A stretch of 64,000 bases of DNA from an uncultured Cytophagales bacterium (GTDB taxonomy: Bacteria; Bacteroidota; Bacteroidia; Cytophagales; Spirosomataceae). Position numbers and translations under genes: made by a program. The stretch covers positions 1-64,000 of the forward strand of contig CAXTIG010000012.1 of the NCBI GenBank assembly GCA_964244295.1, in the 5' to 3' direction. Below, piece by piece: positions 1-64,000 of this stretch (its first letter is position 1; each line of letters begins with the position of its first letter). Below the pieces are notes generated by a model. That model was not told the origin of the DNA, made no database searches, and saw only the letters and a list, made by a program, of their open reading frames with translations.

Positions 1-286
1 GAGGTCCTCAGGCAGTTTGGTGGAAAATACACGATTACTTTTGCTTGACCCCTTAGAACCCGTCGGGCTAAAAGGCTTACTGGTCACTTCGGTTGAAAAA
101 AAATTCATTCCGCGTACTGAGCGTTCCCATTCAGGTTGAATTTCAGATGCCTTTTCATCCCAACGGCGACAGCCGGATTTTTCTAAGCGCCCGGTTGAAT
201 CTCGACCGCTACCATGTTTTCCCCGCCATCGGCATTGGGTTCAAGCAGTGGATGTACCGAAGTGGAAGACTCTCGAAGTACTGATT

Positions 287-1135
287 TTACTTTAGCCTCC
301 CCACCACCGCCTTCACCACCCGCGCCGAGTTCCGCGCCGCCAGGCCGTAAAACTGCCGGATGTCGCCCACTGCTGCGTCGTCGCCGTTGTCGGACAGGCT
401 GCGAATGACGAGGAAGGGGACGCGTTGTTGAAAACACACCTGCGCCACGGCGGCTCCTTCCATTTCCACGGCTTCGCCGCCGGTTTCGAGCCGGATTTGC
501 CGGTTCAGCGCGGTGTTCGCCATGAACACGTCGCCGGTCACGATCACCCCCGCCCTGATGCGGGGCGAACGCTGCCCGTTGACGGCCTCCAGCCGGATGG
601 TGTCGGCGATGGCCTTCGCCAGCAAACCCAGGGCCGAATCGGCGGGGAAAAAGACGGGGTTCTCGGCAAACGTGTAGGGGTTACGGGTAGCGCGGCGCAG
701 CATTCCCTGGGGCGTTTGCCGCCCGTAGTCGTGGTGAACGAGCCGGGTGCCGATGACCAGATCGCCGGGCTGCAAATCGGGGTTCATGCCGCCCGCGATG
801 CCGGTGAACAGCACCTCGCGGGGCCGGAAGTGTTCGAGTAGCAGCGCCGTGGTGAGGGCCGCGTTGACCTTGCCGATGCCCGCCCGCACCAGCACCACCC
901 GCCGCCCGGCCAGCCGCCCGACGTAGAAATCCAGGCCCTCGATCCGGCGGGTTTTCCGGCCCTGTATTTCGCTTTTCAACAGCGCCACCTCGTCGGCAAA
1001 AGCGCCGACTATGGCCGTACGGTTGCGGGTTTTTTTCGGGAAATCGGACGTGCCGCCGGGCTGGGTGATGAGGCCCTGGGCTGGGGAGAACGAGCCGCTT
1101 AGGAGAAGGGTCGTGAGAAGGAAAACAATTTTCAT
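287..1135 (-). CDS. mtnN: 5'-methylthioadenosine/S-adenosylhomocysteine nucleosidase (Pfs/MtnN family) with N-terminal signal peptide
   Basis: ORF 287..1228 trimmed to internal Met (MKIVFLLTTLLLSG, hydrophobic leader). Motifs typical of MTA/SAH nucleosidase are visible: TAIVGAFADEV, FTGIAGG, EMEGAAVAQVC, VIRSLSD. Confidence 0.8.
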   Translation of the reverse strand: MKIVFLLTTLLLSGSFSPAQGLITQPGGTSDFPKKTRNRTAIVGAFADEVALLKSEIQGRKTRRIEGLDFYVGRLAGRRVVLVRAGIGKVNAALTTALLLEHFRPREVLFTGIAGGMNPDLQPGDLVIGTRLVHHDYGRQTPQGMLRRATRNPYTFAENPVFFPADSALGLLAKAIADTIRLEAVNGQRSPRIRAGVIVTGDVFMANTALNRQIRLETGGEAVEMEGAAVAQVCFQQRVPFLVIRSLSDNGDDAAVGDIRQFYGLAARNSARVVKAVVGRLK

Positions 1136-1236
1136 AGTTAGGGTAAACTTCCCGAAAGCGTTCCACGCCGGATTAAAACGTTCGGGAAGTTGGGAAGAAG
1201 CACCTATTTTTGCCAAAAAACAACTCATTCTTTCAA

Positions 1237-1686
1237 ATGAAAAATCTCTTTCTCAGCCTGCTGGCCCTCGCCCTCTTCGCCAGCGCCCAGGCCCAAACCA
1301 GTTACCACGGCGCAAAATTCAACCCCGCCGGGGCCATCTCGCCCGACGAACTGGTGAAACGCCTCGACAGAGCCGACACCCTCGCCACGAAAGTACAAGG
1401 CACGGTGGAATCGGTTTGTGCCGTGAAGGGCTGCTGGATGAAGGTAAAACTCGCCGACGGTCAGACGATGCGCGTGACGTTTAAAGACTACGGGTTCTTC
1501 GTCCCGAAAGACATTGCCGGGCAAACGGTGGTGTTTGAAGGCAAGGCTTTCCAGAAAACCACCTCGGTGAAAGACCTCCAGCACTACGCCGAAGACGCGG
1601 GCAAGAGCAAGGCCGAAATCGCCAAAATCACCAAACCCGAACGCGCCGTGGGCTTCGTGGCCGACGGGGTGGTGGTGAAGCGGTAG
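1237..1686 (+). CDS. secreted protein, DUF4920-like
   Basis: ORF 1210..1686 trimmed to MKNLFLSLLALALFASAQA signal peptide. Size and composition resemble the DUF4920 family (recall only). Confidence 0.45.
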   Translation: MKNLFLSLLALALFASAQAQTSYHGAKFNPAGAISPDELVKRLDRADTLATKVQGTVESVCAVKGCWMKVKLADGQTMRVTFKDYGFFVPKDIAGQTVVFEGKAFQKTTSVKDLQHYAEDAGKSKAEIAKITKPERAVGFVADGVVVKR

Positions 1687-1694
1687 TTTGATGG

Positions 1695-1780
1695 GGTTTG
1701 AGGTTTGAAAAGTTTGAGGGTTTGAAGTTTGAATGAGGTAAGCACCTTTCAAATCTCAAACCACTTCAAACCCTCAAACC
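1695..1780. terminator. GTTTGA-rich palindrome between convergent genes (bidirectional terminator-like)
   Basis: Arms ggtttgaggtttgaaaagtttgagggtttgaagtttgaa / ttcaaatctcaaaccacttcaaaccctcaaacc are reverse complements. They lie between the stop of the + gene at 1686 and the stop of the - gene at 1783. Confidence 0.5.
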
Positions 1781-1782
1781 TT

Positions 1783-2505
1783 TTATCGAACCGAAATCCG
1801 CCGGCGGGTGAGCACGAGCGCGAAGGCGATCCAGGAAAGCAGGTAAACGACATTGCGCGAATCGACCAGGCCCCGGCCCAGGGCGTTGTACTGCGCATCG
1901 AGGCCGAGTTGGGCGAGCCAGTAGCCCGCGCCGCCCAGGCCGTCGAGACTTGCCAGGGCACCGAGGCCCACGTACAGCAGAAAGCAGACGAACACGGCCA
2001 GCAGAAAAGCCACGATCTGGCTGTCGGTCAGGGCCGAAGTCGCTACGCCGATGGCGGCAAACACGCCCCCCAGCAACAACAAACCGAGGTACGAACTCGC
2101 TACCGCCGCCGAGTCGAGGTTGCCCGCCGGGTTGCCGAGTTGATAGACCGAGGCGTAGTACACTAGCGTGGGGAGTAGCGTCAGGAAAATCAGGAACCAG
2201 CAGGCCAGGAATTTCCCCAGCACCAGCGCCCAGTCGGTAAGCGGCTTGGTGAGCAGCAGTTCGAGCGTGCCGCTGCGCCGTTCTTCGGCGAAGGTCCGCA
2301 TGGTGATGGCGGGGGCCAGAAATAAAAACACGTAGGGCGACAGGCTGAAAAACGCCCCCAGTTCGGCGTAGCCGTAGTTGAGCACGCTCGTGTCGGGAAA
2401 CACCCACAGCAGCAGCCCCAGCGCCGACAGGAAGACGCCCATCACGACGTACCCCACCAGCGAGGAAAGAAAGGAATTGATTTCTTTGCGGAAAATGGCG
2501 AGCAT
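1783..2505 (-). CDS. ABC-2 type transporter permease (gliding-motility GldF-like)
   Basis: 240 aa with multiple TM segments. N-terminus MLAIFRKEINSFLSSLVGY resembles GldF/ABC-2 permeases. No adjacent GldG, so the GldF assignment is tentative. Confidence 0.55.
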   Translation of the reverse strand: MLAIFRKEINSFLSSLVGYVVMGVFLSALGLLLWVFPDTSVLNYGYAELGAFFSLSPYVFLFLAPAITMRTFAEERRSGTLELLLTKPLTDWALVLGKFLACWFLIFLTLLPTLVYYASVYQLGNPAGNLDSAAVASSYLGLLLLGGVFAAIGVATSALTDSQIVAFLLAVFVCFLLYVGLGALASLDGLGGAGYWLAQLGLDAQYNALGRGLVDSRNVVYLLSWIAFALVLTRRRISVR

Positions 2506-2512
2506 GGGAACG

Positions 2513-2588
2513 AGGAGTGAGTAGTCAGGAGTGAGGAGAAAAGACCTTTTTTTCTCCTCACTCCTGACTACTCACTCCTTTTTTTATT
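2513..2588. terminator. hairpin (GGAGTGAG... / ...CTCACTCC) followed by T-run
   Basis: ggagtgagtagtcaggagtgagg and cctcactcctgactactcactcc are reverse complements, followed by tttttttatt. Lies just downstream of the - strand gene ending at 2584. Confidence 0.45.
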
Positions 2589-3108
2589 CAAACACCGGCT
2601 TTTCCCGGCGCATCACGGCGGCGATGATGAGCGAGAGGATAAAGCCAAACAGCAAGGCTCCGAATACGCTGAACACGAAAATGACCCCAGGGCTGGAAAA
2701 CATCGTGGTGTATTTTTCGGCTTGTTCGATCTGCTCCTCACTCATGCCGCTTTCTTCCCACTGGTCCCGGGCCATCGCCAGGCTTTTTTCGAGGGCCGAG
2801 GCATCGATAAATTTCAGGTAGACAAACGAAAACAAGCCCGCTACTACTCCCGACACGCCGCTCGTGAGCGTGCCCACGCCCAAGCCCTCACCGTAAGAAA
2901 GGTATCCATTGTTGAGGGTGCGAAATTCCTTCAGGGCATAAATCAGAATTCCTACGCCCACAACCAGGCCAAAGGCAATGTTGAGGGCGTTTAGGGAGGG
3001 GTCCTGGTACTTGCCGATCACGATCATGATGACGCTGTACACGATGCTGATCACGGCTGAAATCAGGCCCCATTTCAGGGCGACGCGGGCAGTGGAGGGT
3101 TTTTCCAT
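2584..3108 (-). CDS. small integral membrane protein (DUF4199-like)
   Basis: 174 aa with four predicted hydrophobic helices. Resembles the DUF4199 family from memory. Confidence 0.45.
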   Translation of the reverse strand: MEKPSTARVALKWGLISAVISIVYSVIMIVIGKYQDPSLNALNIAFGLVVGVGILIYALKEFRTLNNGYLSYGEGLGVGTLTSGVSGVVAGLFSFVYLKFIDASALEKSLAMARDQWEESGMSEEQIEQAEKYTTMFSSPGVIFVFSVFGALLFGFILSLIIAAVMRREKPVFE

Positions 3109-3120
3109 TGGGGTAGGGGT

Positions 3121-3693
3121 TTAGGGTTTGTGGTTGGAGATTAGACTCATCCGGCGGAAAAATACGGCAACCAGCGCGGAATACATAGAACTTAGCACCA
3201 GCCGAACAAAGGTAAAATTCGACCAGAAAATGGAACGGAGGTTGATTTCACCGATGCGGCGCAGCACGTCGTTGAAATCGACGGGCAGGCCATCGCGGTT
3301 GTTGCCAAACTGTTCACTCACCCGGCCCTGGTCGAGGAGCACCTGCCGTTTGAACTCGGCGATGGTGCGGGGAATCAAATCCGGGTCGAATTTCTGAATA
3401 AAACCGACCACCAGCAGCCCATCGAGCAAACAGGCCAGCAGCACCACGACCACGCAAATCCCGAAGCCTTCCAGAAAATGAATCGGGCGGCGATCCGTGG
3501 GGCGGCGGGCCGACCGGCTGAACTGCCGCACGGCCAGCGCCATGCAAATCCAGATGAACACCAGACTCAGGTTACGGCGCGGACTCAACGGCCCGGCATC
3601 GGCGTAGTACAGCACCAGAAAATACCCGAAACAGAGCAACCCGGCCAACATACCGAAAAGAAGCGCGGGGCGAAGAAAGGCAGTTTTTCCCAT
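3121..3693 (-). CDS. small integral membrane protein (second DUF4199-like paralogue)
   Basis: 190 aa, hydrophobic, in tandem with the previous gene. Confidence 0.4.
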   Translation of the reverse strand: MGKTAFLRPALLFGMLAGLLCFGYFLVLYYADAGPLSPRRNLSLVFIWICMALAVRQFSRSARRPTDRRPIHFLEGFGICVVVVLLACLLDGLLVVGFIQKFDPDLIPRTIAEFKRQVLLDQGRVSEQFGNNRDGLPVDFNDVLRRIGEINLRSIFWSNFTFVRLVLSSMYSALVAVFFRRMSLISNHKP

Positions 3694-3696
3694 CGG

Positions 3697-4983
3697 TTAC
3701 AGGACGTCTACCCGGCCTTTGTTGACCACCGCCAGCGCCCGTCCTTTCAGACTCGCCCCCAAAAACGGCGAATTTTTCGCCCGCGAACGCAGCCCGGCCT
3801 CGGTGGGGGTCCACTCGGCGATGGGGTCGAACACGGTGAGGGTGGCGGGTTGGTCTTCTTCCAAAACGGGCTGCGCAAGGCCGAGCAAACGGCGCGGGGC
3901 CACCGTGAATTTTTCAATCAAATTTTCCAGCGAAAGCCGGTTGTCGTTGAACGTATTCGCCACGGCGAAGGCCGTTTCCAGCCCCACCGCCCCGAAATCG
4001 GCCTGGTCGAATTCAAGGTGCTTGCTTTCCACGTCGTGGGGATGGTGGTCACTCACGATGGCGTCGAGGGTGCCGTCGGCCAGGCCCGCCCAGAGCGCCT
4101 GGCGGTCGGCTTCGCTGCGGAAGGGGGGCGACACTTTCAGGTTCGTATCGAAATTCGTCAGGGCTTCGTCGGTCAGGGCGAGGTGGTGGGCGGCCACGTC
4201 GGCACTCACGGGCAGGCCGCGCTTTTTGGCTTCCCGCACCAGTTCCACCGCCCCGGCACTCGACAGCAGCGCGAAATGCAGCCGGGGCCGGGCGGCGCCG
4301 GGCTGGTCGAGCAGGTATTCCAGCAGGCGCAGGTCGCGGGCAATCATCAGTTCCTCGGCCATTGGTGGGATGCCCTTCAGGCCGAGCCGGGTGCTGACGT
4401 GCCCCTCGTGCATTTGCCCGAACTTCGCCAGCGTTGGTTCTTCGGGCCGGTTGATGACTAGTCCGCCGACGGGTGCCAGGTACTGCAATGATTTCAGGAG
4501 CAGGTCGGCGTTCCAGGCTGGGTGCTCGCCGTCGGTGAAGGCCACCGCGCCCGCGTGGTGCAGGTCGAGCATTTCGGTGAAATCCTCGCCTTCGGTTTTC
4601 AGCGTCAGGGCAGCCATCGGGTGCAGCCGCACGAGTTGGCCTTCGCCGAAGCGTTTGACGTACAACACGCCTTCTTTCGTTTGCACGACGGGCTTCGTGT
4701 TGGGTAAGAGCGCCACCTCGGTAAAGCCGCCCGCCGCCGCCGCCCGGCTCAACGTCGTTAGGTCTTCTTTCGCCTCAAAACCAGGATCTTTGGCGTGGGC
4801 ACGGAGGTCGAACCAGCCCGCCGACACGTGAAGGTTGTCGCTGCGCAGGGTCTGGTCGGCGGGGGTATCGATTTTTTCGGCCAGTTGGGCGATTCGTCCG
4901 TTTTCCACCAACACGTCGCGCCGTTGCCCGTGGTGCGGCGAGCCGGGGAAGAGAATTCGGGCCGAAAGGAGGAGTAAATTCAT
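3697..4983 (-). CDS. pyrC: dihydroorotase-family amidohydrolase (PyrC-like; first HxH metal motif degenerate)
   Basis: 428 aa. DHOase motifs are present: DAIVSDHHPHDVESK (like D-H-A-P-H) and GxFTD. Where type-I DHOase has D-x-H-x-H-L-R-E-P-G this protein has D-L-R-A-H-A-K-D-P-G, so the first His is Arg. Confidence 0.7.
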   Translation of the reverse strand: MNLLLLSARILFPGSPHHGQRRDVLVENGRIAQLAEKIDTPADQTLRSDNLHVSAGWFDLRAHAKDPGFEAKEDLTTLSRAAAAGGFTEVALLPNTKPVVQTKEGVLYVKRFGEGQLVRLHPMAALTLKTEGEDFTEMLDLHHAGAVAFTDGEHPAWNADLLLKSLQYLAPVGGLVINRPEEPTLAKFGQMHEGHVSTRLGLKGIPPMAEELMIARDLRLLEYLLDQPGAARPRLHFALLSSAGAVELVREAKKRGLPVSADVAAHHLALTDEALTNFDTNLKVSPPFRSEADRQALWAGLADGTLDAIVSDHHPHDVESKHLEFDQADFGAVGLETAFAVANTFNDNRLSLENLIEKFTVAPRRLLGLAQPVLEEDQPATLTVFDPIAEWTPTEAGLRSRAKNSPFLGASLKGRALAVVNKGRVDVL

Positions 4984-4986
4984 TTG

Positions 4987-5012
4987 GCAAAAAAAAAGCC
5001 CAGCTGGGCTTT
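4987..5012 (-). terminator. rho-independent terminator of gcvH (GC hairpin plus U-run on minus strand)
   Basis: aaaaaaaaagcccagctgggcttt: stem gcccagc/gctgggc. On the minus strand the stem is followed by nine U. Confidence 0.6.
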
Positions 5013-5100
5013 CGGGATGAATTGGGGCTGCCTACGGCGTTGGCTGAAGTGAAAGGTTTGGTGTGGGGAAATGCTCCGACCAGAGGTCGGAGCCACCTTT

Positions 5101-5478
5101 TTAGCCAACGAGCGCCTCGTAGGCGGCGGCATCCATCAGCCCGTCTACCTCGGCGGGGTCGCTCACCTGAAGCTTGATCAGCCAGCCGTCGCCGTAGGGA
5201 TCCGAGTTGACCAGTTCGGGCGAATCGACGGCCTTCGGGTTTACTTCGAGCACGGTACCGGCCACGGGCAGAAATAAATCGGAGACGGTTTTGACGGCCT
5301 CCACGCTGCCAAAAACATCGTTTTCGGCCAGGGTCTCACCAGTCGTTTCAATTTCGACAAACACGATGTCACCCAGTTCACTCTGGGCAAAATCGGTGAT
5401 GCCGACGGTGGCAATGTCGCCCTCCAGGGAAATCCACTCGTGTTCTTTCGTATAGCGTAGGGTAGCCGGAATGTTCAT
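5101..5478 (-). CDS. gcvH: glycine cleavage system H protein
   Basis: ORF trimmed to MNIPATLRYTKEHEWI. Lipoyl-Lys motif ESVKTVSD-like (VEAVKTVSDL) and GDGWL are typical of GcvH. 126 aa. Confidence 0.9.
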   Translation of the reverse strand: MNIPATLRYTKEHEWISLEGDIATVGITDFAQSELGDIVFVEIETTGETLAENDVFGSVEAVKTVSDLFLPVAGTVLEVNPKAVDSPELVNSDPYGDGWLIKLQVSDPAEVDGLMDAAAYEALVG

Positions 5479-5536
5479 GGGAATTGCTTGGAATTGGGCC
5501 GCAAGATAGAGGATGCGGCGGGAAAAACCCGAAAAA

Positions 5537-5646
5537 CCCCCAACCGACCCTCGGACCGCCCCTGAAGGGGGCTTTTCCATTGCTGACACTTTCAAAATTC
5601 CAGGCAGGAAAGCCCCCTTCAGGGGCGGTCCGACGGTCGGTTGGGG
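5537..5646. repeat. 38-bp-arm palindrome in the divergent gcvH/flotillin intergenic region
   Basis: ccccaaccgaccctcggaccgcccctgaagggggcttt ... aaagcccccttcaggggcggtccgacggtcggttgggg. Reverse complements with one mismatch and a 33-nt spacer. Confidence 0.6.
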
Positions 5647-5787
5647 TATTCCGGGGGTAGTTCTCCCAAAATTCCTCCTTAGTTTCACCCGCTCATCGGA
5701 ACGTTTCAGCGGTTTGGCCCAAACCGAATCAACACCGATTCTTCCGTTGAGTACGTTTGCCCACCTTCAACCAAAACAAATTCCATC

Positions 5788-7692
5788 ATGCCCCTTTCTC
5801 TACTCCCCTGGGGGATTGCGCTCGTCGCGGTCGTCCTGCTTTTTCTATTTTACCGGCTGGTTTTCAGGCTATTCGGAGTCGTGATGGTGCCAGAAGACCG
5901 CGTGGGGTTGGTCACGAAAAAATTCGTATTGTTCGGGGATAAAAAATCCCTTCCCGAAGGCCGCCTCATCGCCACCGACGGCGAGGCGGGCTACCAGGCC
6001 AAAACCCTCGCGCCCGGCATTTATTTCTGGTACTGGTTCTGGCAGTACGACATCAAACTCGAAACCCTGACCATTATCCCCACCGGGCAAATCGGGCTGA
6101 TTCTGGCCAAAGATGGCAAAGAAGTCGAAACGGGCCGCATCCTGGGCCGTAAAGTGGCCTGCGACAGCTACCAGGACGCCGAGGCCTTCCTGCGCGGCGG
6201 CGGGCGCAAGGGACGGCAGGCGCCGGTCATCACGGCGGGCACGTACCGCTTCAACACGTTTTTGTTTGAGATCCAACTCCACGAACTCACCCGGATTCAG
6301 GAAAACATGGTTGGCATCGTCACCACGCAGGACGGCGAGGCCATTGCGGGCGGGCAGATTGCGGGCCTGCCCGTCGAGGGCCACAACAATTTTCAGGACG
6401 CCGAAACCTTCCTCAACGCGGGCGGTAACCGGGGACTGCAACAGCAGGTGATTCTGTCGGGGATGTACAACCTCAACCCCTGGTTCGTGAAAATCGAGGA
6501 AATCAAAATGACCGAAATTCCCATCGGCAACGTGGGCGTGGTCATTAGCTACGTCGGCGACGAAGGCAAAGACCTCAGCGGCGTCGAATTCCGGCACGGC
6601 AACATCGTGGCGAAGGGCTTCAAGGGCGTCTGGGCTGACCCGCTGGGGCCGGGCAAATACCCCATCAACCCCTTCATCATGCGCGTGGAGCCGGTGCCGA
6701 CCACCAACCTCGTGCTCAACTGGGCCAACGCCCGCAGCGAGTCGCATCAGTTGGACAAAAACCTCTCGACCATCTCGGTGCGCTCCAAAGACGGCTTCCA
6801 GTTCAACCTCGACGTCTCGCAAATCATCCACATCCCCACCACCGAGGCCCCGAAGGTGATTGCCCGCTTTGGCAACATGACCAACCTTGTCAGCCAGGTA
6901 CTCGAACCCACCATCGGCAACTACTTCCGCAACTCGGCCCAGGACGCCGACGTGATTGCCTTTCTCACCAGCCGCAAAGAGCGCCAGGAATCGGCCCGGA
7001 GCCACATCGGCAAGGTGCTGGCCGAGTACAACGTCAACGGCGTGGACACCCTCATCGGCGACATCGTGCCGCCCGAATCGCTGATGAAAACCCTCACCGA
7101 CCGCAAACTGGCCGAGGAGCAGAAAGTGACCTACGAAACCCAACGCAAAGCCCAGGAAACCCGGCAGGCGTTTGAAAAAGAAACGGCCATTGCCGACATT
7201 CAGAAAGACATCGTCAAGGCCGACCAGGGCGTCATCATCGCCGAGCGCATCGCCGATGCCGCCGTGAAAAAAGCGACGGGTGAAGCTAGCAGCCTTAAAA
7301 TTCAAGCGGCGGCGGAGGCCGAGCGGGTCAAACTCCAGGCCGGGGCCGAAGCCGAACGGGTGAAATTGGTGGCTTCCGCCGAAGCCGAAAAAATTGCCAA
7401 AACCGGCAACGCCGAAGCCGAGAGCATCCTGGCGATTGGGAAAGCCAACGCCGAAGCCTACGAACTGGCCGTGAACGCGATGGGTGAGGGCAACTTCACC
7501 CAACTTAAAATCACGGAACACATCGGTAAGGAAAAAATCAAACTCATGCCCGACCTCCTCATCACCGGCGGCGACAACGGCACGGGCGGCCCGATGAACG
7601 GCCTCCTCGGCCTCAAACTCCTCGAACAAATGGGCGAACGGATTGTGCCGGGGAACGGGAAGAATGGGGTGGGGAAGGAGGAGATGGGATAG
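5788..7692 (+). CDS. flotillin/SPFH (band-7) family protein
   Basis: 634 aa. N-terminal TM helix, then SPFH-like region, then long Ala/Glu-rich coiled coil (AEAERVKLQAGAEAERVKL...), typical of bacterial flotillin (YqiK-like). Confidence 0.75.
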   Translation: MPLSLLPWGIALVAVVLLFLFYRLVFRLFGVVMVPEDRVGLVTKKFVLFGDKKSLPEGRLIATDGEAGYQAKTLAPGIYFWYWFWQYDIKLETLTIIPTGQIGLILAKDGKEVETGRILGRKVACDSYQDAEAFLRGGGRKGRQAPVITAGTYRFNTFLFEIQLHELTRIQENMVGIVTTQDGEAIAGGQIAGLPVEGHNNFQDAETFLNAGGNRGLQQQVILSGMYNLNPWFVKIEEIKMTEIPIGNVGVVISYVGDEGKDLSGVEFRHGNIVAKGFKGVWADPLGPGKYPINPFIMRVEPVPTTNLVLNWANARSESHQLDKNLSTISVRSKDGFQFNLDVSQIIHIPTTEAPKVIARFGNMTNLVSQVLEPTIGNYFRNSAQDADVIAFLTSRKERQESARSHIGKVLAEYNVNGVDTLIGDIVPPESLMKTLTDRKLAEEQKVTYETQRKAQETRQAFEKETAIADIQKDIVKADQGVIIAERIADAAVKKATGEASSLKIQAAAEAERVKLQAGAEAERVKLVASAEAEKIAKTGNAEAESILAIGKANAEAYELAVNAMGEGNFTQLKITEHIGKEKIKLMPDLLITGGDNGTGGPMNGLLGLKLLEQMGERIVPGNGKNGVGKEEMG

Positions 7693-7742
7693 CGCCTAAT
7701 TCTCCCCGACGGCGTTGCGGCTGAGGAAGGCGTTTTATGAGC

Positions 7743-8639
7743 CTGTTTAAAGTTTAGAAATAGCGACGGCGCAAAAAGCCGAATTTTGGAGTCGCCAAAC
7801 ACCCAAAACTCACTTTTGCGCCGTGCTCAACAAAGATATTATTCAAAAGCATGTGGTGGCTCATTTAAGTCAGGCCCGACGGGGGATGCCCCCTAAAGTT
7901 GCTCACAGCCAGATTCTTTTAGCGATTCTTTACCGGTTGAAAACCGGTTGCCAGTGGCGGGAGTTGCCCACCGAGCGCTTCTTCGGCGGGCAATACTACA
8001 CCTGGCAGGCCGTCTACCACCACTTCCGCAAGTGGGCTCAGGATGGCAGCTTTCAAGCCGCTTGGCTTGCCCTGCTGACCGAATTTCGCGCCAGTCTGGA
8101 TTTGTCGAGCGTGCAGTTAGACGGTAGTTACACCTGGGCCCGAAAAGGCGGCCAGGCAGTCGGCTATCAACCCCGCCAGCGGGCACAGGCCACGAACCTA
8201 CTGTTTGTCTGCGACAACCAGGGCCAGATGCTGGCTTGCAGTGAAGCCCTCAGCGGGGAGCATCACGACAGCTATCAACTTGGTGTCGTCTTCGGGCAAC
8301 TCACCGGCCTTTTGAAACAAGCAGGGTTGGCCGTTGAGGGCCTGTTTCTGAATGCTGACGCGGGTTTTGACACCGATGATTTTCGCCAACATTGCTACCG
8401 CCAGGGCATCCAGGCCAATATCGCCCGCAACGGCCGCCGCCAGGAGGGGGCCCTGTACTTCGATGAGCAATTGTACCAGCGTCGGTTACTTATTGAGCAG
8501 AGCCACGCCTGGCTTGACAGCTTGAAGGCCCTGCTGGTGCGTTTTGAGCAACGTGCCCAGCACTGGCTGGCCCTGCACTACCTGGCTTTCTGCCTACAGT
8601 TCCTGCGTAGGCTCAGCCGTAAAAACAAACTTTAAACAG
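7743..8639 (+). mobile_element. IS5-family insertion sequence (about 897 bp) with 13-16-bp terminal inverted repeats
   Basis: Left end ctgtttaaagttt (7743-7755) is the reverse complement of the right end aaactttaaacag (8627-8639). The repeat is extendable to 16 bp with one mismatch. It encloses a single transposase ORF. Confidence 0.75.
7823..8635 (+). CDS. IS5-family DDE transposase
   Basis: 270 aa. N-terminal IS4/5-type HTH region (LLAILYRLKTGCQWRELP) and C-terminal DDE region (LLFVCDNQG..., LNADAGFD...), typical of the short IS5/IS1031-group transposases. Confidence 0.8.
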   Translation: MLNKDIIQKHVVAHLSQARRGMPPKVAHSQILLAILYRLKTGCQWRELPTERFFGGQYYTWQAVYHHFRKWAQDGSFQAAWLALLTEFRASLDLSSVQLDGSYTWARKGGQAVGYQPRQRAQATNLLFVCDNQGQMLACSEALSGEHHDSYQLGVVFGQLTGLLKQAGLAVEGLFLNADAGFDTDDFRQHCYRQGIQANIARNGRRQEGALYFDEQLYQRRLLIEQSHAWLDSLKALLVRFEQRAQHWLALHYLAFCLQFLRRLSRKNKL

Positions 8640-8674
8640 ACTCTATAGTATTTTTACTCGTAATTCGTTCAGCC

Positions 8675-8977
8675 ATGCCTAAACTGTATGAGTATTTTGG
8701 ACTGAAGGTCTTTTTCTACTCGAAGGAACACTTACCGATTCATGTTCACGTTGAGTACAACGAATACGTGAGCATTGCGGAATTACTCTTTGAAAATGGA
8801 CAACTTGCTACGATTACCTGGCGAAAGAAAAGGGCTAAAAATCCTCTACCTTCCGCCCAGTTGACTAAAGCGGAAGCGTTGTTGCATTTCAAAGCAGTCG
8901 AAATCGCATCGAAGTGGAATGCGTATTTTGTGTTGAACGCGGAAGTGAAACCCGAAAAAATTACCAAAAAGCTGTAG
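8675..8977 (+). CDS. DUF4160 family protein
   Basis: 100 aa. MPKLYEYFGLKVFFYSKEHLPIHVHVEY matches the DUF4160 signature (MP..f.....iyf.DH.PpHfHv). Confidence 0.65.
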   Translation: MPKLYEYFGLKVFFYSKEHLPIHVHVEYNEYVSIAELLFENGQLATITWRKKRAKNPLPSAQLTKAEALLHFKAVEIASKWNAYFVLNAEVKPEKITKKL

Positions 8978-9258
8978 TGGTGAAAACGAAAGCACTGGCA
9001 CAACTCTCGGATGAGGTGGTATTGACCGAGGCCCGTTACGTAGACGGTCATCGGATTGCTTTTACCTTTAGCGACGAGCATCGGAACGTCGTGGATTTTT
9101 GGCCGTTCCTGTCGCGACCCAATCAAAACCCAATGGTCAAGAAATACATGGACGTGGAAAAATTCAAAGTCTTCGAGGTCGTTCACGACACTGACATTTC
9201 CTGGAACGATTACGAGATGTGTTTTGAGATGGAAGATTTATACCACGGCACGATTTGA
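8977..9258 (+). CDS. DUF2442 family protein (GTG start overlapping upstream stop, TAGTG)
   Basis: In-frame GTG overlaps the stop of the DUF4160 gene. C-terminal ISWNDYEMCFEMEDLYHG matches the DUF2442 tail (isWp.g.dis.e.LY). Confidence 0.6.
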   Translation: MVKTKALAQLSDEVVLTEARYVDGHRIAFTFSDEHRNVVDFWPFLSRPNQNPMVKKYMDVEKFKVFEVVHDTDISWNDYEMCFEMEDLYHGTI

Positions 9259-9287
9259 GCCGTTCGTCAGTCCGAGATAACGTAGTA

Positions 9288-9345
9288 GCCAGCCCCGACC
9301 CACCGCGTTCTACGCCAGGGTCGGGGTTTGTTTTTGACCTTCCCC
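9288..9345 (+). terminator. rho-independent terminator after the DUF2442 gene
   Basis: Stem ccccgaccc ... gggtcgggg, then tttgttttt. Confidence 0.55.
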
Positions 9346-9353
9346 GCGTAGTT

Positions 9354-10622
9354 TCACTCCACCCCCAGCGCCGCCACCGCAAACCCATCGATCACCCACA
9401 GCATCGCCGGAATTTCCCGCCTTTTCCCCGCCACCACTTTTAAAAATGTGTAGCTCAGAAAACCCCAGATAATGCCCTGCGTGATGGAGTAGGTAAACGG
9501 AATCAACACCATTGCCAGAAAGGCCGGAATCGCCTCGTCGAGCTGCGACCAGTCGATTTTCAGCATGGGTTTCACCAGGAAAACTCCCACCAGCACCAAC
9601 GCCGGCGCCGTGGCAACGGCCGGAATTGTGCTCAACAGCGGCGACAAAAACAGGCAGGGCAAAAACAGCAACGCCGCCACCACCGCCGTCCGGCCGCTGC
9701 GTCCGCCCGCCTCGATGCCCACGGCGCTTTCGATGTAGGCCGTGCCGGGGCTGCTGCCCACCAGTCCGGCTCCCAGCGTGGCGAAGGCATCGGTCAGGAG
9801 CGATTCGCGGACGTGGCGCGGCTCGCCGTTTTCGTCCACCAGCCCCGACGCCTCGGCCAGCCCGACGAAGGTGCTCAGGCTGTCGAACAAATCGGTGAAG
9901 ACGAAGGCAAAAATTACTGGCACCAATGCCCAGCGCAGCGAGCCGACGAAATCGAGGGCGAACAGCAGGCTGAAATCGGGGGCGGCAAAGGCTCCGTTCC
10001 AGGCCACGAGCGGTTCCGTGCCCCAGGCCCGACCCAGCGTCGCGGCCAGCGCCGTCGTTCCCAGAATGCCAATCAACACCGCCCCCGGCACCCGCCGTAG
10101 GATGAGCGCCGCAGTCAGCGCCAGCCCCGCTACGAACACCAGCAACGGCGGGCTGACCTTCGCAAACGTGACCAGCGTAGCCGGGCTGGCGACCACGAAC
10201 CGGGCATTTTCCAGACCAATCAGCGTGATGAACAAGCCGATACCCGCCGCAATCGCGTAGCGCAAGGAGCGCGGAATGGCCCGCAGGAGCAACGTTCGTA
10301 CGTTGAAAAGCGACAACCCTAAAAAGACCACCCCCGCCCAGAACACCGCGCCGAGTGCCACCGGGTAAGGCACGTTCATGCCCTTCACGACCGTGAAGGT
10401 AAAAAACGCGTTCAGTCCCATCCCCGGCGCGACCACGATGGGGTTTCGAGCGTACAGCCCCATCATCAGACTCCCGAAAAAACAGACCAGCACCGTGGCC
10501 GTCAGCGCGGCGGAAAACGGCATTCCCGCCTGACTTAAAATTGTGGGATTGACCACGACGATGTAGGCCGTGGCTAAAAAACTGGAGACGCCGGCAAGAA
10601 TTTCAGTGCGGGTATGAGACAT
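9354..10622 (-). CDS. NCS2-family purine permease (AzgA/PbuG-like adenine/guanine/hypoxanthine transporter)
   Basis: 422 aa polytopic membrane protein. TEILAGVSSFLATAYIVVVNPTIL and the overall pattern are typical of AzgA-like NCS2 permeases. Confidence 0.75.
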   Translation of the reverse strand: MSHTRTEILAGVSSFLATAYIVVVNPTILSQAGMPFSAALTATVLVCFFGSLMMGLYARNPIVVAPGMGLNAFFTFTVVKGMNVPYPVALGAVFWAGVVFLGLSLFNVRTLLLRAIPRSLRYAIAAGIGLFITLIGLENARFVVASPATLVTFAKVSPPLLVFVAGLALTAALILRRVPGAVLIGILGTTALAATLGRAWGTEPLVAWNGAFAAPDFSLLFALDFVGSLRWALVPVIFAFVFTDLFDSLSTFVGLAEASGLVDENGEPRHVRESLLTDAFATLGAGLVGSSPGTAYIESAVGIEAGGRSGRTAVVAALLFLPCLFLSPLLSTIPAVATAPALVLVGVFLVKPMLKIDWSQLDEAIPAFLAMVLIPFTYSITQGIIWGFLSYTFLKVVAGKRREIPAMLWVIDGFAVAALGVE

Positions 10623-10724
10623 GGGTGGGTCGGAATTTTAGCCGCAACCTACGCTCTGCGCTCGGAAAACCCTGAATTGGTGGAGCTTTTGACTTTCAAA
10701 CGGGAGTGGTGCTATCTTTCCGGC

Positions 10725-11156
10725 ATGAATCTACGTGCGTTTCTGGTGGTCGGCAGTTTCCTGCTTTTGCGTCCCGTGGGTGGTCAGGCCCAAACCCTGG
10801 CGCGTCACTGGAGTTTTGCCGGAATGCGGGTGGATACCAGCGGGATGGACGGCCTCCAAAAAAACCTAATGACGCTCATGCGCGAAGGGCTGCAAGGCTC
10901 GGCGATGAACCTCAAAGTAGATGGCCGCTACGAAGCGGTTTCCAAAAATGGTACGGGTACGATGCAGACCGAAACCGGCACCTGGCGCTACGATTCGGCG
11001 GCGAAAACCTTGCTCATCACCACCGACGGCGCGCAGGCCGGATCTTCGCGTACGCAGACATTGCCCGTCGTCTCGGTGAGTGCTGAAGCGCTCGTGTTTA
11101 CACCCCCGGTGGGCAGTGCACCGGTGCCGATTGAGTTTGTTTATAAACCTCGTTGA
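10725..11156 (+). CDS. hypothetical secreted protein (lipocalin-like size)
   Basis: ORF trimmed to MNLRAFLVVGSFLLLRPVGGQAQ signal peptide. No recognisable catalytic motif. Confidence 0.45.
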   Translation: MNLRAFLVVGSFLLLRPVGGQAQTLARHWSFAGMRVDTSGMDGLQKNLMTLMREGLQGSAMNLKVDGRYEAVSKNGTGTMQTETGTWRYDSAAKTLLITTDGAQAGSSRTQTLPVVSVSAEALVFTPPVGSAPVPIEFVYKPR

Positions 11157-11184
11157 ACCTATTTTCAAAGAAAACTCCGAACCC

Positions 11185-11850
11185 ATGAACAGCGATCTGT
11201 TTGGAAACGTCGATGCCTACATCGCCCGGCTGCTGGTCGAGCCGGACGATGCGTTGGAGGCAGTAGAGAAATCAATCGACGCAGCGGGCATTCCACAAAT
11301 CAGCGTGACGGCCAACCAGGGGAAGTTTCTCCAGGTGCTGGCCCGTTCGGTGAGGGCTAAAAAAATCCTTGAAATTGGCACGCTGGGCGGGTACAGCACG
11401 ATTTGGATGGCCCGCGCCCTGCCCGCCGACGGGCGGCTGATTACCCTGGAATTTGAGCCAAAACACGCCGAGGTGGCACGGGGAAACTTCGTCCGGGCGG
11501 GGCTGGATTCCCAAATCGAAATCCGCCTCGGCAAGGCCCTCGACGTGCTGCCCGTCCTCGACGCGGAGGGAGCCGGGCCGTTCGACTTTATTTTCATCGA
11601 TGCCGACAAGCCGCCGTACCCGGAATACTTCGAGTGGGCCTTAAAACTTTCCCGCCCCGGCACACTCATCGTGGCCGACAACGTGATTCGCGGGGGGCGG
11701 GTCCTCGACCCCGATTCGACCGACGAAAATGTGCGCGGCGTGCGACGCCTCAACGCGATGTTGGCCGGAAATGCCGCCGTGACGGCGACAATTATCCAAA
11801 CCGTCGGGGCGAAGGAACACGACGGGATGGTGCTGGCGGTGGTGAATTGA
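11185..11850 (+). CDS. class I SAM-dependent O-methyltransferase (family 3, caffeoyl-CoA OMT/YrrM-like)
   Basis: ORF trimmed to MNSDLFGNV. SAM-binding motif LEIGTLGGYSTIWMA and FDFIFIDADK are typical of the O-MT family 3. Confidence 0.75.
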   Translation: MNSDLFGNVDAYIARLLVEPDDALEAVEKSIDAAGIPQISVTANQGKFLQVLARSVRAKKILEIGTLGGYSTIWMARALPADGRLITLEFEPKHAEVARGNFVRAGLDSQIEIRLGKALDVLPVLDAEGAGPFDFIFIDADKPPYPEYFEWALKLSRPGTLIVADNVIRGGRVLDPDSTDENVRGVRRLNAMLAGNAAVTATIIQTVGAKEHDGMVLAVVN

Positions 11851-11903
11851 AGACCTCAGACATTCAATTTAGTAAGTCAAAAGAATTTTATTAACCAACT
11901 CTC

Positions 11904-12275
11904 ATGGGACACCGTAAACACATTATCGTAAATCTTAGCAGGCAAACGCTCACGGCTTACGAGGGATCACAAATCGTTTACAACTTTGACTGTGCCACTG
12001 GCGATAGGGACAACCCAACTCCCAGAGGTATTTTTAGCATTAATCGTAAGCACAGGGATTATGTGAGTCGCCAATTCAATCGAAGCATGGATTACGCCAT
12101 GTTTTTCAACCAAGGAATAGCCATTCATGAGTCTCATGTGGTTACTCCAATGTCGTACGCAAAATCGTTTGGACTTGACTACTTCGGCTCGCACGGATGC
12201 GTCCGACTGAGTGGGTCCGATGCGAAAAAACTATTTGACTGGGCACCGGTTGGTACGATGGTCGAAGTGCAGTAG
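11904..12275 (+). CDS. L,D-transpeptidase catalytic-domain (YkuD) protein, no signal peptide evident
   Basis: 123 aa. Catalytic motif GSHGCVRL, which is the HGC of YkuD domains. Local GC is visibly lower than in neighbours. Confidence 0.65.
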   Translation: MGHRKHIIVNLSRQTLTAYEGSQIVYNFDCATGDRDNPTPRGIFSINRKHRDYVSRQFNRSMDYAMFFNQGIAIHESHVVTPMSYAKSFGLDYFGSHGCVRLSGSDAKKLFDWAPVGTMVEVQ

Positions 12276-12318
12276 AGAATTAAGTAATCGAAACGTGGCG
12301 AAAAAAGTAGTTTCCAAC

Positions 12319-13176
12319 TCACTGCAACTCCGCATCCTCCCGGCTGTTGAACGTATCCCCCTGACTCAAATCCCCCGATTTAAAGCCCTTCGTAAACCAG
12401 TACACGCGCTGCTTTGAGGTGCCGTGCGTGAAGGCGTCGGGTACGACGGTGCCCTGGGTTTCCCGCTGAATCCGGTCGTCGCCGATGGCATTGGCCGCCG
12501 TCAGGGCGCTTTCGATGTCGCCCTGTTCCAGGATGTTGGCCATTTTCTGCGCGTGGTGCGCCCAGACCCCGGCGTAAAAATCGGCCTGCAATTCGAGCCG
12601 CACCGAGAGGCGGTTGTTTTCCCGCTGGTTCAACTGACCCCGCAGGCCATCCACTTTCCCCAACACCCCCATCTGGTTCTGGACGTGGTGGCCAATTTCG
12701 TGGGCAATCACGTAGGCCATCGCAAAGTCGCCGGGGGCGTTGAAGCGCTCCTTGAGGTCGTCGTAAAACGAGAGGTCGATGTACACCCTCTGGTCGACGG
12801 GGCAGTAAAACGGCCCGGAGGCCGAGGAGGCATTGCCACAGCCCGATTGGGTCACGCCCCGGAAGAGCACAAGCGTGGGTTTGCGGTACTGGCTGCCCTG
12901 GTCAGCAAAGAGTTTTGCCCACACGTCTTCGGTGTCGGCCAGCACCACTTTCGTGAAACTGGCGGCCTGGTCGTCGGCTTGCTGGTTGGCGGGGGCCTCC
13001 ACCGCCGAGGGACCAGAAGCGGACTGGTTCAAAATTTCCGAGGGATCGCCCCCAAGCAGGGTAACGATGATGGCGATGATGACGGTGCCGATGCCCCCGC
13101 CAATCAGTTTGCCGCCGGTGCTCATTCCCCGGCGGTCTTCCACGTTGTCGCTTTCGCGTCTGCCTAACCAGCGCAT
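12319..13176 (-). CDS. neutral zinc metallopeptidase (YpfJ-like, HExxH)
   Basis: 285 aa. N-terminal TM (GKLIGGGIGTVIIAIIVTLLGG), HEIGHHVQ zinc motif and CPVDQRVYIDLSF region typical of the YpfJ family. Confidence 0.7.
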   Translation of the reverse strand: MRWLGRRESDNVEDRRGMSTGGKLIGGGIGTVIIAIIVTLLGGDPSEILNQSASGPSAVEAPANQQADDQAASFTKVVLADTEDVWAKLFADQGSQYRKPTLVLFRGVTQSGCGNASSASGPFYCPVDQRVYIDLSFYDDLKERFNAPGDFAMAYVIAHEIGHHVQNQMGVLGKVDGLRGQLNQRENNRLSVRLELQADFYAGVWAHHAQKMANILEQGDIESALTAANAIGDDRIQRETQGTVVPDAFTHGTSKQRVYWFTKGFKSGDLSQGDTFNSREDAELQ

Positions 13177-13310
13177 GGTATTTTGGATTTAAGGGTTTCG
13201 GTGCGTTGAATCGTTCGGCAAGATGGGCCTTTCCCGGCAAAATCGAATCTTCTTTGTACTAACTTGGCACCCGCATTCCAATTCACGTACACCTCTAAAC
13301 CCCACGTCGT

Positions 13311-14006
13311 ATGCAGTTCGTAGCAACCTCAAAGAAAAGTCGATTCGGCCTTTTTGCAAAAATCGGTGCCAGCGCCCTCGTCTTCGCGCTCTTCCTCAAC
13401 TTTTTCTCCGCTCCCCGGTCCACTCCGAAGCTTGACGAGGGTTGGGTTAAAATCTTCGACGGAAAAACCATGACGGGTTGGAAAGCCGCCGAAAACCCCG
13501 CCACGTTCAGCATTCAGGACGGGGCCATCGTGGTATTCGGACCCCGTGCGCACTTGTTCTACGATGGGCCGGTAGGCAACCACGACTTCAAAAACTTCGA
13601 GTTTAAAGCCACCGTGAAAACCGGCCCCGGTGCCAATTCGGGGATGTTCATCCACACCGCCTACCAGGATACCGGCTGGCCCGCCAAAGGCTACGAAATT
13701 CAGGTGAACCAAACCCACGGCGACTGGCGCAAAACCGGCAGCGTGTACGCCTTGCAGGACGTGAAGGAGGTGTTCGTGAAAGACGACGAGTGGTACACCG
13801 AGCACATCATCGTGCAGGGGAAAAAGGTGACGATCAAGGTGAACGATAAAATCATCAACGAATACACCGAACCCGATGACCTCGCCGACCGCACCGGCGG
13901 CAACGCCCAAAAACGCCTCAGCCGGGGTACCGTCGCTCTGCAAGGCCACGATCCCAAAAGTCGGGTCGAATTTAAAGACGTGATGATCAAGGTATTGCCA
14001 GACTGA
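13311..14006 (+). CDS. DUF1080 (3-keto-disaccharide hydrolase-like) domain protein, secreted
   Basis: Signal peptide. WVKIFDGKTMTGWKAAENPATFSIQDGAIV ... ALQGHDPKSRVEFKDVMIK is the classic DUF1080 / LamG-like signature. Confidence 0.75.
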   Translation: MQFVATSKKSRFGLFAKIGASALVFALFLNFFSAPRSTPKLDEGWVKIFDGKTMTGWKAAENPATFSIQDGAIVVFGPRAHLFYDGPVGNHDFKNFEFKATVKTGPGANSGMFIHTAYQDTGWPAKGYEIQVNQTHGDWRKTGSVYALQDVKEVFVKDDEWYTEHIIVQGKKVTIKVNDKIINEYTEPDDLADRTGGNAQKRLSRGTVALQGHDPKSRVEFKDVMIKVLPD

Positions 14007-14096
14007 TTTTCAGCCGACACCCATTTGGTTTCAAAAAAGAGCGGCAACCGAGCCGCTCTTTTTCAGCTTGCTGCTTCATCAACCAAACCTTCCCGC

Positions 14097-15296
14097 GTGA
14101 ATGTTCTCCGTCTCCTTCGGGTCCTGCTGCCCGTTGTCTTGCTCGTGAGTTTGCCGGCCTGCGTGGACCGCTACAACCCCGAATTGAACCTGAGCAAGGA
14201 ACTGCTCGTGATCGATGGCATCCTGACCGACCAGCCCGAACCGCAGCGAATTCGGCTCTACCGTTCGCGCTCCACCCAAAAGGTCACCGTCACGCAGCCC
14301 GCCGTGCAGAGCCGTACGGAGGTGGTCAACACGCCCGTGGCGAAAGCCCGGGTCGAGGTGGTGGTGAATGGCGGGGCGGTGCTAACGCTGCGCGAAACGG
14401 AGGCGGGCACCTACCAATTGCCCGAGGGCTTCCGGGGAAAACCCGGCGACCGCTACCAACTCCGGTTTCAAACCGCCGAGGGCGGATCCTACGAGTCGTC
14501 GGTGGAAACGATGACCGCCGCCCCGCCCATCGGGCGGGCCTACGACCAGTTTAACCCCCGGGGCGTTTCCAACGCGACCCAAACGGAGTCCATCCCCACC
14601 AACGACGTGTACGTCGATTTTCAGGACCCCGCCGCCGAGCGCAATTTTTACCTCTGGCGCTGGACTCAGTACGAATCGCAGGATTGGTGCGTCACCTGCC
14701 GCCAGGGATTGTACTACCTCACCGACACGGGCACCGGCCTGACAGGAGACTGCCGAAAAGTGGACAGCATCGACACGTTCAACGACTACGACTACACCTG
14801 CCTGGGCTTTTGCTGGGACATTTTTTACAGCCAGGGAATCAACATTTTCGCCGACGTGTACGCCAACGGTCGGCCCCAGGTGGGGCGGTTGGTGGCTCAG
14901 ATTCCGCTGTACCAGTCGAACGCTTGCCTGGTGGTGATTCAGCAGTACTCGCTCAGCGCCGATGCGTACCGGTACTACAAACTCCTCCAGGATCAGACCC
15001 AGAACACCGGCACCCTGGCCGATACGCCTCCCGCCCCCACGGCGGGCAACGTGCGCAACGTGGCCGACCCCAACGAAAGTGTAGTTGGGTATTTCTCGGC
15101 GTCGGCGGTGGCGCTCAACCGGTACTGGCTCGACCGGAAAAACACCACGGGCGGACGGCGCGACGGGCTTTTTTATTCGATAAAACGACGCCTGCCGGTG
15201 GAAGAACCGCCCCTGCTGTACCGGGCGGCCCGGCCTTCGTCGGTGTGTATGCCCAGCCGCACCCGTACCCCTGACCGGCCACTAGGCTGGCAATAA
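14097..15296 (+). CDS. DUF4249 family lipoprotein
   Basis: ORF 14025..15296. Likely GTG start gives VNVLRLLRVLLPVVLLVSLPAC (lipobox Cys). ELLVIDGILTDQPEPQRIRL is characteristic of DUF4249. Adjacent to a TonB-dependent receptor, as is usual for this family. Confidence 0.65.
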   Translation: MNVLRLLRVLLPVVLLVSLPACVDRYNPELNLSKELLVIDGILTDQPEPQRIRLYRSRSTQKVTVTQPAVQSRTEVVNTPVAKARVEVVVNGGAVLTLRETEAGTYQLPEGFRGKPGDRYQLRFQTAEGGSYESSVETMTAAPPIGRAYDQFNPRGVSNATQTESIPTNDVYVDFQDPAAERNFYLWRWTQYESQDWCVTCRQGLYYLTDTGTGLTGDCRKVDSIDTFNDYDYTCLGFCWDIFYSQGINIFADVYANGRPQVGRLVAQIPLYQSNACLVVIQQYSLSADAYRYYKLLQDQTQNTGTLADTPPAPTAGNVRNVADPNESVVGYFSASAVALNRYWLDRKNTTGGRRDGLFYSIKRRLPVEEPPLLYRAARPSSVCMPSRTRTPDRPLGWQ

Positions 15297-15311
15297 ACTG
15301 ACTGGTTTGCC

Positions 15312-17708
15312 ATGAACCGATTTTTCGGAATCCTACTAGTTTTTGGGTTGAGCATCGGACTGTCGCAGGCCCAGAAAGTCACCCTTCGGGGCACCGTGCG
15401 TGACTCCACCGACCAACGCCCGTTGGCCGGTGCCAGCGTGATCATCGACCGGCAGAAGCGGCTCACCAGCACCGCCACCGATGCCAACGGGCGGTACGCC
15501 ATCGACTTGCCCCCCGGCGAGCACACGCTCATCGTGCGGTTTGTGGGCTACGTGCCCGCACGGCAGGTACTCACGCTGAGCGGCGCGGAACGGGTAGCCG
15601 ACGTGCGCCTCCGAACGGTAGCGAGTCAGTTGGAAGAAGTGGTGGTGACCAGCAAGGGTTTCGACCGCACCATCCGGCAGCCGCTGTTGGGCGTGAGTCA
15701 GATCAACATCGCCACGCTCAAAAAACTGCCTTCGGCCCTGGGCGAGGTAGATCTGCTGCGGGGTCTGCAAATGCTGCCCGGCGTGACCAGCGTGGGCGAA
15801 GCCGCCAACGGGGTAAACATCCGGGGCGGCACCACCGACCAAAACCTGATGCTGCTCGATGAAACGCCCATTTTCAATCCCACCCACATGTTCGGTTTGT
15901 TTTCGGTGTTCCCGCCCGACGCCATGAGCAGCCTCGATTTGTACAAAGGCAACGTGCCCGCCCGCTACGGGGGCCGGGCCGCCTCGGTGCTCGACGTGTC
16001 GCTGCGTAACCCCAGTCTGGAAAAATTCGGCTTGTCGGGCGGCATCAGCCTGGTGTCGAATCGCTTGACGGTCGACGCGCCGCTGGTGAAAGACAAACTC
16101 GGCCTGCTGGTGTCGGGGCGGGGGGCGTTCAATGATTTTCTGCTGCCGCTGGCCTCCAAACGCCTCGACAACATCAAAGCCAAATTTGGCGACGTGGTGC
16201 TGAAAACCTTCTGGCGGGTCAACGACCGCAACACCATCACGGCGATGGGCTACGGCAGCTACGATTTTTTCCAGACCGACCTGCTCGGCAACCTGCCCAA
16301 CGTCAACGGCACCGCCACCCAGTACGACCACCGGACTCTCAACGCGATGGTTCGCTGGTTTCACGTCATCAACCCGCGCCTCAACCTGCAAACCACCGCG
16401 CTGGTTTCGCAGTACCTGCCGCGCATTTTGTCGCCGGAGTTGAATACCGGCAACAAAATCGTGCTGCGCCAGTCGATTCTCCAGCGTCAGGTGAAATCGA
16501 ACATCAACTACCAATTGACGGACCAGAAAATCGAGGTGGGCATCAACGCCACGCATTACCGCATCGAGCCGGGAACCTTGCAACCCGGCCGCAGCCCAAG
16601 CGTGAATTTCGTGACCACACCCACCGAAAATGCCCTCGAACTGGCCCTGTACGCCGACGACGAAATGAGTCTCACGCCCAACCTGGCCCTGTCGGTGGGC
16701 TTGCGGTATTCGCGGTTTTTAGCGCTCGGGCCGGGGCTGGTGCGGCGCTACGCGGCGGGCGAAACCGTCGATGATTTTTCGGTGATCGACTCCACCCGCT
16801 ACGGCGCGGGACAGGTGACGAGCCAGTACGGAGGCTTCGAGCCGAGGTTGGGCGTTCGCTACAGCCTCGGCCCCGATGCGTCGGTAAAGTTTGGCTACAA
16901 CCTCATGCGGCAGTACCTCCAGGTGATCACCAACACCACCACGCCCCTGCCCACCTCGCGCTGGAAAACTTCCGATGCTAACATCCGGCCCCAGGTGAGT
17001 CACCTGCTTTCGGTGGGGTATTTTCGCAGCCTTAACCAAAATATCTACGAATTATCGCTGGAAACCTACTGGCGGGCCACCCAAAACGTGCTCGATTACA
17101 AGCCAGGGGCCGATTTTCTGCTCCAGCCGTATCCCGAAACGCAACTCCTCCAGGGCCGCAGCCAAGCCTACGGCCTGGAAGTGATGATGGCTAAGAAGAA
17201 AGGGGAACTCACGGGCTGGGTCAACTACACGTATTCGCGCATTTTCAACCAGGTCAATCAGGGCGCGGGCGTGCAGCAGCGCATCAACGGCGGCGAGTGG
17301 TACCGGGCCAACTACGACCGCCCGCACAGTTTCAACGCCAGCCTCAACATCAACGTCGACAAGCACAACAGTTTTTCCTGGACGGTGGCCTACAGCAGCG
17401 GGCGGCCCTACACCGCGCCCGAAGGGTACGTCACGTACCAGGAACAGCTTTACCCGTTTTACAACGAGCGCAACCAGCGCCGCATTCCCGACTACCACCG
17501 CCTCGATTTTTCCTGGAACATCTACAACCCTGGCATGAAAGACCGCCGCTGGCAGGGGCACTGGACGTTTACCGTCTACAATTTGTACGGGCGAAAAAAC
17601 GCGTATTCCGTCTTTTTTCGCCCCGAAGGTGGGATTATTCAGGCGTACAAACTCCAGATTTTCGCCGCTCCGATCGTGACGCTGTCGTATAATTTTGTGT
17701 TTAAGTGA
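15312..17708 (+). CDS. TonB-dependent receptor with N-terminal carboxypeptidase-regulatory-like domain
   Basis: 798 aa. Signal peptide, CarboxypepD_reg-like region (VTLRGTVRDSTDQRPLAGASVIID...NGRYAI), plug (NIRGGTTDQNLMLLDETPIFN) and beta-barrel ending in aromatic residue (F). Confidence 0.85.
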   Translation: MNRFFGILLVFGLSIGLSQAQKVTLRGTVRDSTDQRPLAGASVIIDRQKRLTSTATDANGRYAIDLPPGEHTLIVRFVGYVPARQVLTLSGAERVADVRLRTVASQLEEVVVTSKGFDRTIRQPLLGVSQINIATLKKLPSALGEVDLLRGLQMLPGVTSVGEAANGVNIRGGTTDQNLMLLDETPIFNPTHMFGLFSVFPPDAMSSLDLYKGNVPARYGGRAASVLDVSLRNPSLEKFGLSGGISLVSNRLTVDAPLVKDKLGLLVSGRGAFNDFLLPLASKRLDNIKAKFGDVVLKTFWRVNDRNTITAMGYGSYDFFQTDLLGNLPNVNGTATQYDHRTLNAMVRWFHVINPRLNLQTTALVSQYLPRILSPELNTGNKIVLRQSILQRQVKSNINYQLTDQKIEVGINATHYRIEPGTLQPGRSPSVNFVTTPTENALELALYADDEMSLTPNLALSVGLRYSRFLALGPGLVRRYAAGETVDDFSVIDSTRYGAGQVTSQYGGFEPRLGVRYSLGPDASVKFGYNLMRQYLQVITNTTTPLPTSRWKTSDANIRPQVSHLLSVGYFRSLNQNIYELSLETYWRATQNVLDYKPGADFLLQPYPETQLLQGRSQAYGLEVMMAKKKGELTGWVNYTYSRIFNQVNQGAGVQQRINGGEWYRANYDRPHSFNASLNINVDKHNSFSWTVAYSSGRPYTAPEGYVTYQEQLYPFYNERNQRRIPDYHRLDFSWNIYNPGMKDRRWQGHWTFTVYNLYGRKNAYSVFFRPEGGIIQAYKLQIFAAPIVTLSYNFVFK

Positions 17709-17730
17709 TTGATGTTGAAAAAAATAAACA

Positions 17731-17954
17731 CCCTTCACCGCGTCATTGCGAGCGAAGGGAGTTGAAACAAGCGAAGCGACGTTTCAACTCCCGGAGCGCG
17801 GCAATCCCCTACCGGAGACCAAAGGAGCGGTCGCCAAGTACTGTTCGTGCCTAAAAGCTATTTCGGCTACCGGCAGGGGATTGCCGCGCTCCGGGAGTTG
17901 AAACGTCGCTTCGCTTGTTTCAACTCCCTTCGCTCGCAATGACGCAGTGAAGGG
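17731..17954. repeat. 224-bp near-perfect palindrome (85-bp arms) with nested 12-bp-stem hairpins in each arm
   Basis: Left arm 17731-17815 and right arm 17870-17954 are reverse complements with 2 mismatches. Each arm contains gggagttgaaac...gtttcaactccc. Core gtcattgcgagcgaaggg. Confidence 0.8.
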
Positions 17955-17995
17955 AGGTTTCGCATCCGCACTAACGTTTGCAAAATCCCCCACTC

Positions 17996-19588
17996 ATGCT
18001 CTCCACCCTCGCCCTGGCGCTTTGGAGTTTGCTCGCGCCGCCCGCTGCCCGCCACACCTACCACCTCAGCCCCAGCGGCCACGACGACGCCAGCGGCCTC
18101 AGTTCCCAAACCGCCTGGCGGAGCCTGGCCCGCGTCGGTGAGCACAACTTCGAGCCGGGCGATTCGCTGATTTTACAAAGTGGGGCTACCTTCACCGGTA
18201 CGCTCGCGCTAACTCAGGAAGACGCGGGCACCCCGACCCAACCCGTGGTAATCACCTCGTCCGGCCCGGAACGCGCCCGGCTCGTCAACCCCGACACCAC
18301 CGCGCTGAGCGTGACCAACGCGGGCGGAATCGTCGTCAAAAATCTGATTTTGGAAGGAATCGACCGGACCAAAAACCGGGGTTTCGGCCTGCGGGTGCTC
18401 AACACGCTCCCCAACGCCGACAAGCGATTGTTCATCAAAATCAAAAACCTCCGCGCCAGCGGCTTCGGGCAGGACGGCCTCTGGCTGGGCGGTGCCCCCG
18501 CCGATGGCAGTCAGAGCGGATTTGAAGACGTGGAAATCAGCGGCTGCGAATTTTTTGACAACCAGTACCACGGCCTGTTCGTGACGGGCGTTTGGGACAC
18601 GAACGCGAAAGGCTACGCCAACCGCCGCCTGCACGTTCACCACTGCACGGCCTACGCCAACACGGGCGACCCGCTTTTTCTGAAAAACCACAGCGGCAGC
18701 GGCATGGAAATCGACGACGTGGAAGAAGCCACCATCGAATTCTGCACGGCCTACGACAACGGTTTTCTGTGCAACGCCCGCGTGGGTGGCCCCTGCGGAA
18801 TCTGGCTCCACGCCGCCACCCGCTCGGTGATTCAGCATTGCGTGGCCATCAACAACCGCAGCGGGCGCGGTATCGACGGGGCCGGTTTCGACCTCGACGG
18901 TGGCACCACCTACTGCACCATCCAGTACTGCTACGCCCGCGACAACGACGGGGCCGGGATTCTGGTCTGGAATTACGAAAACGCCCCGCACGAACTCGCC
19001 CACAACGTGATTCGCTTCAACATTCTGGAAAACAACGCCCGCCGCAACGACTACGCCGATATTCACATCGGCAGCAGCGGTACGCCCGTGCGCGACATAG
19101 CCGTGTACCACAACACGATTTTTACCAGCGCCCAACCCGGCGGAAAAACCCGCTGCGTGTGGGTAGGAGGGAAGCCGAACGAGAACATTCGTTTTTTCAA
19201 CAACCTGTTGATTGCCAACGGCTGTCCGCTCTTCACCCTCGACCCAAACCAGCGGGTGCAGTTCGAGGGCAATGCGTACTGGCGGACGAGCGGCACCTTC
19301 GAGGCCAGCCTCGCCACCCGGCGCTTCAGCACCTTCGCCGACTGGCAGCGCACGAGCGGGCAGGAAAAAGGCGGGATTTTCACCGAACCGGGACTGACGG
19401 CCTTCGGTACCGCCGAAACACCGCTGGCCCGTGCCAACCCGTCCCGGCTGCGCGGATACGGGTTGAAAAAAAACTCGGCGTTGATTGGAAAGGGGCTGGC
19501 CCTCGCGCCACTCAGCCTTGCCCTCGGCGAGCGGGATTTTTTCGGAAAAAAACCGTCGATGCGGTTCGTCGGGGCGGTGGCACCCTGA
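17996..19588 (+). CDS. right-handed parallel beta-helix repeat protein (pectate-lyase-fold), secreted
   Basis: Signal peptide MLSTLALALWSLLAPPAA. Repeated NxxI/GxxV beta-helix-like segments with many Cys/His/Asn (HHCTAYAN, FCTAYDN, QYCYARDN). Confidence 0.5.
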   Translation: MLSTLALALWSLLAPPAARHTYHLSPSGHDDASGLSSQTAWRSLARVGEHNFEPGDSLILQSGATFTGTLALTQEDAGTPTQPVVITSSGPERARLVNPDTTALSVTNAGGIVVKNLILEGIDRTKNRGFGLRVLNTLPNADKRLFIKIKNLRASGFGQDGLWLGGAPADGSQSGFEDVEISGCEFFDNQYHGLFVTGVWDTNAKGYANRRLHVHHCTAYANTGDPLFLKNHSGSGMEIDDVEEATIEFCTAYDNGFLCNARVGGPCGIWLHAATRSVIQHCVAINNRSGRGIDGAGFDLDGGTTYCTIQYCYARDNDGAGILVWNYENAPHELAHNVIRFNILENNARRNDYADIHIGSSGTPVRDIAVYHNTIFTSAQPGGKTRCVWVGGKPNENIRFFNNLLIANGCPLFTLDPNQRVQFEGNAYWRTSGTFEASLATRRFSTFADWQRTSGQEKGGIFTEPGLTAFGTAETPLARANPSRLRGYGLKKNSALIGKGLALAPLSLALGERDFFGKKPSMRFVGAVAP

Positions 19589-19698
19589 TTCGAGCCGTGA
19601 TTTTCGCAATCGGTCACTCGGGTTGCGCCAAACGTCAGCGATGCATCGGTGGGCAGGGGAGACCTTTGTGCTGTTCAACCAACATTCATTTTTCAGCC

Positions 19699-20046
19699 AT
19701 GAAAAATCTCCTTAAATCCGAAGAATTGCTCCAGTTTCTGGTCTCCATCGCCTTGTTCTCCACGCTCGATTACGCCTGGTGGGTGTTTCCGGCGCTGCTG
19801 TTTATCCCCGACGTGAGTATGCTGGGGTACCTGATTTCGCCCCGCTGGGGAGCCTACACCTACAACCTGGGCCACCACAAGGGCCTGGCGGCGGCGCTCG
19901 CCGTGGCGGGGCTTTTCCTGCACCTGCCCGCGCTCGAACTCACGGGCCTGATGCTCTTCGCCCACGCCAGTTTCGACCGGCTGATGGGCTACGGCCTGAA
20001 ATACACCGATGCCTTCAAGCACACGCATTTGGGGACGTTGTCGTGA
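19699..20046 (+). CDS. DUF4260-like small membrane protein
   Basis: 115 aa. Internal Met of ORF 18592..20046. Motifs PDVSMLGYL, YNLGHH, FAHASFDRLMGYGLKY. Confidence 0.5.
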   Translation: MKNLLKSEELLQFLVSIALFSTLDYAWWVFPALLFIPDVSMLGYLISPRWGAYTYNLGHHKGLAAALAVAGLFLHLPALELTGLMLFAHASFDRLMGYGLKYTDAFKHTHLGTLS

Positions 20047-20082
20047 TGAATTGAGCCGTGAAACTGAGTAGGATTTAAAAAA

Positions 20083-20200
20083 AGGGGGCTGTCATCCCGA
20101 CGAAGGAGGGATCTCGTCGGGGTACCGTTCCTATCGGTTATTCGGTAAAGCGGCTCGATAAATCAACGAGATCCCTCCTTCGTCGGGATGACAGGCTGTT
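20083..20200. repeat. REP/MITE-like palindromic element, family A (GTCATCCCGACGAAGGAGGGATCTCGT), copy 1
   Basis: Arms 20086-20118 and 20165-20197 are reverse complements, lying between convergent genes. Confidence 0.75.
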
Positions 20201-20248
20201 AAGAAATTTTCCGCTGAGTGCTTATTCTTTTCTCACGCCTCCCCTTGT

Positions 20249-21259
20249 TCACGCCGCCTGCGCCCGAAAAGTCCCCGGCGTTTGGCCCGTCCAGCGTTTG
20301 AAGGAGCGGAAAAACACGCTCGGTTCGGCGAAGCCGAGCAGGTAGGCGATGTCGGTGGTACTCAGGTGCGGTTCGCGCAGGTGCCGGACGGCCAGTTCCC
20401 GGCGAACCTCGTCGAGGAGTTGCTGGTAGCTCAGGCCCTCCTCGCGTAGGTGCAGTTGGAGCGTCCGGACGCCCATTGCCAGGTGGTCGGCCACGCCGGC
20501 CAGGGTCGGTTCTTCGCCTCGGAGTTGGCGCACCAATTCGGTTTTTACCCAGTCGCTCAGGCGGGGTTGGCGCAGGCCGCGCAGCAGATCGTCGGCGTGT
20601 TGCTCAAACAGCGGGAACAAACCGGGATTGGCGTTCAGAATGGGCACGTCGAGCCACTCGGGCCCGAAGCGCAGCACGGTTTCGGGGGCGTCGAAGTGGA
20701 GTTGAGCGGGGGCGAAAACCCGCTCGTGTTCCTGGGTATCGGACGGGCGGGGGTAAGCAAACCAGATTTCGCTGACTTCGAAAGGCCGTCCGGTCAGGGC
20801 GCGGAAGGCGGCCAGGTACACCGATACCTCCGAGTTGAGCGCGTAATCGGCGCGGACGATCTCCGGACTGCTGAGCCGGAGCACCAGGTCGTACCAAGCC
20901 CCGGTTCGTCGCCCGCTGGTGAGGATGGCATTGCACACGATTTCCTGGTACTGAAACAGTTTTTCGAGCGCCCGGCCCAGTGTCGGACAGTGCATCAGCA
21001 CGTACGCCAGCACGCCCATCGACAAGGGATTGATCAGTTCGCCCAGGCGCAAATCCAGGTGCGGATCGTCCGTGGCGGCGATGGCCTCCCGCCAAAGTGC
21101 TTGCACCACTCGGATTGGCACCCGTTCGTCGGGGTGCTGAAGACGGGCTGGGTCCAGGCCTACGATCCGGGTCAGGGCGTCGGCATCGGCCCCGCGTTGC
21201 CGGGCCGCGAACAAAATCAGGTTGACGGAACCCGCCGAAAGGCTGTGGTCGTTGCGCAT
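20249..21259 (-). CDS. AraC-family transcriptional regulator
   Basis: 336 aa from MRNDHS. C-terminal HTH_18 region (DIAYLLGFAEPSVFFRSFKRWTGQTPGTFR) and N-terminal AraC-binding-like domain. Confidence 0.75.
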   Translation of the reverse strand: MRNDHSLSAGSVNLILFAARQRGADADALTRIVGLDPARLQHPDERVPIRVVQALWREAIAATDDPHLDLRLGELINPLSMGVLAYVLMHCPTLGRALEKLFQYQEIVCNAILTSGRRTGAWYDLVLRLSSPEIVRADYALNSEVSVYLAAFRALTGRPFEVSEIWFAYPRPSDTQEHERVFAPAQLHFDAPETVLRFGPEWLDVPILNANPGLFPLFEQHADDLLRGLRQPRLSDWVKTELVRQLRGEEPTLAGVADHLAMGVRTLQLHLREEGLSYQQLLDEVRRELAVRHLREPHLSTTDIAYLLGFAEPSVFFRSFKRWTGQTPGTFRAQAA

Positions 21260-21454
21260 CCTGCGAAGAAACAACGCAGGACCGGTAAACCCACGTGGTT
21301 TTACAGAAACTGGCCGCACCCGGCTGTCGGAATTAGGCGGCTTCGATGTGAATACACCGCTTCGGTCGGGGTAGAAAATGGTACAATAGTTGCGGCCCTT
21401 TCCGGCGGAAACGACCCCGGCCCCGTGCCAGTTTTTCGGTCGTACCGGGGGAAT

Positions 21455-23005
21455 ATGGTCAAACGGTTTACTTTTTTTTTCGGGGTGCTTTGGCTGGACT
21501 CCGCCCGCCTCCTGGCCCAGCAGCACGATTTTCAGGTCACGAAATTTCACCTCGAAACCGGCACGTACCAGTTTTCGCAGGGTTTGGTGCCGTTTTGGTT
21601 TCGCGCCAACCAGTACGGTACCGTGCCCACGTACCCACCGGGAGGGGTGATTCGGGGCGGCTTTCACGCCGATTACCACCCGACGTTTACCAAGAAAAAA
21701 CCCATCGACCTGGCCTACGGCCTCGACGCCGTGCTCAACCTGGCCGGTCAGCAACGGCAATTTCTGCTCCCCGAAGCCTACGTGAAAATCCGCCTCTGGC
21801 CCTTCGAGTTGTACGGCGGGCGGCGGCGCGAGGTGATGGGCCTGGTGGACACCCTGCTCACGTCGGGTTCGTACATCTGGTCGGGCAATGCCCTGCCGGT
21901 GCCAAAAATGCAACTCAGCATCCCGGCGTACTGGCCCGCCAGCGGCCTTTTTGCCATCAAAGGCACGTTTGCCCACGGGTTTTTCGAGAAGGCCCGGCCC
22001 TACGTCAACGACGCGCTGCTTCACCAAAAGTCGATCTACGTGCGCTTCGGCAAACCCCACTGGAAAGTCCGGCTCCAGGGCGGTTTCAACCACCAGGTGA
22101 TGTGGGGCGGCAGTTCGCCGTTTTTCTCCAAAGACGGCACCCTACCCGGCAGCCAGCAGGCGTTTTGGTACGTGCTCACGGGCCGTTCGGTGGCGGGCGA
22201 TTCGACGAAATTCCGCAACAGCTTCGACGGCGGCAACCGGGTGGGCAATCACCTCGGGACCATCGACGGGGCCATCGACCTGAGCCTGGGCGGCTCGGCC
22301 TTATTTTTTTACCGGCAAAGCATTTACGAGGACGGCTCGCTGTACTACCTCATCAACCTCGAAGACGGGCTGAACGGCGTGAGTTGGCAAAACCGCCGAC
22401 CGGTCTGGCCCCGCTTCCGCCTCAACCGCGTGACCGTCGAATTCCTTTCGACCTGGAGCCAGGGCGGGGCCGCTTTCGGCGACGACCCCCGTCAGCGGGG
22501 CCGCGACAACTACTTTAACCACCAGCAATACCGCGATGGGTGGTCGTACGAAGGCCGTACGCTGGGAACGCCCTTCATCGCCCCGACCGGCGAACTCGCC
22601 AACGCCAGCACCAACCCATCCGGCGGCGGATTCACGAGCAATAACCGCGTCCAACTGTTGCACCTGGGATTCGACGGCAACTTCGGCCTGAGCAGCCGCT
22701 TCGAGGGCCGGTTTTCGTATTCCCGCAACGCGGGCACTTACGACGTGCCGTTTACACCCGAACGCACCCAGTTTTCGGGCTACCTCCGCTGCGCCACTGA
22801 CCTCGATTTCATGGCGGGTACCGAACTGAGCACTGCCCTGGCCTGGGACCGGGGCGGCCTGCTCGACAACTCGTTCGGACTGCACATTCGCCTGCGCAAA
22901 ACCTGGGACAACGAAGCCTGGCTCCTCGACCGTGCCCAACGACGCGAGGCCCGACGGCCCAAACGCGAGGCTCCGACGCTGATGACGCCCAGAAACCTGA
23001 AGTGA
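21455..23005 (+). CDS. outer-membrane beta-barrel protein, capsule-assembly Wzi-like
   Basis: 516 aa from MVKRFTFFFGVLWLDSARLLAQQ (signal peptide). Size and composition recall the Wzi family. Confidence 0.5.
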   Translation: MVKRFTFFFGVLWLDSARLLAQQHDFQVTKFHLETGTYQFSQGLVPFWFRANQYGTVPTYPPGGVIRGGFHADYHPTFTKKKPIDLAYGLDAVLNLAGQQRQFLLPEAYVKIRLWPFELYGGRRREVMGLVDTLLTSGSYIWSGNALPVPKMQLSIPAYWPASGLFAIKGTFAHGFFEKARPYVNDALLHQKSIYVRFGKPHWKVRLQGGFNHQVMWGGSSPFFSKDGTLPGSQQAFWYVLTGRSVAGDSTKFRNSFDGGNRVGNHLGTIDGAIDLSLGGSALFFYRQSIYEDGSLYYLINLEDGLNGVSWQNRRPVWPRFRLNRVTVEFLSTWSQGGAAFGDDPRQRGRDNYFNHQQYRDGWSYEGRTLGTPFIAPTGELANASTNPSGGGFTSNNRVQLLHLGFDGNFGLSSRFEGRFSYSRNAGTYDVPFTPERTQFSGYLRCATDLDFMAGTELSTALAWDRGGLLDNSFGLHIRLRKTWDNEAWLLDRAQRREARRPKREAPTLMTPRNLK

Positions 23006-23076
23006 GGAATGGAAGCCGTTGGGAATCTGGGCGAGTTGTTTACTTTCGTGGGGTAAACCTCTAACCTCACGTCCTC

Positions 23077-23682
23077 ATGCGCTACCTGCTTCATTTCCTC
23101 CGTTTTAGCTTCCTGCTGGCCCTTCCGGCCTCGTCCCTCCTGGCCCAAACGGCGGCCCCTTCCGCCGAACTACAACTCAAAACCGGCGTGCTGGCTGCCC
23201 CCGCCGAGGCCCGCGCCGCCGCGACGGTGTACGGGTTTAACGACAAAAACGAAACGATGCTCCTCCGCCAGGGCACCAACGATTTGGTGTGTCTGGCCGA
23301 CAACCCCGGTCAGAAAGGCTTCAGCGTGGCCTGTTTTCACAAAGACCTCCTGCCGTTCATGCAGCGCGGCTGGAAATTGAAGGAAGAAGGCAAAACCCCC
23401 GCGCAGGTGATGGAAATCCGGGAAAAAGAAGTGAAGGCCAAAAAGTGGAAAATGCCCAAACAACCCACCTCGCTCACGGTGTACTCGGCCAAAGACGAAG
23501 ACTACGACGCGGCGGCGGGGGAGGTGAAAAACGGCAATTTCCGATACGTGGTGTACATTCCCTACGCCACCGCCGCCAGCACCGGCCTGCCCCTGAAACC
23601 CGAAGCCCCCGGAATGCCCTGGATCATGGATCCCGGCACCCACCGGGCGCACATCATGATCAACCCACCGGCGGGGAAGTGA
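23077..23682 (+). CDS. hypothetical secreted protein
   Basis: Signal peptide MRYLLHFLRFSFLLALPASSLLAQTAAP. Lys/Glu-rich middle region. No recognised domain. Confidence 0.45.
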   Translation: MRYLLHFLRFSFLLALPASSLLAQTAAPSAELQLKTGVLAAPAEARAAATVYGFNDKNETMLLRQGTNDLVCLADNPGQKGFSVACFHKDLLPFMQRGWKLKEEGKTPAQVMEIREKEVKAKKWKMPKQPTSLTVYSAKDEDYDAAAGEVKNGNFRYVVYIPYATAASTGLPLKPEAPGMPWIMDPGTHRAHIMINPPAGK

Positions 23683-23734
23683 GGGGGCAGCATGACGGCC
23701 AAAAGTTTTTTCAAAAAGCGAACAATGACACTCC

Positions 23735-23959
23735 TTGAGCAAGTTGAATACCACCGGAATCGTGTCAGAAGTGCCAACGGATGCCTTGGAAAAACAGCGG
23801 CGAATTGAAGAAATGCACCAGTTTTATTCCTCGCTCAACTTTGAACAACGCATGGAACTGGGACCATTCGTGGAACGCTTGCGCGAAGAATCCAGACAAA
23901 TTCTCCAAAAAATGCAGCCGTTGGCCGAACGTGCCGAAGAATTATTAGCCAAAAAATAG
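23735..23959 (+). CDS. small hypothetical protein (74 aa, predicted helical)
   Basis: ORF ends just before a strong hairpin terminator. Coding-like composition, no homology recalled. Confidence 0.35.
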   Translation: MSKLNTTGIVSEVPTDALEKQRRIEEMHQFYSSLNFEQRMELGPFVERLREESRQILQKMQPLAERAEELLAKK

Positions 23960-23978
23960 CCTGCTTCGAGGCGATGAA

Positions 23979-24016
23979 AACAGCCCCGCAACCATTCGTT
24001 TGCGGGGCTGTTTTTA
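23979..24016. terminator. bidirectional rho-independent terminator
   Basis: cagccccgcaa / ttgcggggctg stem followed by ttttt. Lies between convergent genes. The T-run overlaps the stop codon of the M42 gene. Confidence 0.7.
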
Positions 24017-25084
24017 TTTCAAATACCGAAAATCCTCCCCGCCTTTCAGCGTCAGCAGGGTTTCGTACATCAGTTGAATCACCTGCTCCACGTCGCGCTG
24101 GTGGACGGTCTCGACGGTCGTGTGCATGTATTTGAGCGGGAGCGAAATGAGGGCCGAAGCCACGCCTTCGGCGGCGTAGGCAAAGGCATCGGTGTCGGTG
24201 CCGGTGGAGCGGCTCACGGCCTGGCGCTGGAAGGTGATTTCTTTCTCGCGGGCCACGTCGATGATAAAATCGAGCAGGTTGTTCTGCACCGCCGGGCCGT
24301 AGCACAGCACCGGACCGCCGCCGCACTTGAGGTCGCCCTGCTCTTTTTTCACGTACTTCGGCGACTGCGTATCGTGGGTCACGTCGGTGCATATCGCCAG
24401 GTCGGGGCGGAGGCGGCGGGCGATCATCTCGGCCCCGCGCAGCCCGATTTCTTCCTGCACGGCGTTGACGATGTACAACGTGTAAGGCAACTGAATGCCA
24501 CCCTCTTTCAACTGCCGGGCCACTTCGGCAATCATGAACCCGCCCATGCGGTTGTCGAGGGCGCGGCCCACGTAGTAGCGGTCGTTGAGAGTAGTCAGAC
24601 CGTCCTCGAACGTGACCACGCAGCCCACGTGGACGCCTTTTTCTTCGACTTCCTTCTTGGTTTCGCAGCCCAGATCCAGGTACAGGTCAGTCACTTTGGG
24701 GGCCAGTTCCTTCGTCGGTTCGCGGACGTGGATGGCAGGCCAGCCGAAAACGCCCTTCACGATACCTTTTTTGGTGTGAATGTTGACCCGCATCGAAGGC
24801 GCGATCAGTGCATCGGAGCCGCCGTTGCGCCGCACGGTGAGGTAGCCGTCGTCGGAGATGTAGTTGACGAACCAGGAAATCTCGTCGGAATGCGCTTCGA
24901 TGACGACCTTGTAAGGTTGGTTGGGATTGATGACGCCGACCACCGTGCCGTACACGTCCACGACGTACTCGTCGATGTAGGGCCGGAGGTAATCGAGCCA
25001 GATACGCTGCCCGCTGGCCTCGAAACCCGTCGGGGAGGCGTTGTTGAGGTATTCGTAGAGGAATTTTTGGGCTGCTTCGGTCAT
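24014..25084 (-). CDS. M42 family metallopeptidase (glutamyl aminopeptidase/FrvX-like)
   Basis: 356 aa. IEAHSDEISW, GRALDNRMGGFMIAEV, QEEIGLRGAE are typical M42 signatures. Confidence 0.8.
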   Translation of the reverse strand: MTEAAQKFLYEYLNNASPTGFEASGQRIWLDYLRPYIDEYVVDVYGTVVGVINPNQPYKVVIEAHSDEISWFVNYISDDGYLTVRRNGGSDALIAPSMRVNIHTKKGIVKGVFGWPAIHVREPTKELAPKVTDLYLDLGCETKKEVEEKGVHVGCVVTFEDGLTTLNDRYYVGRALDNRMGGFMIAEVARQLKEGGIQLPYTLYIVNAVQEEIGLRGAEMIARRLRPDLAICTDVTHDTQSPKYVKKEQGDLKCGGGPVLCYGPAVQNNLLDFIIDVAREKEITFQRQAVSRSTGTDTDAFAYAAEGVASALISLPLKYMHTTVETVHQRDVEQVIQLMYETLLTLKGGEDFRYLK

Positions 25085-25140
25085 GATTTTTTTGAAAAAA
25101 ATGTGCGGTTGTCATGGCTCCGGCCACCCGGCCCGACGAA

Positions 25141-25250
25141 GGCTTGTCATCCCGACGGAGGAGGGATCTCGTTGGGGTGCCGAATACCTGGCAATCGGCA
25201 AGTATGTCGGAAGGCCAACGAGATCCCTCCTTCGTCGGGATGACAGCGTG
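25141..25250. repeat. REP/MITE-like palindromic element, family A, copy 2
   Basis: cttgtcatcccgacggaggagggatctcgttgg ... ccaacgagatccctccttcgtcgggatgacag. One mismatch between the arms. Confidence 0.75.
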
Positions 25251-25258
25251 GGGGTAAA

Positions 25259-26506
25259 TTACTTCAAGGCTTCCACCCGCACCAACTTCCCCACCTCCTC
25301 CCAAAAACCCGGAAACGACTTCGCCACCACGCCCGGCTCGTCGATCACGACATCGGTGATCATCGCTATGGGCGCGAAGGCCATCGCCATGCGGTGGTCG
25401 TCGTAGGTGTGGATGGAGAGTGGAGAGTGGATAGAGGATAGTGGATAGTGGATAGATTTGACTTCGTACAATTCGTTGGGAATCACTTCGCGGAGGTCGC
25501 CGCCGAATTTTTGTAACTCGGTTTGCAGGGCGCTGACGCGGTCAGTTTCTTTTACTTTCAAACTCTCGATGCCCGAAAATTGCGCCGGGATGCCCTTCGC
25601 GGCGCAAACCACGGCCACGGTTTGGGCCAGGTCGGGGCAGTCGGTAAAATTGTAGCTGAAGGCATCGGCGGGGGGAATCTGGCGGAGGTAAAAACCGTCG
25701 CCGGTAAACTCGGATTTCACTCCCAGCAAGGTCATCAAATCGGTCACGACGCTATCGCCCTGCAAGGAATCCTGCTTTAAACCGGGCAACGTCAGTTCAG
25801 AACCTTCCGGCCCCAGGGCCACCATCGCAAACCAGTAACTCGCCCCCGACCAATCATTTTCGACGGCAAATTCCACCGGCTGGTAGGCCTGGGCGGGCAC
25901 GGTGAGCGTGGCCGTCTCCCAGTCCGCCCGCACGGTTACGCCGAAGGCGGCCATTTGCCGGAGGGTCATTTCGATGTAAGGCCGCGAACCCAACTCGCCC
26001 GTCAGGCGGAGCGTCAGGCCTTCGGGCAGGGTGGGGGCAACCATCAGCAGGGCCGAAATAAACTGACTGCTCACGTCGCCGCGAATGGAAAGCTGGTTGA
26101 TTCCAGAATACGAAAAACCGCGCAAGTCGAGGGGCGGATAGCCTTCTTTCCGGGTGCAGTGAAGGTCGGCCCCCAACGTGCGGAGCGCATCAACCAGGAT
26201 GCCGATGGGCCGTTCGCACATCCGGGGCGTGCCGGTGAGGATTTTGTGCTGGCCGGTCACGGCGAAATAGGCGGTCAGAAAACGCATGGTCGTACCCGCG
26301 TCCAGCACGTCGGCCACGGGGTCGGGCGAGGCCAGCAGGCGTAGCATGGTCTGAGTATCGCGGGCTTCCGAAACGTTGGTGATGGTGGCGTTGCCGCCGG
26401 TCAACGCGCTGAGAATCAGCGCCCGGTTGGCTTCGGATTTGGAGGCAGGAAGCCGGATTTCGGTTTGGAACGGTTCGGTAACGCGGTGCAGCAGGAGGTT
26501 TTTCAA
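25259..26506 (-). CDS. aroA: 3-phosphoshikimate 1-carboxyvinyltransferase (EPSP synthase)
   Basis: LPASKSEANRALILSAL, DVSSQFISALLMVAP, RVKETDR, GDHRMAMAFA are classic AroA motifs. Probable TTG start at 26506 gives 415 aa. The first ATG at 26596 would give 445 aa and overlap the next gene. Confidence 0.85.
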   Translation of the reverse strand: MKNLLLHRVTEPFQTEIRLPASKSEANRALILSALTGGNATITNVSEARDTQTMLRLLASPDPVADVLDAGTTMRFLTAYFAVTGQHKILTGTPRMCERPIGILVDALRTLGADLHCTRKEGYPPLDLRGFSYSGINQLSIRGDVSSQFISALLMVAPTLPEGLTLRLTGELGSRPYIEMTLRQMAAFGVTVRADWETATLTVPAQAYQPVEFAVENDWSGASYWFAMVALGPEGSELTLPGLKQDSLQGDSVVTDLMTLLGVKSEFTGDGFYLRQIPPADAFSYNFTDCPDLAQTVAVVCAAKGIPAQFSGIESLKVKETDRVSALQTELQKFGGDLREVIPNELYEVKSIHYPLSSIHSPLSIHTYDDHRMAMAFAPIAMITDVVIDEPGVVAKSFPGFWEEVGKLVRVEALK

Positions 26507-26592
26507 CGAAAAAAGGGAAGAATGAAGACGCAAAAATGGAACGGGATTGGGTGGATTCAAAAAAGGATGTGACAGCGCTATCACATTACTCC

Positions 26593-27213
26593 TCAATACG
26601 TCCTGAGTACCCGCAGCCGGTGCCGCCCGTCGGGGCGGGTGCGGTGGGTGCGGAAGGTGAGCCGGTAGCCGAGGTAGCCCAGGCCGAACAACCCGCCCGT
26701 TACGATGGCCGTGCCCCGCGTGACGCGGAATTCTTCGCCCCGGCGAAGTTGGTTGCCGGGGTGAAACACGTCCATGATGAAATACAGCAGGCCCGCCGCC
26801 GGGAAAACCACCATGCCTTCGGTGAGCAAGGGAACCCGGTGTGTGGTGTACACGCGGTCCACGTCGGGCAGACGAAACGTGAGCACTTCGCCGCGTTGGG
26901 TGACGGGGTTTTCGACCAAAAACTGAAATGTGCTGTCGCTGACGCCGTAAAGCACGTCGTGGTAGCGGGTTCGGTCGCTCCGAAGCCGGAATTTAATTTT
27001 GTCACCGGGGAAAAATCGCTGCCGCCCGCCGGGGAAGTCGAGGGCCAGGTAATTTACGGGCTGGCCCGACAGCAAGGCCCGGCTCTGGGCGGGATTACGT
27101 TGCTGGAGGATTTCCTCCACGGTTTTGCGGGGCACGCCCGTGACGGGATCCACCTGGGCGAGGGAGGGGAAGAGCGTTAGGCTAAACAGGACGAACAGTG
27201 CGGCGTTTTTCAT
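26593..27213 (-). CDS. hypothetical secreted protein
   Basis: Signal peptide MKNAALFVLFSLTLFPSLAQ. No recognised domain. Confidence 0.45.
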   Translation of the reverse strand: MKNAALFVLFSLTLFPSLAQVDPVTGVPRKTVEEILQQRNPAQSRALLSGQPVNYLALDFPGGRQRFFPGDKIKFRLRSDRTRYHDVLYGVSDSTFQFLVENPVTQRGEVLTFRLPDVDRVYTTHRVPLLTEGMVVFPAAGLLYFIMDVFHPGNQLRRGEEFRVTRGTAIVTGGLFGLGYLGYRLTFRTHRTRPDGRHRLRVLRTY

Positions 27214-27333
27214 TCAGTGATGTGGTCGTGAAGAGGTAAATTGGGTAATCGGAGATTGGATAAATGAGTAATTTGTTGTTTTTAAACCAGTTACTCATTT
27301 ACCCAATCCCCATTTACCCAATCCCCTATTTAC

Positions 27334-27903
27334 CTAAGAGTCACTCGAACTCGTCACGCCACCCGACACGATGAACTTCATCACGTCGGTCGTCGGGGCG
27401 TCGAGGGGCGTGACGAGCGCCGCCGGGACGATGAACAAATCGCCCGCGAAGGCGTAGGACTGGGGCAGGTACACGGCCACCGAATCGGCGAGGTGGAGGA
27501 GGCTCAAGTCGGTTTGGGTGAGAAATCCGATGCGCTGAAGGTCGGAACTGGCTCCCAGTTTTACCAAAACGGGGCGGTTAAATTTTTTCTTGTCCCCGAC
27601 GAAGGCCGAAATCAAATCTTTCAGCGACGAATAAATAATCCGCACCAGCGGCAGCGTGTTGATGGCCTGCTCGAAGACCCGAAATACGGGCACGGCAATA
27701 AACGTAGAGCCGATAAACCCCACGCCCACCACGACCACCAGCGAGAGTACGAGGCCCGAACCGGGAAAATAAAAGTAAAACTGGCCATCGAGCCAGTCGA
27801 GCAGACCGTAGATGATGTAGCCGGTGAAATAGACGGGGGAGAGCAGCAGCAGCCCCCGCACGAAGTAACTGACGACGCGGGAGGAGATGGATTTGAGGGT
27901 CAT
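27334..27903 (-). CDS. DUF502 family membrane protein
   Basis: 189 aa. N-terminal TM helices and GLLDWLDG / PLVRIIYSSLKDLISAF are typical of DUF502. Confidence 0.6.
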   Translation of the reverse strand: MTLKSISSRVVSYFVRGLLLLSPVYFTGYIIYGLLDWLDGQFYFYFPGSGLVLSLVVVVGVGFIGSTFIAVPVFRVFEQAINTLPLVRIIYSSLKDLISAFVGDKKKFNRPVLVKLGASSDLQRIGFLTQTDLSLLHLADSVAVYLPQSYAFAGDLFIVPAALVTPLDAPTTDVMKFIVSGGVTSSSDS

Positions 27904-27908
27904 GTGTT

Positions 27909-28039
27909 TAATGTGCGAATTGCTAATGTGCTAATTTCTAATGGGCAGACGTGCAAATGTACCGCTGAAAAAAGGGATGCATTGGCTTATTTGCGCTTTC
28001 GAGCATTAGAAATTAGCACATTAGCAATTCGCACATTAT
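27909..28039. repeat. palindromic element, family B (TAATGTGCGAATTGCTAATGTGCTAATTTCTAATG), copy 1; perfect 35-bp arms
   Basis: Arms 27909-27943 and 28005-28039 are exact reverse complements. The right arm contains the TAA stop of the response-regulator gene. Confidence 0.8.
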
Positions 28040-28818
28040 TTCCCCATCCACTTCTTAAAATCACTCACCTTCTCCCGGCTCACGAGGGCCTCTTTCTCAA
28101 AAGCGGGGCGGAGCGTCAGCGCGAGGCGGTTGCCGAAGTACGGCTGGATTTGGTCGACGGTGCGGTGGGTGACGAGCACGCCCCGGTTGATGCGGAAAAA
28201 CTGCGCCGGGTCGAGGGCCTCGGCCAGGTCGTCGAGGGTGTAATCGACCAGGAACCGCTGGTTGGCGTGGGTGACGAAGAAACTGTAGCGCTCGTCGGTG
28301 TAGAAATAGGCAATTTCGCCCACTTCGATGGACAGCATCCGCTGCCCCTGCCGCACCAGAAAGCGCTGCCGGTACTCACGGGAAGAGTGTCGCTGAAACT
28401 GCCGGAGTAGGCTTTCGAGGTGTTGAGCCGGGTTACTGGCCGGGCGGCCGCGCAGGGCCTCGTACTTTTTCAGGCTCCGCTCCAGGTCTTCGCGCTGCAC
28501 GGGTTTGAGCAGGTAGTCGATGCTGTTGACCTTGAATGCTTGCAGGGCGTATTCGTCGTAGGAAGTCGTGAAAATGACGGTGCTGCGCACGGGCGTGCGG
28601 TCGAAAATCTCGAAGCTCTGCCCGTCGGCCAGTTCGATGTCCAGGAAAATCAGGTCGGGTTCGGGCTGACCCGCCGCCCGCTGGGATTCGAGCCAGTCCA
28701 CGGTTTCTTCGATGCTGGCGGTGGTGCCGGTCACGGTCAGGGTAGGGGCCACGTCGTGGAGCAACTTCTGAAGTTTGCGGACGGCCAGTTCTTCGTCTTC
28801 GACAAGCAACGCGGTCAT
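28036..28818 (-). CDS. LytTR-family response regulator (REC + LytTR DNA-binding)
   Basis: 260 aa. REC motifs (LLVEDE, DLIFLDIELADG, TTSYDEYAL) and LytTR tail (FFRINRGVLV). Confidence 0.85.
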   Translation of the reverse strand: MTALLVEDEELAVRKLQKLLHDVAPTLTVTGTTASIEETVDWLESQRAAGQPEPDLIFLDIELADGQSFEIFDRTPVRSTVIFTTSYDEYALQAFKVNSIDYLLKPVQREDLERSLKKYEALRGRPASNPAQHLESLLRQFQRHSSREYRQRFLVRQGQRMLSIEVGEIAYFYTDERYSFFVTHANQRFLVDYTLDDLAEALDPAQFFRINRGVLVTHRTVDQIQPYFGNRLALTLRPAFEKEALVSREKVSDFKKWMGK

Positions 28819-28945
28819 GGGTGGAGATTGAGTGATTGAGTGACTGAGTGAGGGATTTATTGAGTGATTGAGTGAAGGAGTGATTGAGTGAGAAAAAGAC
28901 AGGTGAATTTCTCCTCACTCAATCACTCAATAAACCCCTCACTCA
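28819..28945. repeat. TGAGTGA heptamer-rich imperfect palindrome in the kinase/regulator intergenic region
   Basis: gagtgattgagtgactgagtgagggatttattgagtgattgagtgaaggagtgattgagtgag followed by its approximate reverse complement ctcactcaatcactcaataaacccctcactcagtcac. Confidence 0.65.
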
Positions 28946-30028
28946 GTCACCAAACAGCGGAAGGGTAACGGTAAAAAAATCAGGACCGGACTCGATGACC
29001 GGCTCGGTCTGGCCCAGCAACCGGTACTTGGCCGAAATGTTGGCGAGGCCGATTTGGGTTGAAATCACGCGGCTGGTCTTTTTTTGAAGGTTGTTGCGTA
29101 CCTGGAGGTGGCCGTCGTCGGTGGTTCGGATTTCGACGTGCAAGGGGCGGTTCGCTAAAATTACGTTGTGTTTCACGGCATTTTCGACCAGCAATTGCAG
29201 CGTCAGCGGCGGCAGGCCGTGGTGGCGGTAGCGGTCGGATACGTTGAGGCTCAGGTGCAGGCCCGTGCCGTGACGGGTTTTGAGCAGGTGGTAATACGAT
29301 TCGATAAACCGCAGTTCCGTGTCCAGCGTGGTGAGTTCATCGCCGGAAGCGGCGTCTTCATGTCGGTTGGTTTGCAGGAGGTAGCGGTACACCCGCGCCA
29401 TTTCGTCCACGAATTGCTCGGCCCGCTCCGGTTCGTCGGCAATCATCGACGAAAGCGAGTTGAGGCTGTTGAACAAAAAGTGCGGGTTCACCTGGCTTTT
29501 CAGGCTTTGCAACTGGCCCTGAAGGTTTTCCTTGCGCAATTTTTCCTTGTTCACCTGGTGCTTCTGCCACTGGCTGAGCGAGTGGAAGGTTTCGTACAGG
29601 CCCACCGTCAGCATCATTGCCACGAGGTTGAAGAGGTACACCTTCACGAGCGTGGCGAATTCGACCGTCGAGCCAAACAGCCGAAAGTACACGTACAGCC
29701 CGGCAATCATTCCCAGGAAGATCGCCGACAGCACCGTGTGGGCCAGGAGCGTGATCAGCACCCGCCGCAGCGTCTGGTCGAGCCGCCCGTACCGGCGGGT
29801 GATGGCATCCGAAACCTGGCTTTGGGTGAAAAACGTAACCGTCAGGATGGCGGCGTTCAACAGCGTGGCCCCGGCGAAGATTTGCCAACGCTGCCAGTAC
29901 CCGTCCCCGATGAGCAGGTAGCTGAACAGCACCGCAAACCAGGGCATCGTCAGGGCGTAGGCCCAGCGGGTGCGGGGGCTGAGTTGAGAGAAAAAAGACG
30001 AGAACCGGTTCATGGCAAAAGCGGGCAA
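28943..30028 (-). CDS. sensor histidine kinase, LytS-type (TM region + His_kinase + HATPase_c)
   Basis: 361 aa. N-terminal hydrophobic helices, then VNPHFLFNSLNSLSSMI (His_kinase H-box) and LQLLVENAVKHN (N-box). Confidence 0.8.
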   Translation of the reverse strand: MPAFAMNRFSSFFSQLSPRTRWAYALTMPWFAVLFSYLLIGDGYWQRWQIFAGATLLNAAILTVTFFTQSQVSDAITRRYGRLDQTLRRVLITLLAHTVLSAIFLGMIAGLYVYFRLFGSTVEFATLVKVYLFNLVAMMLTVGLYETFHSLSQWQKHQVNKEKLRKENLQGQLQSLKSQVNPHFLFNSLNSLSSMIADEPERAEQFVDEMARVYRYLLQTNRHEDAASGDELTTLDTELRFIESYYHLLKTRHGTGLHLSLNVSDRYRHHGLPPLTLQLLVENAVKHNVILANRPLHVEIRTTDDGHLQVRNNLQKKTSRVISTQIGLANISAKYRLLGQTEPVIESGPDFFTVTLPLFGD

Positions 30029-30105
30029 GCGAGCCGTGGCGAAAGATACGTCCCGACGAGGGTGATGACCGAAGCCGGACGGGGTTACTTGAAAAAAACG
30101 CGGGG

Positions 30106-31434
30106 TCAGTCGTGGATAATCGCCTCGAATTCACCCGAAATGCCCATCGTTTCGTGCTTGATGACCCCGCAGCGCTCATCTTCCTCGTGCGCGACGACCA
30201 CCTTGCCTGAGACTTTGATTTTTGCGACTAGTTTGCCGTTGAGGCGCTTGAGGCTTTCCACGGTCACCGTTCCGCCTTCCGCCGTTTTTACCTTGCATTT
30301 CCGGTACACCGACTCGCCCGATTTCCCGGAAATCCCGTTGGTGCCGCCCACGAAGGTATTTTCGACATCGAACGGAAACGAACCGACCTTCAGGGCTTTT
30401 TTCAACCCGATGATGACGAAGCTGATTTTGGTGGGGTCCGCCACGCCCTCGGCCAACACCGACAGCAGCAGTTCGCTGCCGTCGTAGGTGCCGTCGGCGC
30501 GGGGATTGGTAAAGGGTTGCCCGTCGATGTAAAAGTTATTTGGGCCTTTGACGAACAGGTTGCTCACCAACATCAACTGCGCCTTGCCGCCGTGCCGGAG
30601 CGTCACGCTGATCGCCACGGGGTTCGATGCGGGCGCTTTGTCGTGCGGAGCGTGGTAAACGAGTTGCGCCGAGGGACCGTTGTCGGCGTAAGCCACCATT
30701 CCGTCGGGACCCACCTGGCCGGCTGTTTTCAGGGCATCCTGGCCGTTGAGCGTCAGCGCCGCGATGCTGCTGCGCGACGCGACCCGATCCGTCAGCGGAG
30801 CCAGCAGTTCGTTGAGCGGATCGGATAAATCCACGTTCTCCAGGCCGTTGTATCCGGCCAGAATGGTGAGTTTCAACTCCCTCGTCTGGCCGACGAACAG
30901 CGTATCGGCTTCGGGGTCCAGCTTGTATTCCGTTACCAGCGACCACCAACTGAAGTGCGTGATGGTCGTGGTGATCGTGCGGGCGGCGCGGTTTACTGTC
31001 GCGGCGCGGGCCAGCATCCAAACGCGTTCCTGATTTTGGAAGGCGACACCCAGCGCCTCGGGCGTGGTGCCGAGCAGTTCGTCGTCGGTGTAGCGGTAGG
31101 TGAAGGTGACGGGTTTGGCGAAGGTCGCGCCGTCGGGGCCGAATTCGTAGCCGGTGCCCAGGCCGTTGGGGGCCTTGTTTTCAACGGGCCGGACGGTGAT
31201 GGCCGTTTCTTTCGCGACGGCCCCGGCGGGGAAGGTGAGCGTGAGCTTGCCGTCGGGCGTCGAGAGGGTACCGCCCGCCGGGCCGATAGCTTTGGTGGTG
31301 ACGGGGCCGGTGGGCTGGCCGATTTCGGTGGGCGTGCCCGTGCCGGTTTCGGGGTCGGTAGGAAGGGGGTCGGTCGAGGGCTTGCAGGCCAGCAGGCCGA
31401 GCAGGGCGAGGGGGAGAAGGGAGGTGAGTTTCAT
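30106..31434 (-). CDS. lipoprotein, paralogue family member 1 (conserved N-terminal module TIGPAGGTLTTPDGK.TLTFPAGAV.KETAITV)
   Basis: Lipobox LLGLLAC. Shares an approximately 100-aa N-terminal module and overall architecture with 31749..33092 and 34944..36227. Confidence 0.6.
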   Translation of the reverse strand: MKLTSLLPLALLGLLACKPSTDPLPTDPETGTGTPTEIGQPTGPVTTKAIGPAGGTLSTPDGKLTLTFPAGAVAKETAITVRPVENKAPNGLGTGYEFGPDGATFAKPVTFTYRYTDDELLGTTPEALGVAFQNQERVWMLARAATVNRAARTITTTITHFSWWSLVTEYKLDPEADTLFVGQTRELKLTILAGYNGLENVDLSDPLNELLAPLTDRVASRSSIAALTLNGQDALKTAGQVGPDGMVAYADNGPSAQLVYHAPHDKAPASNPVAISVTLRHGGKAQLMLVSNLFVKGPNNFYIDGQPFTNPRADGTYDGSELLLSVLAEGVADPTKISFVIIGLKKALKVGSFPFDVENTFVGGTNGISGKSGESVYRKCKVKTAEGGTVTVESLKRLNGKLVAKIKVSGKVVVAHEEDERCGVIKHETMGISGEFEAIIHD

Positions 31435-31748
31435 CGGGAATGGATGAGGTTTTTTGCTGAAAGAATGGGTCAAAACTCGGCTCCCGGCCCCTGGGTTTCA
31501 ACCGCCGAATGTCTGAATTGGCATACGCGGTGTTTGAATTGCGTTCCGGCGAGGGCGAATTGCAACACCATTCCAGTCGGTAAAGGGCGTAGGGAAAAGA
31601 AGGAATCGGCAGGCTGATTGAAAACCGTTGAACCTGAACCTCGTTCAGGTCGTGGAGTCGTCGAACGGCTGACCCAGGAACCGGATTCAGCAAAGCCCCG
31701 GCGCGCTTATGCGCACCGGGGCTTTGAGGGAAAAACTGCGAACCAGGC

Positions 31749-33092
31749 CTATTTTTTGATCAAGACCGTCAGGCCAGCCTGAACGGACATCGTTTTATGG
31801 AGCGTGGTCGTGCAGGTCTGGGGGTTGTAGTCGTGTTCCGTGACGATGGAGCCGCTAACCCGCAGCACCAATTTGGTGTAGCCATTCACCACCTCGGCAC
31901 TAAGCACCTCAACCGTACCGGATTCGGTCAGGGCCTTCTGACAATTCGCGTAGTAGGACTCGCCCCCGGCCTCTAGATTCGTGGCGGAAAAATCCATCGC
32001 ACTGATCGAAGTGCCGTGCTGGTAATCCGGGCTAAAAGCGTGCGACCCGACCGAGATATCGTTGATGGTGACCTGAAGCGTACCGTCTTTACCGGCCGCG
32101 TTCGCTCCCGATGCCAGGATGACGACTTGCCCGTTCACCAACCCGCCCAGCGTACTGATGTTCGTGTCGAACGCGTGCCCGTTGATGGTGAGGTAATCGC
32201 CTTTGGCAATGGTGACCAGGCTCGACAGCAGAAACACGGCCTTCCCGCCCGGATTTTTCAACTCAACCGTCACCATCACGGGGTTGGTCGCTGGTTTGCC
32301 CGACGGGGCCACGTACAGGATCTGCCCGGTCTGTCGGTTCTGACTTACCGTTCCAAAAGTCCGGTCTTTGGGTGTTGCAGTGGTCCAGTCCACGCCGTTG
32401 AGGTAGAGCTTCGCAACATCCTTGCCGGCATCCGTGTAGTAGGGGGTTAACGGAGCCAGCAGGTCGGAATTTTCCTTCGCAAACGTGGCCTCATCGGCCA
32501 CTTTCGACAGCTTCAACTCCAGCGTTTCGTTCACGTTGACGGCGGTCTCCTCCGGGTTCAACTTGTACTGGGTAATCAAGGCCCACCAGGCGCCTTTTTT
32601 CAGTTTAGTCGTCACGGTCTTTCTGGCCTTGTCGGCCGTTGCCAGCCGAGTCATCAACCAGGCGTTTCGGCCATCCTGAAAAGCAACCCCCAGGGCCTCT
32701 ACCGAACCAGCCGCTACTTCCTGATCCTGGTACGTGTACGCCAGCGTAACGGGCTGCTCGAAGGCCAGCCCCGCCGGACTCACCTTGATCCCGAAGCCCA
32801 CGCCGTTGGGGGCCTTGTTTTCGCCGGTCTGCACGGTAATCGCCGTTTCCTTGCTGACCGCCCCGGCCGGAAACGTCAGCGTAATTTTACCGTCGGGCGT
32901 CGTCAGCGTTCCCCCGGCGGGGCCGATGGTTTTGGTCACGGGTGCGCCAAGCACCATACCCACCTCCGTGGGAAGGGCCGTTAAGCTGTCGATGGGCGGC
33001 AGCCCCGCGCCGGAATTGGGAACAATACCGTCGGGCTGGCAGGCCAGCAGGGTAATCAAGGCCAAAACGGGCAAAAGTTGGATGCGTTGCAT
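31749..33092 (-). CDS. lipoprotein, paralogue family member 2
   Basis: Lipobox ALITLLACQP. KTIGPAGGTLTTPDGKITLTFPAGAVSKETAITVQTGENKAPNG closely matches paralogue 1. Confidence 0.6.
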   Translation of the reverse strand: MQRIQLLPVLALITLLACQPDGIVPNSGAGLPPIDSLTALPTEVGMVLGAPVTKTIGPAGGTLTTPDGKITLTFPAGAVSKETAITVQTGENKAPNGVGFGIKVSPAGLAFEQPVTLAYTYQDQEVAAGSVEALGVAFQDGRNAWLMTRLATADKARKTVTTKLKKGAWWALITQYKLNPEETAVNVNETLELKLSKVADEATFAKENSDLLAPLTPYYTDAGKDVAKLYLNGVDWTTATPKDRTFGTVSQNRQTGQILYVAPSGKPATNPVMVTVELKNPGGKAVFLLSSLVTIAKGDYLTINGHAFDTNISTLGGLVNGQVVILASGANAAGKDGTLQVTINDISVGSHAFSPDYQHGTSISAMDFSATNLEAGGESYYANCQKALTESGTVEVLSAEVVNGYTKLVLRVSGSIVTEHDYNPQTCTTTLHKTMSVQAGLTVLIKK

Positions 33093-33140
33093 GGTTGAAA
33101 AGGGAGAGGGTGTGAGGGATTGTGGAGAACTTCAGCGCGA

Positions 33141-33947
33141 CTACCGGTTGGTAAACCGAATGCGCATCATGTTGGCGTAGTAGGAGGATTCGCGCCCGGT
33201 GAAGTCCACCGTCACCGACGGACTGTACGCCATGTCATCGGCCAGGGCATCGCCCACCCGCAGGGCTTCGCCCGTGGGTTTGTACACCGCCGTGACCGTG
33301 TAGCGACCCATCGGCACGTCTTTCAGGTACGCGTCGTAACGCTTGGCGGCCCGCAGTTTTAGGGTTTGGCCCGTCGAGCCGTCGATGAGTGGACCGACCG
33401 GCGTGAAGGTGAACTCGATGTTTTCGTTGTCGCGCAGCCCGTCGGCGTTCGCATCGCGCAGCAGTTCCACCGTGCCGCCGTAGTACAGATCCAGGCTCAG
33501 GTCGGGCACGTGGCCGCTGAGTCTCCACTGAAAATTGCGCACTGGTTTTTCGTCTTCGGTAAAGGAATCCGGGTTTTCGGGGTCGAGGGGAAGTTTGTAC
33601 ACCCGGCCGTTGTAAGTCTTCAGGAGGTAGCCCTTCGCGCCCCACACGCCCAGGCCCGAAACCAGGGCGATCCGGTAGCTGCCGTCGGCGTTGGAAGTCA
33701 CTTCCGAACCCCGGTCTTTCACGACCGTGTTGTAGGAATAAATCGTGGCCCCGGCCAGGGGCCTGCCTTGCGGGTCGGTCACGGTGCCGATCACGTACCC
33801 GGCCTTGCCGCCGGTGGGGGTGTCGATGGGACCATCGGGATCGTCGGGGGGGACGGTCTGCGGCTGGCAGGCGCTGAAGAGGAGCAAACTGCCCAGGGCT
33901 AGCCGCGCAAGGCTAGTCAGGGTGCGGAGGGAAGGGAGTCGGTTCAT
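33141..33947 (-). CDS. lipoprotein with carboxypeptidase-regulatory-like (Ig-like) domain
   Basis: ORF trimmed to MNRLPSLRTL...LLLFSACQ. GTVTDPQGRPLAGATIYS...SNADGSYRI is CarboxypepD_reg-like. Confidence 0.55.
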   Translation of the reverse strand: MNRLPSLRTLTSLARLALGSLLLFSACQPQTVPPDDPDGPIDTPTGGKAGYVIGTVTDPQGRPLAGATIYSYNTVVKDRGSEVTSNADGSYRIALVSGLGVWGAKGYLLKTYNGRVYKLPLDPENPDSFTEDEKPVRNFQWRLSGHVPDLSLDLYYGGTVELLRDANADGLRDNENIEFTFTPVGPLIDGSTGQTLKLRAAKRYDAYLKDVPMGRYTVTAVYKPTGEALRVGDALADDMAYSPSVTVDFTGRESSYYANMMRIRFTNR

Positions 33948-34053
33948 GGGAGAGAAGCGTTGGTTGGGTAAACAACACAAACCTACCCGGCCCGACCCCC
34001 GGCTTCAACGGGCAGTGGGCTGGGTTGGGGAATGAAGCGCATCAACTGAGCAA

Positions 34054-34203
34054 TTGAGGGCCTGAGTTGCAAACGGGCCTAAACAAACCCACCCCCGATC
34101 CCTTGAGGGCCTGAGTTGCAAACGGGCCTAAACAAACCCACCCCCGATCCCTCCCGCCAGGTGGTGGGAAAAGATCGGGGGTGGGTTTGTTTAGGCCCGT
34201 TTC
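34054..34203. repeat. 49-bp tandem direct repeat (x2) followed by an inverted partial copy (30-bp perfect stem)
   Basis: Unit ttgagggcctgagttgcaaacgggcctaaacaaacccacccccgatccc occurs at 34054 and 34103. gatcgggggtgggtttgtttaggcccgttt (34174-34203) is the reverse complement of the unit core. Confidence 0.8.
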
Positions 34204-34252
34204 GGGGCGGGCTGGTTGGCGGGAAGTGGCGTACCCGTTGACCTGACCCGGC

Positions 34253-34870
34253 TTATTCCTTTTTGTAATAAATCAGGTCTCCGCTTTGAAAGTAACGGCC
34301 CCGGCTGTTTTCGCCCAACGTGCAGGCCCAGTCGATGTACGTCTGCGGGTACAGTTTGGCGGGGTCTACGTCGTGCATGAACACGTCGTTGTCGTACAGT
34401 TTGCCTCGGATGGGGTAAAATTTGAAGATCAGGCCGTCGCCGGTTGTTTCGATTTCAAACGTGCCGTCTTCTTCCACGCGTTCGGTGTTTTCCGAGGTGT
34501 AGGTAGCCGTCGAGGCCGTCACGAGGCTGAATCCGGTTCCGTCGGCGTTGAGGTGGTACAACGACCCAAACGACCAGGCCGGCACCGTGTGGCCGTTGGG
34601 CCTGACCACGTTGGTGCCGCTGACGCTGGTGGACAGCCACTCGCCGACGAATTCGGCGGGCACCGGCTTGCGGGGAGCGCTGCCGTAATCCGGGCCGGGG
34701 TCCGCCTGCGGCTGGCAACTCGCCCCGCTGAGCAACCCGGCCACCGAAAAAGCGATTTTCAAAAACGTGAGAAGCCGGGTGTTTGCGAAGAAAGCAGAAA
34801 CGCGGGTGCCGGTCGGGGCGAATTCAGGCGCGAGGTCCTGAAAGGTGATGATTTTTCTGAGCGATTTCAT
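34253..34870 (-). CDS. hypothetical lipoprotein
   Basis: 205 aa. Hydrophobic leader ending LLSGASCQP. No recognised domain. Confidence 0.45.
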   Translation of the reverse strand: MKSLRKIITFQDLAPEFAPTGTRVSAFFANTRLLTFLKIAFSVAGLLSGASCQPQADPGPDYGSAPRKPVPAEFVGEWLSTSVSGTNVVRPNGHTVPAWSFGSLYHLNADGTGFSLVTASTATYTSENTERVEEDGTFEIETTGDGLIFKFYPIRGKLYDNDVFMHDVDPAKLYPQTYIDWACTLGENSRGRYFQSGDLIYYKKE

Positions 34871-34943
34871 GGCTGATAACGGGAGTTGATTGGTTGAAAA
34901 AAGGATGGTACTGGGGTGAAAATGCGTTTTTAGAGACCGAGCG

Positions 34944-36227
34944 TCAGGGATGGGTGGTCATGTAAAACTCGCCGCTGAGGGCCGGACCGGCGGACGTACA
35001 CTGGCTTTCGACGGGAATCACATTGCCGGAAAACGTCCCGGTGACGGCGTGCCGGACGTCGTCGTAGCGGGTGATGGTCACCCGACCCTGGGCTTCGTAG
35101 CTGGTGCCGTTGCAAAACCACTGGCCCGTGTTGTAATCGGTGTACTTGCCGCCGGGCGGGTCGATTCCGAGCTTAATCTGACTCTTCCCCGGCTCGCCGA
35201 TGTCCCCGAAAGGAAAGGTGCCTTCCCCACCGCCCGTTGACGTGATTTGGATGGCGGCGTTGCGATTGCCCGCCGAAATCAGCATAAAATTCGGGTCGTC
35301 GTCGTCGAGGCCGCCGGTGGTCAACTGGTATTCTTTTCCCGCGAACTTCAGTCGGAAATACCCCGTGCCGATAAAAATTTCCCGCAGCAGAATCAACTTT
35401 CGGGGGCTGTTCTGAAACGTAAGCTCCGCCGACAGGGTGACCGGATTTTGCTGCGGAACGTGCGCGGGAGCCTGGTAGGTGGCCTTGTAGCCGTTGGCCC
35501 GAACGCTGCCGTTGCGCGCATCGCCCGCTACCGACCACTTGACGCCGCCGCCGGAACGATACGCCAGGGGCGCTTCCCCCGGACCGGGCGGCAACAACGG
35601 CTCCAGCAAGGCGCTCACCTCAAAATCAGCCGATTCGCCGTAGTACAAAATGGAGCCTTGCTCTTCCCCGCCGTTCAGCGCAAACTTGTCCAACTGGGCC
35701 AGTTCGTAGGGACTCCAGTCGCTGAAGTGCGGCATGGGTACGGAAATCTGGTGCCGGGCGGTGTCGGTTTGAACCCCCGCCACGGCGTACCAAATGCCGT
35801 CGGCCTTTTGGTAGGCGACGCCGAACGCCGCCGGGTCGTGGCTGGAGGCCGCCGCCGGGACGTAGCCGAACGTGAGCGTCGCCGGTTTGCTAAACTGAGT
35901 TCCTTCCGGCAGAAAGCGGTACGCCGGTCCGAGGCCGTTGGGAGCCGGGTTGGTGATGGGCTGAATGCTGAGGACCGTGGCTTTCGCCAGTGCCCCGGCC
36001 GGTAGCAGCAGGCGGACGTTGCCATCGGGCGTGGTGAGGGTACCGCCTTCGGGACCAATGGTTTTGCTCACCAACTCACCGTTGGGCTGACCCACCCCGG
36101 TTACTTCGCCCGCTGGGTTGGTGGGGTCAGGACCGGGTGCGGGGTCTGGTTCGGACGGATTCGGCTGGCAGGCAGCGAGCAGGACACAAAGTGCCCACCC
36201 GACCACCCGGTAGTGCGTGCGGTTCAT
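34944..36227 (-). CDS. lipoprotein, paralogue family member 3
   Basis: ORF trimmed to MNRTHYRVVGWALCVLLAACQP. KTIGPEGGTLTTPDGNVRLLLPAGALAKATVLSIQPITNPAPNG matches paralogues 1 and 2. Confidence 0.6.
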   Translation of the reverse strand: MNRTHYRVVGWALCVLLAACQPNPSEPDPAPGPDPTNPAGEVTGVGQPNGELVSKTIGPEGGTLTTPDGNVRLLLPAGALAKATVLSIQPITNPAPNGLGPAYRFLPEGTQFSKPATLTFGYVPAAASSHDPAAFGVAYQKADGIWYAVAGVQTDTARHQISVPMPHFSDWSPYELAQLDKFALNGGEEQGSILYYGESADFEVSALLEPLLPPGPGEAPLAYRSGGGVKWSVAGDARNGSVRANGYKATYQAPAHVPQQNPVTLSAELTFQNSPRKLILLREIFIGTGYFRLKFAGKEYQLTTGGLDDDDPNFMLISAGNRNAAIQITSTGGGEGTFPFGDIGEPGKSQIKLGIDPPGGKYTDYNTGQWFCNGTSYEAQGRVTITRYDDVRHAVTGTFSGNVIPVESQCTSAGPALSGEFYMTTHP

Positions 36228-36247
36228 GGCTGTTGGGTTGGGGGAGT

Positions 36248-37198
36248 TTAGTACGAATACGTGGACGTCAGGGTACCGCCTGGGCCGCTGCGCACGCACT
36301 GGGTTGGATAACCCTGGCCGTTATACGCGTACACGAAGGTTTCCCGGCTGATTTCCGACCCGTCTTTGAAACGCACGATTTTGGTGCCGTAGTTACTGAC
36401 CCGGAACGTCACATCGGGCAGGTAAGGGTAGGTAGTCAGCAGGTTTTCGACGTGTTTGCCTTCGTCCAGGTAGTTTCCGTAGTGCGTCGTCGTCTCCAAC
36501 GCGTAGTCACCCGATGCCGGACTTTTTACGAACTGAGAAACCACGCGCAGGTTGCCCCGGCTGTCGTATTGGTAGGTTTGCCGGGTTTCCTGCAACCCAT
36601 TGGTGCGGTTTTCGGTATCGACCTGGAGCAACTGGTTCGTTGTCGAATACGCGTACCCGTGTACGTTCAGGCGTTTCCCAGCCGACGAGTATTCTTCCGT
36701 GCGCGTCACGCGGTCGCCCTCGTAGAGGTACCGCACGGAACCGCCCCCGGCGATGTCAACCCGGTTGAGCCGCTGGTCGGGGCCGTACAGAAACTGGTAC
36801 ACAGTGCGTTGAACCCGACCCGTGCTCTGGCTGGCTACGTACTGGCTCGTGTACTGCACGGGTTTCCCCTCGGCGTCGGCGTTGATTTCCTGAAAATCCC
36901 GCGAAGACCAGGCAATTTTCAGGGTTTTGAAAACCCCAACCGGACCACCCGGCTTCGGCCCCGTTGAATCGCCGGGGAGCGGGCCGTTGGGAGTACCGGG
37001 CTTGGAACCCGTCGAGTCGCCCGGCACGGAGCCGGTGTCGCCGGGAAGTTTGATGGGCTCAACCGAGGAGCGATGGCAGGCCGTTGCGAGCAGTGCGGCG
37101 GCGAGGACGAGGGTGAATCGGTTGAAAAAAGGCCGATTGTCTTGCGGGTGAACGGGTGCCAGCGAAGCACCGGAGCGGGCGTTTTTTGACGTTTTCAT
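36248..37198 (-). CDS. lipoprotein with Pro/Gly/Ser-rich internal repeat and YD-repeat-like C-terminal region
   Basis: ORF trimmed to MKTSKNARSG...LLATACH. Internal repeat PGDSTGSKPGTPNGPLPGDSTGPKPGGP. The C-terminal segments YQYDSRGNL and YLYEGDRV resemble YD repeats. Confidence 0.5.
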   Translation of the reverse strand: MKTSKNARSGASLAPVHPQDNRPFFNRFTLVLAAALLATACHRSSVEPIKLPGDTGSVPGDSTGSKPGTPNGPLPGDSTGPKPGGPVGVFKTLKIAWSSRDFQEINADAEGKPVQYTSQYVASQSTGRVQRTVYQFLYGPDQRLNRVDIAGGGSVRYLYEGDRVTRTEEYSSAGKRLNVHGYAYSTTNQLLQVDTENRTNGLQETRQTYQYDSRGNLRVVSQFVKSPASGDYALETTTHYGNYLDEGKHVENLLTTYPYLPDVTFRVSNYGTKIVRFKDGSEISRETFVYAYNGQGYPTQCVRSGPGGTLTSTYSY

Positions 37199-37586
37199 GA
37201 GAAAGAAAAATTGGGATGAGTGAGAAGCAGCGGGTAGGCTGCCGTTCTGGTTGAACGACACAAAACTGGCCGACAACCCCCGCTCCCGAAACGGCGCGGC
37301 CCCCGAACGGGTACGAATTGCTTCCGAAACGTTGGATTTCATGCCCCGAATCGGGGCGGATGGAAGGGGCTGGGCGGGTCGTTGACGCACCCGTCTTTTT
37401 TCAACGGAGCAAGTCGATGGCTTGCTCCAGCGCCCGGTTGTGCCCTGCTTTCAACTCGGCGGGCTGATTCTTAGCCAGCACCGTTGGGGTGATGCCACGG
37501 AATAACGCGCATCCTGACCTGAATCTGCCGGTACGAATCAGGCTGATTTTTTCCCGTAGAACAAGCCCACCCGTTGGGAATCGAGG

Positions 37587-38486
37587 TCAGCTAACCGATT
37601 CGATCCCAATTTCTACCCGATGCGACACCTGAGCACGTCCGCCTACCATTAGTCCAGTGATAACGCCGTGTTCCAGATGAAGCCGCACTGTTAGCACACT
37701 CGGTGACGGAGGGTGCATCAGATGACCCTGTTCGATGAGAAAGGTCGTTTTCTTCAACGGCAGAAATTCATGCAGATAGCAGGCCAGTGGCCCAGCCGCC
37801 ATACCCGTAGCCGCCTCTTCGGCGATACCGTAAGCGGGAGCGAACATCCGGGTACCGGCGTCCCGCCCGGGTTTTTGCCCGGTTGGCGAGAAAATGTAAT
37901 AGCCAACCAAGCCCAGTTTTTCGCTGATGGCCTTCACCGCTGACTGGTCGGGAACCACCCGCTGAACGATCCCGGCCGACTCTACGGGAACAATCAGAAA
38001 CGAATTGCCGGTATTGACAACCAGGGGCGAGAGGCCATTGAGTAGTTCAGCGGGTGACAGGCCGAGCGATTCGAGAATGGCATTCTGAGACACTTCGGGG
38101 GCTAGGCTATCCGGGGGAGTGAACGTGGGGGCCGTTTGTTCCATAAAAGCCTGAGCATCGTCCAAAACAATCAACCTAGTGCCGTCAACGGTTTCCATTG
38201 AGCTCTGCTTTTTGGTCAACAGTCCTTGTTGAGCGAGGTAAACGTACGCGGCAATCGTGGCATGGCCGCATTGTGCAATCTGACGGGTGGGGGTGAAGAA
38301 CTCCAACTTGAAGTCTGCAACCGACGACGGAGAAATAAAGGCCGTTTCGGAAAGCCCTACGTTCGTCGCAATCGTCTGTTTGGTCGTTTGATCGTAGCGT
38401 TCGGCGTTCAGGACGATGCCTGCGGCATTACCGCCTTGGGTCGTATCGACAAAGGCGTTAACAAGGTTGACTTTTACGGTTTGCAT
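37587..38486 (-). CDS. PhzF-family phenazine-biosynthesis-like isomerase
   Basis: 299 aa. AFVDTTQGGNAAGIV, ETAFISP, FTP..E...CGHATIAA are typical PhzF/YddE signatures. Confidence 0.75.
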   Translation of the reverse strand: MQTVKVNLVNAFVDTTQGGNAAGIVLNAERYDQTTKQTIATNVGLSETAFISPSSVADFKLEFFTPTRQIAQCGHATIAAYVYLAQQGLLTKKQSSMETVDGTRLIVLDDAQAFMEQTAPTFTPPDSLAPEVSQNAILESLGLSPAELLNGLSPLVVNTGNSFLIVPVESAGIVQRVVPDQSAVKAISEKLGLVGYYIFSPTGQKPGRDAGTRMFAPAYGIAEEAATGMAAGPLACYLHEFLPLKKTTFLIEQGHLMHPPSPSVLTVRLHLEHGVITGLMVGGRAQVSHRVEIGIESVS

Positions 38487-38708
38487 GGGATTTGATAAAA
38501 GAACGTGAGATTGGTCGAATGATACGGCAGATTGAACTTGTCCTCACCGGTACAAAATGGACTTCCCTGACCCGCTTGTACTTAAAAATGGACTACGAAA
38601 AGTGACCGCTAAACCCTGTTTGTTCACGCAAGGAGGCTGAATGCAATCCATTCGAGACCCGGCAAACAACACGATAGCCCGAAGTTGACCGCTTCCGGCC
38701 TCCGGTAG

Positions 38709-39533
38709 TTATTCCCCTAACCAAACTTTAAATTCCCCCGCCCGGTCCCGGCTGATGATGACTTCCTCGCTGAAGGCGGGCCGGAGCGCCGCCTTCAATT
38801 TGCCGTTGAAATAAACACTGACTTTTTCAATCGCCCGCAGTTCGACGATGAGTTGCCGGTTGAGCCGGAAGAAGCGTTCCGGGGGAAGCATACGCTCCAG
38901 TTCTTCCATCGTGTAGTCCACCATCCACTCGTGGGCGTCGCGGGTTTTGAGGTAGGAAAGTTTGTTGCGCGAGAAAAAATACGTCACCTCGTCGAGCGGC
39001 ACCGAAAACAGCCGCTGGCCCTGTTTGATGAGAAAACGATCCCGGACCAGAGGATCCCGGTCAGCCTGACGGCCGGGTTGAAGTTCCGGGCGGAGCGGGG
39101 TCGTCGGGGGCAAACTCAGGTGCCGGAGCAAATCGGTCAGCGACGATTCCAGGGTGCCGGGCGAGTCGGCCAGCGCCCGTTTCATGTCCCGCAGCTTGGT
39201 CAGGGCGCTGCGCAGGTCGTCTTCCTTGACGGGTTTCAGCAGGTAATCCACGCTGTTGACCCGGAACGCTTTGATCGCAAATTCGTCGTAAGCCGTCGTG
39301 AAAATCACCGGGCAGGTAACCGGCACCCGGTTGAAAATCTCGAAACTCTGCCCGTCGGCCAGTTCGATGTCCATCAGAATCAGGTCGGGGGCGGGCTGGG
39401 TTTGCAGCCAGGCCACCGATTCTTCCACGCTGCCGGTCGTTCCGACCACGCTGGCGTTGGGTTCCACGTCCGCCAGGAGGCGTTTCAGCTTGCGGGCGGT
39501 GGGTTCTTCGTCTTCAATGAGCAGGATAGTCAT
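38709..39533 (-). CDS. LytTR-family response regulator (second)
   Basis: 274 aa. ILLIEDEEP, DLILMDIELADG, FRLNRQLIV. Confidence 0.85.
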   Translation of the reverse strand: MTILLIEDEEPTARKLKRLLADVEPNASVVGTTGSVEESVAWLQTQPAPDLILMDIELADGQSFEIFNRVPVTCPVIFTTAYDEFAIKAFRVNSVDYLLKPVKEDDLRSALTKLRDMKRALADSPGTLESSLTDLLRHLSLPPTTPLRPELQPGRQADRDPLVRDRFLIKQGQRLFSVPLDEVTYFFSRNKLSYLKTRDAHEWMVDYTMEELERMLPPERFFRLNRQLIVELRAIEKVSVYFNGKLKAALRPAFSEEVIISRDRAGEFKVWLGE

Positions 39534-40626
39534 GGGACGTTGCGGGTTGAATGAGGGGGAGGAGTACCTGAAACGTGGCGTCGGTTTGTTTCACTACCAC
39601 GTCCGCCTGGCCCAGCAGGCGGTACTTGCTGGTGATGGTACGCAGGCCCAGTTGGCTGGACACCACGGGGGTTTGTTTTTTTTGCAAATTGTTCAAAACG
39701 AACAGGTTGTCGGCTTCGTCGGAATAAATCCGGATCCGGAGCGGTCGGGCGGGCAGGGCGGCGTTGTGCTTGACGGCGTTTTCCACCAGCAGTTGCAGCG
39801 TCAGCGGCGGAATCAAAAACGGCAGGTGGCGTTCGTCCACGTCCAGGGCCAGTTCCACGCTCCGCCCGAAGCGCATTTGCAGCAGGTGAAAGTACGCCCG
39901 GATGAAATCCAGTTCGTCGGCCAGGGAGGTCAGCGGCTGGTCGTTGGTGCGAAGCAAATACCGGTACACCGAGGCCAGTTCTTCGATAAACCGCTCCGCC
40001 TGCCGGGGGTTTTCGGCAACCAACGACGACAGTGTACTCAGGCTGTTGAACAGAAAATGCGGGCTGATTTGCTGTTTCAGGCTCTCCAACTGGGTTTGCA
40101 GGTGTTCTTTCTTCAGCGCCTCCGTTTCCCGCTCCGACCGCAGCAGGCGGGCGAAGTAATACACCGCTTCCAGCGCACCCACGATCACGGTGCTCCGCAG
40201 CAACGCGCTCGAAACCGTGTTGAAAAACGCCGAATCGGGGTACGGCGCGTGGTAGCCCGTGGCGTTGATGAGCAGCATGTCCAGCCAGTCGAGGAGCACG
40301 GTCGCCCCCCAACACACGGGCAGGGCCAGCAGGAGGCGGGTTCGGCTCTGGGAAAGCAGCGGGTACCCGCGCCGGAATCGGCCTAAAATCCAGCGAATCG
40401 TTTCCCAGGTAACGACCGCCAGGAGCAGAAACTCAAGCCCGTGCGCCAGGCTGTTCGCGTTGAGCGGCTTCGCGAAAAACTGGAACCCGTACAGATCCCG
40501 CACGACCAGCAAGCTGATGCCGCCCACGCGAATCCATCGATCATTGACTTCGTTCAAGGGACGTTTGGCGTAAGGTTTTGTCCAATGACCAAAGCTACAC
40601 CGCAGCGGTAGTACGCCCCAACGCAA
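39514..40626 (-). CDS. sensor histidine kinase, LytS-type (second)
   Basis: ISPHFLFNSLSTLSSLV H-box and LQLLVENAVKHN N-box. Overlaps the response-regulator gene by 20 nt. The true start may be an internal Met. Confidence 0.75.
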   Translation of the reverse strand: MRWGVLPLRCSFGHWTKPYAKRPLNEVNDRWIRVGGISLLVVRDLYGFQFFAKPLNANSLAHGLEFLLLAVVTWETIRWILGRFRRGYPLLSQSRTRLLLALPVCWGATVLLDWLDMLLINATGYHAPYPDSAFFNTVSSALLRSTVIVGALEAVYYFARLLRSERETEALKKEHLQTQLESLKQQISPHFLFNSLSTLSSLVAENPRQAERFIEELASVYRYLLRTNDQPLTSLADELDFIRAYFHLLQMRFGRSVELALDVDERHLPFLIPPLTLQLLVENAVKHNAALPARPLRIRIYSDEADNLFVLNNLQKKQTPVVSSQLGLRTITSKYRLLGQADVVVKQTDATFQVLLPLIQPATSHDYPAH

Positions 40627-40911
40627 GGCGGGCCGAACCTTCCAAAAAAACGGCTGAACTGTCGGAGTGCGGGCCTCAATCGCTGGGGAGGGGTCATGGA
40701 TTCAGACCAGGGAGCGGCAGCAAGCAGGCGAGCACTTTTCCTGTTTTACGGTTTTTGAACGGAAAGAATTCAAAAGCACGTCCCCGCGCGATGAATTTTT
40801 GGGCGTGATGCGAGGGTTGGGAGCGGTTCGTTCATCAAGTTTACCGGTAACTTTGGGCGCAAACGTCCTTTGCCAGGGCGTGGCCCGTTTCCAAAAAAAC
40901 CTCCGAACCCG

Positions 40912-43900
40912 ATGCTCCGTACCAAACCCGTCCAAATCTCCCTATTCCTGCTGGCGCTGCTCGTCCTCGTGACGGTGGCCTGCGTAAAAATGACTAGCTC
41001 CAAAACCTCGCGCTCGGCGATGGTGGTGGTGAACGAAGACCCCGCCCAGGGCCGCGTGCGGGCAAAAGAAATCCGCGACAAGGCCAGCGTCACCCTCGCC
41101 GAGGGGCTGCAACTGAGCCTCTGGGCCTCCGATTCGCTGGCGCCCGACCCCGTGTCGATGTCGATCGACGACCGGGGCCGGGTGTACCTGACCCGCACCA
41201 ACCGGCAGAAAAACTCCGAATTCGACATTCGCGGCCACCGCGACTGGATGACGCCCTCCATCGCCCTGCAAACCGTTGAGGAACGCCGGACTTTTCTCCG
41301 AAAAACCTTCGACCCGAAAAACAGCACCGAAAACGAATGGCTCAAGGACCTCAACGAAGACGGCAGCCACGACTGGCGCGACCTGACGGTGGAAAAAGAC
41401 GAGGTCTGGCAACTCGAAGACACCGACCACGACGGCATCGCCGACGTGTCGCGGCGGATTCTGGCTGATTTTTTTGAAGAAATCTCCGACGTGGCCGGGG
41501 GAATCCTCGTGCGGGCGAAAGACACTTTCGTAACCATCGCGCCCGATCTGTGGCGGCTCCGCGACACGAACGGCGACGGCGTTTTGGACCAAAAAACCTC
41601 CATCAGCCACGGCTACGGCGTTCACATCGGCTTCGGCGGGCACGGAATGTCCAACCCCATCGAAGGGCCGGACGGCCGGATTTACTGGAACATCGGCGAC
41701 ATCGGGGCCAACATCACCACCCCCGAAGGCGTCAACCACCCGCGTTCCAACGAAGGCATCATTGCCCGCGCCAACCCCGACGGCTCCGACTTCGAGGTCT
41801 TCGCCGGGGGGCTGCGCAACACCCATGAATTCGTGTTCGACGACTACGGCAACCTGATTTCCTCGGACAACGACGGCGACCACCCCGGCGAAAGCGAGCG
41901 GCTGGTTCACGTCGTCGAAGGCTCGGATGCGGGCTGGCGCTCCAACTGGCAGTACGGAAAATACACTGACCCGAAAAACAACAGCTACAAAGTCTGGATG
42001 GACGAAAAGCTGTACAAACCCCGCTGGGAAGGCCAGGCGGCGTACATCATCCCGCCCATCCAGAATTTTCACAACGGCCCCACCGGGATGGTGTACAACC
42101 CCGGCACCGCCCTCGGATCGGCTTGGAAAAACAAATTTTTTCTCGTTGAATTCGTCGGTAACCCCGCCCGCTCGCCGATCTGGTCGTTCGGGTTGAAACC
42201 CAAAGGTGCGTCGTTCGTGCTCGACGGGGAGAAAAACATCCTCAGCGGCCTGCTGCCCACCGGCATCCGCTTCGGCCCCGACGGGGCGCTGTACGTCGCC
42301 GACTGGATCAATGGCTGGGATACCAAAAATTATGGACGCGTCTGGAAACTCGACGTGACGGAGGAAAAAGCGGATTTGAAAACCCTCCGGGCCGAAACCC
42401 AGCGGCTGATGACCCTCGACTACGCCACCCTAACGGTGGACGTGCTGGGCAACCTGCTCGCCAACCCTGACCAGCGAATCCGACAAAAAGCCCAGTTTGA
42501 ACTGGCCGGGCGCGGGGCCAACGGAGCCGCCGTTTTTACGAAAACCATCGGCCAACGGGAAAATCAACTCGCCCGCATTCACGCCATCTGGGGCACGGGT
42601 CAGTTGGCGCGGCAGCAAGCCGCCTACGGCCAGCCCCTGCTCCCCCTGCTGGCCGACAAAGACCCCGAAATCATCGCCCAGGCGGCCAACGTGCTCGGCG
42701 ATGCCGCCCTGCCCGAAGCCGCTCCGTTGCTGATTCCGTTGTTGAGCAACGCCAGCCCCCGCGTTCAGTTTTTCAGCGCACAGGCGCTCGGACAACTCCG
42801 GCACCAGCCTGCGGTTCAGCCCTTGCTGGCGATGCTCAAAGCCAACCACGACGACGACGTGTACCTGCGCCACGCCGCCGTGCTGGCGCTTTCGCGCATC
42901 GGACAGGCCGAGCCGATGCTGGCGTTGGCGAACAATCCCGACAAATCGCTCCGCCTGGCCGCCGTGCTCGTGTTGCGGCGAATGAAAGACGCCAACGTGG
43001 CCCGGTTCCTCCAGGACAGCGACGAGTACATCGCGACCGAAGCGGCCCGGACCATCAACGACGACGAGTCGCTTCCTTCGGCGCTGCCCGCCCTAGCCGC
43101 GACGCTGAAAGAAACGCGCTTCACGTCGGAAGCCCTGCTCCGGCGCGGCATCAACGCCTGCGTCCGGGTGGGCGGCGAGGAGCAACTCGATCTGCTGCTG
43201 GCGTTTGCGAAGCGAAAAACCGTTGAAAAAACCCTGCGGGCCGAGGCCCTGGCCGCGCTGGGCACCTGGGCCAGTCCCTCGGTACTCGACCGGGTGGATG
43301 GGCGCTACCGGGGCATCGTGGAGCGGAATCCGGTGCTGGTTCGGGGAAAAATCGGACCGCACGTGGAGGCGTTGTTGAATGATTCGGACGAAGTCGTGCA
43401 GATCGCCACGGCGCAGCTACTCGGCAACCTGGCGCTGGCGGAGGCGAATCCCCCGGTGGTGCGCCTGTTCAACGAGAGCCGCTCCGCCGACGTGCGGGCG
43501 GCGGCGCTGACGACGCTCGGTCAGTTGAAGTACGGCGACCTGGAATCGCTCATCAAAAAAGGCATGAACGACCCCAACCCCGACGTGCGCACGGTGGCCC
43601 TGGGGCAACTGAGCGGCCAAACCCTCTCGGCGGAAACACTGGCGGAGGTGTCGAAAGCCATTTTCGAAAAAGGCAGCGTGAAGGAGCAACAGCAACTACT
43701 CCGGGTGCTGGGCACCATGCCCGCCGCGAATACCGAGCGGGTTCTCGACGGCCTGGTCGACAAACTGGCTGCCAAAACGCTGGACCCCAGCCTGACGCTG
43801 GAACTGGGCGAAGCCGTGGACGCCACCAAATCGGCTCCGCTGCTGGCCAAACTGGCCCCGCTGCGTTCCACGGGCACCGGTACGACGGCCGATTTCAGCG

Positions 43901-44334
43901 ATGTACTTTTTGGCGGCAACCGCCAGGCGGGGCGGCAGGTTTTTCTGACCAATTCCACCGCGCAGTGCGTGCGTTGCCACGCCATCGGCGGGCAAGGGGG
44001 CGAGGTCGGGCCTTCGCTGACGACCATCGGAGACGTGTTGAGCCGGGAACAACTGCTTCAGGCCCTCATCGAACCCAGCGCCCGGCTGGCGCCCGGCTAC
44101 GGCAGCGTCACCCTCACGCTGAAAGACGGACAGGTGGTCAGCGGAATTTTAACCCAGGAAACGGAGGGAGAACTGGTGCTGAAAACCACCGAAGCCGAAC
44201 CCCTGAAAGTGCCCGTTTCGCGGATTACCAAGCGCGAAAACTTCCCTTCCAGCATGCCCCCGATGGGCACGCTCCTCTCCAAACGGGAACTCCGCGACGT
44301 GGTGGAATTTTTGGCGAATTTGAAGAAAAGGTAA
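40912..44334 (+). CDS. large lipoprotein: membrane-bound-dehydrogenase-like beta-propeller + HEAT repeats + C-terminal PVC-type haem-binding CxxCH domain
   Basis: ORF trimmed to MLRTKPVQISLFLLALLVLVTVAC. Central HEAT-like repeats (RHAAVLALSRIG..., LRLAAVLVLRRM...). C-terminal CVRCH cytochrome-c motif. Confidence 0.7.
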   Translation: MLRTKPVQISLFLLALLVLVTVACVKMTSSKTSRSAMVVVNEDPAQGRVRAKEIRDKASVTLAEGLQLSLWASDSLAPDPVSMSIDDRGRVYLTRTNRQKNSEFDIRGHRDWMTPSIALQTVEERRTFLRKTFDPKNSTENEWLKDLNEDGSHDWRDLTVEKDEVWQLEDTDHDGIADVSRRILADFFEEISDVAGGILVRAKDTFVTIAPDLWRLRDTNGDGVLDQKTSISHGYGVHIGFGGHGMSNPIEGPDGRIYWNIGDIGANITTPEGVNHPRSNEGIIARANPDGSDFEVFAGGLRNTHEFVFDDYGNLISSDNDGDHPGESERLVHVVEGSDAGWRSNWQYGKYTDPKNNSYKVWMDEKLYKPRWEGQAAYIIPPIQNFHNGPTGMVYNPGTALGSAWKNKFFLVEFVGNPARSPIWSFGLKPKGASFVLDGEKNILSGLLPTGIRFGPDGALYVADWINGWDTKNYGRVWKLDVTEEKADLKTLRAETQRLMTLDYATLTVDVLGNLLANPDQRIRQKAQFELAGRGANGAAVFTKTIGQRENQLARIHAIWGTGQLARQQAAYGQPLLPLLADKDPEIIAQAANVLGDAALPEAAPLLIPLLSNASPRVQFFSAQALGQLRHQPAVQPLLAMLKANHDDDVYLRHAAVLALSRIGQAEPMLALANNPDKSLRLAAVLVLRRMKDANVARFLQDSDEYIATEAARTINDDESLPSALPALAATLKETRFTSEALLRRGINACVRVGGEEQLDLLLAFAKRKTVEKTLRAEALAALGTWASPSVLDRVDGRYRGIVERNPVLVRGKIGPHVEALLNDSDEVVQIATAQLLGNLALAEANPPVVRLFNESRSADVRAAALTTLGQLKYGDLESLIKKGMNDPNPDVRTVALGQLSGQTLSAETLAEVSKAIFEKGSVKEQQQLLRVLGTMPAANTERVLDGLVDKLAAKTLDPSLTLELGEAVDATKSAPLLAKLAPLRSTGTGTTADFSDVLFGGNRQAGRQVFLTNSTAQCVRCHAIGGQGGEVGPSLTTIGDVLSREQLLQALIEPSARLAPGYGSVTLTLKDGQVVSGILTQETEGELVLKTTEAEPLKVPVSRITKRENFPSSMPPMGTLLSKRELRDVVEFLANLKKR

Positions 44335-44351
44335 CGAAATTGCCCCGTGTT

Positions 44352-44460
44352 CCCCCATCGGCTGTCATCCTGGAAGGGGACCTTGTTTGACTACCGTTCC
44401 CCTCTGAGGAAACTAAACAGTAGGCCAACAAGGTCCCTCCAGGATGACAGCCGATGGGGG
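44352..44460. repeat. REP/MITE-like palindromic element, family A variant (GTCATCCTGGAAGGGGACCTTGTT), copy 3
   Basis: ccccatcggctgtcatcctggaaggggaccttgtt ... aacaaggtccctccaggatgacagccgatgggg. Lies between convergent genes. Confidence 0.7.
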
Positions 44461-44479
44461 GAGAGAGGTCGGGTAGAAA

Positions 44480-45580
44480 CTACCCCAACGACTTCACCGC
44501 CAGAAGCGGCAGCCGAACGCGAAAAAATGCGTCGGTCGTCTCCACCTGCACCGGCTCTTCGCTCAGTAATCGGTATTTTGCCGTCAGGCTGGCCAGACCT
44601 GCCTGCCCGGTTTTGAGCAGGATGGTTTTGGGTTGGCGGTTGTTGCGCACCTCCAGCCAGTCGATGAGGGTGAGGGAAATGCGCACCACCAGCGGCGCTT
44701 CCGCCGACATAGCGTTGTGCTTGATGGCGTTGTCGAGGAGGGTCAACAGGGTCAGCGGCGGTACCAGGAGCGAAGCCTGGGTCGGGCCAACCTGGGCGGG
44801 CCGTTCGATGCGCAGGCTTTTTCCAAAACGCACTTCCAGCAATTCCGCGTAAATGGCGATGAAGTCCAGTTCGGCCTGGAGGGTCACCAGTTCGGCCTGG
44901 CCTCCGGCGTCGGTCTCCTCGGCTTGTCGTCCGGCCTGGAGCAGGTAGCGGTACACCTTCGCGAGTTGATCCACGAAGCGCTCGGCCCGCCGCGGGTCGT
45001 CGCCGATGAGCACCGAGAGGGAATTGAGCGAGTTGAACAGAAAATGCGGGTTGAGTTGGCCCTTGAGCGCGTCGTACTGCCGTTGCAGGGCCTGGCGCTG
45101 CAACTGTTCGTCTTCGGTTTGGTCGCGGCCCCACTGCGCGTAGGTGTAAAACAGACTCAGCGCCCCGCACAAACTCACGTCGAACACCAATCCCAGCACC
45201 CAGATGGGCCGCACTGCCTCCCAGCTAAACCGCAGGCCCAAGGTCGGCACCAGGCTGTACGCCCAAACGTCGAAAATCGCCAGGAAAACCGTCAACCCGC
45301 CCACCACTAAAAACATGACCAGCGTGCGCAGGGTGGTCTGCCGGACGCCGGGGTAGCGCAGGATGACCCGCCGCACCGCCCACGTGAGGGTAACAATCGA
45401 CAGCCAATACAAGACAAATACCAGCACCGTTCCCACGCCGAACACCAGTGGGTCGTGGAAATAGCGCGGGCCGATAAAGTAATAATTGCCGAGTGGAAAC
45501 AACACCGGCATCATCAGCAGGTGGTAAAGCCACTCGTATTGGGAGAAAAATTGGGGCCGGAAAAACACCGGAACAGTCAT
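44480..45580 (-). CDS. sensor histidine kinase, LytS-type (third; no adjacent response regulator)
   Basis: LNPHFLFNSLNSLSVLI H-box and LLTLLDNAIKHN N-box. Multiple N-terminal TM helices. Confidence 0.75.
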   Translation of the reverse strand: MTVPVFFRPQFFSQYEWLYHLLMMPVLFPLGNYYFIGPRYFHDPLVFGVGTVLVFVLYWLSIVTLTWAVRRVILRYPGVRQTTLRTLVMFLVVGGLTVFLAIFDVWAYSLVPTLGLRFSWEAVRPIWVLGLVFDVSLCGALSLFYTYAQWGRDQTEDEQLQRQALQRQYDALKGQLNPHFLFNSLNSLSVLIGDDPRRAERFVDQLAKVYRYLLQAGRQAEETDAGGQAELVTLQAELDFIAIYAELLEVRFGKSLRIERPAQVGPTQASLLVPPLTLLTLLDNAIKHNAMSAEAPLVVRISLTLIDWLEVRNNRQPKTILLKTGQAGLASLTAKYRLLSEEPVQVETTDAFFRVRLPLLAVKSLG

Positions 45581-45702
45581 GCGCGTCAGTCCGAACGGGT
45601 AGAACCAAACGTCGAACCCGCGAATCTACCCAAGCCGAGGCCACCGGGCGCACCCTGACCGGGCCGACTGCGCAAGTTTACGCATGAATTGAGAAAAAAG
45701 AG

Positions 45703-45805
45703 GAATGGAGTGGATAGAGCAAAGAGTAGAGAGCAAAGAGTAGAGAGAACAGCGAAATGCATTTCCACTATCCTCTCTACTCTTTGCTCTTTGCTCTATC
45801 CATTC
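45703..45805. repeat. imperfect palindrome with internal 14-bp tandem units (AGCAAAGAGTAGAG)
   Basis: ggagtggatagagcaaagagtagagagcaaagagtagagag ... ctctctactctttgctctttgctctatccattc. Lies downstream of the lipoprotein gene at 45804. Confidence 0.6.
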
Positions 45806-46241
45806 ATTTTGTCAGCATAATCGTGAATTCCTCGTCGTTGTCGTCCACGCCGTTGATGACCAGTTTGTTTTTGCCGCCCTTTGCCACTTTTTCGCCCTCG
45901 TGGATAAAATCCACCTCACCGTTTCCGGCCTCGCTGAGGATGATGCCCGTGGCCGAGCCGTCGAGGAAGGGCTGGTTGGTGGCGGTCGAGCGGATGTTGA
46001 ACTGCATCGTCACGCTGGTTTCCGACTGGCGCGTTACCGTTACGCCGCCCTTGAGCGATGTTTCGTCGGCAGGGTAGGTTTTGCCCCCGGTGGTCAGCGA
46101 CGCATACGTGTACTGGCCCGTCACGCGGCCCGCGAGGTCGGACAATTCGGGCTGCGGGTCGTTGTTTTGCTTGCAGGCCGTCAGCGTGGCGGCGGTCAGC
46201 AACACGAGCAGGCCCGGGCGGAGGAAGGAGAACGTTTTCAT
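45804..46241 (-). CDS. hypothetical lipoprotein
   Basis: 145 aa, lipobox LTAATLTACK. No recognised domain. Confidence 0.45.
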   Translation of the reverse strand: MKTFSFLRPGLLVLLTAATLTACKQNNDPQPELSDLAGRVTGQYTYASLTTGGKTYPADETSLKGGVTVTRQSETSVTMQFNIRSTATNQPFLDGSATGIILSEAGNGEVDFIHEGEKVAKGGKNKLVINGVDDNDEEFTIMLTK

Positions 46242-46513
46242 GGTGAAAAGAGAGAGTTGGGTTGAAAAAATGAGAGAGGGATTTTTCGGAACGTCCCGGT
46301 TGGTGAGGGCAAAGGTGGCGGGTCGGATGAACCGGGCCTCGTGCTTCCGTCTTCAACCCGCAAGAGGGGCGGGTGAGCTGTCAATTTTGGCGAATGAATG
46401 GGATTGAGCGAAGTCAATTCAGGAGCGACGGCGCGTTTGCGGGGTGGGTTTCGTAGTTTTGCGCATGGAAAAATTCCCCTCCTTGACAAAGGAGGGGAGT
46501 CGGACAAAAAATT

Positions 46514-47590
46514 ATGGTTCTTTCCCCCGAAACCCTCCTCCTGTTCGTCCAACGCGTCTTCGAGGCGATGGGCTGTCCGCCCGCTGATGCCGCCCTAGCC
46601 GCCGACGTGCTCGTGAGCGCTGACCTGCGCGGCGTCGATTCCCACGGCGTGGCCCGGCTTCCCGGCTACGTGAGGCTCCACGAACTCGGACGACTGAATC
46701 CCACGCCGAACCTGAAGATTTTGCACGAAACCCCCTCCACCGCCGTCCTCGACGGCGACGCGGGCCTGGGCCTGGTCGTGGCTCCGAAGGCGATGGCAAT
46801 CGCGATTGAAAAAGCGCAGACGGCGGGCACGGGCTGGGTAGCCGTGCAGAATTCCAACCACTTCGGCATTGCGGGCTACCACGCGCTGCTGGCGGTGGAA
46901 CGGGGCTGCCTCGGCTGGGCCATGACGCACGCCGGACCACTGGTGACGCCCACGTTTTCGAAAGAACGCCTCCTCGGTACCAACCCGGTGTGCATCGGTA
47001 TCCCGGCGGGCGAGGAGCCGCCCTTCCTGGCCGATTTTGCCACCACCACGGCGGCCTACGGCAAACTCGAAAACCTACAACGCAAAGGCCAACCCGCCCC
47101 CACCGGCTGGGTGCAGGATAAAGACGGCAACCCCACGACCGACTCCAACGCCGTGCGCCAGGGCGGGGCTTTGCTGCCCCTGGGCGGCGACCGCGAACAC
47201 GGTTCGCACAAGGGCTACGGCCTCGGCGCGGCGGTGGATATTCTGAGCGGGGTGCTGTCGGGCGCGAATTACGGCCCCTGGGTGCCGCCTTTCGCCACGG
47301 CGGGGTTCATGTCGGCCAGCGATGGCGTGGGGCGGGGTACCGGGCATTTTCTGGGGGCCATGCGGGTGGATGCCTTCCGCCCGGCGGCGGAATTCGGCCA
47401 GCACATGGATCAGTGGATTCGCCGGTTTCGTGCCGCCGAGGCCGTAGACGGCCAGCGGGTCCTGATTCCCGGTGATCCGGAGCGCGAAAGCGAAGCCCGG
47501 CTGCGGCGGGAAGGAATTCCGCTGCTGGAGGTAGTGGTGGAAGGGCTAAGAGAGGTGGGTAAAAAATTTAACGTCTCACTGTCATCCTGA
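46514..47590 (+). CDS. Ldh-family oxidoreductase (malate/L-lactate dehydrogenase family 2, Ldh_2)
   Basis: 358 aa. LRGVDSHGVARLPGYV, NSNHFGIAGY, GGDREHGSHKGYGL are typical Ldh_2 signatures. Confidence 0.8.
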   Translation: MVLSPETLLLFVQRVFEAMGCPPADAALAADVLVSADLRGVDSHGVARLPGYVRLHELGRLNPTPNLKILHETPSTAVLDGDAGLGLVVAPKAMAIAIEKAQTAGTGWVAVQNSNHFGIAGYHALLAVERGCLGWAMTHAGPLVTPTFSKERLLGTNPVCIGIPAGEEPPFLADFATTTAAYGKLENLQRKGQPAPTGWVQDKDGNPTTDSNAVRQGGALLPLGGDREHGSHKGYGLGAAVDILSGVLSGANYGPWVPPFATAGFMSASDGVGRGTGHFLGAMRVDAFRPAAEFGQHMDQWIRRFRAAEAVDGQRVLIPGDPERESEARLRREGIPLLEVVVEGLREVGKKFNVSLSS

Positions 47591-47733
47591 GCGCAGCCCG
47601 CAGTGGAACTGGAAGGATCTCGTTGGCTTACCGAAGAGTTGAATGGGGACCCAGCAGTGGGTATCACCAAACTGCTCGGCAGTCCAACGAGATCCTTCCA
47701 GTTCCACTGCGGGCTGCGCTCAGGATGACAGCG
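47577..47733. repeat. REP/MITE-like palindromic element, family A variant with 48-bp perfect arms, copy 4
   Basis: ctgtcatcctgagcgcagcccgcagtggaactggaaggatctcgttgg ... ccaacgagatccttccagttccactgcgggctgcgctcaggatgacag. The left arm supplies the TGA stop of the Ldh_2 gene. Confidence 0.8.
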
Positions 47734-47746
47734 GGTTTCATAAACT

Positions 47747-48790
47747 ATGTTTCAACGCAAAAACATCTGGAAAACCCTCATCATCGGGTTTTCGCTGCTG
47801 GCAGCTTCCTTTTCGCTGTACATCTGGCAGATTTTCCGGACACCCAACCTCAACACCGAGCGGGGTGCCCAGGATTTTTACCTGCTCATTCCCACCGGGG
47901 CCAGCTACGAACGGGTGCTGGATTCGCTCAACCGGAACAAAATCATCCGGGACCAGACCTCATTCCGGTTTTTGGCGAAGCTGATGAAGTACCCCCAACT
48001 GGTGAAGGCCGGGCGCTACCGCCTTCGCCCCGACATGGCAAATTACGACGCCATCAAACTGCTCCGCTCCGGCGACCAGAGTCCCGTGCGGCTCACCTTC
48101 AACAACATCCGCCTCAAAAGTGATCTGGTTCACAAAGTCGGCACCAAGTTCGAGTTCGACTCCCTGGCCTTCGCCCGCCAACTCGACGACCCCAAAGCCA
48201 CCGAATTTTATGGCTTCACGCCCAGCACGATCATGGCGATGTTTCTGCCCAACACCTACGAGGTGTTCTGGAACACGCCGATGCCGAAACTGCTGGGCCG
48301 GATGAAATCGGAGTACGACACGTTCTGGAATCCCGTGCGGCGCGAGAAGGCCAACCGGCTTAACCTCAGCCCCATCGAAGTGTCGGTGCTGGCCTCCATC
48401 GTGGAAGCCGAAACAAAAAGTCAGCTTGAAAAACCCCGCGTGGCGGGCGTGTACCTCAACCGCCTCCGGGCCAAAATGCCGCTCCAGGCCGACCCGACGG
48501 TGATCTACGCCCTCGGCGATTTTGGCATCAAGCGCCTCCTCCGGCGGCAAATGATGTACGACTCGCCCTACAACACCTACGTGCATACCGGCCTGCCCCC
48601 CGGCCCGATCAACCTCCCCGATCCGCGCTCGATCGACGCGGTACTCGACGCCGAATCGCACCAGTACCTTTACTTTTGCGCCAGCCCGGATCTGAACGGC
48701 ACCCATATTTTCGCCGAAGATTTCGACGACCACCTCAACAATGCGAGGCTCTACCAACAGGCGCTGGATCGGATGGGGATCAAAAAATAA
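47747..48790 (+). CDS. mltG: endolytic murein transglycosylase (YceG/MltG family)
   Basis: 347 aa. N-terminal TM, then VAGVYLNRLRAKMPLQADPTVIYALGD, DSPYNTYVHTGLPPGPINLP are typical MltG signatures. Confidence 0.85.
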   Translation: MFQRKNIWKTLIIGFSLLAASFSLYIWQIFRTPNLNTERGAQDFYLLIPTGASYERVLDSLNRNKIIRDQTSFRFLAKLMKYPQLVKAGRYRLRPDMANYDAIKLLRSGDQSPVRLTFNNIRLKSDLVHKVGTKFEFDSLAFARQLDDPKATEFYGFTPSTIMAMFLPNTYEVFWNTPMPKLLGRMKSEYDTFWNPVRREKANRLNLSPIEVSVLASIVEAETKSQLEKPRVAGVYLNRLRAKMPLQADPTVIYALGDFGIKRLLRRQMMYDSPYNTYVHTGLPPGPINLPDPRSIDAVLDAESHQYLYFCASPDLNGTHIFAEDFDDHLNNARLYQQALDRMGIKK

Positions 48791-48878
48791 TGGCGAATTT
48801 CTAATGTGCTAATTTCCAATGGACGAGTTGGTGATGCATTTTCATTGGAAATTCGCACATTAGAAATTCGCACATTAA
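48788..48878. repeat. palindromic element, family B, copy 2 (imperfect)
   Basis: taatggcgaatttctaatgtgctaatttccaatgg ... ccattggaaattcgcacattagaaattcgcacatta. Contains the mltG stop codon and ends 1 nt before the thioesterase start. Confidence 0.7.
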
Positions 48879-48879
48879 A

Positions 48880-49287
48880 ATGTTCTCTCACCAAACCACC
48901 TACCGCGTCCGCTACGCCGATACCGATCAAATGGGCTACGTGTACTACGGCAACTACGCCCGGTTGTTTGAAATCGGGCGGGTGGAGGCCCTGCGGAGCC
49001 TGGGCTTTACGTACCGCGAACTGGAGGCATCGGGGGTGTGGATGCCGGTTTATGAGCTGCACACCCGGTTTTACCAACCCGCCCGGTACGATGATTTGCT
49101 GACCATTGAAACGCGAATCGCGCAGCCACCCAGCGTCCGGATCGGGTTCGAGTACGAGGTGCGCAGCGAGGTCGGTGCCCGGCTTGCTACCGGGCAAACC
49201 ACGCTGGTGTTCGTGCGGGCGGCTACCCAGCGACCCATGCCCGCCCCGCCGGAATTAGGGAAAAAACTAAGCCCTTTTTTTACGTGA
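48880..49287 (+). CDS. acyl-CoA thioesterase (4HBT/YbgC family)
   Basis: 135 aa. YRVRYADTDQMGYVYYGNYARLFEIGRVEALR is the classic YbgC/FadM hot-dog signature. Confidence 0.8.
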   Translation: MFSHQTTYRVRYADTDQMGYVYYGNYARLFEIGRVEALRSLGFTYRELEASGVWMPVYELHTRFYQPARYDDLLTIETRIAQPPSVRIGFEYEVRSEVGARLATGQTTLVFVRAATQRPMPAPPELGKKLSPFFT

Positions 49288-50216
49288 AACCCTTCCGCGA
49301 ACGCCGCCTCGTCGTGCGATTTAAAAATGTGCTCAAAGCCTGGCACCTGCAAGATGGGGCGGTGACGGTGTACACGGTGCTGAAAATTCTGCTGGACAAA
49401 CTCGTTCGCTTCGACATCGACCAGCGGGCGGCGTCGGTGGCGTACAACTTTACGCTGGCCATTTTTCCGGCCATCATTTTTCTGTTCACGCTCATTCCCT
49501 ACGTGCCCATCCGCAACTTCGACGTGCAGATTATGCATTTTCTGGAAGAAGCCATTCCGGGCGGAATTTTTGAAGAAGCCGAAGCGACGATTCAGGACAT
49601 CGTAAGCCGCCGAAACTCCAACGTGCTCTCGATTGGTTTTTTGCTCACGGTTTACGCCTCCACGAGCGGCATGATGGCCCTGATGCGGGCGTTTAACATG
49701 ACCGACCACATCACCGAGCAGCGGAGTTGGCTCAAGGCGCGGTTGGTGGGGTTGGCGCTCACCTTCGTGTTGGTGTTTATTTTGTTTATCGCCATTGCGG
49801 TACTCATCGTTGGGCGAATTGTGACCGATACCTTGTTCTCGTTTTCACCCGACATCACGTACTTCACCATCCAGGGTTTGGGTTATTTTACCGTGTTCCT
49901 GGTGTTTTTCGTCGCGGTTTCCCTCATCTACCAGTGGGGACCGTCGCTGCCGCACCGCTGGCGGTTTGTCAACGTTGGGTCGGTGGTGGCTTCGGTGCTG
50001 CTGATTTTGGTGACCAATGGCTTTTCGTACTACCTCTCCAATTTTGCCTCCTACAACCGCCTCTACGGGGCCGTGGGTACGCTCATCGCGCTGATGGTAT
50101 GGCTGTACCTGGTTTCGATGATTCTGATTCTGGGTTTTGAAATCAACGCCAGCCTCGAAGCGGCGGCTCACCAAAACCAGGGAAGGAGCGGGGAAGAAGT
50201 CGTGGGCGGGGCCTGA
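49284..50216 (+). CDS. YihY/BrkB family membrane protein
   Basis: 310 aa. RAASVAYNFTLAIFPAIIFL and about six TM helices, typical of the YihY family. Confidence 0.75.
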   Translation: MKPFRERRLVVRFKNVLKAWHLQDGAVTVYTVLKILLDKLVRFDIDQRAASVAYNFTLAIFPAIIFLFTLIPYVPIRNFDVQIMHFLEEAIPGGIFEEAEATIQDIVSRRNSNVLSIGFLLTVYASTSGMMALMRAFNMTDHITEQRSWLKARLVGLALTFVLVFILFIAIAVLIVGRIVTDTLFSFSPDITYFTIQGLGYFTVFLVFFVAVSLIYQWGPSLPHRWRFVNVGSVVASVLLILVTNGFSYYLSNFASYNRLYGAVGTLIALMVWLYLVSMILILGFEINASLEAAAHQNQGRSGEEVVGGA

Positions 50217-50221
50217 AAAAA

Positions 50222-50256
50222 ACTACCGCGCCCCAGTGGAGCGCGGTAGTTCAAGT
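50222..50256 (+). terminator. hairpin terminator after yihY-like gene
   Basis: ctaccgcgc cccagtgga gcgcggtag stem-loop. Confidence 0.5.
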
Positions 50257-50469
50257 AACCCTAACCCATAAAAATCAATATCGCTTGACTCAGTAAGAAG
50301 ATGAAAAATCAAACGTTGACTTCAAAAAGACTAACGAAAAACGTGCCAGCATGGTTGGCTGGGTCTTTTAATTTAACGTTTGTTAACAGGGAGCGAATCG
50401 GTTACAAACGTGCCTGGCGATACCTTTTGGAGGTTTTAATCCGTCAAGCGTTTAATTCAAAATGGAACA

Positions 50470-51435
50470 GTGAACGCTTCAGCTCCGCTCGTCTCGGTCA
50501 TCTGCCTGTGCCACAACCAGGCCCGGTTCGTCCGACGGGCGCTCGATTCGGTGCTGGCCCAGACCTACCCGTCGGTTGAAGTATTCGTTATCGACGATGC
50601 CAGCACCGATGGCAGCCCGAAGGTGATTCAAACGTTTTTGGTGGAAAACCCAACGGTCAAGGGCTTCTTTTTTGCCGAAAATCGAGGCAATTGCCGGGCC
50701 TTCAACCACGCATTTCGACACGCTCAGGGAGAATTTATCCTCGATCTCGCCGCCGACGATGTGCTGCTGCCCGAACGCATCGCCCGGCAGGTGGCGGGGT
50801 TCCAAACCGCTGGCGAAGAGGTCGGCGTGCTGTTTCACAATGCCCGGTTGATCGACGAAAACGGTGCCCCCCTCGGCCTGTATTTCCCAATTGACGAACG
50901 CGGAAGCAGCCGGGTTCGCGTACCCGAAGGCGATTTGTTCGCCGCATTGCTCCGCCATCGCCCCGTCTGCTCACCGACCATGCTCACCCGCCGGGCCGTG
51001 TTAGACGAACTAAGCGGGTACGACGAAACCCTGGCCTACGAAGATTTCGATTTCTGGGTGCGTTCCTCCCGAACCTGGCTTTACGCTTACCAGGATGAGA
51101 TTTTGACCGAAAAACGCATCCGGCCCGGCTCGCTCGGCGGGCGCTTGTACCAGTTCCGCAACGACCTGCTGCCCGCCGCCCTGCGGGTCTGTCAGAAAGC
51201 CGCCGTCTTGGTTCGCACGCCCGACGAACGGGCATCGCTGGATTTTCGGCTGCGGTATTTTCTGCGGCAATCCTGGTACGCCGGCCATTTCGAGCTGGCG
51301 GAGCAATTCGCTCACCTCCTCGAAAAACCCGATCGGCCCACCCGCCTCGTCTTGCTCGCCTGTCGCTGGCGGGTGCCGGTACACGGCGCGTACGCTCGCT
51401 ACCGGCGCTGGCAATCCTTCCGGCGGGGCTGGTAA
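50470..51435 (+). CDS. family 2 glycosyltransferase
   Basis: 321 aa. VSVICLCHNQARFVRRALDSVLAQTY...VFVIDDASTDGS and DLAADD are GT2 signatures. Confidence 0.8.
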   Translation: MNASAPLVSVICLCHNQARFVRRALDSVLAQTYPSVEVFVIDDASTDGSPKVIQTFLVENPTVKGFFFAENRGNCRAFNHAFRHAQGEFILDLAADDVLLPERIARQVAGFQTAGEEVGVLFHNARLIDENGAPLGLYFPIDERGSSRVRVPEGDLFAALLRHRPVCSPTMLTRRAVLDELSGYDETLAYEDFDFWVRSSRTWLYAYQDEILTEKRIRPGSLGGRLYQFRNDLLPAALRVCQKAAVLVRTPDERASLDFRLRYFLRQSWYAGHFELAEQFAHLLEKPDRPTRLVLLACRWRVPVHGAYARYRRWQSFRRGW

Positions 51436-51437
51436 GC

Positions 51438-52112
51438 TTACCTTTTTGAGGAGCCACGTACAATCAATTCCGTTTTCAGGATATCCGTCCGGGTCGCAAA
51501 CGCATCGCCCGCCGCCAGTTGTTCCAGCATCAGCCGCGCTGCCCATGTCGGGCGGTAGCCCTGTCCGATGAGATGCTCCACGGCCCCGAACGCGCCTTCG
51601 TAATCGTCCACAACCACGCGGGCGGTGTCGAGTTCGGGGCAAATCCGGTTGAAAAATACGAGCAGCCCCCCCCGCCGCTCCAGCGCCCGGAAGTGATCGA
51701 CGTTGTTGGTCTGAGTCGTCAGCGACACCAGCAGGCCGTCCACCCGGCTCGCCATCAAGGCTTTCACGTTCGCCACCTCCGTTTCGTACGATTCCGCCGA
51801 CTGGCAAATCATCAAATTGTACCCCGCCCGTTGCAGCACTTCCTGCGCCCCGACGATCACGTTCGGGAAAAAGTAGTGGTAAAACTCCGGCACGATCATC
51901 CCAATCACGTTGCTGCGGCTTTTCACCAACCCGTAGGCCATCAGGTTGGGCTGGTAGTCGAGGCTTTGGGCCAGGTCGAGCACGGCCTTGCGGGTGCCGG
52001 GGTGAATGTCGGGTTGGTCGCGGAGGGCGCGGGAAACGGTGGATTTTGAAATGCCCAGGTCACGGGCCAAATCTACGATGGTGGTCTGGTGGCGTTGCCC
52101 GCCGCGACTCAC
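51438..52112 (-). pseudogene. LacI-family transcriptional regulator, apparently truncated by an internal in-frame deletion (about 224 aa)
   Basis: N-terminal HTH (TIVDLARDLGISKSTVSRALR) and first sugar-binding subdomain are present. The sequence jumps from HLIGQGYRP directly to a LacI-like C-terminal tail (ELIVRGSS). GTG start inferred. Confidence 0.45.
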
Positions 52113-53258
52113 CGCCGGGGGCTGGGGCAGGGTGAAATGCACCGTGCATCTTTTGCAGAAAAACCGCTGCCGACCCCGGATGATTCCGGCTTTGGTGACG
52201 GTTTCGGACTGCTGTTTGCCCACACGGGCCGCAACCTCAAATCGTTTTTTGCGGGCGGTGAGGCGGTACCCTGGTTCATCGGCGGGTTGTCGCTGTTCAT
52301 GTCGTTTTTTTCGGCGGGCACTTTCGTGGCCTGGGGCAGCATCGCCTACCAGCACGGCTGGGTGGCCGTGACCATTCAGTGGACGATGTGCATCGGTGCG
52401 CTCGTAACGGGCTTTTTTCTGGCCCCGCGCTGGAAAGCCACCGGCAACCTCACCGCCGCCGAGTTCATCCGCGATCGGCTCGGCGAGCGCGTGCAGAAGC
52501 TGTTTATTTTCATTTTCACGCTCGTTTCGGTCTTCATCAAAGGCTCCGTGCTGTACCCGGTGGCGAAACTGGTGAGTGTATCGCTGGGCTTTCCGCTCAC
52601 CGAATTCACCATCGTGCTGGGCCTGTTCATGATTTCGTACACCGCCATCGGCGGACTGTGGGCGGTGATGGTGACGGACATCCTGCAATTCGTCATTCTG
52701 ACGGCGGCGGTGGCGATTTTGCTGCCGCTCGCGCTGGGCAAAACGGGGGCGGGGCAGAACCTGGCGCTGAAAATCGAGCCGGGACTCGCCTGTTTTTCAC
52801 CGAAACTAATCCGCAACGGCGTGCAGCGCCCCACCCACCAGCCCAACGCCTGGGCAGCCGCCCCGCAGGACGCCGCTCCGCGCCTGACGCTGGAATGGCC
52901 CGAACCCCAGCGGATTTCCCGTGTAGAACTCAGCTTCGACACCGATTTCGACCATCCGATGGAGACCGTGCTGATGCAGCACCCAGCGGCCGAAATGCCG
53001 TTTTGCGTTCGGCACTCCCGCGTGCGCGACGAAGCCGGGAATTTGCTTTTTGAAGAAACCGCCAACCACCAGACCCGGCGGACGATTCGGTTTGCCGCGC
53101 CGGTCACGACCCGGAAATTAGCACCCCAGCGCCGACATTCCGGCGGCGCTGATGGAGTTGCGGTGCTACGAAGCCTGACGCGGGCGGCAGCCGGGCGTTT
53201 GAAATCGGGGCGTTGGTGGGTAGAATTTTGGGAGAGCGGGCTTAACGGGGAAGTCTAA
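52089..53258 (+). pseudogene. remnant of a sodium:solute symporter (SSF) gene fused to unrelated sequence
   Basis: Residues NLKSFFAGGEAVPWFIGGLSLFMSFFSAGTFVAWGSIAY...VILTAAVAILLPLAL (about 190 aa) match the SSF N-terminal half (TM2-6). TM1 is not in frame. After LPLALGKTG the ORF becomes hydrophilic and non-transporter-like. Confidence 0.5.
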
Positions 53259-53275
53259 AACGTTCAATTTATCCC

Positions 53276-55168
53276 ATGAAAACAGCCGCGCTTTTCTTGC
53301 TTCTGGTGCTACCCGTGTCGGGAATGGGTCAGCCTACTGCCGCTGGTGGAGCGAAACCGGACTGGGCCACCGTGAAACTGCCGGATCACCCCCGTATTTT
53401 GCTGCTGAATGGCGAAGAAAAGGCCATCCGGCAAACCACCGACCGGGATGAAACCTGGCGCAGCGTCCACCAGATTATTCTGACGGAAAGTGATGCGTTG
53501 CTCAACGCCGCTCCCCTCGAACGCATCCAGATTGGCAGGCGCCTGCTCGACAAATCGCGGGAATGCCTACGCCGGGTATTTTTTCTGTCCTACGCCTGGA
53601 GGCTGACCCACCAGGAAAAATACCGGGCGAGGGCCGAAAAAGAATTGCTGGCGGTAGCCGCTTTCAGCGATTGGAACCCCGCTCATTTTCTCGACGTGGC
53701 CGAAATGACGATGGCCGTGGCTATTGGCTACGATTGGCTCTACCCGAGTTTGTCGGAGGCCTCGCGCAGGGCGATTAAAACAGCCATTCTGAAAAAAGGA
53801 CTGGATCCGTCGCTCGACCCGAAGTACAACGGCTGGCTGAGGTCGTCAAACAACTGGAATCAGGTTTGCAACGCCGGGATGACCTACGGGGCGCTGGCGA
53901 TTTACGAAGACCATCCCGCTTTTGCCCAGCTACTCATCGACCGGGCCATTGAAACGGTGGTGGTGTCGATGCACGATTACGCTCCCGACGGCGCGTATCC
54001 CGAAGGCTACGGCTATTGGGGCTACGGCACCAGCTTCAACGTACTGTTGAACAGTGCCCTCGAAAAAGCGTTTGGTACCGATTTTGGTCTGAATGCCCAG
54101 CCTGGTTTTCTGAAAACGGCCGGTTACCTCGCCAACATGACGGGGCCATCGGGCACTTCCTTCAACTACTCCGATGCCGGGACGGGCGGCGAATTACAAC
54201 CCGCCATGTTCTGGTTTGCGCAGAAACAAAAAGACCCCTCCCTGTTGTGGGTGGAAAAAAGCCGATTACTCAACAACGGAGCCAGTAAGTCCGTGAAAAA
54301 CCGCCTTCTGCCCGCTCTGATGCTTTGGAACGGCGGAGTTTCAATGAGTAGTATTTCCGAATCCAAGGCCAAACTTTGGCAGGGCGACGGCAAAAATCCG
54401 GTGGCGTTGATGCGCTCGTCCTGGTCCGACCCGGCGGCCCTTTTTGTGGGCATGAAGGGCGGATCGCCCTCCGTCAATCACGCCCACATGGATGTCGGCT
54501 CGTTTGTGATGGAGGCCGACGGGGTGCGCTGGGCCATGGATTTCGGGATGCAGAGCTACGAGTCGCTGGAATCGAAGGGTGTCAAACTCTGGGACAAGGG
54601 CCAGGACTCCCAGCGTTGGCAGGTGTTTCGGTACGGCAATCAGGTTCACAACACGCTGACGGTCAACGGTTCGCTTCAGCACGTGGAAGGCCACGCCCCG
54701 CTGACGAGCCACTCCACCAACGTGTCGATGATGAACGCCACCACTGATTTGAGTGCACTGTACAAAGGCGAACTGATGAAAGCGGTCCGGGGCATCGGAA
54801 TCGTGAATGGGGCCTACGTCCTGGTTCGGGATGAACTCGAAAGCCCCGCCAAAGAAACCAACGTGCGCTGGACGCTCCTGACGCCCGCCTCGGTTAACCT
54901 AACGGGACCCAACACGGCGGAACTGACGAAGGACGGCAAAAAACTGCTGCTCCAGGTGAAGGAACCGGCCAGCGTGACGATGAAAACCTGGAGTACCGAG
55001 CCGACCCACGACTACGACGCGCCCAACCCCGGTACGACGCTGGTAGGGTTTGAAGTAAAAATTCCAGCAAATTCTAAAGCCGCGCTTTCGGTGTTGCTGG
55101 TGCCTTCGGGTGCCGCCGGAAAAGCGGCTACGGCGACAGTTGAGCCGCTCGCGAACTGGCCGCGCTGA
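53276..55168 (+). CDS. heparinase II/III family protein (polysaccharide lyase-like), secreted
   Basis: 630 aa, signal peptide. YDWLYP, NWNQVCNAGM, VNHAHMDVGSFVMEADGVRWAMDFG, HNTLTVNG are typical of heparinase II/III-like proteins. Confidence 0.75.
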   Translation: MKTAALFLLLVLPVSGMGQPTAAGGAKPDWATVKLPDHPRILLLNGEEKAIRQTTDRDETWRSVHQIILTESDALLNAAPLERIQIGRRLLDKSRECLRRVFFLSYAWRLTHQEKYRARAEKELLAVAAFSDWNPAHFLDVAEMTMAVAIGYDWLYPSLSEASRRAIKTAILKKGLDPSLDPKYNGWLRSSNNWNQVCNAGMTYGALAIYEDHPAFAQLLIDRAIETVVVSMHDYAPDGAYPEGYGYWGYGTSFNVLLNSALEKAFGTDFGLNAQPGFLKTAGYLANMTGPSGTSFNYSDAGTGGELQPAMFWFAQKQKDPSLLWVEKSRLLNNGASKSVKNRLLPALMLWNGGVSMSSISESKAKLWQGDGKNPVALMRSSWSDPAALFVGMKGGSPSVNHAHMDVGSFVMEADGVRWAMDFGMQSYESLESKGVKLWDKGQDSQRWQVFRYGNQVHNTLTVNGSLQHVEGHAPLTSHSTNVSMMNATTDLSALYKGELMKAVRGIGIVNGAYVLVRDELESPAKETNVRWTLLTPASVNLTGPNTAELTKDGKKLLLQVKEPASVTMKTWSTEPTHDYDAPNPGTTLVGFEVKIPANSKAALSVLLVPSGAAGKAATATVEPLANWPR

Positions 55169-55169
55169 G

Positions 55170-55250
55170 TCGTCCGACGAGTCGGACGACTCGTCGGGAT
55201 TTATAATCCCGACGCGCAGAGCGGCGGATTTATAATCCGCGACATCGTAG
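55170..55250 (+). terminator. cluster of three consecutive hairpins after the heparinase gene
   Basis: gtcgtccgac ga gtcggacgac; cgtcggga tttataa tcccgacg; gcgga tttataa tccgc. Confidence 0.5.
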
Positions 55251-55275
55251 CTTGCCGCAAATTGAAGCAACAACG

Positions 55276-55899
55276 ATGGCTGAATTCATAAAACTTTATC
55301 CTCAGAACCCCGACCTCCGTCGCATCCGGTACGTAGCCGAGGTGCTGCGCAACGGCGGACTGGTCATATACCCCACCGATACCGTGTACGGGCTAGGCTG
55401 CGACATCCACAACGCCCGCGCCGTGGAACGCGTAGCGCGGGTGAAGGGCCTGCGGCCCCAGAAAGCCGATTTTTCGTTCATCTGCTACGATCTGAGCCAC
55501 ATTTCCGATTACGCGAAGGTGTCGAACGTAGCCTTTAAACTGATGAAAAAGGCCCTGCCTGGTCCGTTTACCTTCGTGCTCGACGTGAGTGGGAAAGTGC
55601 CTAAACTGCTCCACTCCAACCGGAAAACCGTCGGCATCCGGGTGCCCGACAACGATATCCCGCGCCACCTCGTCCAGGAACTCGGCAACCCCATCATCAC
55701 CACTTCCATTCGCGACGAAGACGACGTGGTGGAATACTCGACGGACCCGGAATTGATTTTCGAGAAATACCAGCACCTCGTCGACGTGGTCATCGACGGT
55801 GGCTACGGCCAGAATATTCCTTCGACCATCGTGGACGCGACGACCGATGAGTTTGAGATTATCCGGCAAGGATTGGGAGAGTTGCAGGCGTTTTTGTAA
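55276..55899 (+). CDS. tsaC: L-threonylcarbamoyladenylate synthase (TsaC/YrdC/Sua5 family)
   Basis: IYPTDTVYGLGCD, KGRPQ-like RPQKADFSFI, GPFTFVL, TTSIRDE are typical YrdC signatures. Confidence 0.85.
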   Translation: MAEFIKLYPQNPDLRRIRYVAEVLRNGGLVIYPTDTVYGLGCDIHNARAVERVARVKGLRPQKADFSFICYDLSHISDYAKVSNVAFKLMKKALPGPFTFVLDVSGKVPKLLHSNRKTVGIRVPDNDIPRHLVQELGNPIITTSIRDEDDVVEYSTDPELIFEKYQHLVDVVIDGGYGQNIPSTIVDATTDEFEIIRQGLGELQAFL

Positions 55900-55914
55900 A
55901 CGTTACGTTGCTGA

Positions 55915-56772
55915 TTATGACTTCACGTAATCGGCCCGCTTGTGCTTCCAGCGCCTATGCGACCAAAGCCAAGTGGCGGGTTGCTCCCGGATGAATGCTT
56001 CCAATTTTTCCACGTACCGGTCGATCAGCGCATTCGTCGGCAGGTCGGTGTAGGGCGGTTCGCCCAGCCGGTGGGCCGACATTTCGTAGTACCCCCGCCG
56101 CAGCCGCTTCATGCTGATGAACACCACCGGGTAGCCAAACTTGCGGGCCAGTTTTTCGGTGCCGGTGAAAAAGTCCGTTTCCTGGTGCAGAAACTCCCGC
56201 CAGTAGGCCGTTTCGGGTTCTTCGGCGGCCTGGTCGGCCACTAGCCCCACGAGGCGCACTTCGCCGCGCCGTTTCACCATGTCGCGCAGCAGGCTTTGCA
56301 TGGGCAGGGGCACCGTGCCGAAACGACTGCGGATGTCGTGCATCAGCCGGTCGAAAAATAAATTGCTCAGGGGTTTGTACACCACGTCGAGGCCGGGCAG
56401 TTCGAGGCGCGTGCGCATGGCCGACCATTCCCAATTGCCCAGGTGCGAGGTCATGCCTAGAACCACCGTCCCGCGCTGGGCGTACGTTTTAAACGCGTCG
56501 GCGTCGCGGGTCACGACCCGGCGGCGGAGTTCGGCCTCGGAAATCGTCAGGCCCTTGAGGGTTTCAATGAACACGTCGCCGAGGTTTCGGTAAAAGTAAT
56601 TGGCCAGTCGGCGGCGTTCCGACTCGGTTTTTTCGGGAAAGGCATTTTGTAAATTTTCCAGAACTACCGACCAACGGTAGCGCAACCCGTACCGTAAAAC
56701 CAAGTAAAAAAAATCGGAGAGTACGTAAAGCAACGAAAGCGGAAGGCGGGAGAATGCTTTGAAAAATACCAT
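55915..56772 (-). CDS. lysophospholipid/lipid A acyltransferase family protein (LpxL/HtrB-like)
   Basis: 285 aa. N-terminal hydrophobic segment. GTVVLGMTSHLGNWEW contains the HX4D-type acyltransferase motif region. Confidence 0.65.
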   Translation of the reverse strand: MVFFKAFSRLPLSLLYVLSDFFYLVLRYGLRYRWSVVLENLQNAFPEKTESERRRLANYFYRNLGDVFIETLKGLTISEAELRRRVVTRDADAFKTYAQRGTVVLGMTSHLGNWEWSAMRTRLELPGLDVVYKPLSNLFFDRLMHDIRSRFGTVPLPMQSLLRDMVKRRGEVRLVGLVADQAAEEPETAYWREFLHQETDFFTGTEKLARKFGYPVVFISMKRLRRGYYEMSAHRLGEPPYTDLPTNALIDRYVEKLEAFIREQPATWLWSHRRWKHKRADYVKS

Positions 56773-56874
56773 TCGTTCGGCGATGCGGATAAGGAAATCG
56801 CGGTTTTTGGAGAATTCGACTACAAAAGTTTAAAATTTTTTGCAGACCTAACTTTTCTTTCCTTTCTTTCTAAC

Positions 56875-57528
56875 GTGTTTTTTGAAAACAACGCTCCGAC
56901 GGACGGGATTGTACTTGAGCTACATTACCTGCCGACGCTGGAGTATTTCACTGCCTTGCTTCATTACGGGGCCGTACACCTGGAGGGCGGCGAGACGTTT
57001 CAAAAACAAACGGGGCGAAACCGCTGCCAGATTCTGACGGCGCAGGGCGTGGACACGCTCATCGTGCCGGTGTTGGAGGGACGTTCGCACGTACCCATAC
57101 GCGAGGCCCGCATTGATTACGGGCAGCCCTGGGTGAATCGACACTGGCGAGCCATCCGGACGGCTTATGGGAAGGCGCCTTTTTTCGAGCACTACGGGGA
57201 AGGTTACGAGGCAGTGTATCAAAAAAAACCTGCCTTTTTGTTTGATTTGAATCTGGAATTGCTGACAATTTGTCTTCGCCAGTTGCGCTGGAACCTGCCA
57301 GTTACCGTGACCGAACACTCCGAGTTCATTGATGCTCAGGAGTTTCGAGACGCCAGGGGGCTTATCCACCCCAAGCGACCCGTGGCCGAACGCCCTTTTT
57401 ACCGCCCCGTTCCCTACCACCAGACCTTTGGGGAACAGTTTTTTCCCAACCTCAGTATCCTCGACCTGCTCTTCAACCTCGGCCCCCGCGCTACCGACCT
57501 ACTTCGCCAATCCGTTGCCGCCGAATGA
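56875..57528 (+). CDS. WbqC family protein
   Basis: 217 aa. LELHYLPTLEYF...FQKQTGRNRCQI...APFFEHY are typical WbqC-like signatures. Confidence 0.7.
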   Translation: MFFENNAPTDGIVLELHYLPTLEYFTALLHYGAVHLEGGETFQKQTGRNRCQILTAQGVDTLIVPVLEGRSHVPIREARIDYGQPWVNRHWRAIRTAYGKAPFFEHYGEGYEAVYQKKPAFLFDLNLELLTICLRQLRWNLPVTVTEHSEFIDAQEFRDARGLIHPKRPVAERPFYRPVPYHQTFGEQFFPNLSILDLLFNLGPRATDLLRQSVAAE

Positions 57529-57652
57529 ACAAAGCGTTTTGAGATGCTGTTAGGCCAAAACAATACCCCTGCGTTTACCCCCTCCCCCTAAAAGGGGGTA
57601 AATCGCAGGGGGTGAGACCACCGACACGATCTAAACGACCAACCTCCACAGA

Positions 57653-60178
57653 ATGGAAGCCAAATTTTCAAACAGGGTAAAGGAAGTCATTCAACTGAGC
57701 CGGGAGGAAGCCTTGCGGTTGGGTCATGACTACATCGGCACCGAGCATTTGCTCCTCGGCATGATTCGCGAGGGGGAGGGCGTGGCTGTGGCGTTGCTGA
57801 AGAAACTGGGCATCAACCTCGACGAACTCCGCGTGACCGTCGAACAAGCCACCAAAGGCACCGCGACCTATACCATCAAAAACATGCAGAACATTCCGCT
57901 GACGCGTCAGTCGGAAAAGGTGCTGAAAATGACCCACCTGGAGGCGAAAGTCTTCAAGACCCAACTCATCGGTACCGAGCACGTGTTGCTGGCTATTCTG
58001 CGCGACGAAGACAACATCGCCACGCAGATTCTCCAAAAATTTAACGTGACCTACGACGTCATCAAGGAAATGATTGAGTACCAGGCCAATCCCAACATCA
58101 ACGCCGGTCCGGACACCGACGACAACGACGACGACGCCCGGATGTTTGGCGGCGGCACCACCGGACGCGAATCGGGCAAGCAGGGCAGCGAAAAAAGCCG
58201 TACGCCCGTGCTCGACAACTTCGGGCGCGATTTGACCAAACTCGCCGAAGTCGGTAAGCTCGACCCCATCGTGGGCCGGGAAAAAGAAATCGAACGCGTG
58301 GCGCAGATTCTGAGCCGCCGCAAGAAAAACAACCCGATCCTGATCGGAGAGCCGGGCGTCGGGAAAACGGCCATCGCCGAAGGCCTCGCCCTGCGGATTA
58401 TCCAGAAAAAGGTGAGCCGGGTGCTGTTCGGCAAGCGCGTCGTCACGCTCGACCTCGCCTCGCTCGTGGCCGGCACCAAGTACCGGGGCCAGTTTGAAGA
58501 GCGCATGAAGGCGGTGATGAACGAGTTGGAAAAATCGCCGGAGGTGATTTTGTTCATCGACGAAATCCACACCATCGTCGGGGCCGGTGGGGCCTCCGGC
58601 TCGCTCGATGCCTCGAATATGTTCAAGCCCGCCCTGGCGCGCGGCGACATCCAGTGCATCGGGGCCACCACGCTCGACGAGTACCGGCAGTACATCGAAA
58701 AAGACGGTGCCTTGGCCCGGCGTTTTCAGATGGTGATGGTGGACGCGACCTCGGTGGATGAAACCATCGAAATCCTGACCAACATCAAGGACAAGTACGA
58801 AGACCACCACCACGTCAACTACACCGCCGAGGCCATCGAAGCCTCGGTAAAACTCTCGGAACGCTACATTTCCGACCGTTTCCTGCCCGACAAAGCCATC
58901 GACGTGATGGACGAAGTGGGTGCCCGGGTTCACATCTCCAACATCTCAGTGCCCGAAGACATCCTCCGGCTCGAAGAGCAGGTGGAGAACATCAAGAAAG
59001 AGAAAAATCAGGTCGTAAAAAGCCAGAAGTACGAAGAAGCCGCCCAACTCCGCGACAAGGAAAAACGCCTGCTCGATCAACTCGACCGCGCCAAAGTGGC
59101 CTGGGAAGAAGAAACCAAGCAGAAGCGCTACACCGTCACCGAGGAAAACGTGGCTGAGGTGGTCGCCATGATGACGGGCATTCCGGTAAACCGGGTGGCC
59201 GCCAACGAAGGGGCCAAACTGCTCAACATGGGTGAGGAACTCAAAGGCCGCGTGATCGGTCAGGAAAAAGCCATCGAGAAACTGGTGAAGGCCATCCAGC
59301 GCACCCGCGTCGGGCTGAAAGACCCCAAGAAACCCATCGGCTCGTTCATTTTCCTCGGCCCGACCGGGGTAGGAAAAACCGAACTGGCGAAGGTGCTCGC
59401 TACCTACTTGTTCGACAAAGACGACGCCCTGGTGCGGATCGATATGTCGGAATACATGGAGAAATTCAGCGTGAGCCGCCTCGTCGGCGCGCCTCCCGGC
59501 TACGTCGGTTACGAAGAAGGCGGGCAGTTGACCGAGAAAATTCGCCGCAAACCGTATTCGGTGGTGTTGCTCGATGAAATCGAAAAAGCCCACCCCGACG
59601 TGTTCAACATCCTGCTCCAGGTGTTGGACGACGGCATTCTGACCGACGGCCTGGGCCGCCGGGTGGATTTCCGGAACACCATCGTGATCATGACCTCCAA
59701 CATCGGGGTGCGCGACCTGAAGGACTTTGGCGGCGGCATTGGCTTCGCCACCAAAGCGCGGAGCGAAAACCAGGACGACGTGATGCGCAACACGATTCAG
59801 AGCGCGTTGCGGAAGGCCTTTTCGCCCGAATTCCTCAACCGCCTCGACGACGTGATCATCTTCAACTCGCTCGAACGCGAACACCTGCACTCGATCATCG
59901 ATTTGATGCTCCGCAAGCTCTTCAACCGCATCACGAGCCTGGGTTACACGGTTGAACTGACCGAAAAGGCGAAGGATTTCCTCGCTGCCAAAGGCTACGA
60001 CCCGCAGTACGGTGCCCGCCCGCTCAACCGGGCCATTCAGAAATACCTCGAAGACCCCGTCGCCGAGGAAATCCTGAAGGGCGAGCTGGTCGATGGCGAC
60101 GTCATCCTGGCCGACCACGACGGCGAAGCGGAAGTGCTGACGATTTCGGTGAAAAAGAAAATTGAGGAGGTGGCGTAG
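57653..60178 (+). CDS. clpC: ATP-dependent Clp protease ATP-binding subunit ClpC (Clp_N x2, AAA+ x2, UVR motif)
   Basis: 841 aa. Walker A GEPGVGKTA and GPTGVGKT, Walker B ILFIDEIH and VVLLDEIEKAH, UVR-like coiled coil between the AAA modules. Confidence 0.9.
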   Translation: MEAKFSNRVKEVIQLSREEALRLGHDYIGTEHLLLGMIREGEGVAVALLKKLGINLDELRVTVEQATKGTATYTIKNMQNIPLTRQSEKVLKMTHLEAKVFKTQLIGTEHVLLAILRDEDNIATQILQKFNVTYDVIKEMIEYQANPNINAGPDTDDNDDDARMFGGGTTGRESGKQGSEKSRTPVLDNFGRDLTKLAEVGKLDPIVGREKEIERVAQILSRRKKNNPILIGEPGVGKTAIAEGLALRIIQKKVSRVLFGKRVVTLDLASLVAGTKYRGQFEERMKAVMNELEKSPEVILFIDEIHTIVGAGGASGSLDASNMFKPALARGDIQCIGATTLDEYRQYIEKDGALARRFQMVMVDATSVDETIEILTNIKDKYEDHHHVNYTAEAIEASVKLSERYISDRFLPDKAIDVMDEVGARVHISNISVPEDILRLEEQVENIKKEKNQVVKSQKYEEAAQLRDKEKRLLDQLDRAKVAWEEETKQKRYTVTEENVAEVVAMMTGIPVNRVAANEGAKLLNMGEELKGRVIGQEKAIEKLVKAIQRTRVGLKDPKKPIGSFIFLGPTGVGKTELAKVLATYLFDKDDALVRIDMSEYMEKFSVSRLVGAPPGYVGYEEGGQLTEKIRRKPYSVVLLDEIEKAHPDVFNILLQVLDDGILTDGLGRRVDFRNTIVIMTSNIGVRDLKDFGGGIGFATKARSENQDDVMRNTIQSALRKAFSPEFLNRLDDVIIFNSLEREHLHSIIDLMLRKLFNRITSLGYTVELTEKAKDFLAAKGYDPQYGARPLNRAIQKYLEDPVAEEILKGELVDGDVILADHDGEAEVLTISVKKKIEEVA

Positions 60179-60313
60179 GGTGGATGGTCACTTTCAACAA
60201 AAAACGGGACGCTGGAAAGCGTCCCGTTTTTTTTAGCCCCGCTCGGTCCAGCACAAAGGTTTGGCCGGATGCGCCCTTTCGCGTAGCTTCGATGGCCCAA
60301 TCTCACCCGAATC

Positions 60314-61258
60314 ATGCGCTACCTCGACCCCAAAAACGACCTGACGTTCAAGAAAATATTCGGCGAGCATCCCCACCTCCTCCGCAGTTTTCTCAACGCC
60401 GTCTTGCCCCTGCCGCCCGACGGCCTCATCGAGTCGCTCACGTACCTGCCCGCCGAACTGGTGCCGGAGGTTCCCCTGTTCAAGTTTTCCATCGTCGACG
60501 TGCGCTGCGTGGACACCCAGGGGCGACAGTTCATCGTCGAAATGCAACTGCTCTGGACGGACAGCTTCAAGAGCCGGGTGCTCTTCAACGCCTCCAAAGC
60601 CTACGTGAAGCAACTCTACCGGGGGGAATTTTACGAGGGTCTGCAACCGGTGTACGCGTTGAGTCTGGTCAATGAAATCTTCGAGCCGAAACTCGACGAG
60701 TACTACCACCACTACAAAATCGTCCACCTCCAACACCCCGACCGGGAGTTGGAGGGCCTAGAGTTCGTGTTCATCGAACTGCCGAAAATCAAGTTCAAGA
60801 GCTTCGGCGAGCGCCGCCTCCAGGTGCTCTGGCTACGGTTTCTGGCCGAAATCAAAGACGGCAGCGAAACCGTGAACGCGGAATTTTTCGACGTTCAGGA
60901 AATTCGGGAGGCGCTGCGCTTGCTCGAAGAGTCGGCCTTCAGCCGGGCACAACTCGAATACTACGACCGCTACTGGGACTCGGTCAGCACCGAAAAAACG
61001 TTTTACGCGGGAGCCGAACGCTCGGGCCTGCGCCGGGGCCTGGCCGAAGGCAAAGCCATCGGGATTGAGGAAGGTCGAGCGGAAGGCAAAGCGGAAGGCA
61101 AAGCAGAAGGCAAAGCAGAAGGCAAAGCGGAAGGCAAAGCGGAAGGCGAGCGCGCCAAATCCCTTGAAATGGCGCGCTCCATGAAAACCGACGGCCTGCC
61201 CTCGGCGACCATCGCCCGGTACACCGGCCTTGCGCAAGCTGAAATCGAAGCGCTCTGA
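60314..61258 (+). CDS. Rpn-family recombination-promoting nuclease / putative transposase (PD-(D/E)XK, YhgA-like) with AEGKA tandem repeat
   Basis: MRYLDPKNDLTFKKIFGEHP...FIVEMQLLWTD is the classic Rpn/T_den_put_tspse N-terminus. The C-terminal region carries the repeat. Confidence 0.8.
   Translation: MRYLDPKNDLTFKKIFGEHPHLLRSFLNAVLPLPPDGLIESLTYLPAELVPEVPLFKFSIVDVRCVDTQGRQFIVEMQLLWTDSFKSRVLFNASKAYVKQLYRGEFYEGLQPVYALSLVNEIFEPKLDEYYHHYKIVHLQHPDRELEGLEFVFIELPKIKFKSFGERRLQVLWLRFLAEIKDGSETVNAEFFDVQEIREALRLLEESAFSRAQLEYYDRYWDSVSTEKTFYAGAERSGLRRGLAEGKAIGIEEGRAEGKAEGKAEGKAEGKAEGKAEGERAKSLEMARSMKTDGLPSATIARYTGLAQAEIEAL
61083..61147 (+). repeat. 12-bp tandem repeat (gaaggcaaagc[ag]) x5 encoding (AEGK)n inside the Rpn gene
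   Basis: gcggaaggcaaagcggaaggcaaagcagaaggcaaagcagaaggcaaagcggaaggcaaagcggaaggcgag. Confidence 0.85.
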
Positions 61259-61270
61259 GAAGGTATTTTT

Positions 61271-63922
61271 TCAGGAAAACAACCCCAGCACGTCCTCCCG
61301 CGTCAGCGTTTTCAGCAGCCCGGCTTCGGTGCTGATGAGGTCGGCGGCAACGGCTTTTTTGCGTTCCTGGAGTTCCAGAATTTTCTCTTCCACCGTGTCT
61401 TTGCAAATCATCCGGTAGGCGAACACCTTGCGGGTTTGTCCGATGCGGTGGGTGCGGTCGATGGCCTGGCGCTCCACGGCGGGGTTCCACCAGGGGTCCA
61501 CGAGGTACACGTAGTCGGCCTCGGTGAGGTTGAGGCCCACGCCGCCCGCCTTGAGGCTCACCAGGAATACCCGGCACTGCTGGTCGGTCTGGAAGCGGTT
61601 GACCTTGCTGGCGCGGTCGGTGGTCTGGCCGTCGAGGTATTCGTAGGGAATGTGGTGCTGCTCCAGGTGCGTGCGCACGAGATCGAGCATTTTCAGGAAC
61701 TGGCTGAAAATCAAAATTTTGTGGTTCGAAGCATTCTCTTCGATTTCCCGAACCAACTCGTCGAGCTTGGCCGAATCGTTGCCGTAATCGCCCTCGCCGC
61801 TGAGGAGGACGGGCGAGTCGCAGACCTGCCGGAGTTTCAACAGCCCTTCCAGAATCAGAAACGCCGCTTTTTCCCGACCCACCAGCGCCATCTCGTCGGC
61901 GATGCGCTGGCGGTAGTGTTCGCGCAGGGTTTCGTAGACTTTGCGCTGCTTTTTGCCCATTTCGCAGTACAAAATCGTCTCGGTTTTGTCGGGCAAATCC
62001 TTCGCCACTTCCTCTTTTGTGCGCTTGAGCAGGAAGGGGTAAATCATCCGGCGGAGTTCGGCGGCTTTGGTCGCGTCCTGGTGTTTGTCGATGGGCGTGG
62101 CGTATTCGGTGCGGAAAAACTCCCGCGAGCCGAGCAGACCAGGGTTCAGAAATTCCATCTGGCTGTACAAATCGAAGGTGTTGTTTTCCACCGGCGTGCC
62201 CGTCATCACGAGCCGGTTGCGGGCCTGCAACACCCGCGCCGTTTTGGCCGCGAGCGAGTCGGGATTTTTGATGGCCTGCGATTCGTCGAGCACGATGTAT
62301 TCAAAAACAATCGGTCGGAACAACTCTACGTCCGAACGCATCGTGCCGTAGGTGGTCAGCACGAGGTCGTAGCCGGCGAAATCGGCGGCGGTTTTGGTTC
62401 GGTCGGGGCCGTGGTGGGGGCGCAGGCGCAGGTCGGGGCAGAATTTCTGCACCTCGGCCTGCCAGTTGAAGAGCAGCGAAGTCGGCACCACCACGAGCGA
62501 AAGGGCACCGGCGCGGCGGGCTTTGATTTCCCGCAAAAACGTGATGACCTGGAGGGTTTTGCCCAGCCCCATGTCGTCGGCGAGGCAGCCGCCCCAGCCA
62601 AATTCGTCCAGAAAATGCAGCCACTTGTAGCCCTCCACCTGGTAGGGGCGCAGGGTGGCCGTGATGGTTTCGGGCAAAGCCACGGTGTTGATTTCCCGAA
62701 AATCGAGCAGCTTTTGTTTTTTCTCGGCCAGTTCGGCCTGGATTTGCTCGTCGTCTAGCTGGCCCAACGCGTCGAGCAGGCTGAAGTGGCGTTTGGAGAG
62801 ACGCAGTTCGTCGCCCTTGCTTTCGGCCATTTTGAGCAGTTGGCCGTAGCGTTCGAGCCAGTCCTGGGGCAGCAGGCCAAGCGAGCCGTCGGCGAGTTTG
62901 ACGTACTCCTGGCGGTTGAGCAGCGCCTTGCGCACGTCGGTGAGCGAGGCAAACTGGTCGCCGAATTGAATTTCGAGCCGCAAATCGAACCAGTCGATGC
63001 CCGAACTCACCCGCGATTGCACCACGGCCCGGTTGGGGTTGATGCGAAATTTTTTCAGGTCTTTAAACCCGAACACGGGAATGCCCCGATTTTTGGTTTC
63101 TTCAAAAAATCGCAGAAACCAGCCTTCTTCGGCCAGCTTTTGAAAGGGCAGGTAAAAAAACGGGCGGTGCTGCTGGGCTGGGAAATCCGGGTGCAGTTCC
63201 CGCAAAAAATGGAGGATGTCGGCTTCGGCGGCGGGATCGCGCTGGTCCTGGCGCAGGGTTCCGTCGGCAAAAACCACCCGGCTGCTGCGCCCGTCGTTGG
63301 GCAGTTCGAGGGTCTCGGCTTCGTCGCCCTCGCCGGGCAGTTCGTAGGCAAAGGTGGGCACGAACAGCACGTGTTCCTCGTCTTCCTTCAAATACACCCG
63401 CCCTTCCACGAAACCGAGTTGGCGGCTCTGCGCTTGGGGCAAAGTGCCTAAATCGACCTCGAACTGCTGGGCGAGCGGACGGATGAATTGTTCGAAAAAC
63501 GGCGCAAAAAACGTTTTCCGCACCCGCACCGCCCCCGCCGCCGCGAAGGGTTGCAGCACGTCGAGGTCGGCGGGTGAGGCGAGTTTGTAGAGCGTGTTGC
63601 CGCGTTCGAGCAGCCAGGAAGTTCCCGGTCGGCGCATGGATTTGAGCGAAACGGCCTCCCCACCAATCCGAACGTAGGCCTCCACGGCCAGAAACTCTTC
63701 GCTTTCAACCACCTTGAAAAACGGCTTCAGCCGCAGCGGAGAAAGAATAACGGCGGTCATGGTGGTGAGGGAATGCCCGTAAGTTTCGGGATTGAAAAAC
63801 ACGCGTTTGCCTTCGAGCAGGTCGAAAAAATGGTCGAGGTACTGGCCCGTCCATTCCTGGGCGAAAGCGAGGGCGTCGGGGCTGAGTTGGTCGGGCATCA
63901 CGTAGTACACGTACCCGGCCAC
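61271..63922 (-). CDS. SNF2-family DEAD/DEAH-box helicase (RapA/YwqA-like, N-terminal extension + SNF2_N + helicase_C)
   Basis: 883 aa. LRPYQVEGYKWL, LADDMGLGKTLQ, DESQAIKN, and C-terminal helicase motifs (VFLVSLKAGGVGLNLT, QAIDRTHRIGQ). Confidence 0.85.
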   Translation of the reverse strand: MAGYVYYVMPDQLSPDALAFAQEWTGQYLDHFFDLLEGKRVFFNPETYGHSLTTMTAVILSPLRLKPFFKVVESEEFLAVEAYVRIGGEAVSLKSMRRPGTSWLLERGNTLYKLASPADLDVLQPFAAAGAVRVRKTFFAPFFEQFIRPLAQQFEVDLGTLPQAQSRQLGFVEGRVYLKEDEEHVLFVPTFAYELPGEGDEAETLELPNDGRSSRVVFADGTLRQDQRDPAAEADILHFLRELHPDFPAQQHRPFFYLPFQKLAEEGWFLRFFEETKNRGIPVFGFKDLKKFRINPNRAVVQSRVSSGIDWFDLRLEIQFGDQFASLTDVRKALLNRQEYVKLADGSLGLLPQDWLERYGQLLKMAESKGDELRLSKRHFSLLDALGQLDDEQIQAELAEKKQKLLDFREINTVALPETITATLRPYQVEGYKWLHFLDEFGWGGCLADDMGLGKTLQVITFLREIKARRAGALSLVVVPTSLLFNWQAEVQKFCPDLRLRPHHGPDRTKTAADFAGYDLVLTTYGTMRSDVELFRPIVFEYIVLDESQAIKNPDSLAAKTARVLQARNRLVMTGTPVENNTFDLYSQMEFLNPGLLGSREFFRTEYATPIDKHQDATKAAELRRMIYPFLLKRTKEEVAKDLPDKTETILYCEMGKKQRKVYETLREHYRQRIADEMALVGREKAAFLILEGLLKLRQVCDSPVLLSGEGDYGNDSAKLDELVREIEENASNHKILIFSQFLKMLDLVRTHLEQHHIPYEYLDGQTTDRASKVNRFQTDQQCRVFLVSLKAGGVGLNLTEADYVYLVDPWWNPAVERQAIDRTHRIGQTRKVFAYRMICKDTVEEKILELQERKKAVAADLISTEAGLLKTLTREDVLGLFS

Positions 63923-64000
63923 GAGGCTGGCTTTGCGCAGGGCACCGGCGAGGGTTTCGTAGCTGAAACTGCGGCTGAGGTGAATGGCGTCGCGGTCGCT

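Follow-up and report, generated by a model that had tools for sequence, protein, structure and literature searches.

Gene content of the cluster

Six consecutive minus-strand genes of an uncultured Cytophagales bacterium run into a LytTR-type two-component system, and the locus raises the question of what their products do and whether the system controls them. The window analysed is a stretch of 64,000 nucleotides (contig CAXTIG010000012.1, positions 1 to 64,000). An ORF check confirmed the following genes:

30106-31434, minus strand: A, paralogue, lipoprotein of 442 aa with a Pro/Thr/Asp-rich linker, a ZU5 domain, an Ig-like sandwich and an LpqH-like β domain
31749-33092, minus strand: B, paralogue of 447 aa with A-like architecture
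33141-33947, minus strand: C, CarboxypepD_reg lipoprotein of 268 aa, 48 nt upstream of B
34253-34870, minus strand: D, lipoprotein of 205 aa without family assignment
34944-36227, minus strand: E, paralogue of 427 aa with a ZU5 domain
36248-37198, minus strand: F, lipoprotein of 316 aa with two PGDSTG repeats, without family assignment

An earlier note on this DNA had read all six products as lipoproteins, and a hydrophobic stretch followed by a lipobox-like Cys was found in each (LLAC in A and B, FSAC in C, GASC in D, LAAC in E, ATAC in F). The n-regions of D and F are unusually long; translation of both may really begin further downstream. No clear surface-export signal was found after the lipobox Cys of A, B or E. 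The proposed paralogy of A, B and E was borne out (41% identity between A and B, 34% between A and E), as were their shared motif, KTIGPAGGTLTTPDGK..TLTFPAGA..KET.I..QP.EN.APNG, and the assignment of C to CarboxypepD_reg (PF13620, E 2.8e-9). F does carry PGDSTG twice, but its supposed YD-repeat-like character was a by-eye impression; the protein matches no Pfam family, RHS/YD included, at E 10.

Two inverted repeats separate the genes:

31691-31726, minus strand: hairpin with a 16-bp stem (94% complementary inverted repeat), 23 nt past the stop of B
34054-34202, no strand assigned: DR-DR-IR element, direct copies at 34054-34151 and inverted arm at 34173-34202

The first is likely a terminator between a C-B unit and A. 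The second, already reported in the earlier note, is made up of a 49-nt unit present twice in direct orientation and a 30-nt inverted arm, all without mismatch. Folded, it gives a long hairpin right past the stop of D (RNA fold z-score -7.8), and it is unique in the window. Orthologues of C (56-66% identity) lie directly upstream of B-type ZU5 genes in two related loci, L005 and L015, and judged by this gene order C is a conserved partner of such genes. No homologues of D and F occur in the 34 related loci examined; these two are not conserved members of the cluster.

The shared module is a bacterial ZU5 domain

ZU5 is the self-cutting fold of animal cell-death and inflammasome proteins. The module common to A, B and E, which the earlier note could not assign to a named family, is a bacterial ZU5 domain, and its UniRef relatives are already titled 'ZU5 domain-containing protein'. 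The paralogues thus fall into a known family, which goes part of the way to overturning the earlier proposal. That the module is common to all three holds; its length is about 130 aa (residues ~45-175 of A) rather than about 100 aa.

30910-31302, minus strand: ZU5 of A, PF00791, 20.3 bits
32550-32942, minus strand: ZU5 of B, PF00791, 22.6 bits, above the gathering score
35682-36074, minus strand: ZU5 of E, PF00791, 24.3 bits

The Pfam gathering score of PF00791 is 21, which leaves A slightly under the threshold. A domain profile run against PDB sequences matched the ankyrin ZU5 at E 8e-4. The AF2 model of the domain has a pLDDT of 88.2, and when the model was submitted to Foldseek the best 11 matches were all ZU5 domains, with probability 1.00; the closest are those of ankyrin, UNC5B and ZO-1, all non-cleaving. 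The family comprises 10,312 cluster representatives at E<=1e-3, most of 400-500 aa with the domain at residues ~45-180, and of 190 family proteins 143 show a lipobox-like pattern. The first bacterial ZU5 domains to be described stand N-terminally in toxins of the RHS/TcdB-TcaC type, and cleavage of bacterial ZU5 is a prediction only in the literature searched (PMC3482391), in which we found no experimental work on any bacterial member.

A conserved HFS site predicts self-cleavage of A and E

30949-30957, minus strand: codons of His160-Phe161-Ser162 of A, predicted autoproteolytic site with the cut between Phe161 and Ser162
35721-35729, minus strand: His167-Phe168-Ser169 of E, intact
32589-32597, minus strand: K-G-A at the HFS position of B

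The H-F-S tripeptide lies immediately ahead of the last ZU5 strand of A and E. In the AF2 model of A, HFS (residues 160-162) sits in the 2-residue turn joining strands 153-160 and 163-168 (pLDDT 93-94), which agrees with the position described for the cleavage site of CARD8, NLRP1, PIDD and Nup98 (PMC3210808). The Pfam and PDB sequence alignments span the N-terminal half of ZU5 only, so this equivalence derives from modelled secondary structure and published descriptions, not from residue-level superposition. When ZU5 was left out of the model, the strand after the site dropped its strand conformation and its confidence.

Among 42 close family members, 31 have HFS. A set of 209 related bacterial domains, taken from 190 proteins, shows HF[S/T/C] in 161 cases, with Ser in 133, Thr in 26 and Cys in 2, and relatives from Dadabacteria, Myxococcota and Dehalococcoidales retain the motif. 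Ser, Thr and Cys are exactly the possible nucleophiles at the third position. We infer that the ZU5 domains of A and E would cleave themselves at HFS; B, which has lost His, Phe and Ser, is consequently predicted to be non-cleaving.

Alternatively, ZU5 could be a structural or binding β-sandwich only, as in ankyrin or UNC5B, with HFS kept for folding on account of a buried Phe; the proteins would then be uncleaved adhesin-like or ligand-binding lipoproteins. The non-cleaving nature of the top structural matches is in keeping with this, as are the conservation of the Phe position as a core residue in these templates too (Leu in UNC5B) and the conservation of motif-less paralogues such as B. However, 161 of the 164 domains with Phe in the middle have Ser, Thr or Cys as the third residue, a restriction not expected if the role were structural alone. 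Moreover, His, Phe and Ser vanish jointly in degenerate paralogues, and the motif is the same as that of experimentally proven HF|S sites (PMC3210808). We consider a non-catalytic domain unlikely, and autoproteolysis of A and E is retained below.

The C-terminal part resembles neither a toxin nor a UPA domain

The C-terminal halves diverge in sequence, as the earlier note stated (30% and 21% identity to A), but they still align family-wide and have the same predicted folds: after ZU5, an Ig-like sandwich and an LpqH-like β domain follow as tandem β-sandwiches in A, B and E. Structural matches of the C-terminal fragment were to generic Ig-like folds only. This part is not a UPA domain. The C-terminal domain of E weakly resembles DUF6252 (21.2 bits, cut-off 27.2) and the Riean_0653-like family (NF052634, 28 bits, curated cut-off 57).

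Surface-layer or contact-dependent functions had been suggested for the cluster. The former found no positive support, and for the latter RHS repeats, a toxin domain and an immunity gene are all absent. A polymorphic-toxin system, with F as the remnant of an RHS shell, would recall the toxins of RHS/TcdB-TcaC type in which N-terminal ZU5 domains of bacteria were originally reported (PMC3482391), and YxYDxxGxL-like strings can be picked out by eye in F. Against it, A, B and E are only about 440 aa long and have Ig-like and β domains after ZU5, with no toxin domain in their C-terminal part; the six proteins gave no match to RHS, SpvB, toxin or immunity families; and F has no RHS_repeat match even at E 10 and is missing from all related loci. 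A toxin is close to excluded.

The tandem β-sandwiches and the conserved C-B pair also accord with nutrient capture, in which the head would bind a glycan, a metal chelate or a protein and pass it to an outer-membrane transporter, as SusE/F, BtuG, HmuY and TbpB do, with C in the same uptake machinery. LytS-type systems elsewhere govern nutrient transporters, such as YpdAB and yhjX (PMC4847170). Yet no SusC/SusD or TonB-dependent transporter gene is seen between 26 and 50 kb of the window, the part examined for this, and the autopeptidase motif would be left unexplained. Nutrient capture is a doubtful account.

LytTR-type repeats precede gene A

28943-30028, minus strand: HK1, LytS-type histidine kinase (PF06580, E 8.5e-23)
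28036-28818, minus strand: RR1, Response_reg and LytTR domains (E 1.8e-19), predicted binder of the repeats upstream of A
31515-31563, minus strand: triple direct repeat (tGCAATTCg, cGCAATTCa, gCCAATTCa), predicted LytTR regulator sites
31471-31501, minus strand: predicted promoter core of A, TTG at 31501-31499 and -7-like box GAGTTTTG at 31478-31471

Domain matches to both proteins confirmed the LytS-type kinase and LytTR regulator pair reported downstream of the cluster; HK1 may begin at the ATG at 30013. Shortly upstream of the cluster come another LytS/LytTR pair (38709-40626) and, as a third kinase, an orphan (44480-45580).

The Bacteroidetes promoter consensus is TTG at -33 and TAnnTTTG at -7. 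Upstream of A, three CAATTC cores (31562-57, 31541-36 and 31520-15) are spaced exactly 21 bp from start to start, and the -7-like box begins 42 nt past the start of the third repeat, ahead of the ATG at 31434. The two overlapping repeat-pair matches (0.05-0.16 expected) have the top PWM pair scores of the whole window, 26.6 and 26.1, and the triple repeat occurs once in it. This geometry fits published LytTR sites, which have 9-11 nt repeats and 11-13 nt spacers and lie 8-11 nt upstream of the -35 element (PMC4847170, PMC6193735).

The triple repeat also precedes ZU5 genes in nine other loci, ten in all, from at least four named genera and further relatives, with an xAnnTTTG box at +42 (once +43) from the third repeat in 10/10. 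Across 634 kb of related loci, 12 triple chains were found where 0.05 were expected, every one co-oriented with a ZU5 gene or its operon and ~100-250 bp upstream; in L015 the repeat stands ahead of the C-B-type pair. More than 20 independent metagenome loci also have the motif ahead of an HK-RR operon. On this sequence evidence gene A is predicted to be a direct LytTR target, and HK1-RR1 is probably a target together with it. Another regulator of the same clade, RR2 for instance, could bind the repeats instead.

A PWM scan of the window found no regulator site upstream of C-B or F-E-D. Given this and the hairpins between units, the six genes are, on present evidence, not one regulated module. 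Of the regulated surface module proposed earlier, what stands is an envelope-lipoprotein cluster tied to LytTR: the data support a non-random set of envelope lipoproteins functionally linked to the neighbouring system.

Linkage of ZU5 genes to HK1 and RR1

Of 24 distinct ZU5 loci, 12 have orthologues of RR1 (59-82% identity) and HK1 (48-62%) no more than 10 kb from the ZU5 gene; three gene orders and several genera are represented. RR1 and its paralogue RR2 are only 44.6% identical. The other 12 loci have no such system within 10 kb, so a LytTR neighbourhood is not constant in the family. The reverse test found a ZU5 gene in only 1 of 80 RR1-related metagenome loci, namely the L001 contig (JGI metagenome 3300035008), a close relative from the forward test. 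The L038 contig, with a 69%-identical regulator, has no ZU5 gene. The RR1 clade elsewhere accompanies unrelated targets, 252-aa lipoproteins and ~1000-aa proteins.

The four TM helices predicted in HK1 are connected by loops of 8-18 aa, and the kinase lacks an extracytoplasmic or sensor domain. The ZU5 lipoprotein might accordingly be the extracytoplasmic sensing partner of this loop-less, intramembrane-type kinase and not its output alone: once the protein had cut itself, ligand, force or envelope damage would free or expose the held fragment and thereby turn the kinase on or off. Such a system would parallel, in bacteria, the 'cleave-and-hold' signalling of GAIN (adhesion GPCR) or FIIND (NLRP1) domains, akin to the lipoprotein sensors NlpE-CpxA and RcsF and to feedback partners such as CpxP. 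The persistent linkage across three gene orders is consistent with such a role, and both the window and L001 show the arrangement of autoinduced three-component LytTR systems, with repeats, ZU5, HK and RR in this order. RsgI is an earlier case of autoproteolysis in the transmembrane signalling of bacteria (PMC10328401). However, the kinase is absent near half of the ZU5 loci, close RR1 relatives occur without ZU5, and the unrelated targets of the RR1 clade fit an output gene better. A sensing role is thus rather improbable, and we keep to A as an output gene.

Comparison with known systems

NlpE and RcsF are lipoprotein envelope sensors feeding transmembrane signalling, with a fold and pathway unrelated to those of the ZU5 lipoproteins. 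Animal PIDD1, UNC5CL, NLRP1 and CARD8, with ZU5/FIIND, and Nup98 are cytosolic or nuclear, whereas A, B and E are predicted extracytoplasmic bacterial lipoproteins; unlike the animal ZU5/FIIND proteins, they have no UPA, death or CARD domain after ZU5, and their cleavage is predicted only. GAIN/GPS domains of adhesion GPCRs and polycystin-1, which are cleave-and-hold receptors, use HL|T or HL|S in another subdomain context, as opposed to HFS, and A, B and E lack a 7-TM partner in the chain; a signalling role argued from this likeness is speculative. RsgI, an autoproteolytic anti-sigma factor, likewise feeds extracytoplasmic autoproteolysis into transmembrane signalling, by an unrelated fold and pathway (PMC10328401).

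Zhang, de Souza, Anantharaman, Iyer and Aravind (2012) predicted ZU5 autopeptidases in large surface proteins and in polymorphic toxins of the RHS/TcdB-TcaC kind: they are likewise bacterial, secreted and N-terminal, and likewise predicted to free a surface-exposed C-terminal part (PMC3482391). In contrast to those toxins, A, B and E are compact (~440 aa), without RHS repeats, enzymatic or toxin domain or immunity gene, and here intact and degenerate paralogues share one cluster with a specific LytS/LytTR link and promoter motif. None of the compact ZU5 lipoproteins, the paralogue mix or the LytS/LytTR link appears in that work.

With LytTR modules such as AgrCA, ComDE and PlnBCD (three-component), LytSR-lrgAB, YpdAB-yhjX and the streptococcal HdrRM/BrsRM, HK1/RR1 shares a PF06580-type kinase, a receiver plus LytTR regulator, an adjacent target gene and likely autoregulation, and gene A shares direct repeats of ~21-bp period just upstream of the promoter. 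The YpdB site GGCATTTCAT resembles TACATTTCT and ACAATTCAT upstream of A (PMC4847170). The locus differs in having three repeats instead of two, a Bacteroidetes -33/-7 promoter at a fixed 42-nt offset, several kinases per regulator, and as conserved target, where the others have a peptide precursor, holin-like protein or transporter, a lipoprotein predicted to cleave itself.

Proposed mechanism

We favour, as the probable account, self-cleaving ZU5 lipoproteins (A and E), with A and probably HK1-RR1 activated by RR1. A, B and E belong to a large family of bacterial envelope lipoproteins of ~430-460 aa, ordered as lipid-modified Cys, flexible Pro/Thr/Asp-rich linker, ZU5 β-sandwich, Ig-like sandwich and small LpqH-like β domain. 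The ZU5 of A and E would be a single-turnover autopeptidase. Its nucleophile, Ser162 in A and Ser169 in E, would open the Phe-Ser bond on its N-terminal side through an N-to-O acyl shift, the chemistry of PIDD, Nup98, CARD8 and NLRP1, giving a ~15 kDa lipid-anchored ZU5 stub and a ~30 kDa C-terminal head. The head would stay non-covalently held after the cut, since its first strand (WWSLVT) is also the last strand of the ZU5 sandwich. B would be a non-cleaving paralogue travelling with lipoprotein C. Phosphorylated RR1 would occupy the three 21-bp-spaced repeats, one helical phase upstream of the -33/-7 promoter, and activate transcription of A and probably of the downstream, presumably co-transcribed HK1-RR1; this predicts positive autoregulation. 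Cut but retained, A and E may thus serve the envelope as releasable modules binding a putative ligand through their heads.

Identification of a ZU5 domain in the lipoprotein paralogues

The six minus-strand open reading frames that the earlier note had described as a lipoprotein cluster are all present, and each N-terminus consists of a hydrophobic stretch followed by a lipobox-like Cys. The genes and their lipobox-like sites, found by pattern inspection, are the following.

30106-31434, minus strand: A, ZU5 lipoprotein, site LLAC-KPS
31749-33092, minus strand: B, ZU5 lipoprotein, site LLAC-QPD
33141-33947, minus strand: C, lipoprotein with a CarboxypepD_reg domain (E 2.8e-9), site FSAC-QPQ
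34253-34870, minus strand: D, lipoprotein, site GASC-QPQ
34944-36227, minus strand: E, ZU5 lipoprotein, site LAAC-QPN
36248-37198, minus strand: F, lipoprotein, site ATAC-HRS

By pattern inspection only, the proteins carry the signal peptide ending in a lipobox Cys that characterizes bacterial lipoproteins (signal peptidase II substrates). Cys17 is invariant across a 42-member alignment, and a lipobox-like pattern is present in 143 of 190 relatives. Family members differ in whether a LES-like acidic surface-export signal follows the lipobox Cys, and in A, B and E it is not clear. The n-regions of D and F are long, and the real start codons of these two genes may lie further in. D and F gave no Pfam or NCBIfam match, for Pfam even at an E-value of 10, and nothing usable among PDB sequences. 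A PhzF-family isomerase gene (37587-38486, minus strand, E 1.7e-46) is located between F and the second LytTR regulator, at the upstream end of the lipoprotein run.

The three paralogues recognized earlier are 41% (A-B) and 34% (A-E) identical. Their shared N-terminal module, previously put at about 100 aa and considered unassignable, in fact spans about 130 aa (about residues 45-175 of A) and is a ZU5 domain, as established by Pfam scores and by a Foldseek search with an AlphaFold2 model. The scores against Pfam ZU5 (PF00791) are 20.3 bits for A, 22.6 for B and 24.3 for E, so that B and E pass the gathering score of 21 and A falls just below it. Precomputed PF00791 matches exist for the relatives P0005 and P0029, and several relatives already bear the UniRef name "ZU5 domain-containing protein". 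The model of A, calculated from a 42-sequence alignment, has a mean pLDDT of 88.2. Its best PDB matches are all ZU5 domains (ankyrin, UNC5B and ZO-1, probability 1.00), with a TM-score of 0.62-0.65 against the isolated ankyrin domain, and it displays the ZU5 beta-sandwich fold.

A profile search of a protein database retrieved 47 relatives from Cytophagales and Chitinophagales, those from Cytophagales belonging to Emticicia, Fibrella, Larkinella, Rhabdobacter and Salmonirosea. The family is not restricted to Cytophagales, a point the earlier note had raised for checking: relatives occur also in Chitinophagales, Dadabacteria and Myxococcota. An exhaustive profile search yielded 10,312 cluster representatives at E<=1e-3 and 2,744 at 1e-10, most of them 400-500 aa long with the domain at residues 45-180.

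Predicted self-cleavage site

A motif of the form [H/S]-F-[S/T/C] precedes the last ZU5 beta-strand in A (H160-F161-S162, within TITHFSWWSLV) and in E (H167-F168-S169, within PMPHFSDWSP); B has K-G-A at the same place (LKKGAWWALI). In the AlphaFold2 model of A, H160-F161-S162 lies in a two-residue turn between strands 153-160 and 163-168, with a pLDDT of 93-94, and two short strands follow it before the domain ends. Proven autoproteolytic sites are described at this same position, with the Phe buried and the Ser acting as the nucleophile of an N-to-O acyl shift (PMC3210808).

HFS or HFT is kept in 31 of 42 close family members, and in the other 11, B among them, the His, Phe and Ser are lost together. 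Across 209 domains from 190 sequences, 161 carry HF[S/T/C], with Ser (133), Thr (26) or Cys (2) at the third position, which are exactly the possible nucleophiles. The motif is retained in Dadabacteria, Myxococcota, Dehalococcoidales and one Burkholderiales MAG, and a Gemmatimonadales relative has SFS, as in FIIND. This sequence conservation points to function. That the ZU5 domain is instead non-catalytic seems unlikely, being at odds with a third residue that is limited to Ser, Thr and Cys.

When residues 162-442 of A are modelled alone, the first segment, SWWSLVTE, loses both its strand conformation and its confidence. In the model, this behaviour would fit a strand that completes the ZU5 sandwich and is able to hold the two fragments together after cleavage. 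We predict self-cleavage of the ZU5 domains of A and E. The literature library searched contained no experimental study of a bacterial ZU5 domain, and the sole treatment of a bacterial ZU5 autopeptidase found there is the comparative-genomics prediction of Zhang et al. 2012 (PMC3482391).

Some bacterial relatives have three to six ZU5 domains in tandem within a single protein: P0048 (869 aa) has 6 matched stretches, P0084 (898 aa) has 5, and P0055, P0057, P0078 and P0141 have 3 each. If every one of these domains cleaves, one precursor would give rise to a string of non-covalently linked pieces.

C-terminal part of the ZU5 lipoproteins

The divergence of the C-terminal halves, already remarked upon, holds at the sequence level (30% and 21% identity to A), yet these halves can still be aligned family-wide. 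The C-terminal part consists of an Ig-like domain and a small beta domain. The C-terminal fragment model of A (pLDDT 86.9) matches generic tandem Ig-like structures only, and the C-terminal domain of E is weakly DUF6252 / Riean_0653-like, under the curated cut-offs. A FIIND (ZU5-UPA supramodule) was considered and rejected: unlike in FIIND, no UPA domain directly follows ZU5 here, and the fragment model matches no UPA structure.

A polymorphic toxin with an N-terminal ZU5 domain is extremely improbable, as every defining feature tested fails. No enzymatic, RHS or toxin domain follows ZU5, and the six proteins have zero RHS/YD, toxin or immunity matches in Pfam or NCBIfam. SusE/F-like lipoproteins of a polysaccharide utilization locus were likewise discarded: the genes examined from 26 to 50 kb include no SusC/D, and the top structural matches include no SusE/F structure. 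Nutrient capture by these lipoproteins is more generally a doubtful role, since no transporter gene lies nearby.

Predicted operator and promoter of gene A

Gene A is adjoined by a kinase and regulator gene that conform to a LytS/LytTR two-component system, namely a PF06580 kinase and a receiver-LytTR regulator. The kinase HK1 has four predicted transmembrane helices joined by loops of only 8-18 aa. These genes and the elements upstream of A are as follows.

28036-28818, minus strand: RR1, regulator with LytTR (E 1.8e-19) and Response_reg (E 1.4e-11) domains
28943-30028, minus strand: HK1, PF06580 histidine kinase (E 8.5e-23)
31478-31471, minus strand: -7-like box GAGTTTTG, upstream of A
31501-31499, minus strand: TTG, 20 nt upstream of this -7-like box
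31563-31515, minus strand: triple repeat tGCAATTCg, cGCAATTCa, gCCAATTCa at exact 21-bp spacing, upstream of A

The Bacteroidetes promoter consensus is -33 TTG / -7 TAnnTTTG. A pattern search found two overlapping repeat pairs in the 64-kb window against 0.05-0.16 expected. The motif CA[AGT]TT[CG] chained at 20-22 bp was then scanned over the window and 34 loci holding family members (634 kb). This gave 47 chains compared to 6.3 in shuffles, and 12 triple chains, from 10 distinct loci, compared to 0.05 expected. All triple chains are co-oriented with a ZU5 gene or its operon and lie about 100-250 bp upstream of it. They occur in the window (upstream of A), in the close relative L001, in Emticicia (L004, L006, L009, L010 and L014), and in Fibrella musci (L015), where the chain is upstream of the C-B pair. 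The remaining two, in Dyadobacter (L022) and Spirosoma (L026), have no two-component system nearby; in Spirosoma the triple repeat is on the orthologous E-type unit, as it is on C-B in L015. A Bacteroidetes -7-like box, xAnnTTTG, begins 42 nt after the third repeat in all ten loci (43 nt in one), an offset that corresponds to two more 21-bp steps.

Known LytTR sites consist of repeats of 9-11 nt separated by spacers of 11-13 nt and located 8-11 nt upstream of the -35 element (PMC4847170; PMC6193735 Table 2). The repeat geometry upstream of A matches that of these sites, and the consensus ATACAATTCAT resembles the YpdB site GGCATTTCAT (PMC4847170). Motif pairs are also found upstream of kinase genes in the loci of the triple-chain scan, and more than 20 independent metagenome loci have such pairs ahead of HK-HK-RR operons, which is what autoregulation by the regulator clade of RR1 predicts.

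A position weight matrix built from 30 sites was used to scan the whole window. The best scores (26.6 and 26.1) fall in the A promoter only, and no comparable site is present in the window upstream of C-B or F-E-D. A LytTR target promoter, the predicted site for RR1, is thus found upstream of A only, and the scan does not place B, C, D, E or F in the same regulon. The six-gene regulated module of the earlier note is accordingly only partly real. Upstream of F, a single CAATTC lies 52 nt before a -7-like box, out of register. A scan for sigma-70-type promoters and terminators gave no more than chance, as is to be expected in Bacteroidota.

In metagenome loci whose regulators are related to RR1, this triple 21-bp repeat is found ahead of other genes as well.

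L083 4418-4460 and L093 15881-15923: upstream of 252-aa lipoproteins (MKKILILAVAASTFIFAC...)
L060 4567-4524, L068 6676-6635 and L069 7656-7615: upstream of proteins of about 1000 aa

The latter proteins have propeller-type repeats typical of Bacteroidota hybrid regulators. These occurrences hint at a wider regulon logic of the RR1 clade.

Putative transcription units and intergenic repeats

The intergenic gaps are 20 nt (F-E), 73 nt (E-D) and 48 nt (C-B). A hairpin with a 16-bp stem (31691-31726, minus strand) is located 23 nt after B, and a very long hairpin (34054-34202, RNA fold z -7.8) directly follows D. The 77-nt gap between A and HK1 contains no repeat and no clear terminator. From this spacing, the hairpins and the repeat promoter of A, we read three putative transcription units, F-E-D, C-B and A-HK1-RR1, the last being the only one predicted to be LytTR-dependent here.

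The long hairpin is the intergenic DR-DR-IR element reported previously, which proved to be real and perfect: a 49-nt unit is present twice at 34054-34151 and a 30-nt inverted arm lies at 34173-34202. Its copies are 100% identical and unique in the window. The lack of any mismatch suggests that the element arose by a recent duplication or is a small palindromic mobile element. Both 49-nt units hold GCAACTCAG, one mismatch from the regulator half-site GCAATTCAG and out of register. The 124-nt spacer between HK1 and RR1 (28826-28950) is almost wholly repeat, comprising an 8-nt tandem array of GATTGAGT in about eight copies (28826-28891) and an inverted repeat of 36 nt with 97% complementarity (28840-28875 / 28915-28950). 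The spacer could serve in attenuation or processing and in this way uncouple expression of the kinase from that of the regulator.

Synteny of ZU5 genes with HK1 and RR1

The window proteins were compared with the 34 loci holding family members, which had been located with a 12-sequence alignment of the ZU5 domain. Orthologues of RR1 (59-82% identity) and HK1 (48-62%) lie within 10 kb of a ZU5 gene in 12 of 24 distinct Bacteroidota loci; RR2, the in-genome paralogue, is just 44.6% identical to RR1. The 12 loci belong to the close relative L001, five Emticicia species, two uncultured Cytophagales, Fibrella musci, F. forsythiae (two loci) and Fibrivirga algicola. In the window and in L001 the genes run ZU5-HK-RR; the Emticicia loci have HK-HK-RR-ZU5, and those of Fibrella and Fibrivirga ZU5...HK-HK-HK-RR. 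The linkage has therefore outlived rearrangement. In L005 and L015, orthologues of C (56-66%) lie directly upstream of ZU5 genes of the B type, with a degenerate site, which makes C-B a conserved gene pair. No homologue of D or F was detected in the 34 loci.

The reverse test gave a weaker result, with a ZU5 gene in only one of 80 metagenome loci holding RR1 relatives. This is the L001 contig (JGI metagenome 3300035008), a close relative already counted in the forward test. Most of the 80 loci represent other orthologous groups (regulator 53-57% and kinase 35-40% identity) and are without ZU5. A 9.3-kb contig whose regulator is 69% identical lacks it too. ZU5 genes and the LytTR system are therefore often linked, though not always, and the LytTR neighbourhood that the earlier note wished to see checked is borne out in half of the distinct Bacteroidota loci and not as a constant association.

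Within 15 kb lie a second LytS/LytTR pair (38709-40626), whose RR2 and HK2 share 45-47% identity with RR1 and HK1, and an orphan third PF06580 kinase (44480-45580) with 38% identity to HK1. Three kinases, two regulators and three ZU5 paralogues are thus gathered in one region, and two to three kinases per regulator are found in related loci too. Between the second pair and the third kinase lies a gene (40870-44334, plus strand) for a 1154-aa protein with DUF7133, HEAT/Arm repeats and a C-terminal cytochrome c domain. Where the window has B to F, L001 carries an MmeI-like fragment, a SmaI-type restriction enzyme and an N4/N6 methyltransferase (4784-7646). The region beside the ZU5-HK-RR core is therefore variable between close relatives.

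Proposed mechanism and significance

Taken as a whole, the mechanism that we propose, activation of A by RR1 and self-cleavage of its ZU5 domain, is reasonably probable. HK1 would phosphorylate RR1, which would bind the three repeats and activate the A promoter. In this genome the same promoter probably drives HK1-RR1 too, which would create positive feedback. A would be exported and lipidated at Cys17, with a flexible linker of about 28 residues serving as a spacer from the membrane, and its ZU5 domain would cut the Phe161-Ser162 bond once. The lipid-anchored ZU5 stub would then hold the Ig-like and LpqH-like head through strand 163-168, so that a binding module would hang on a tether that can break. 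The same would apply to E, and B would be a non-cleaving paralogue working with C.

The ZU5 lipoprotein and the loop-less kinase might go further and form a bacterial "cleave-and-hold" receptor, or co-sensor, with a tethered ligand. The lipoprotein would cut itself and keep its head attached by one beta-strand; ligand, shear or envelope damage would release or rearrange this head, the kinase would read that event, and the lipoprotein would be re-induced through the LytTR regulator and the triple repeat. The gene layout, the loop-less kinase and the similarity to GAIN are suggestive of such a loop, but the kinase is missing in half the ZU5 loci and elsewhere this regulator clade has unrelated targets, namely the 252-aa lipoproteins and the proteins of about 1000 aa, so that we consider it improbable.

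Bacterial ZU5 autopeptidases, as pure predictions, and LytTR operators are already known. As far as the literature library searched extends, the compact lipoprotein architecture, in which intact and dead paralogues lie next to each other, is new, as are the very large family behind it and the specific, precisely conserved LytTR operator/promoter. Within the same scope, the ZU5 lipoprotein is, via that operator/promoter, a predicted hallmark target of one Bacteroidota LytS/LytTR clade.

ZU5-type self-cleavage governs the PIDDosome and the NLRP1/CARD8 inflammasomes, and is related to GAIN-domain cleavage in adhesion GPCRs. Its bacterial origin has so far been proposed from sequence analysis only. 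The locus supplies small, soluble and easily expressed bacterial ZU5 proteins, intact (A and E) beside naturally dead (B), a pairing that is ideal for asking whether and how bacterial ZU5 cleaves. It also reveals a conserved operator/promoter layout for one Bacteroidota LytS/LytTR clade, ATACAATTCAT three times at 21 bp with a -7 box at +42, accompanied by a conserved target gene. Genomes of Cytophagales and Chitinophagales appear to hold many such systems, and the literature library searched contained none with a known signal or regulon; now that a binding site and a target are predicted, these Bacteroidota systems become testable. If the lipoprotein feeds back on the kinase, it would constitute a new type of bacterial receptor. 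Were the co-sensor to hold true, GAIN (adhesion GPCR) and FIIND (NLRP1/CARD8) signalling would have in it a prokaryotic equivalent and perhaps their evolutionary origin, and the LytS/LytTR systems of Bacteroidota, hugely expanded and uncharacterized, would gain a first known input and output.
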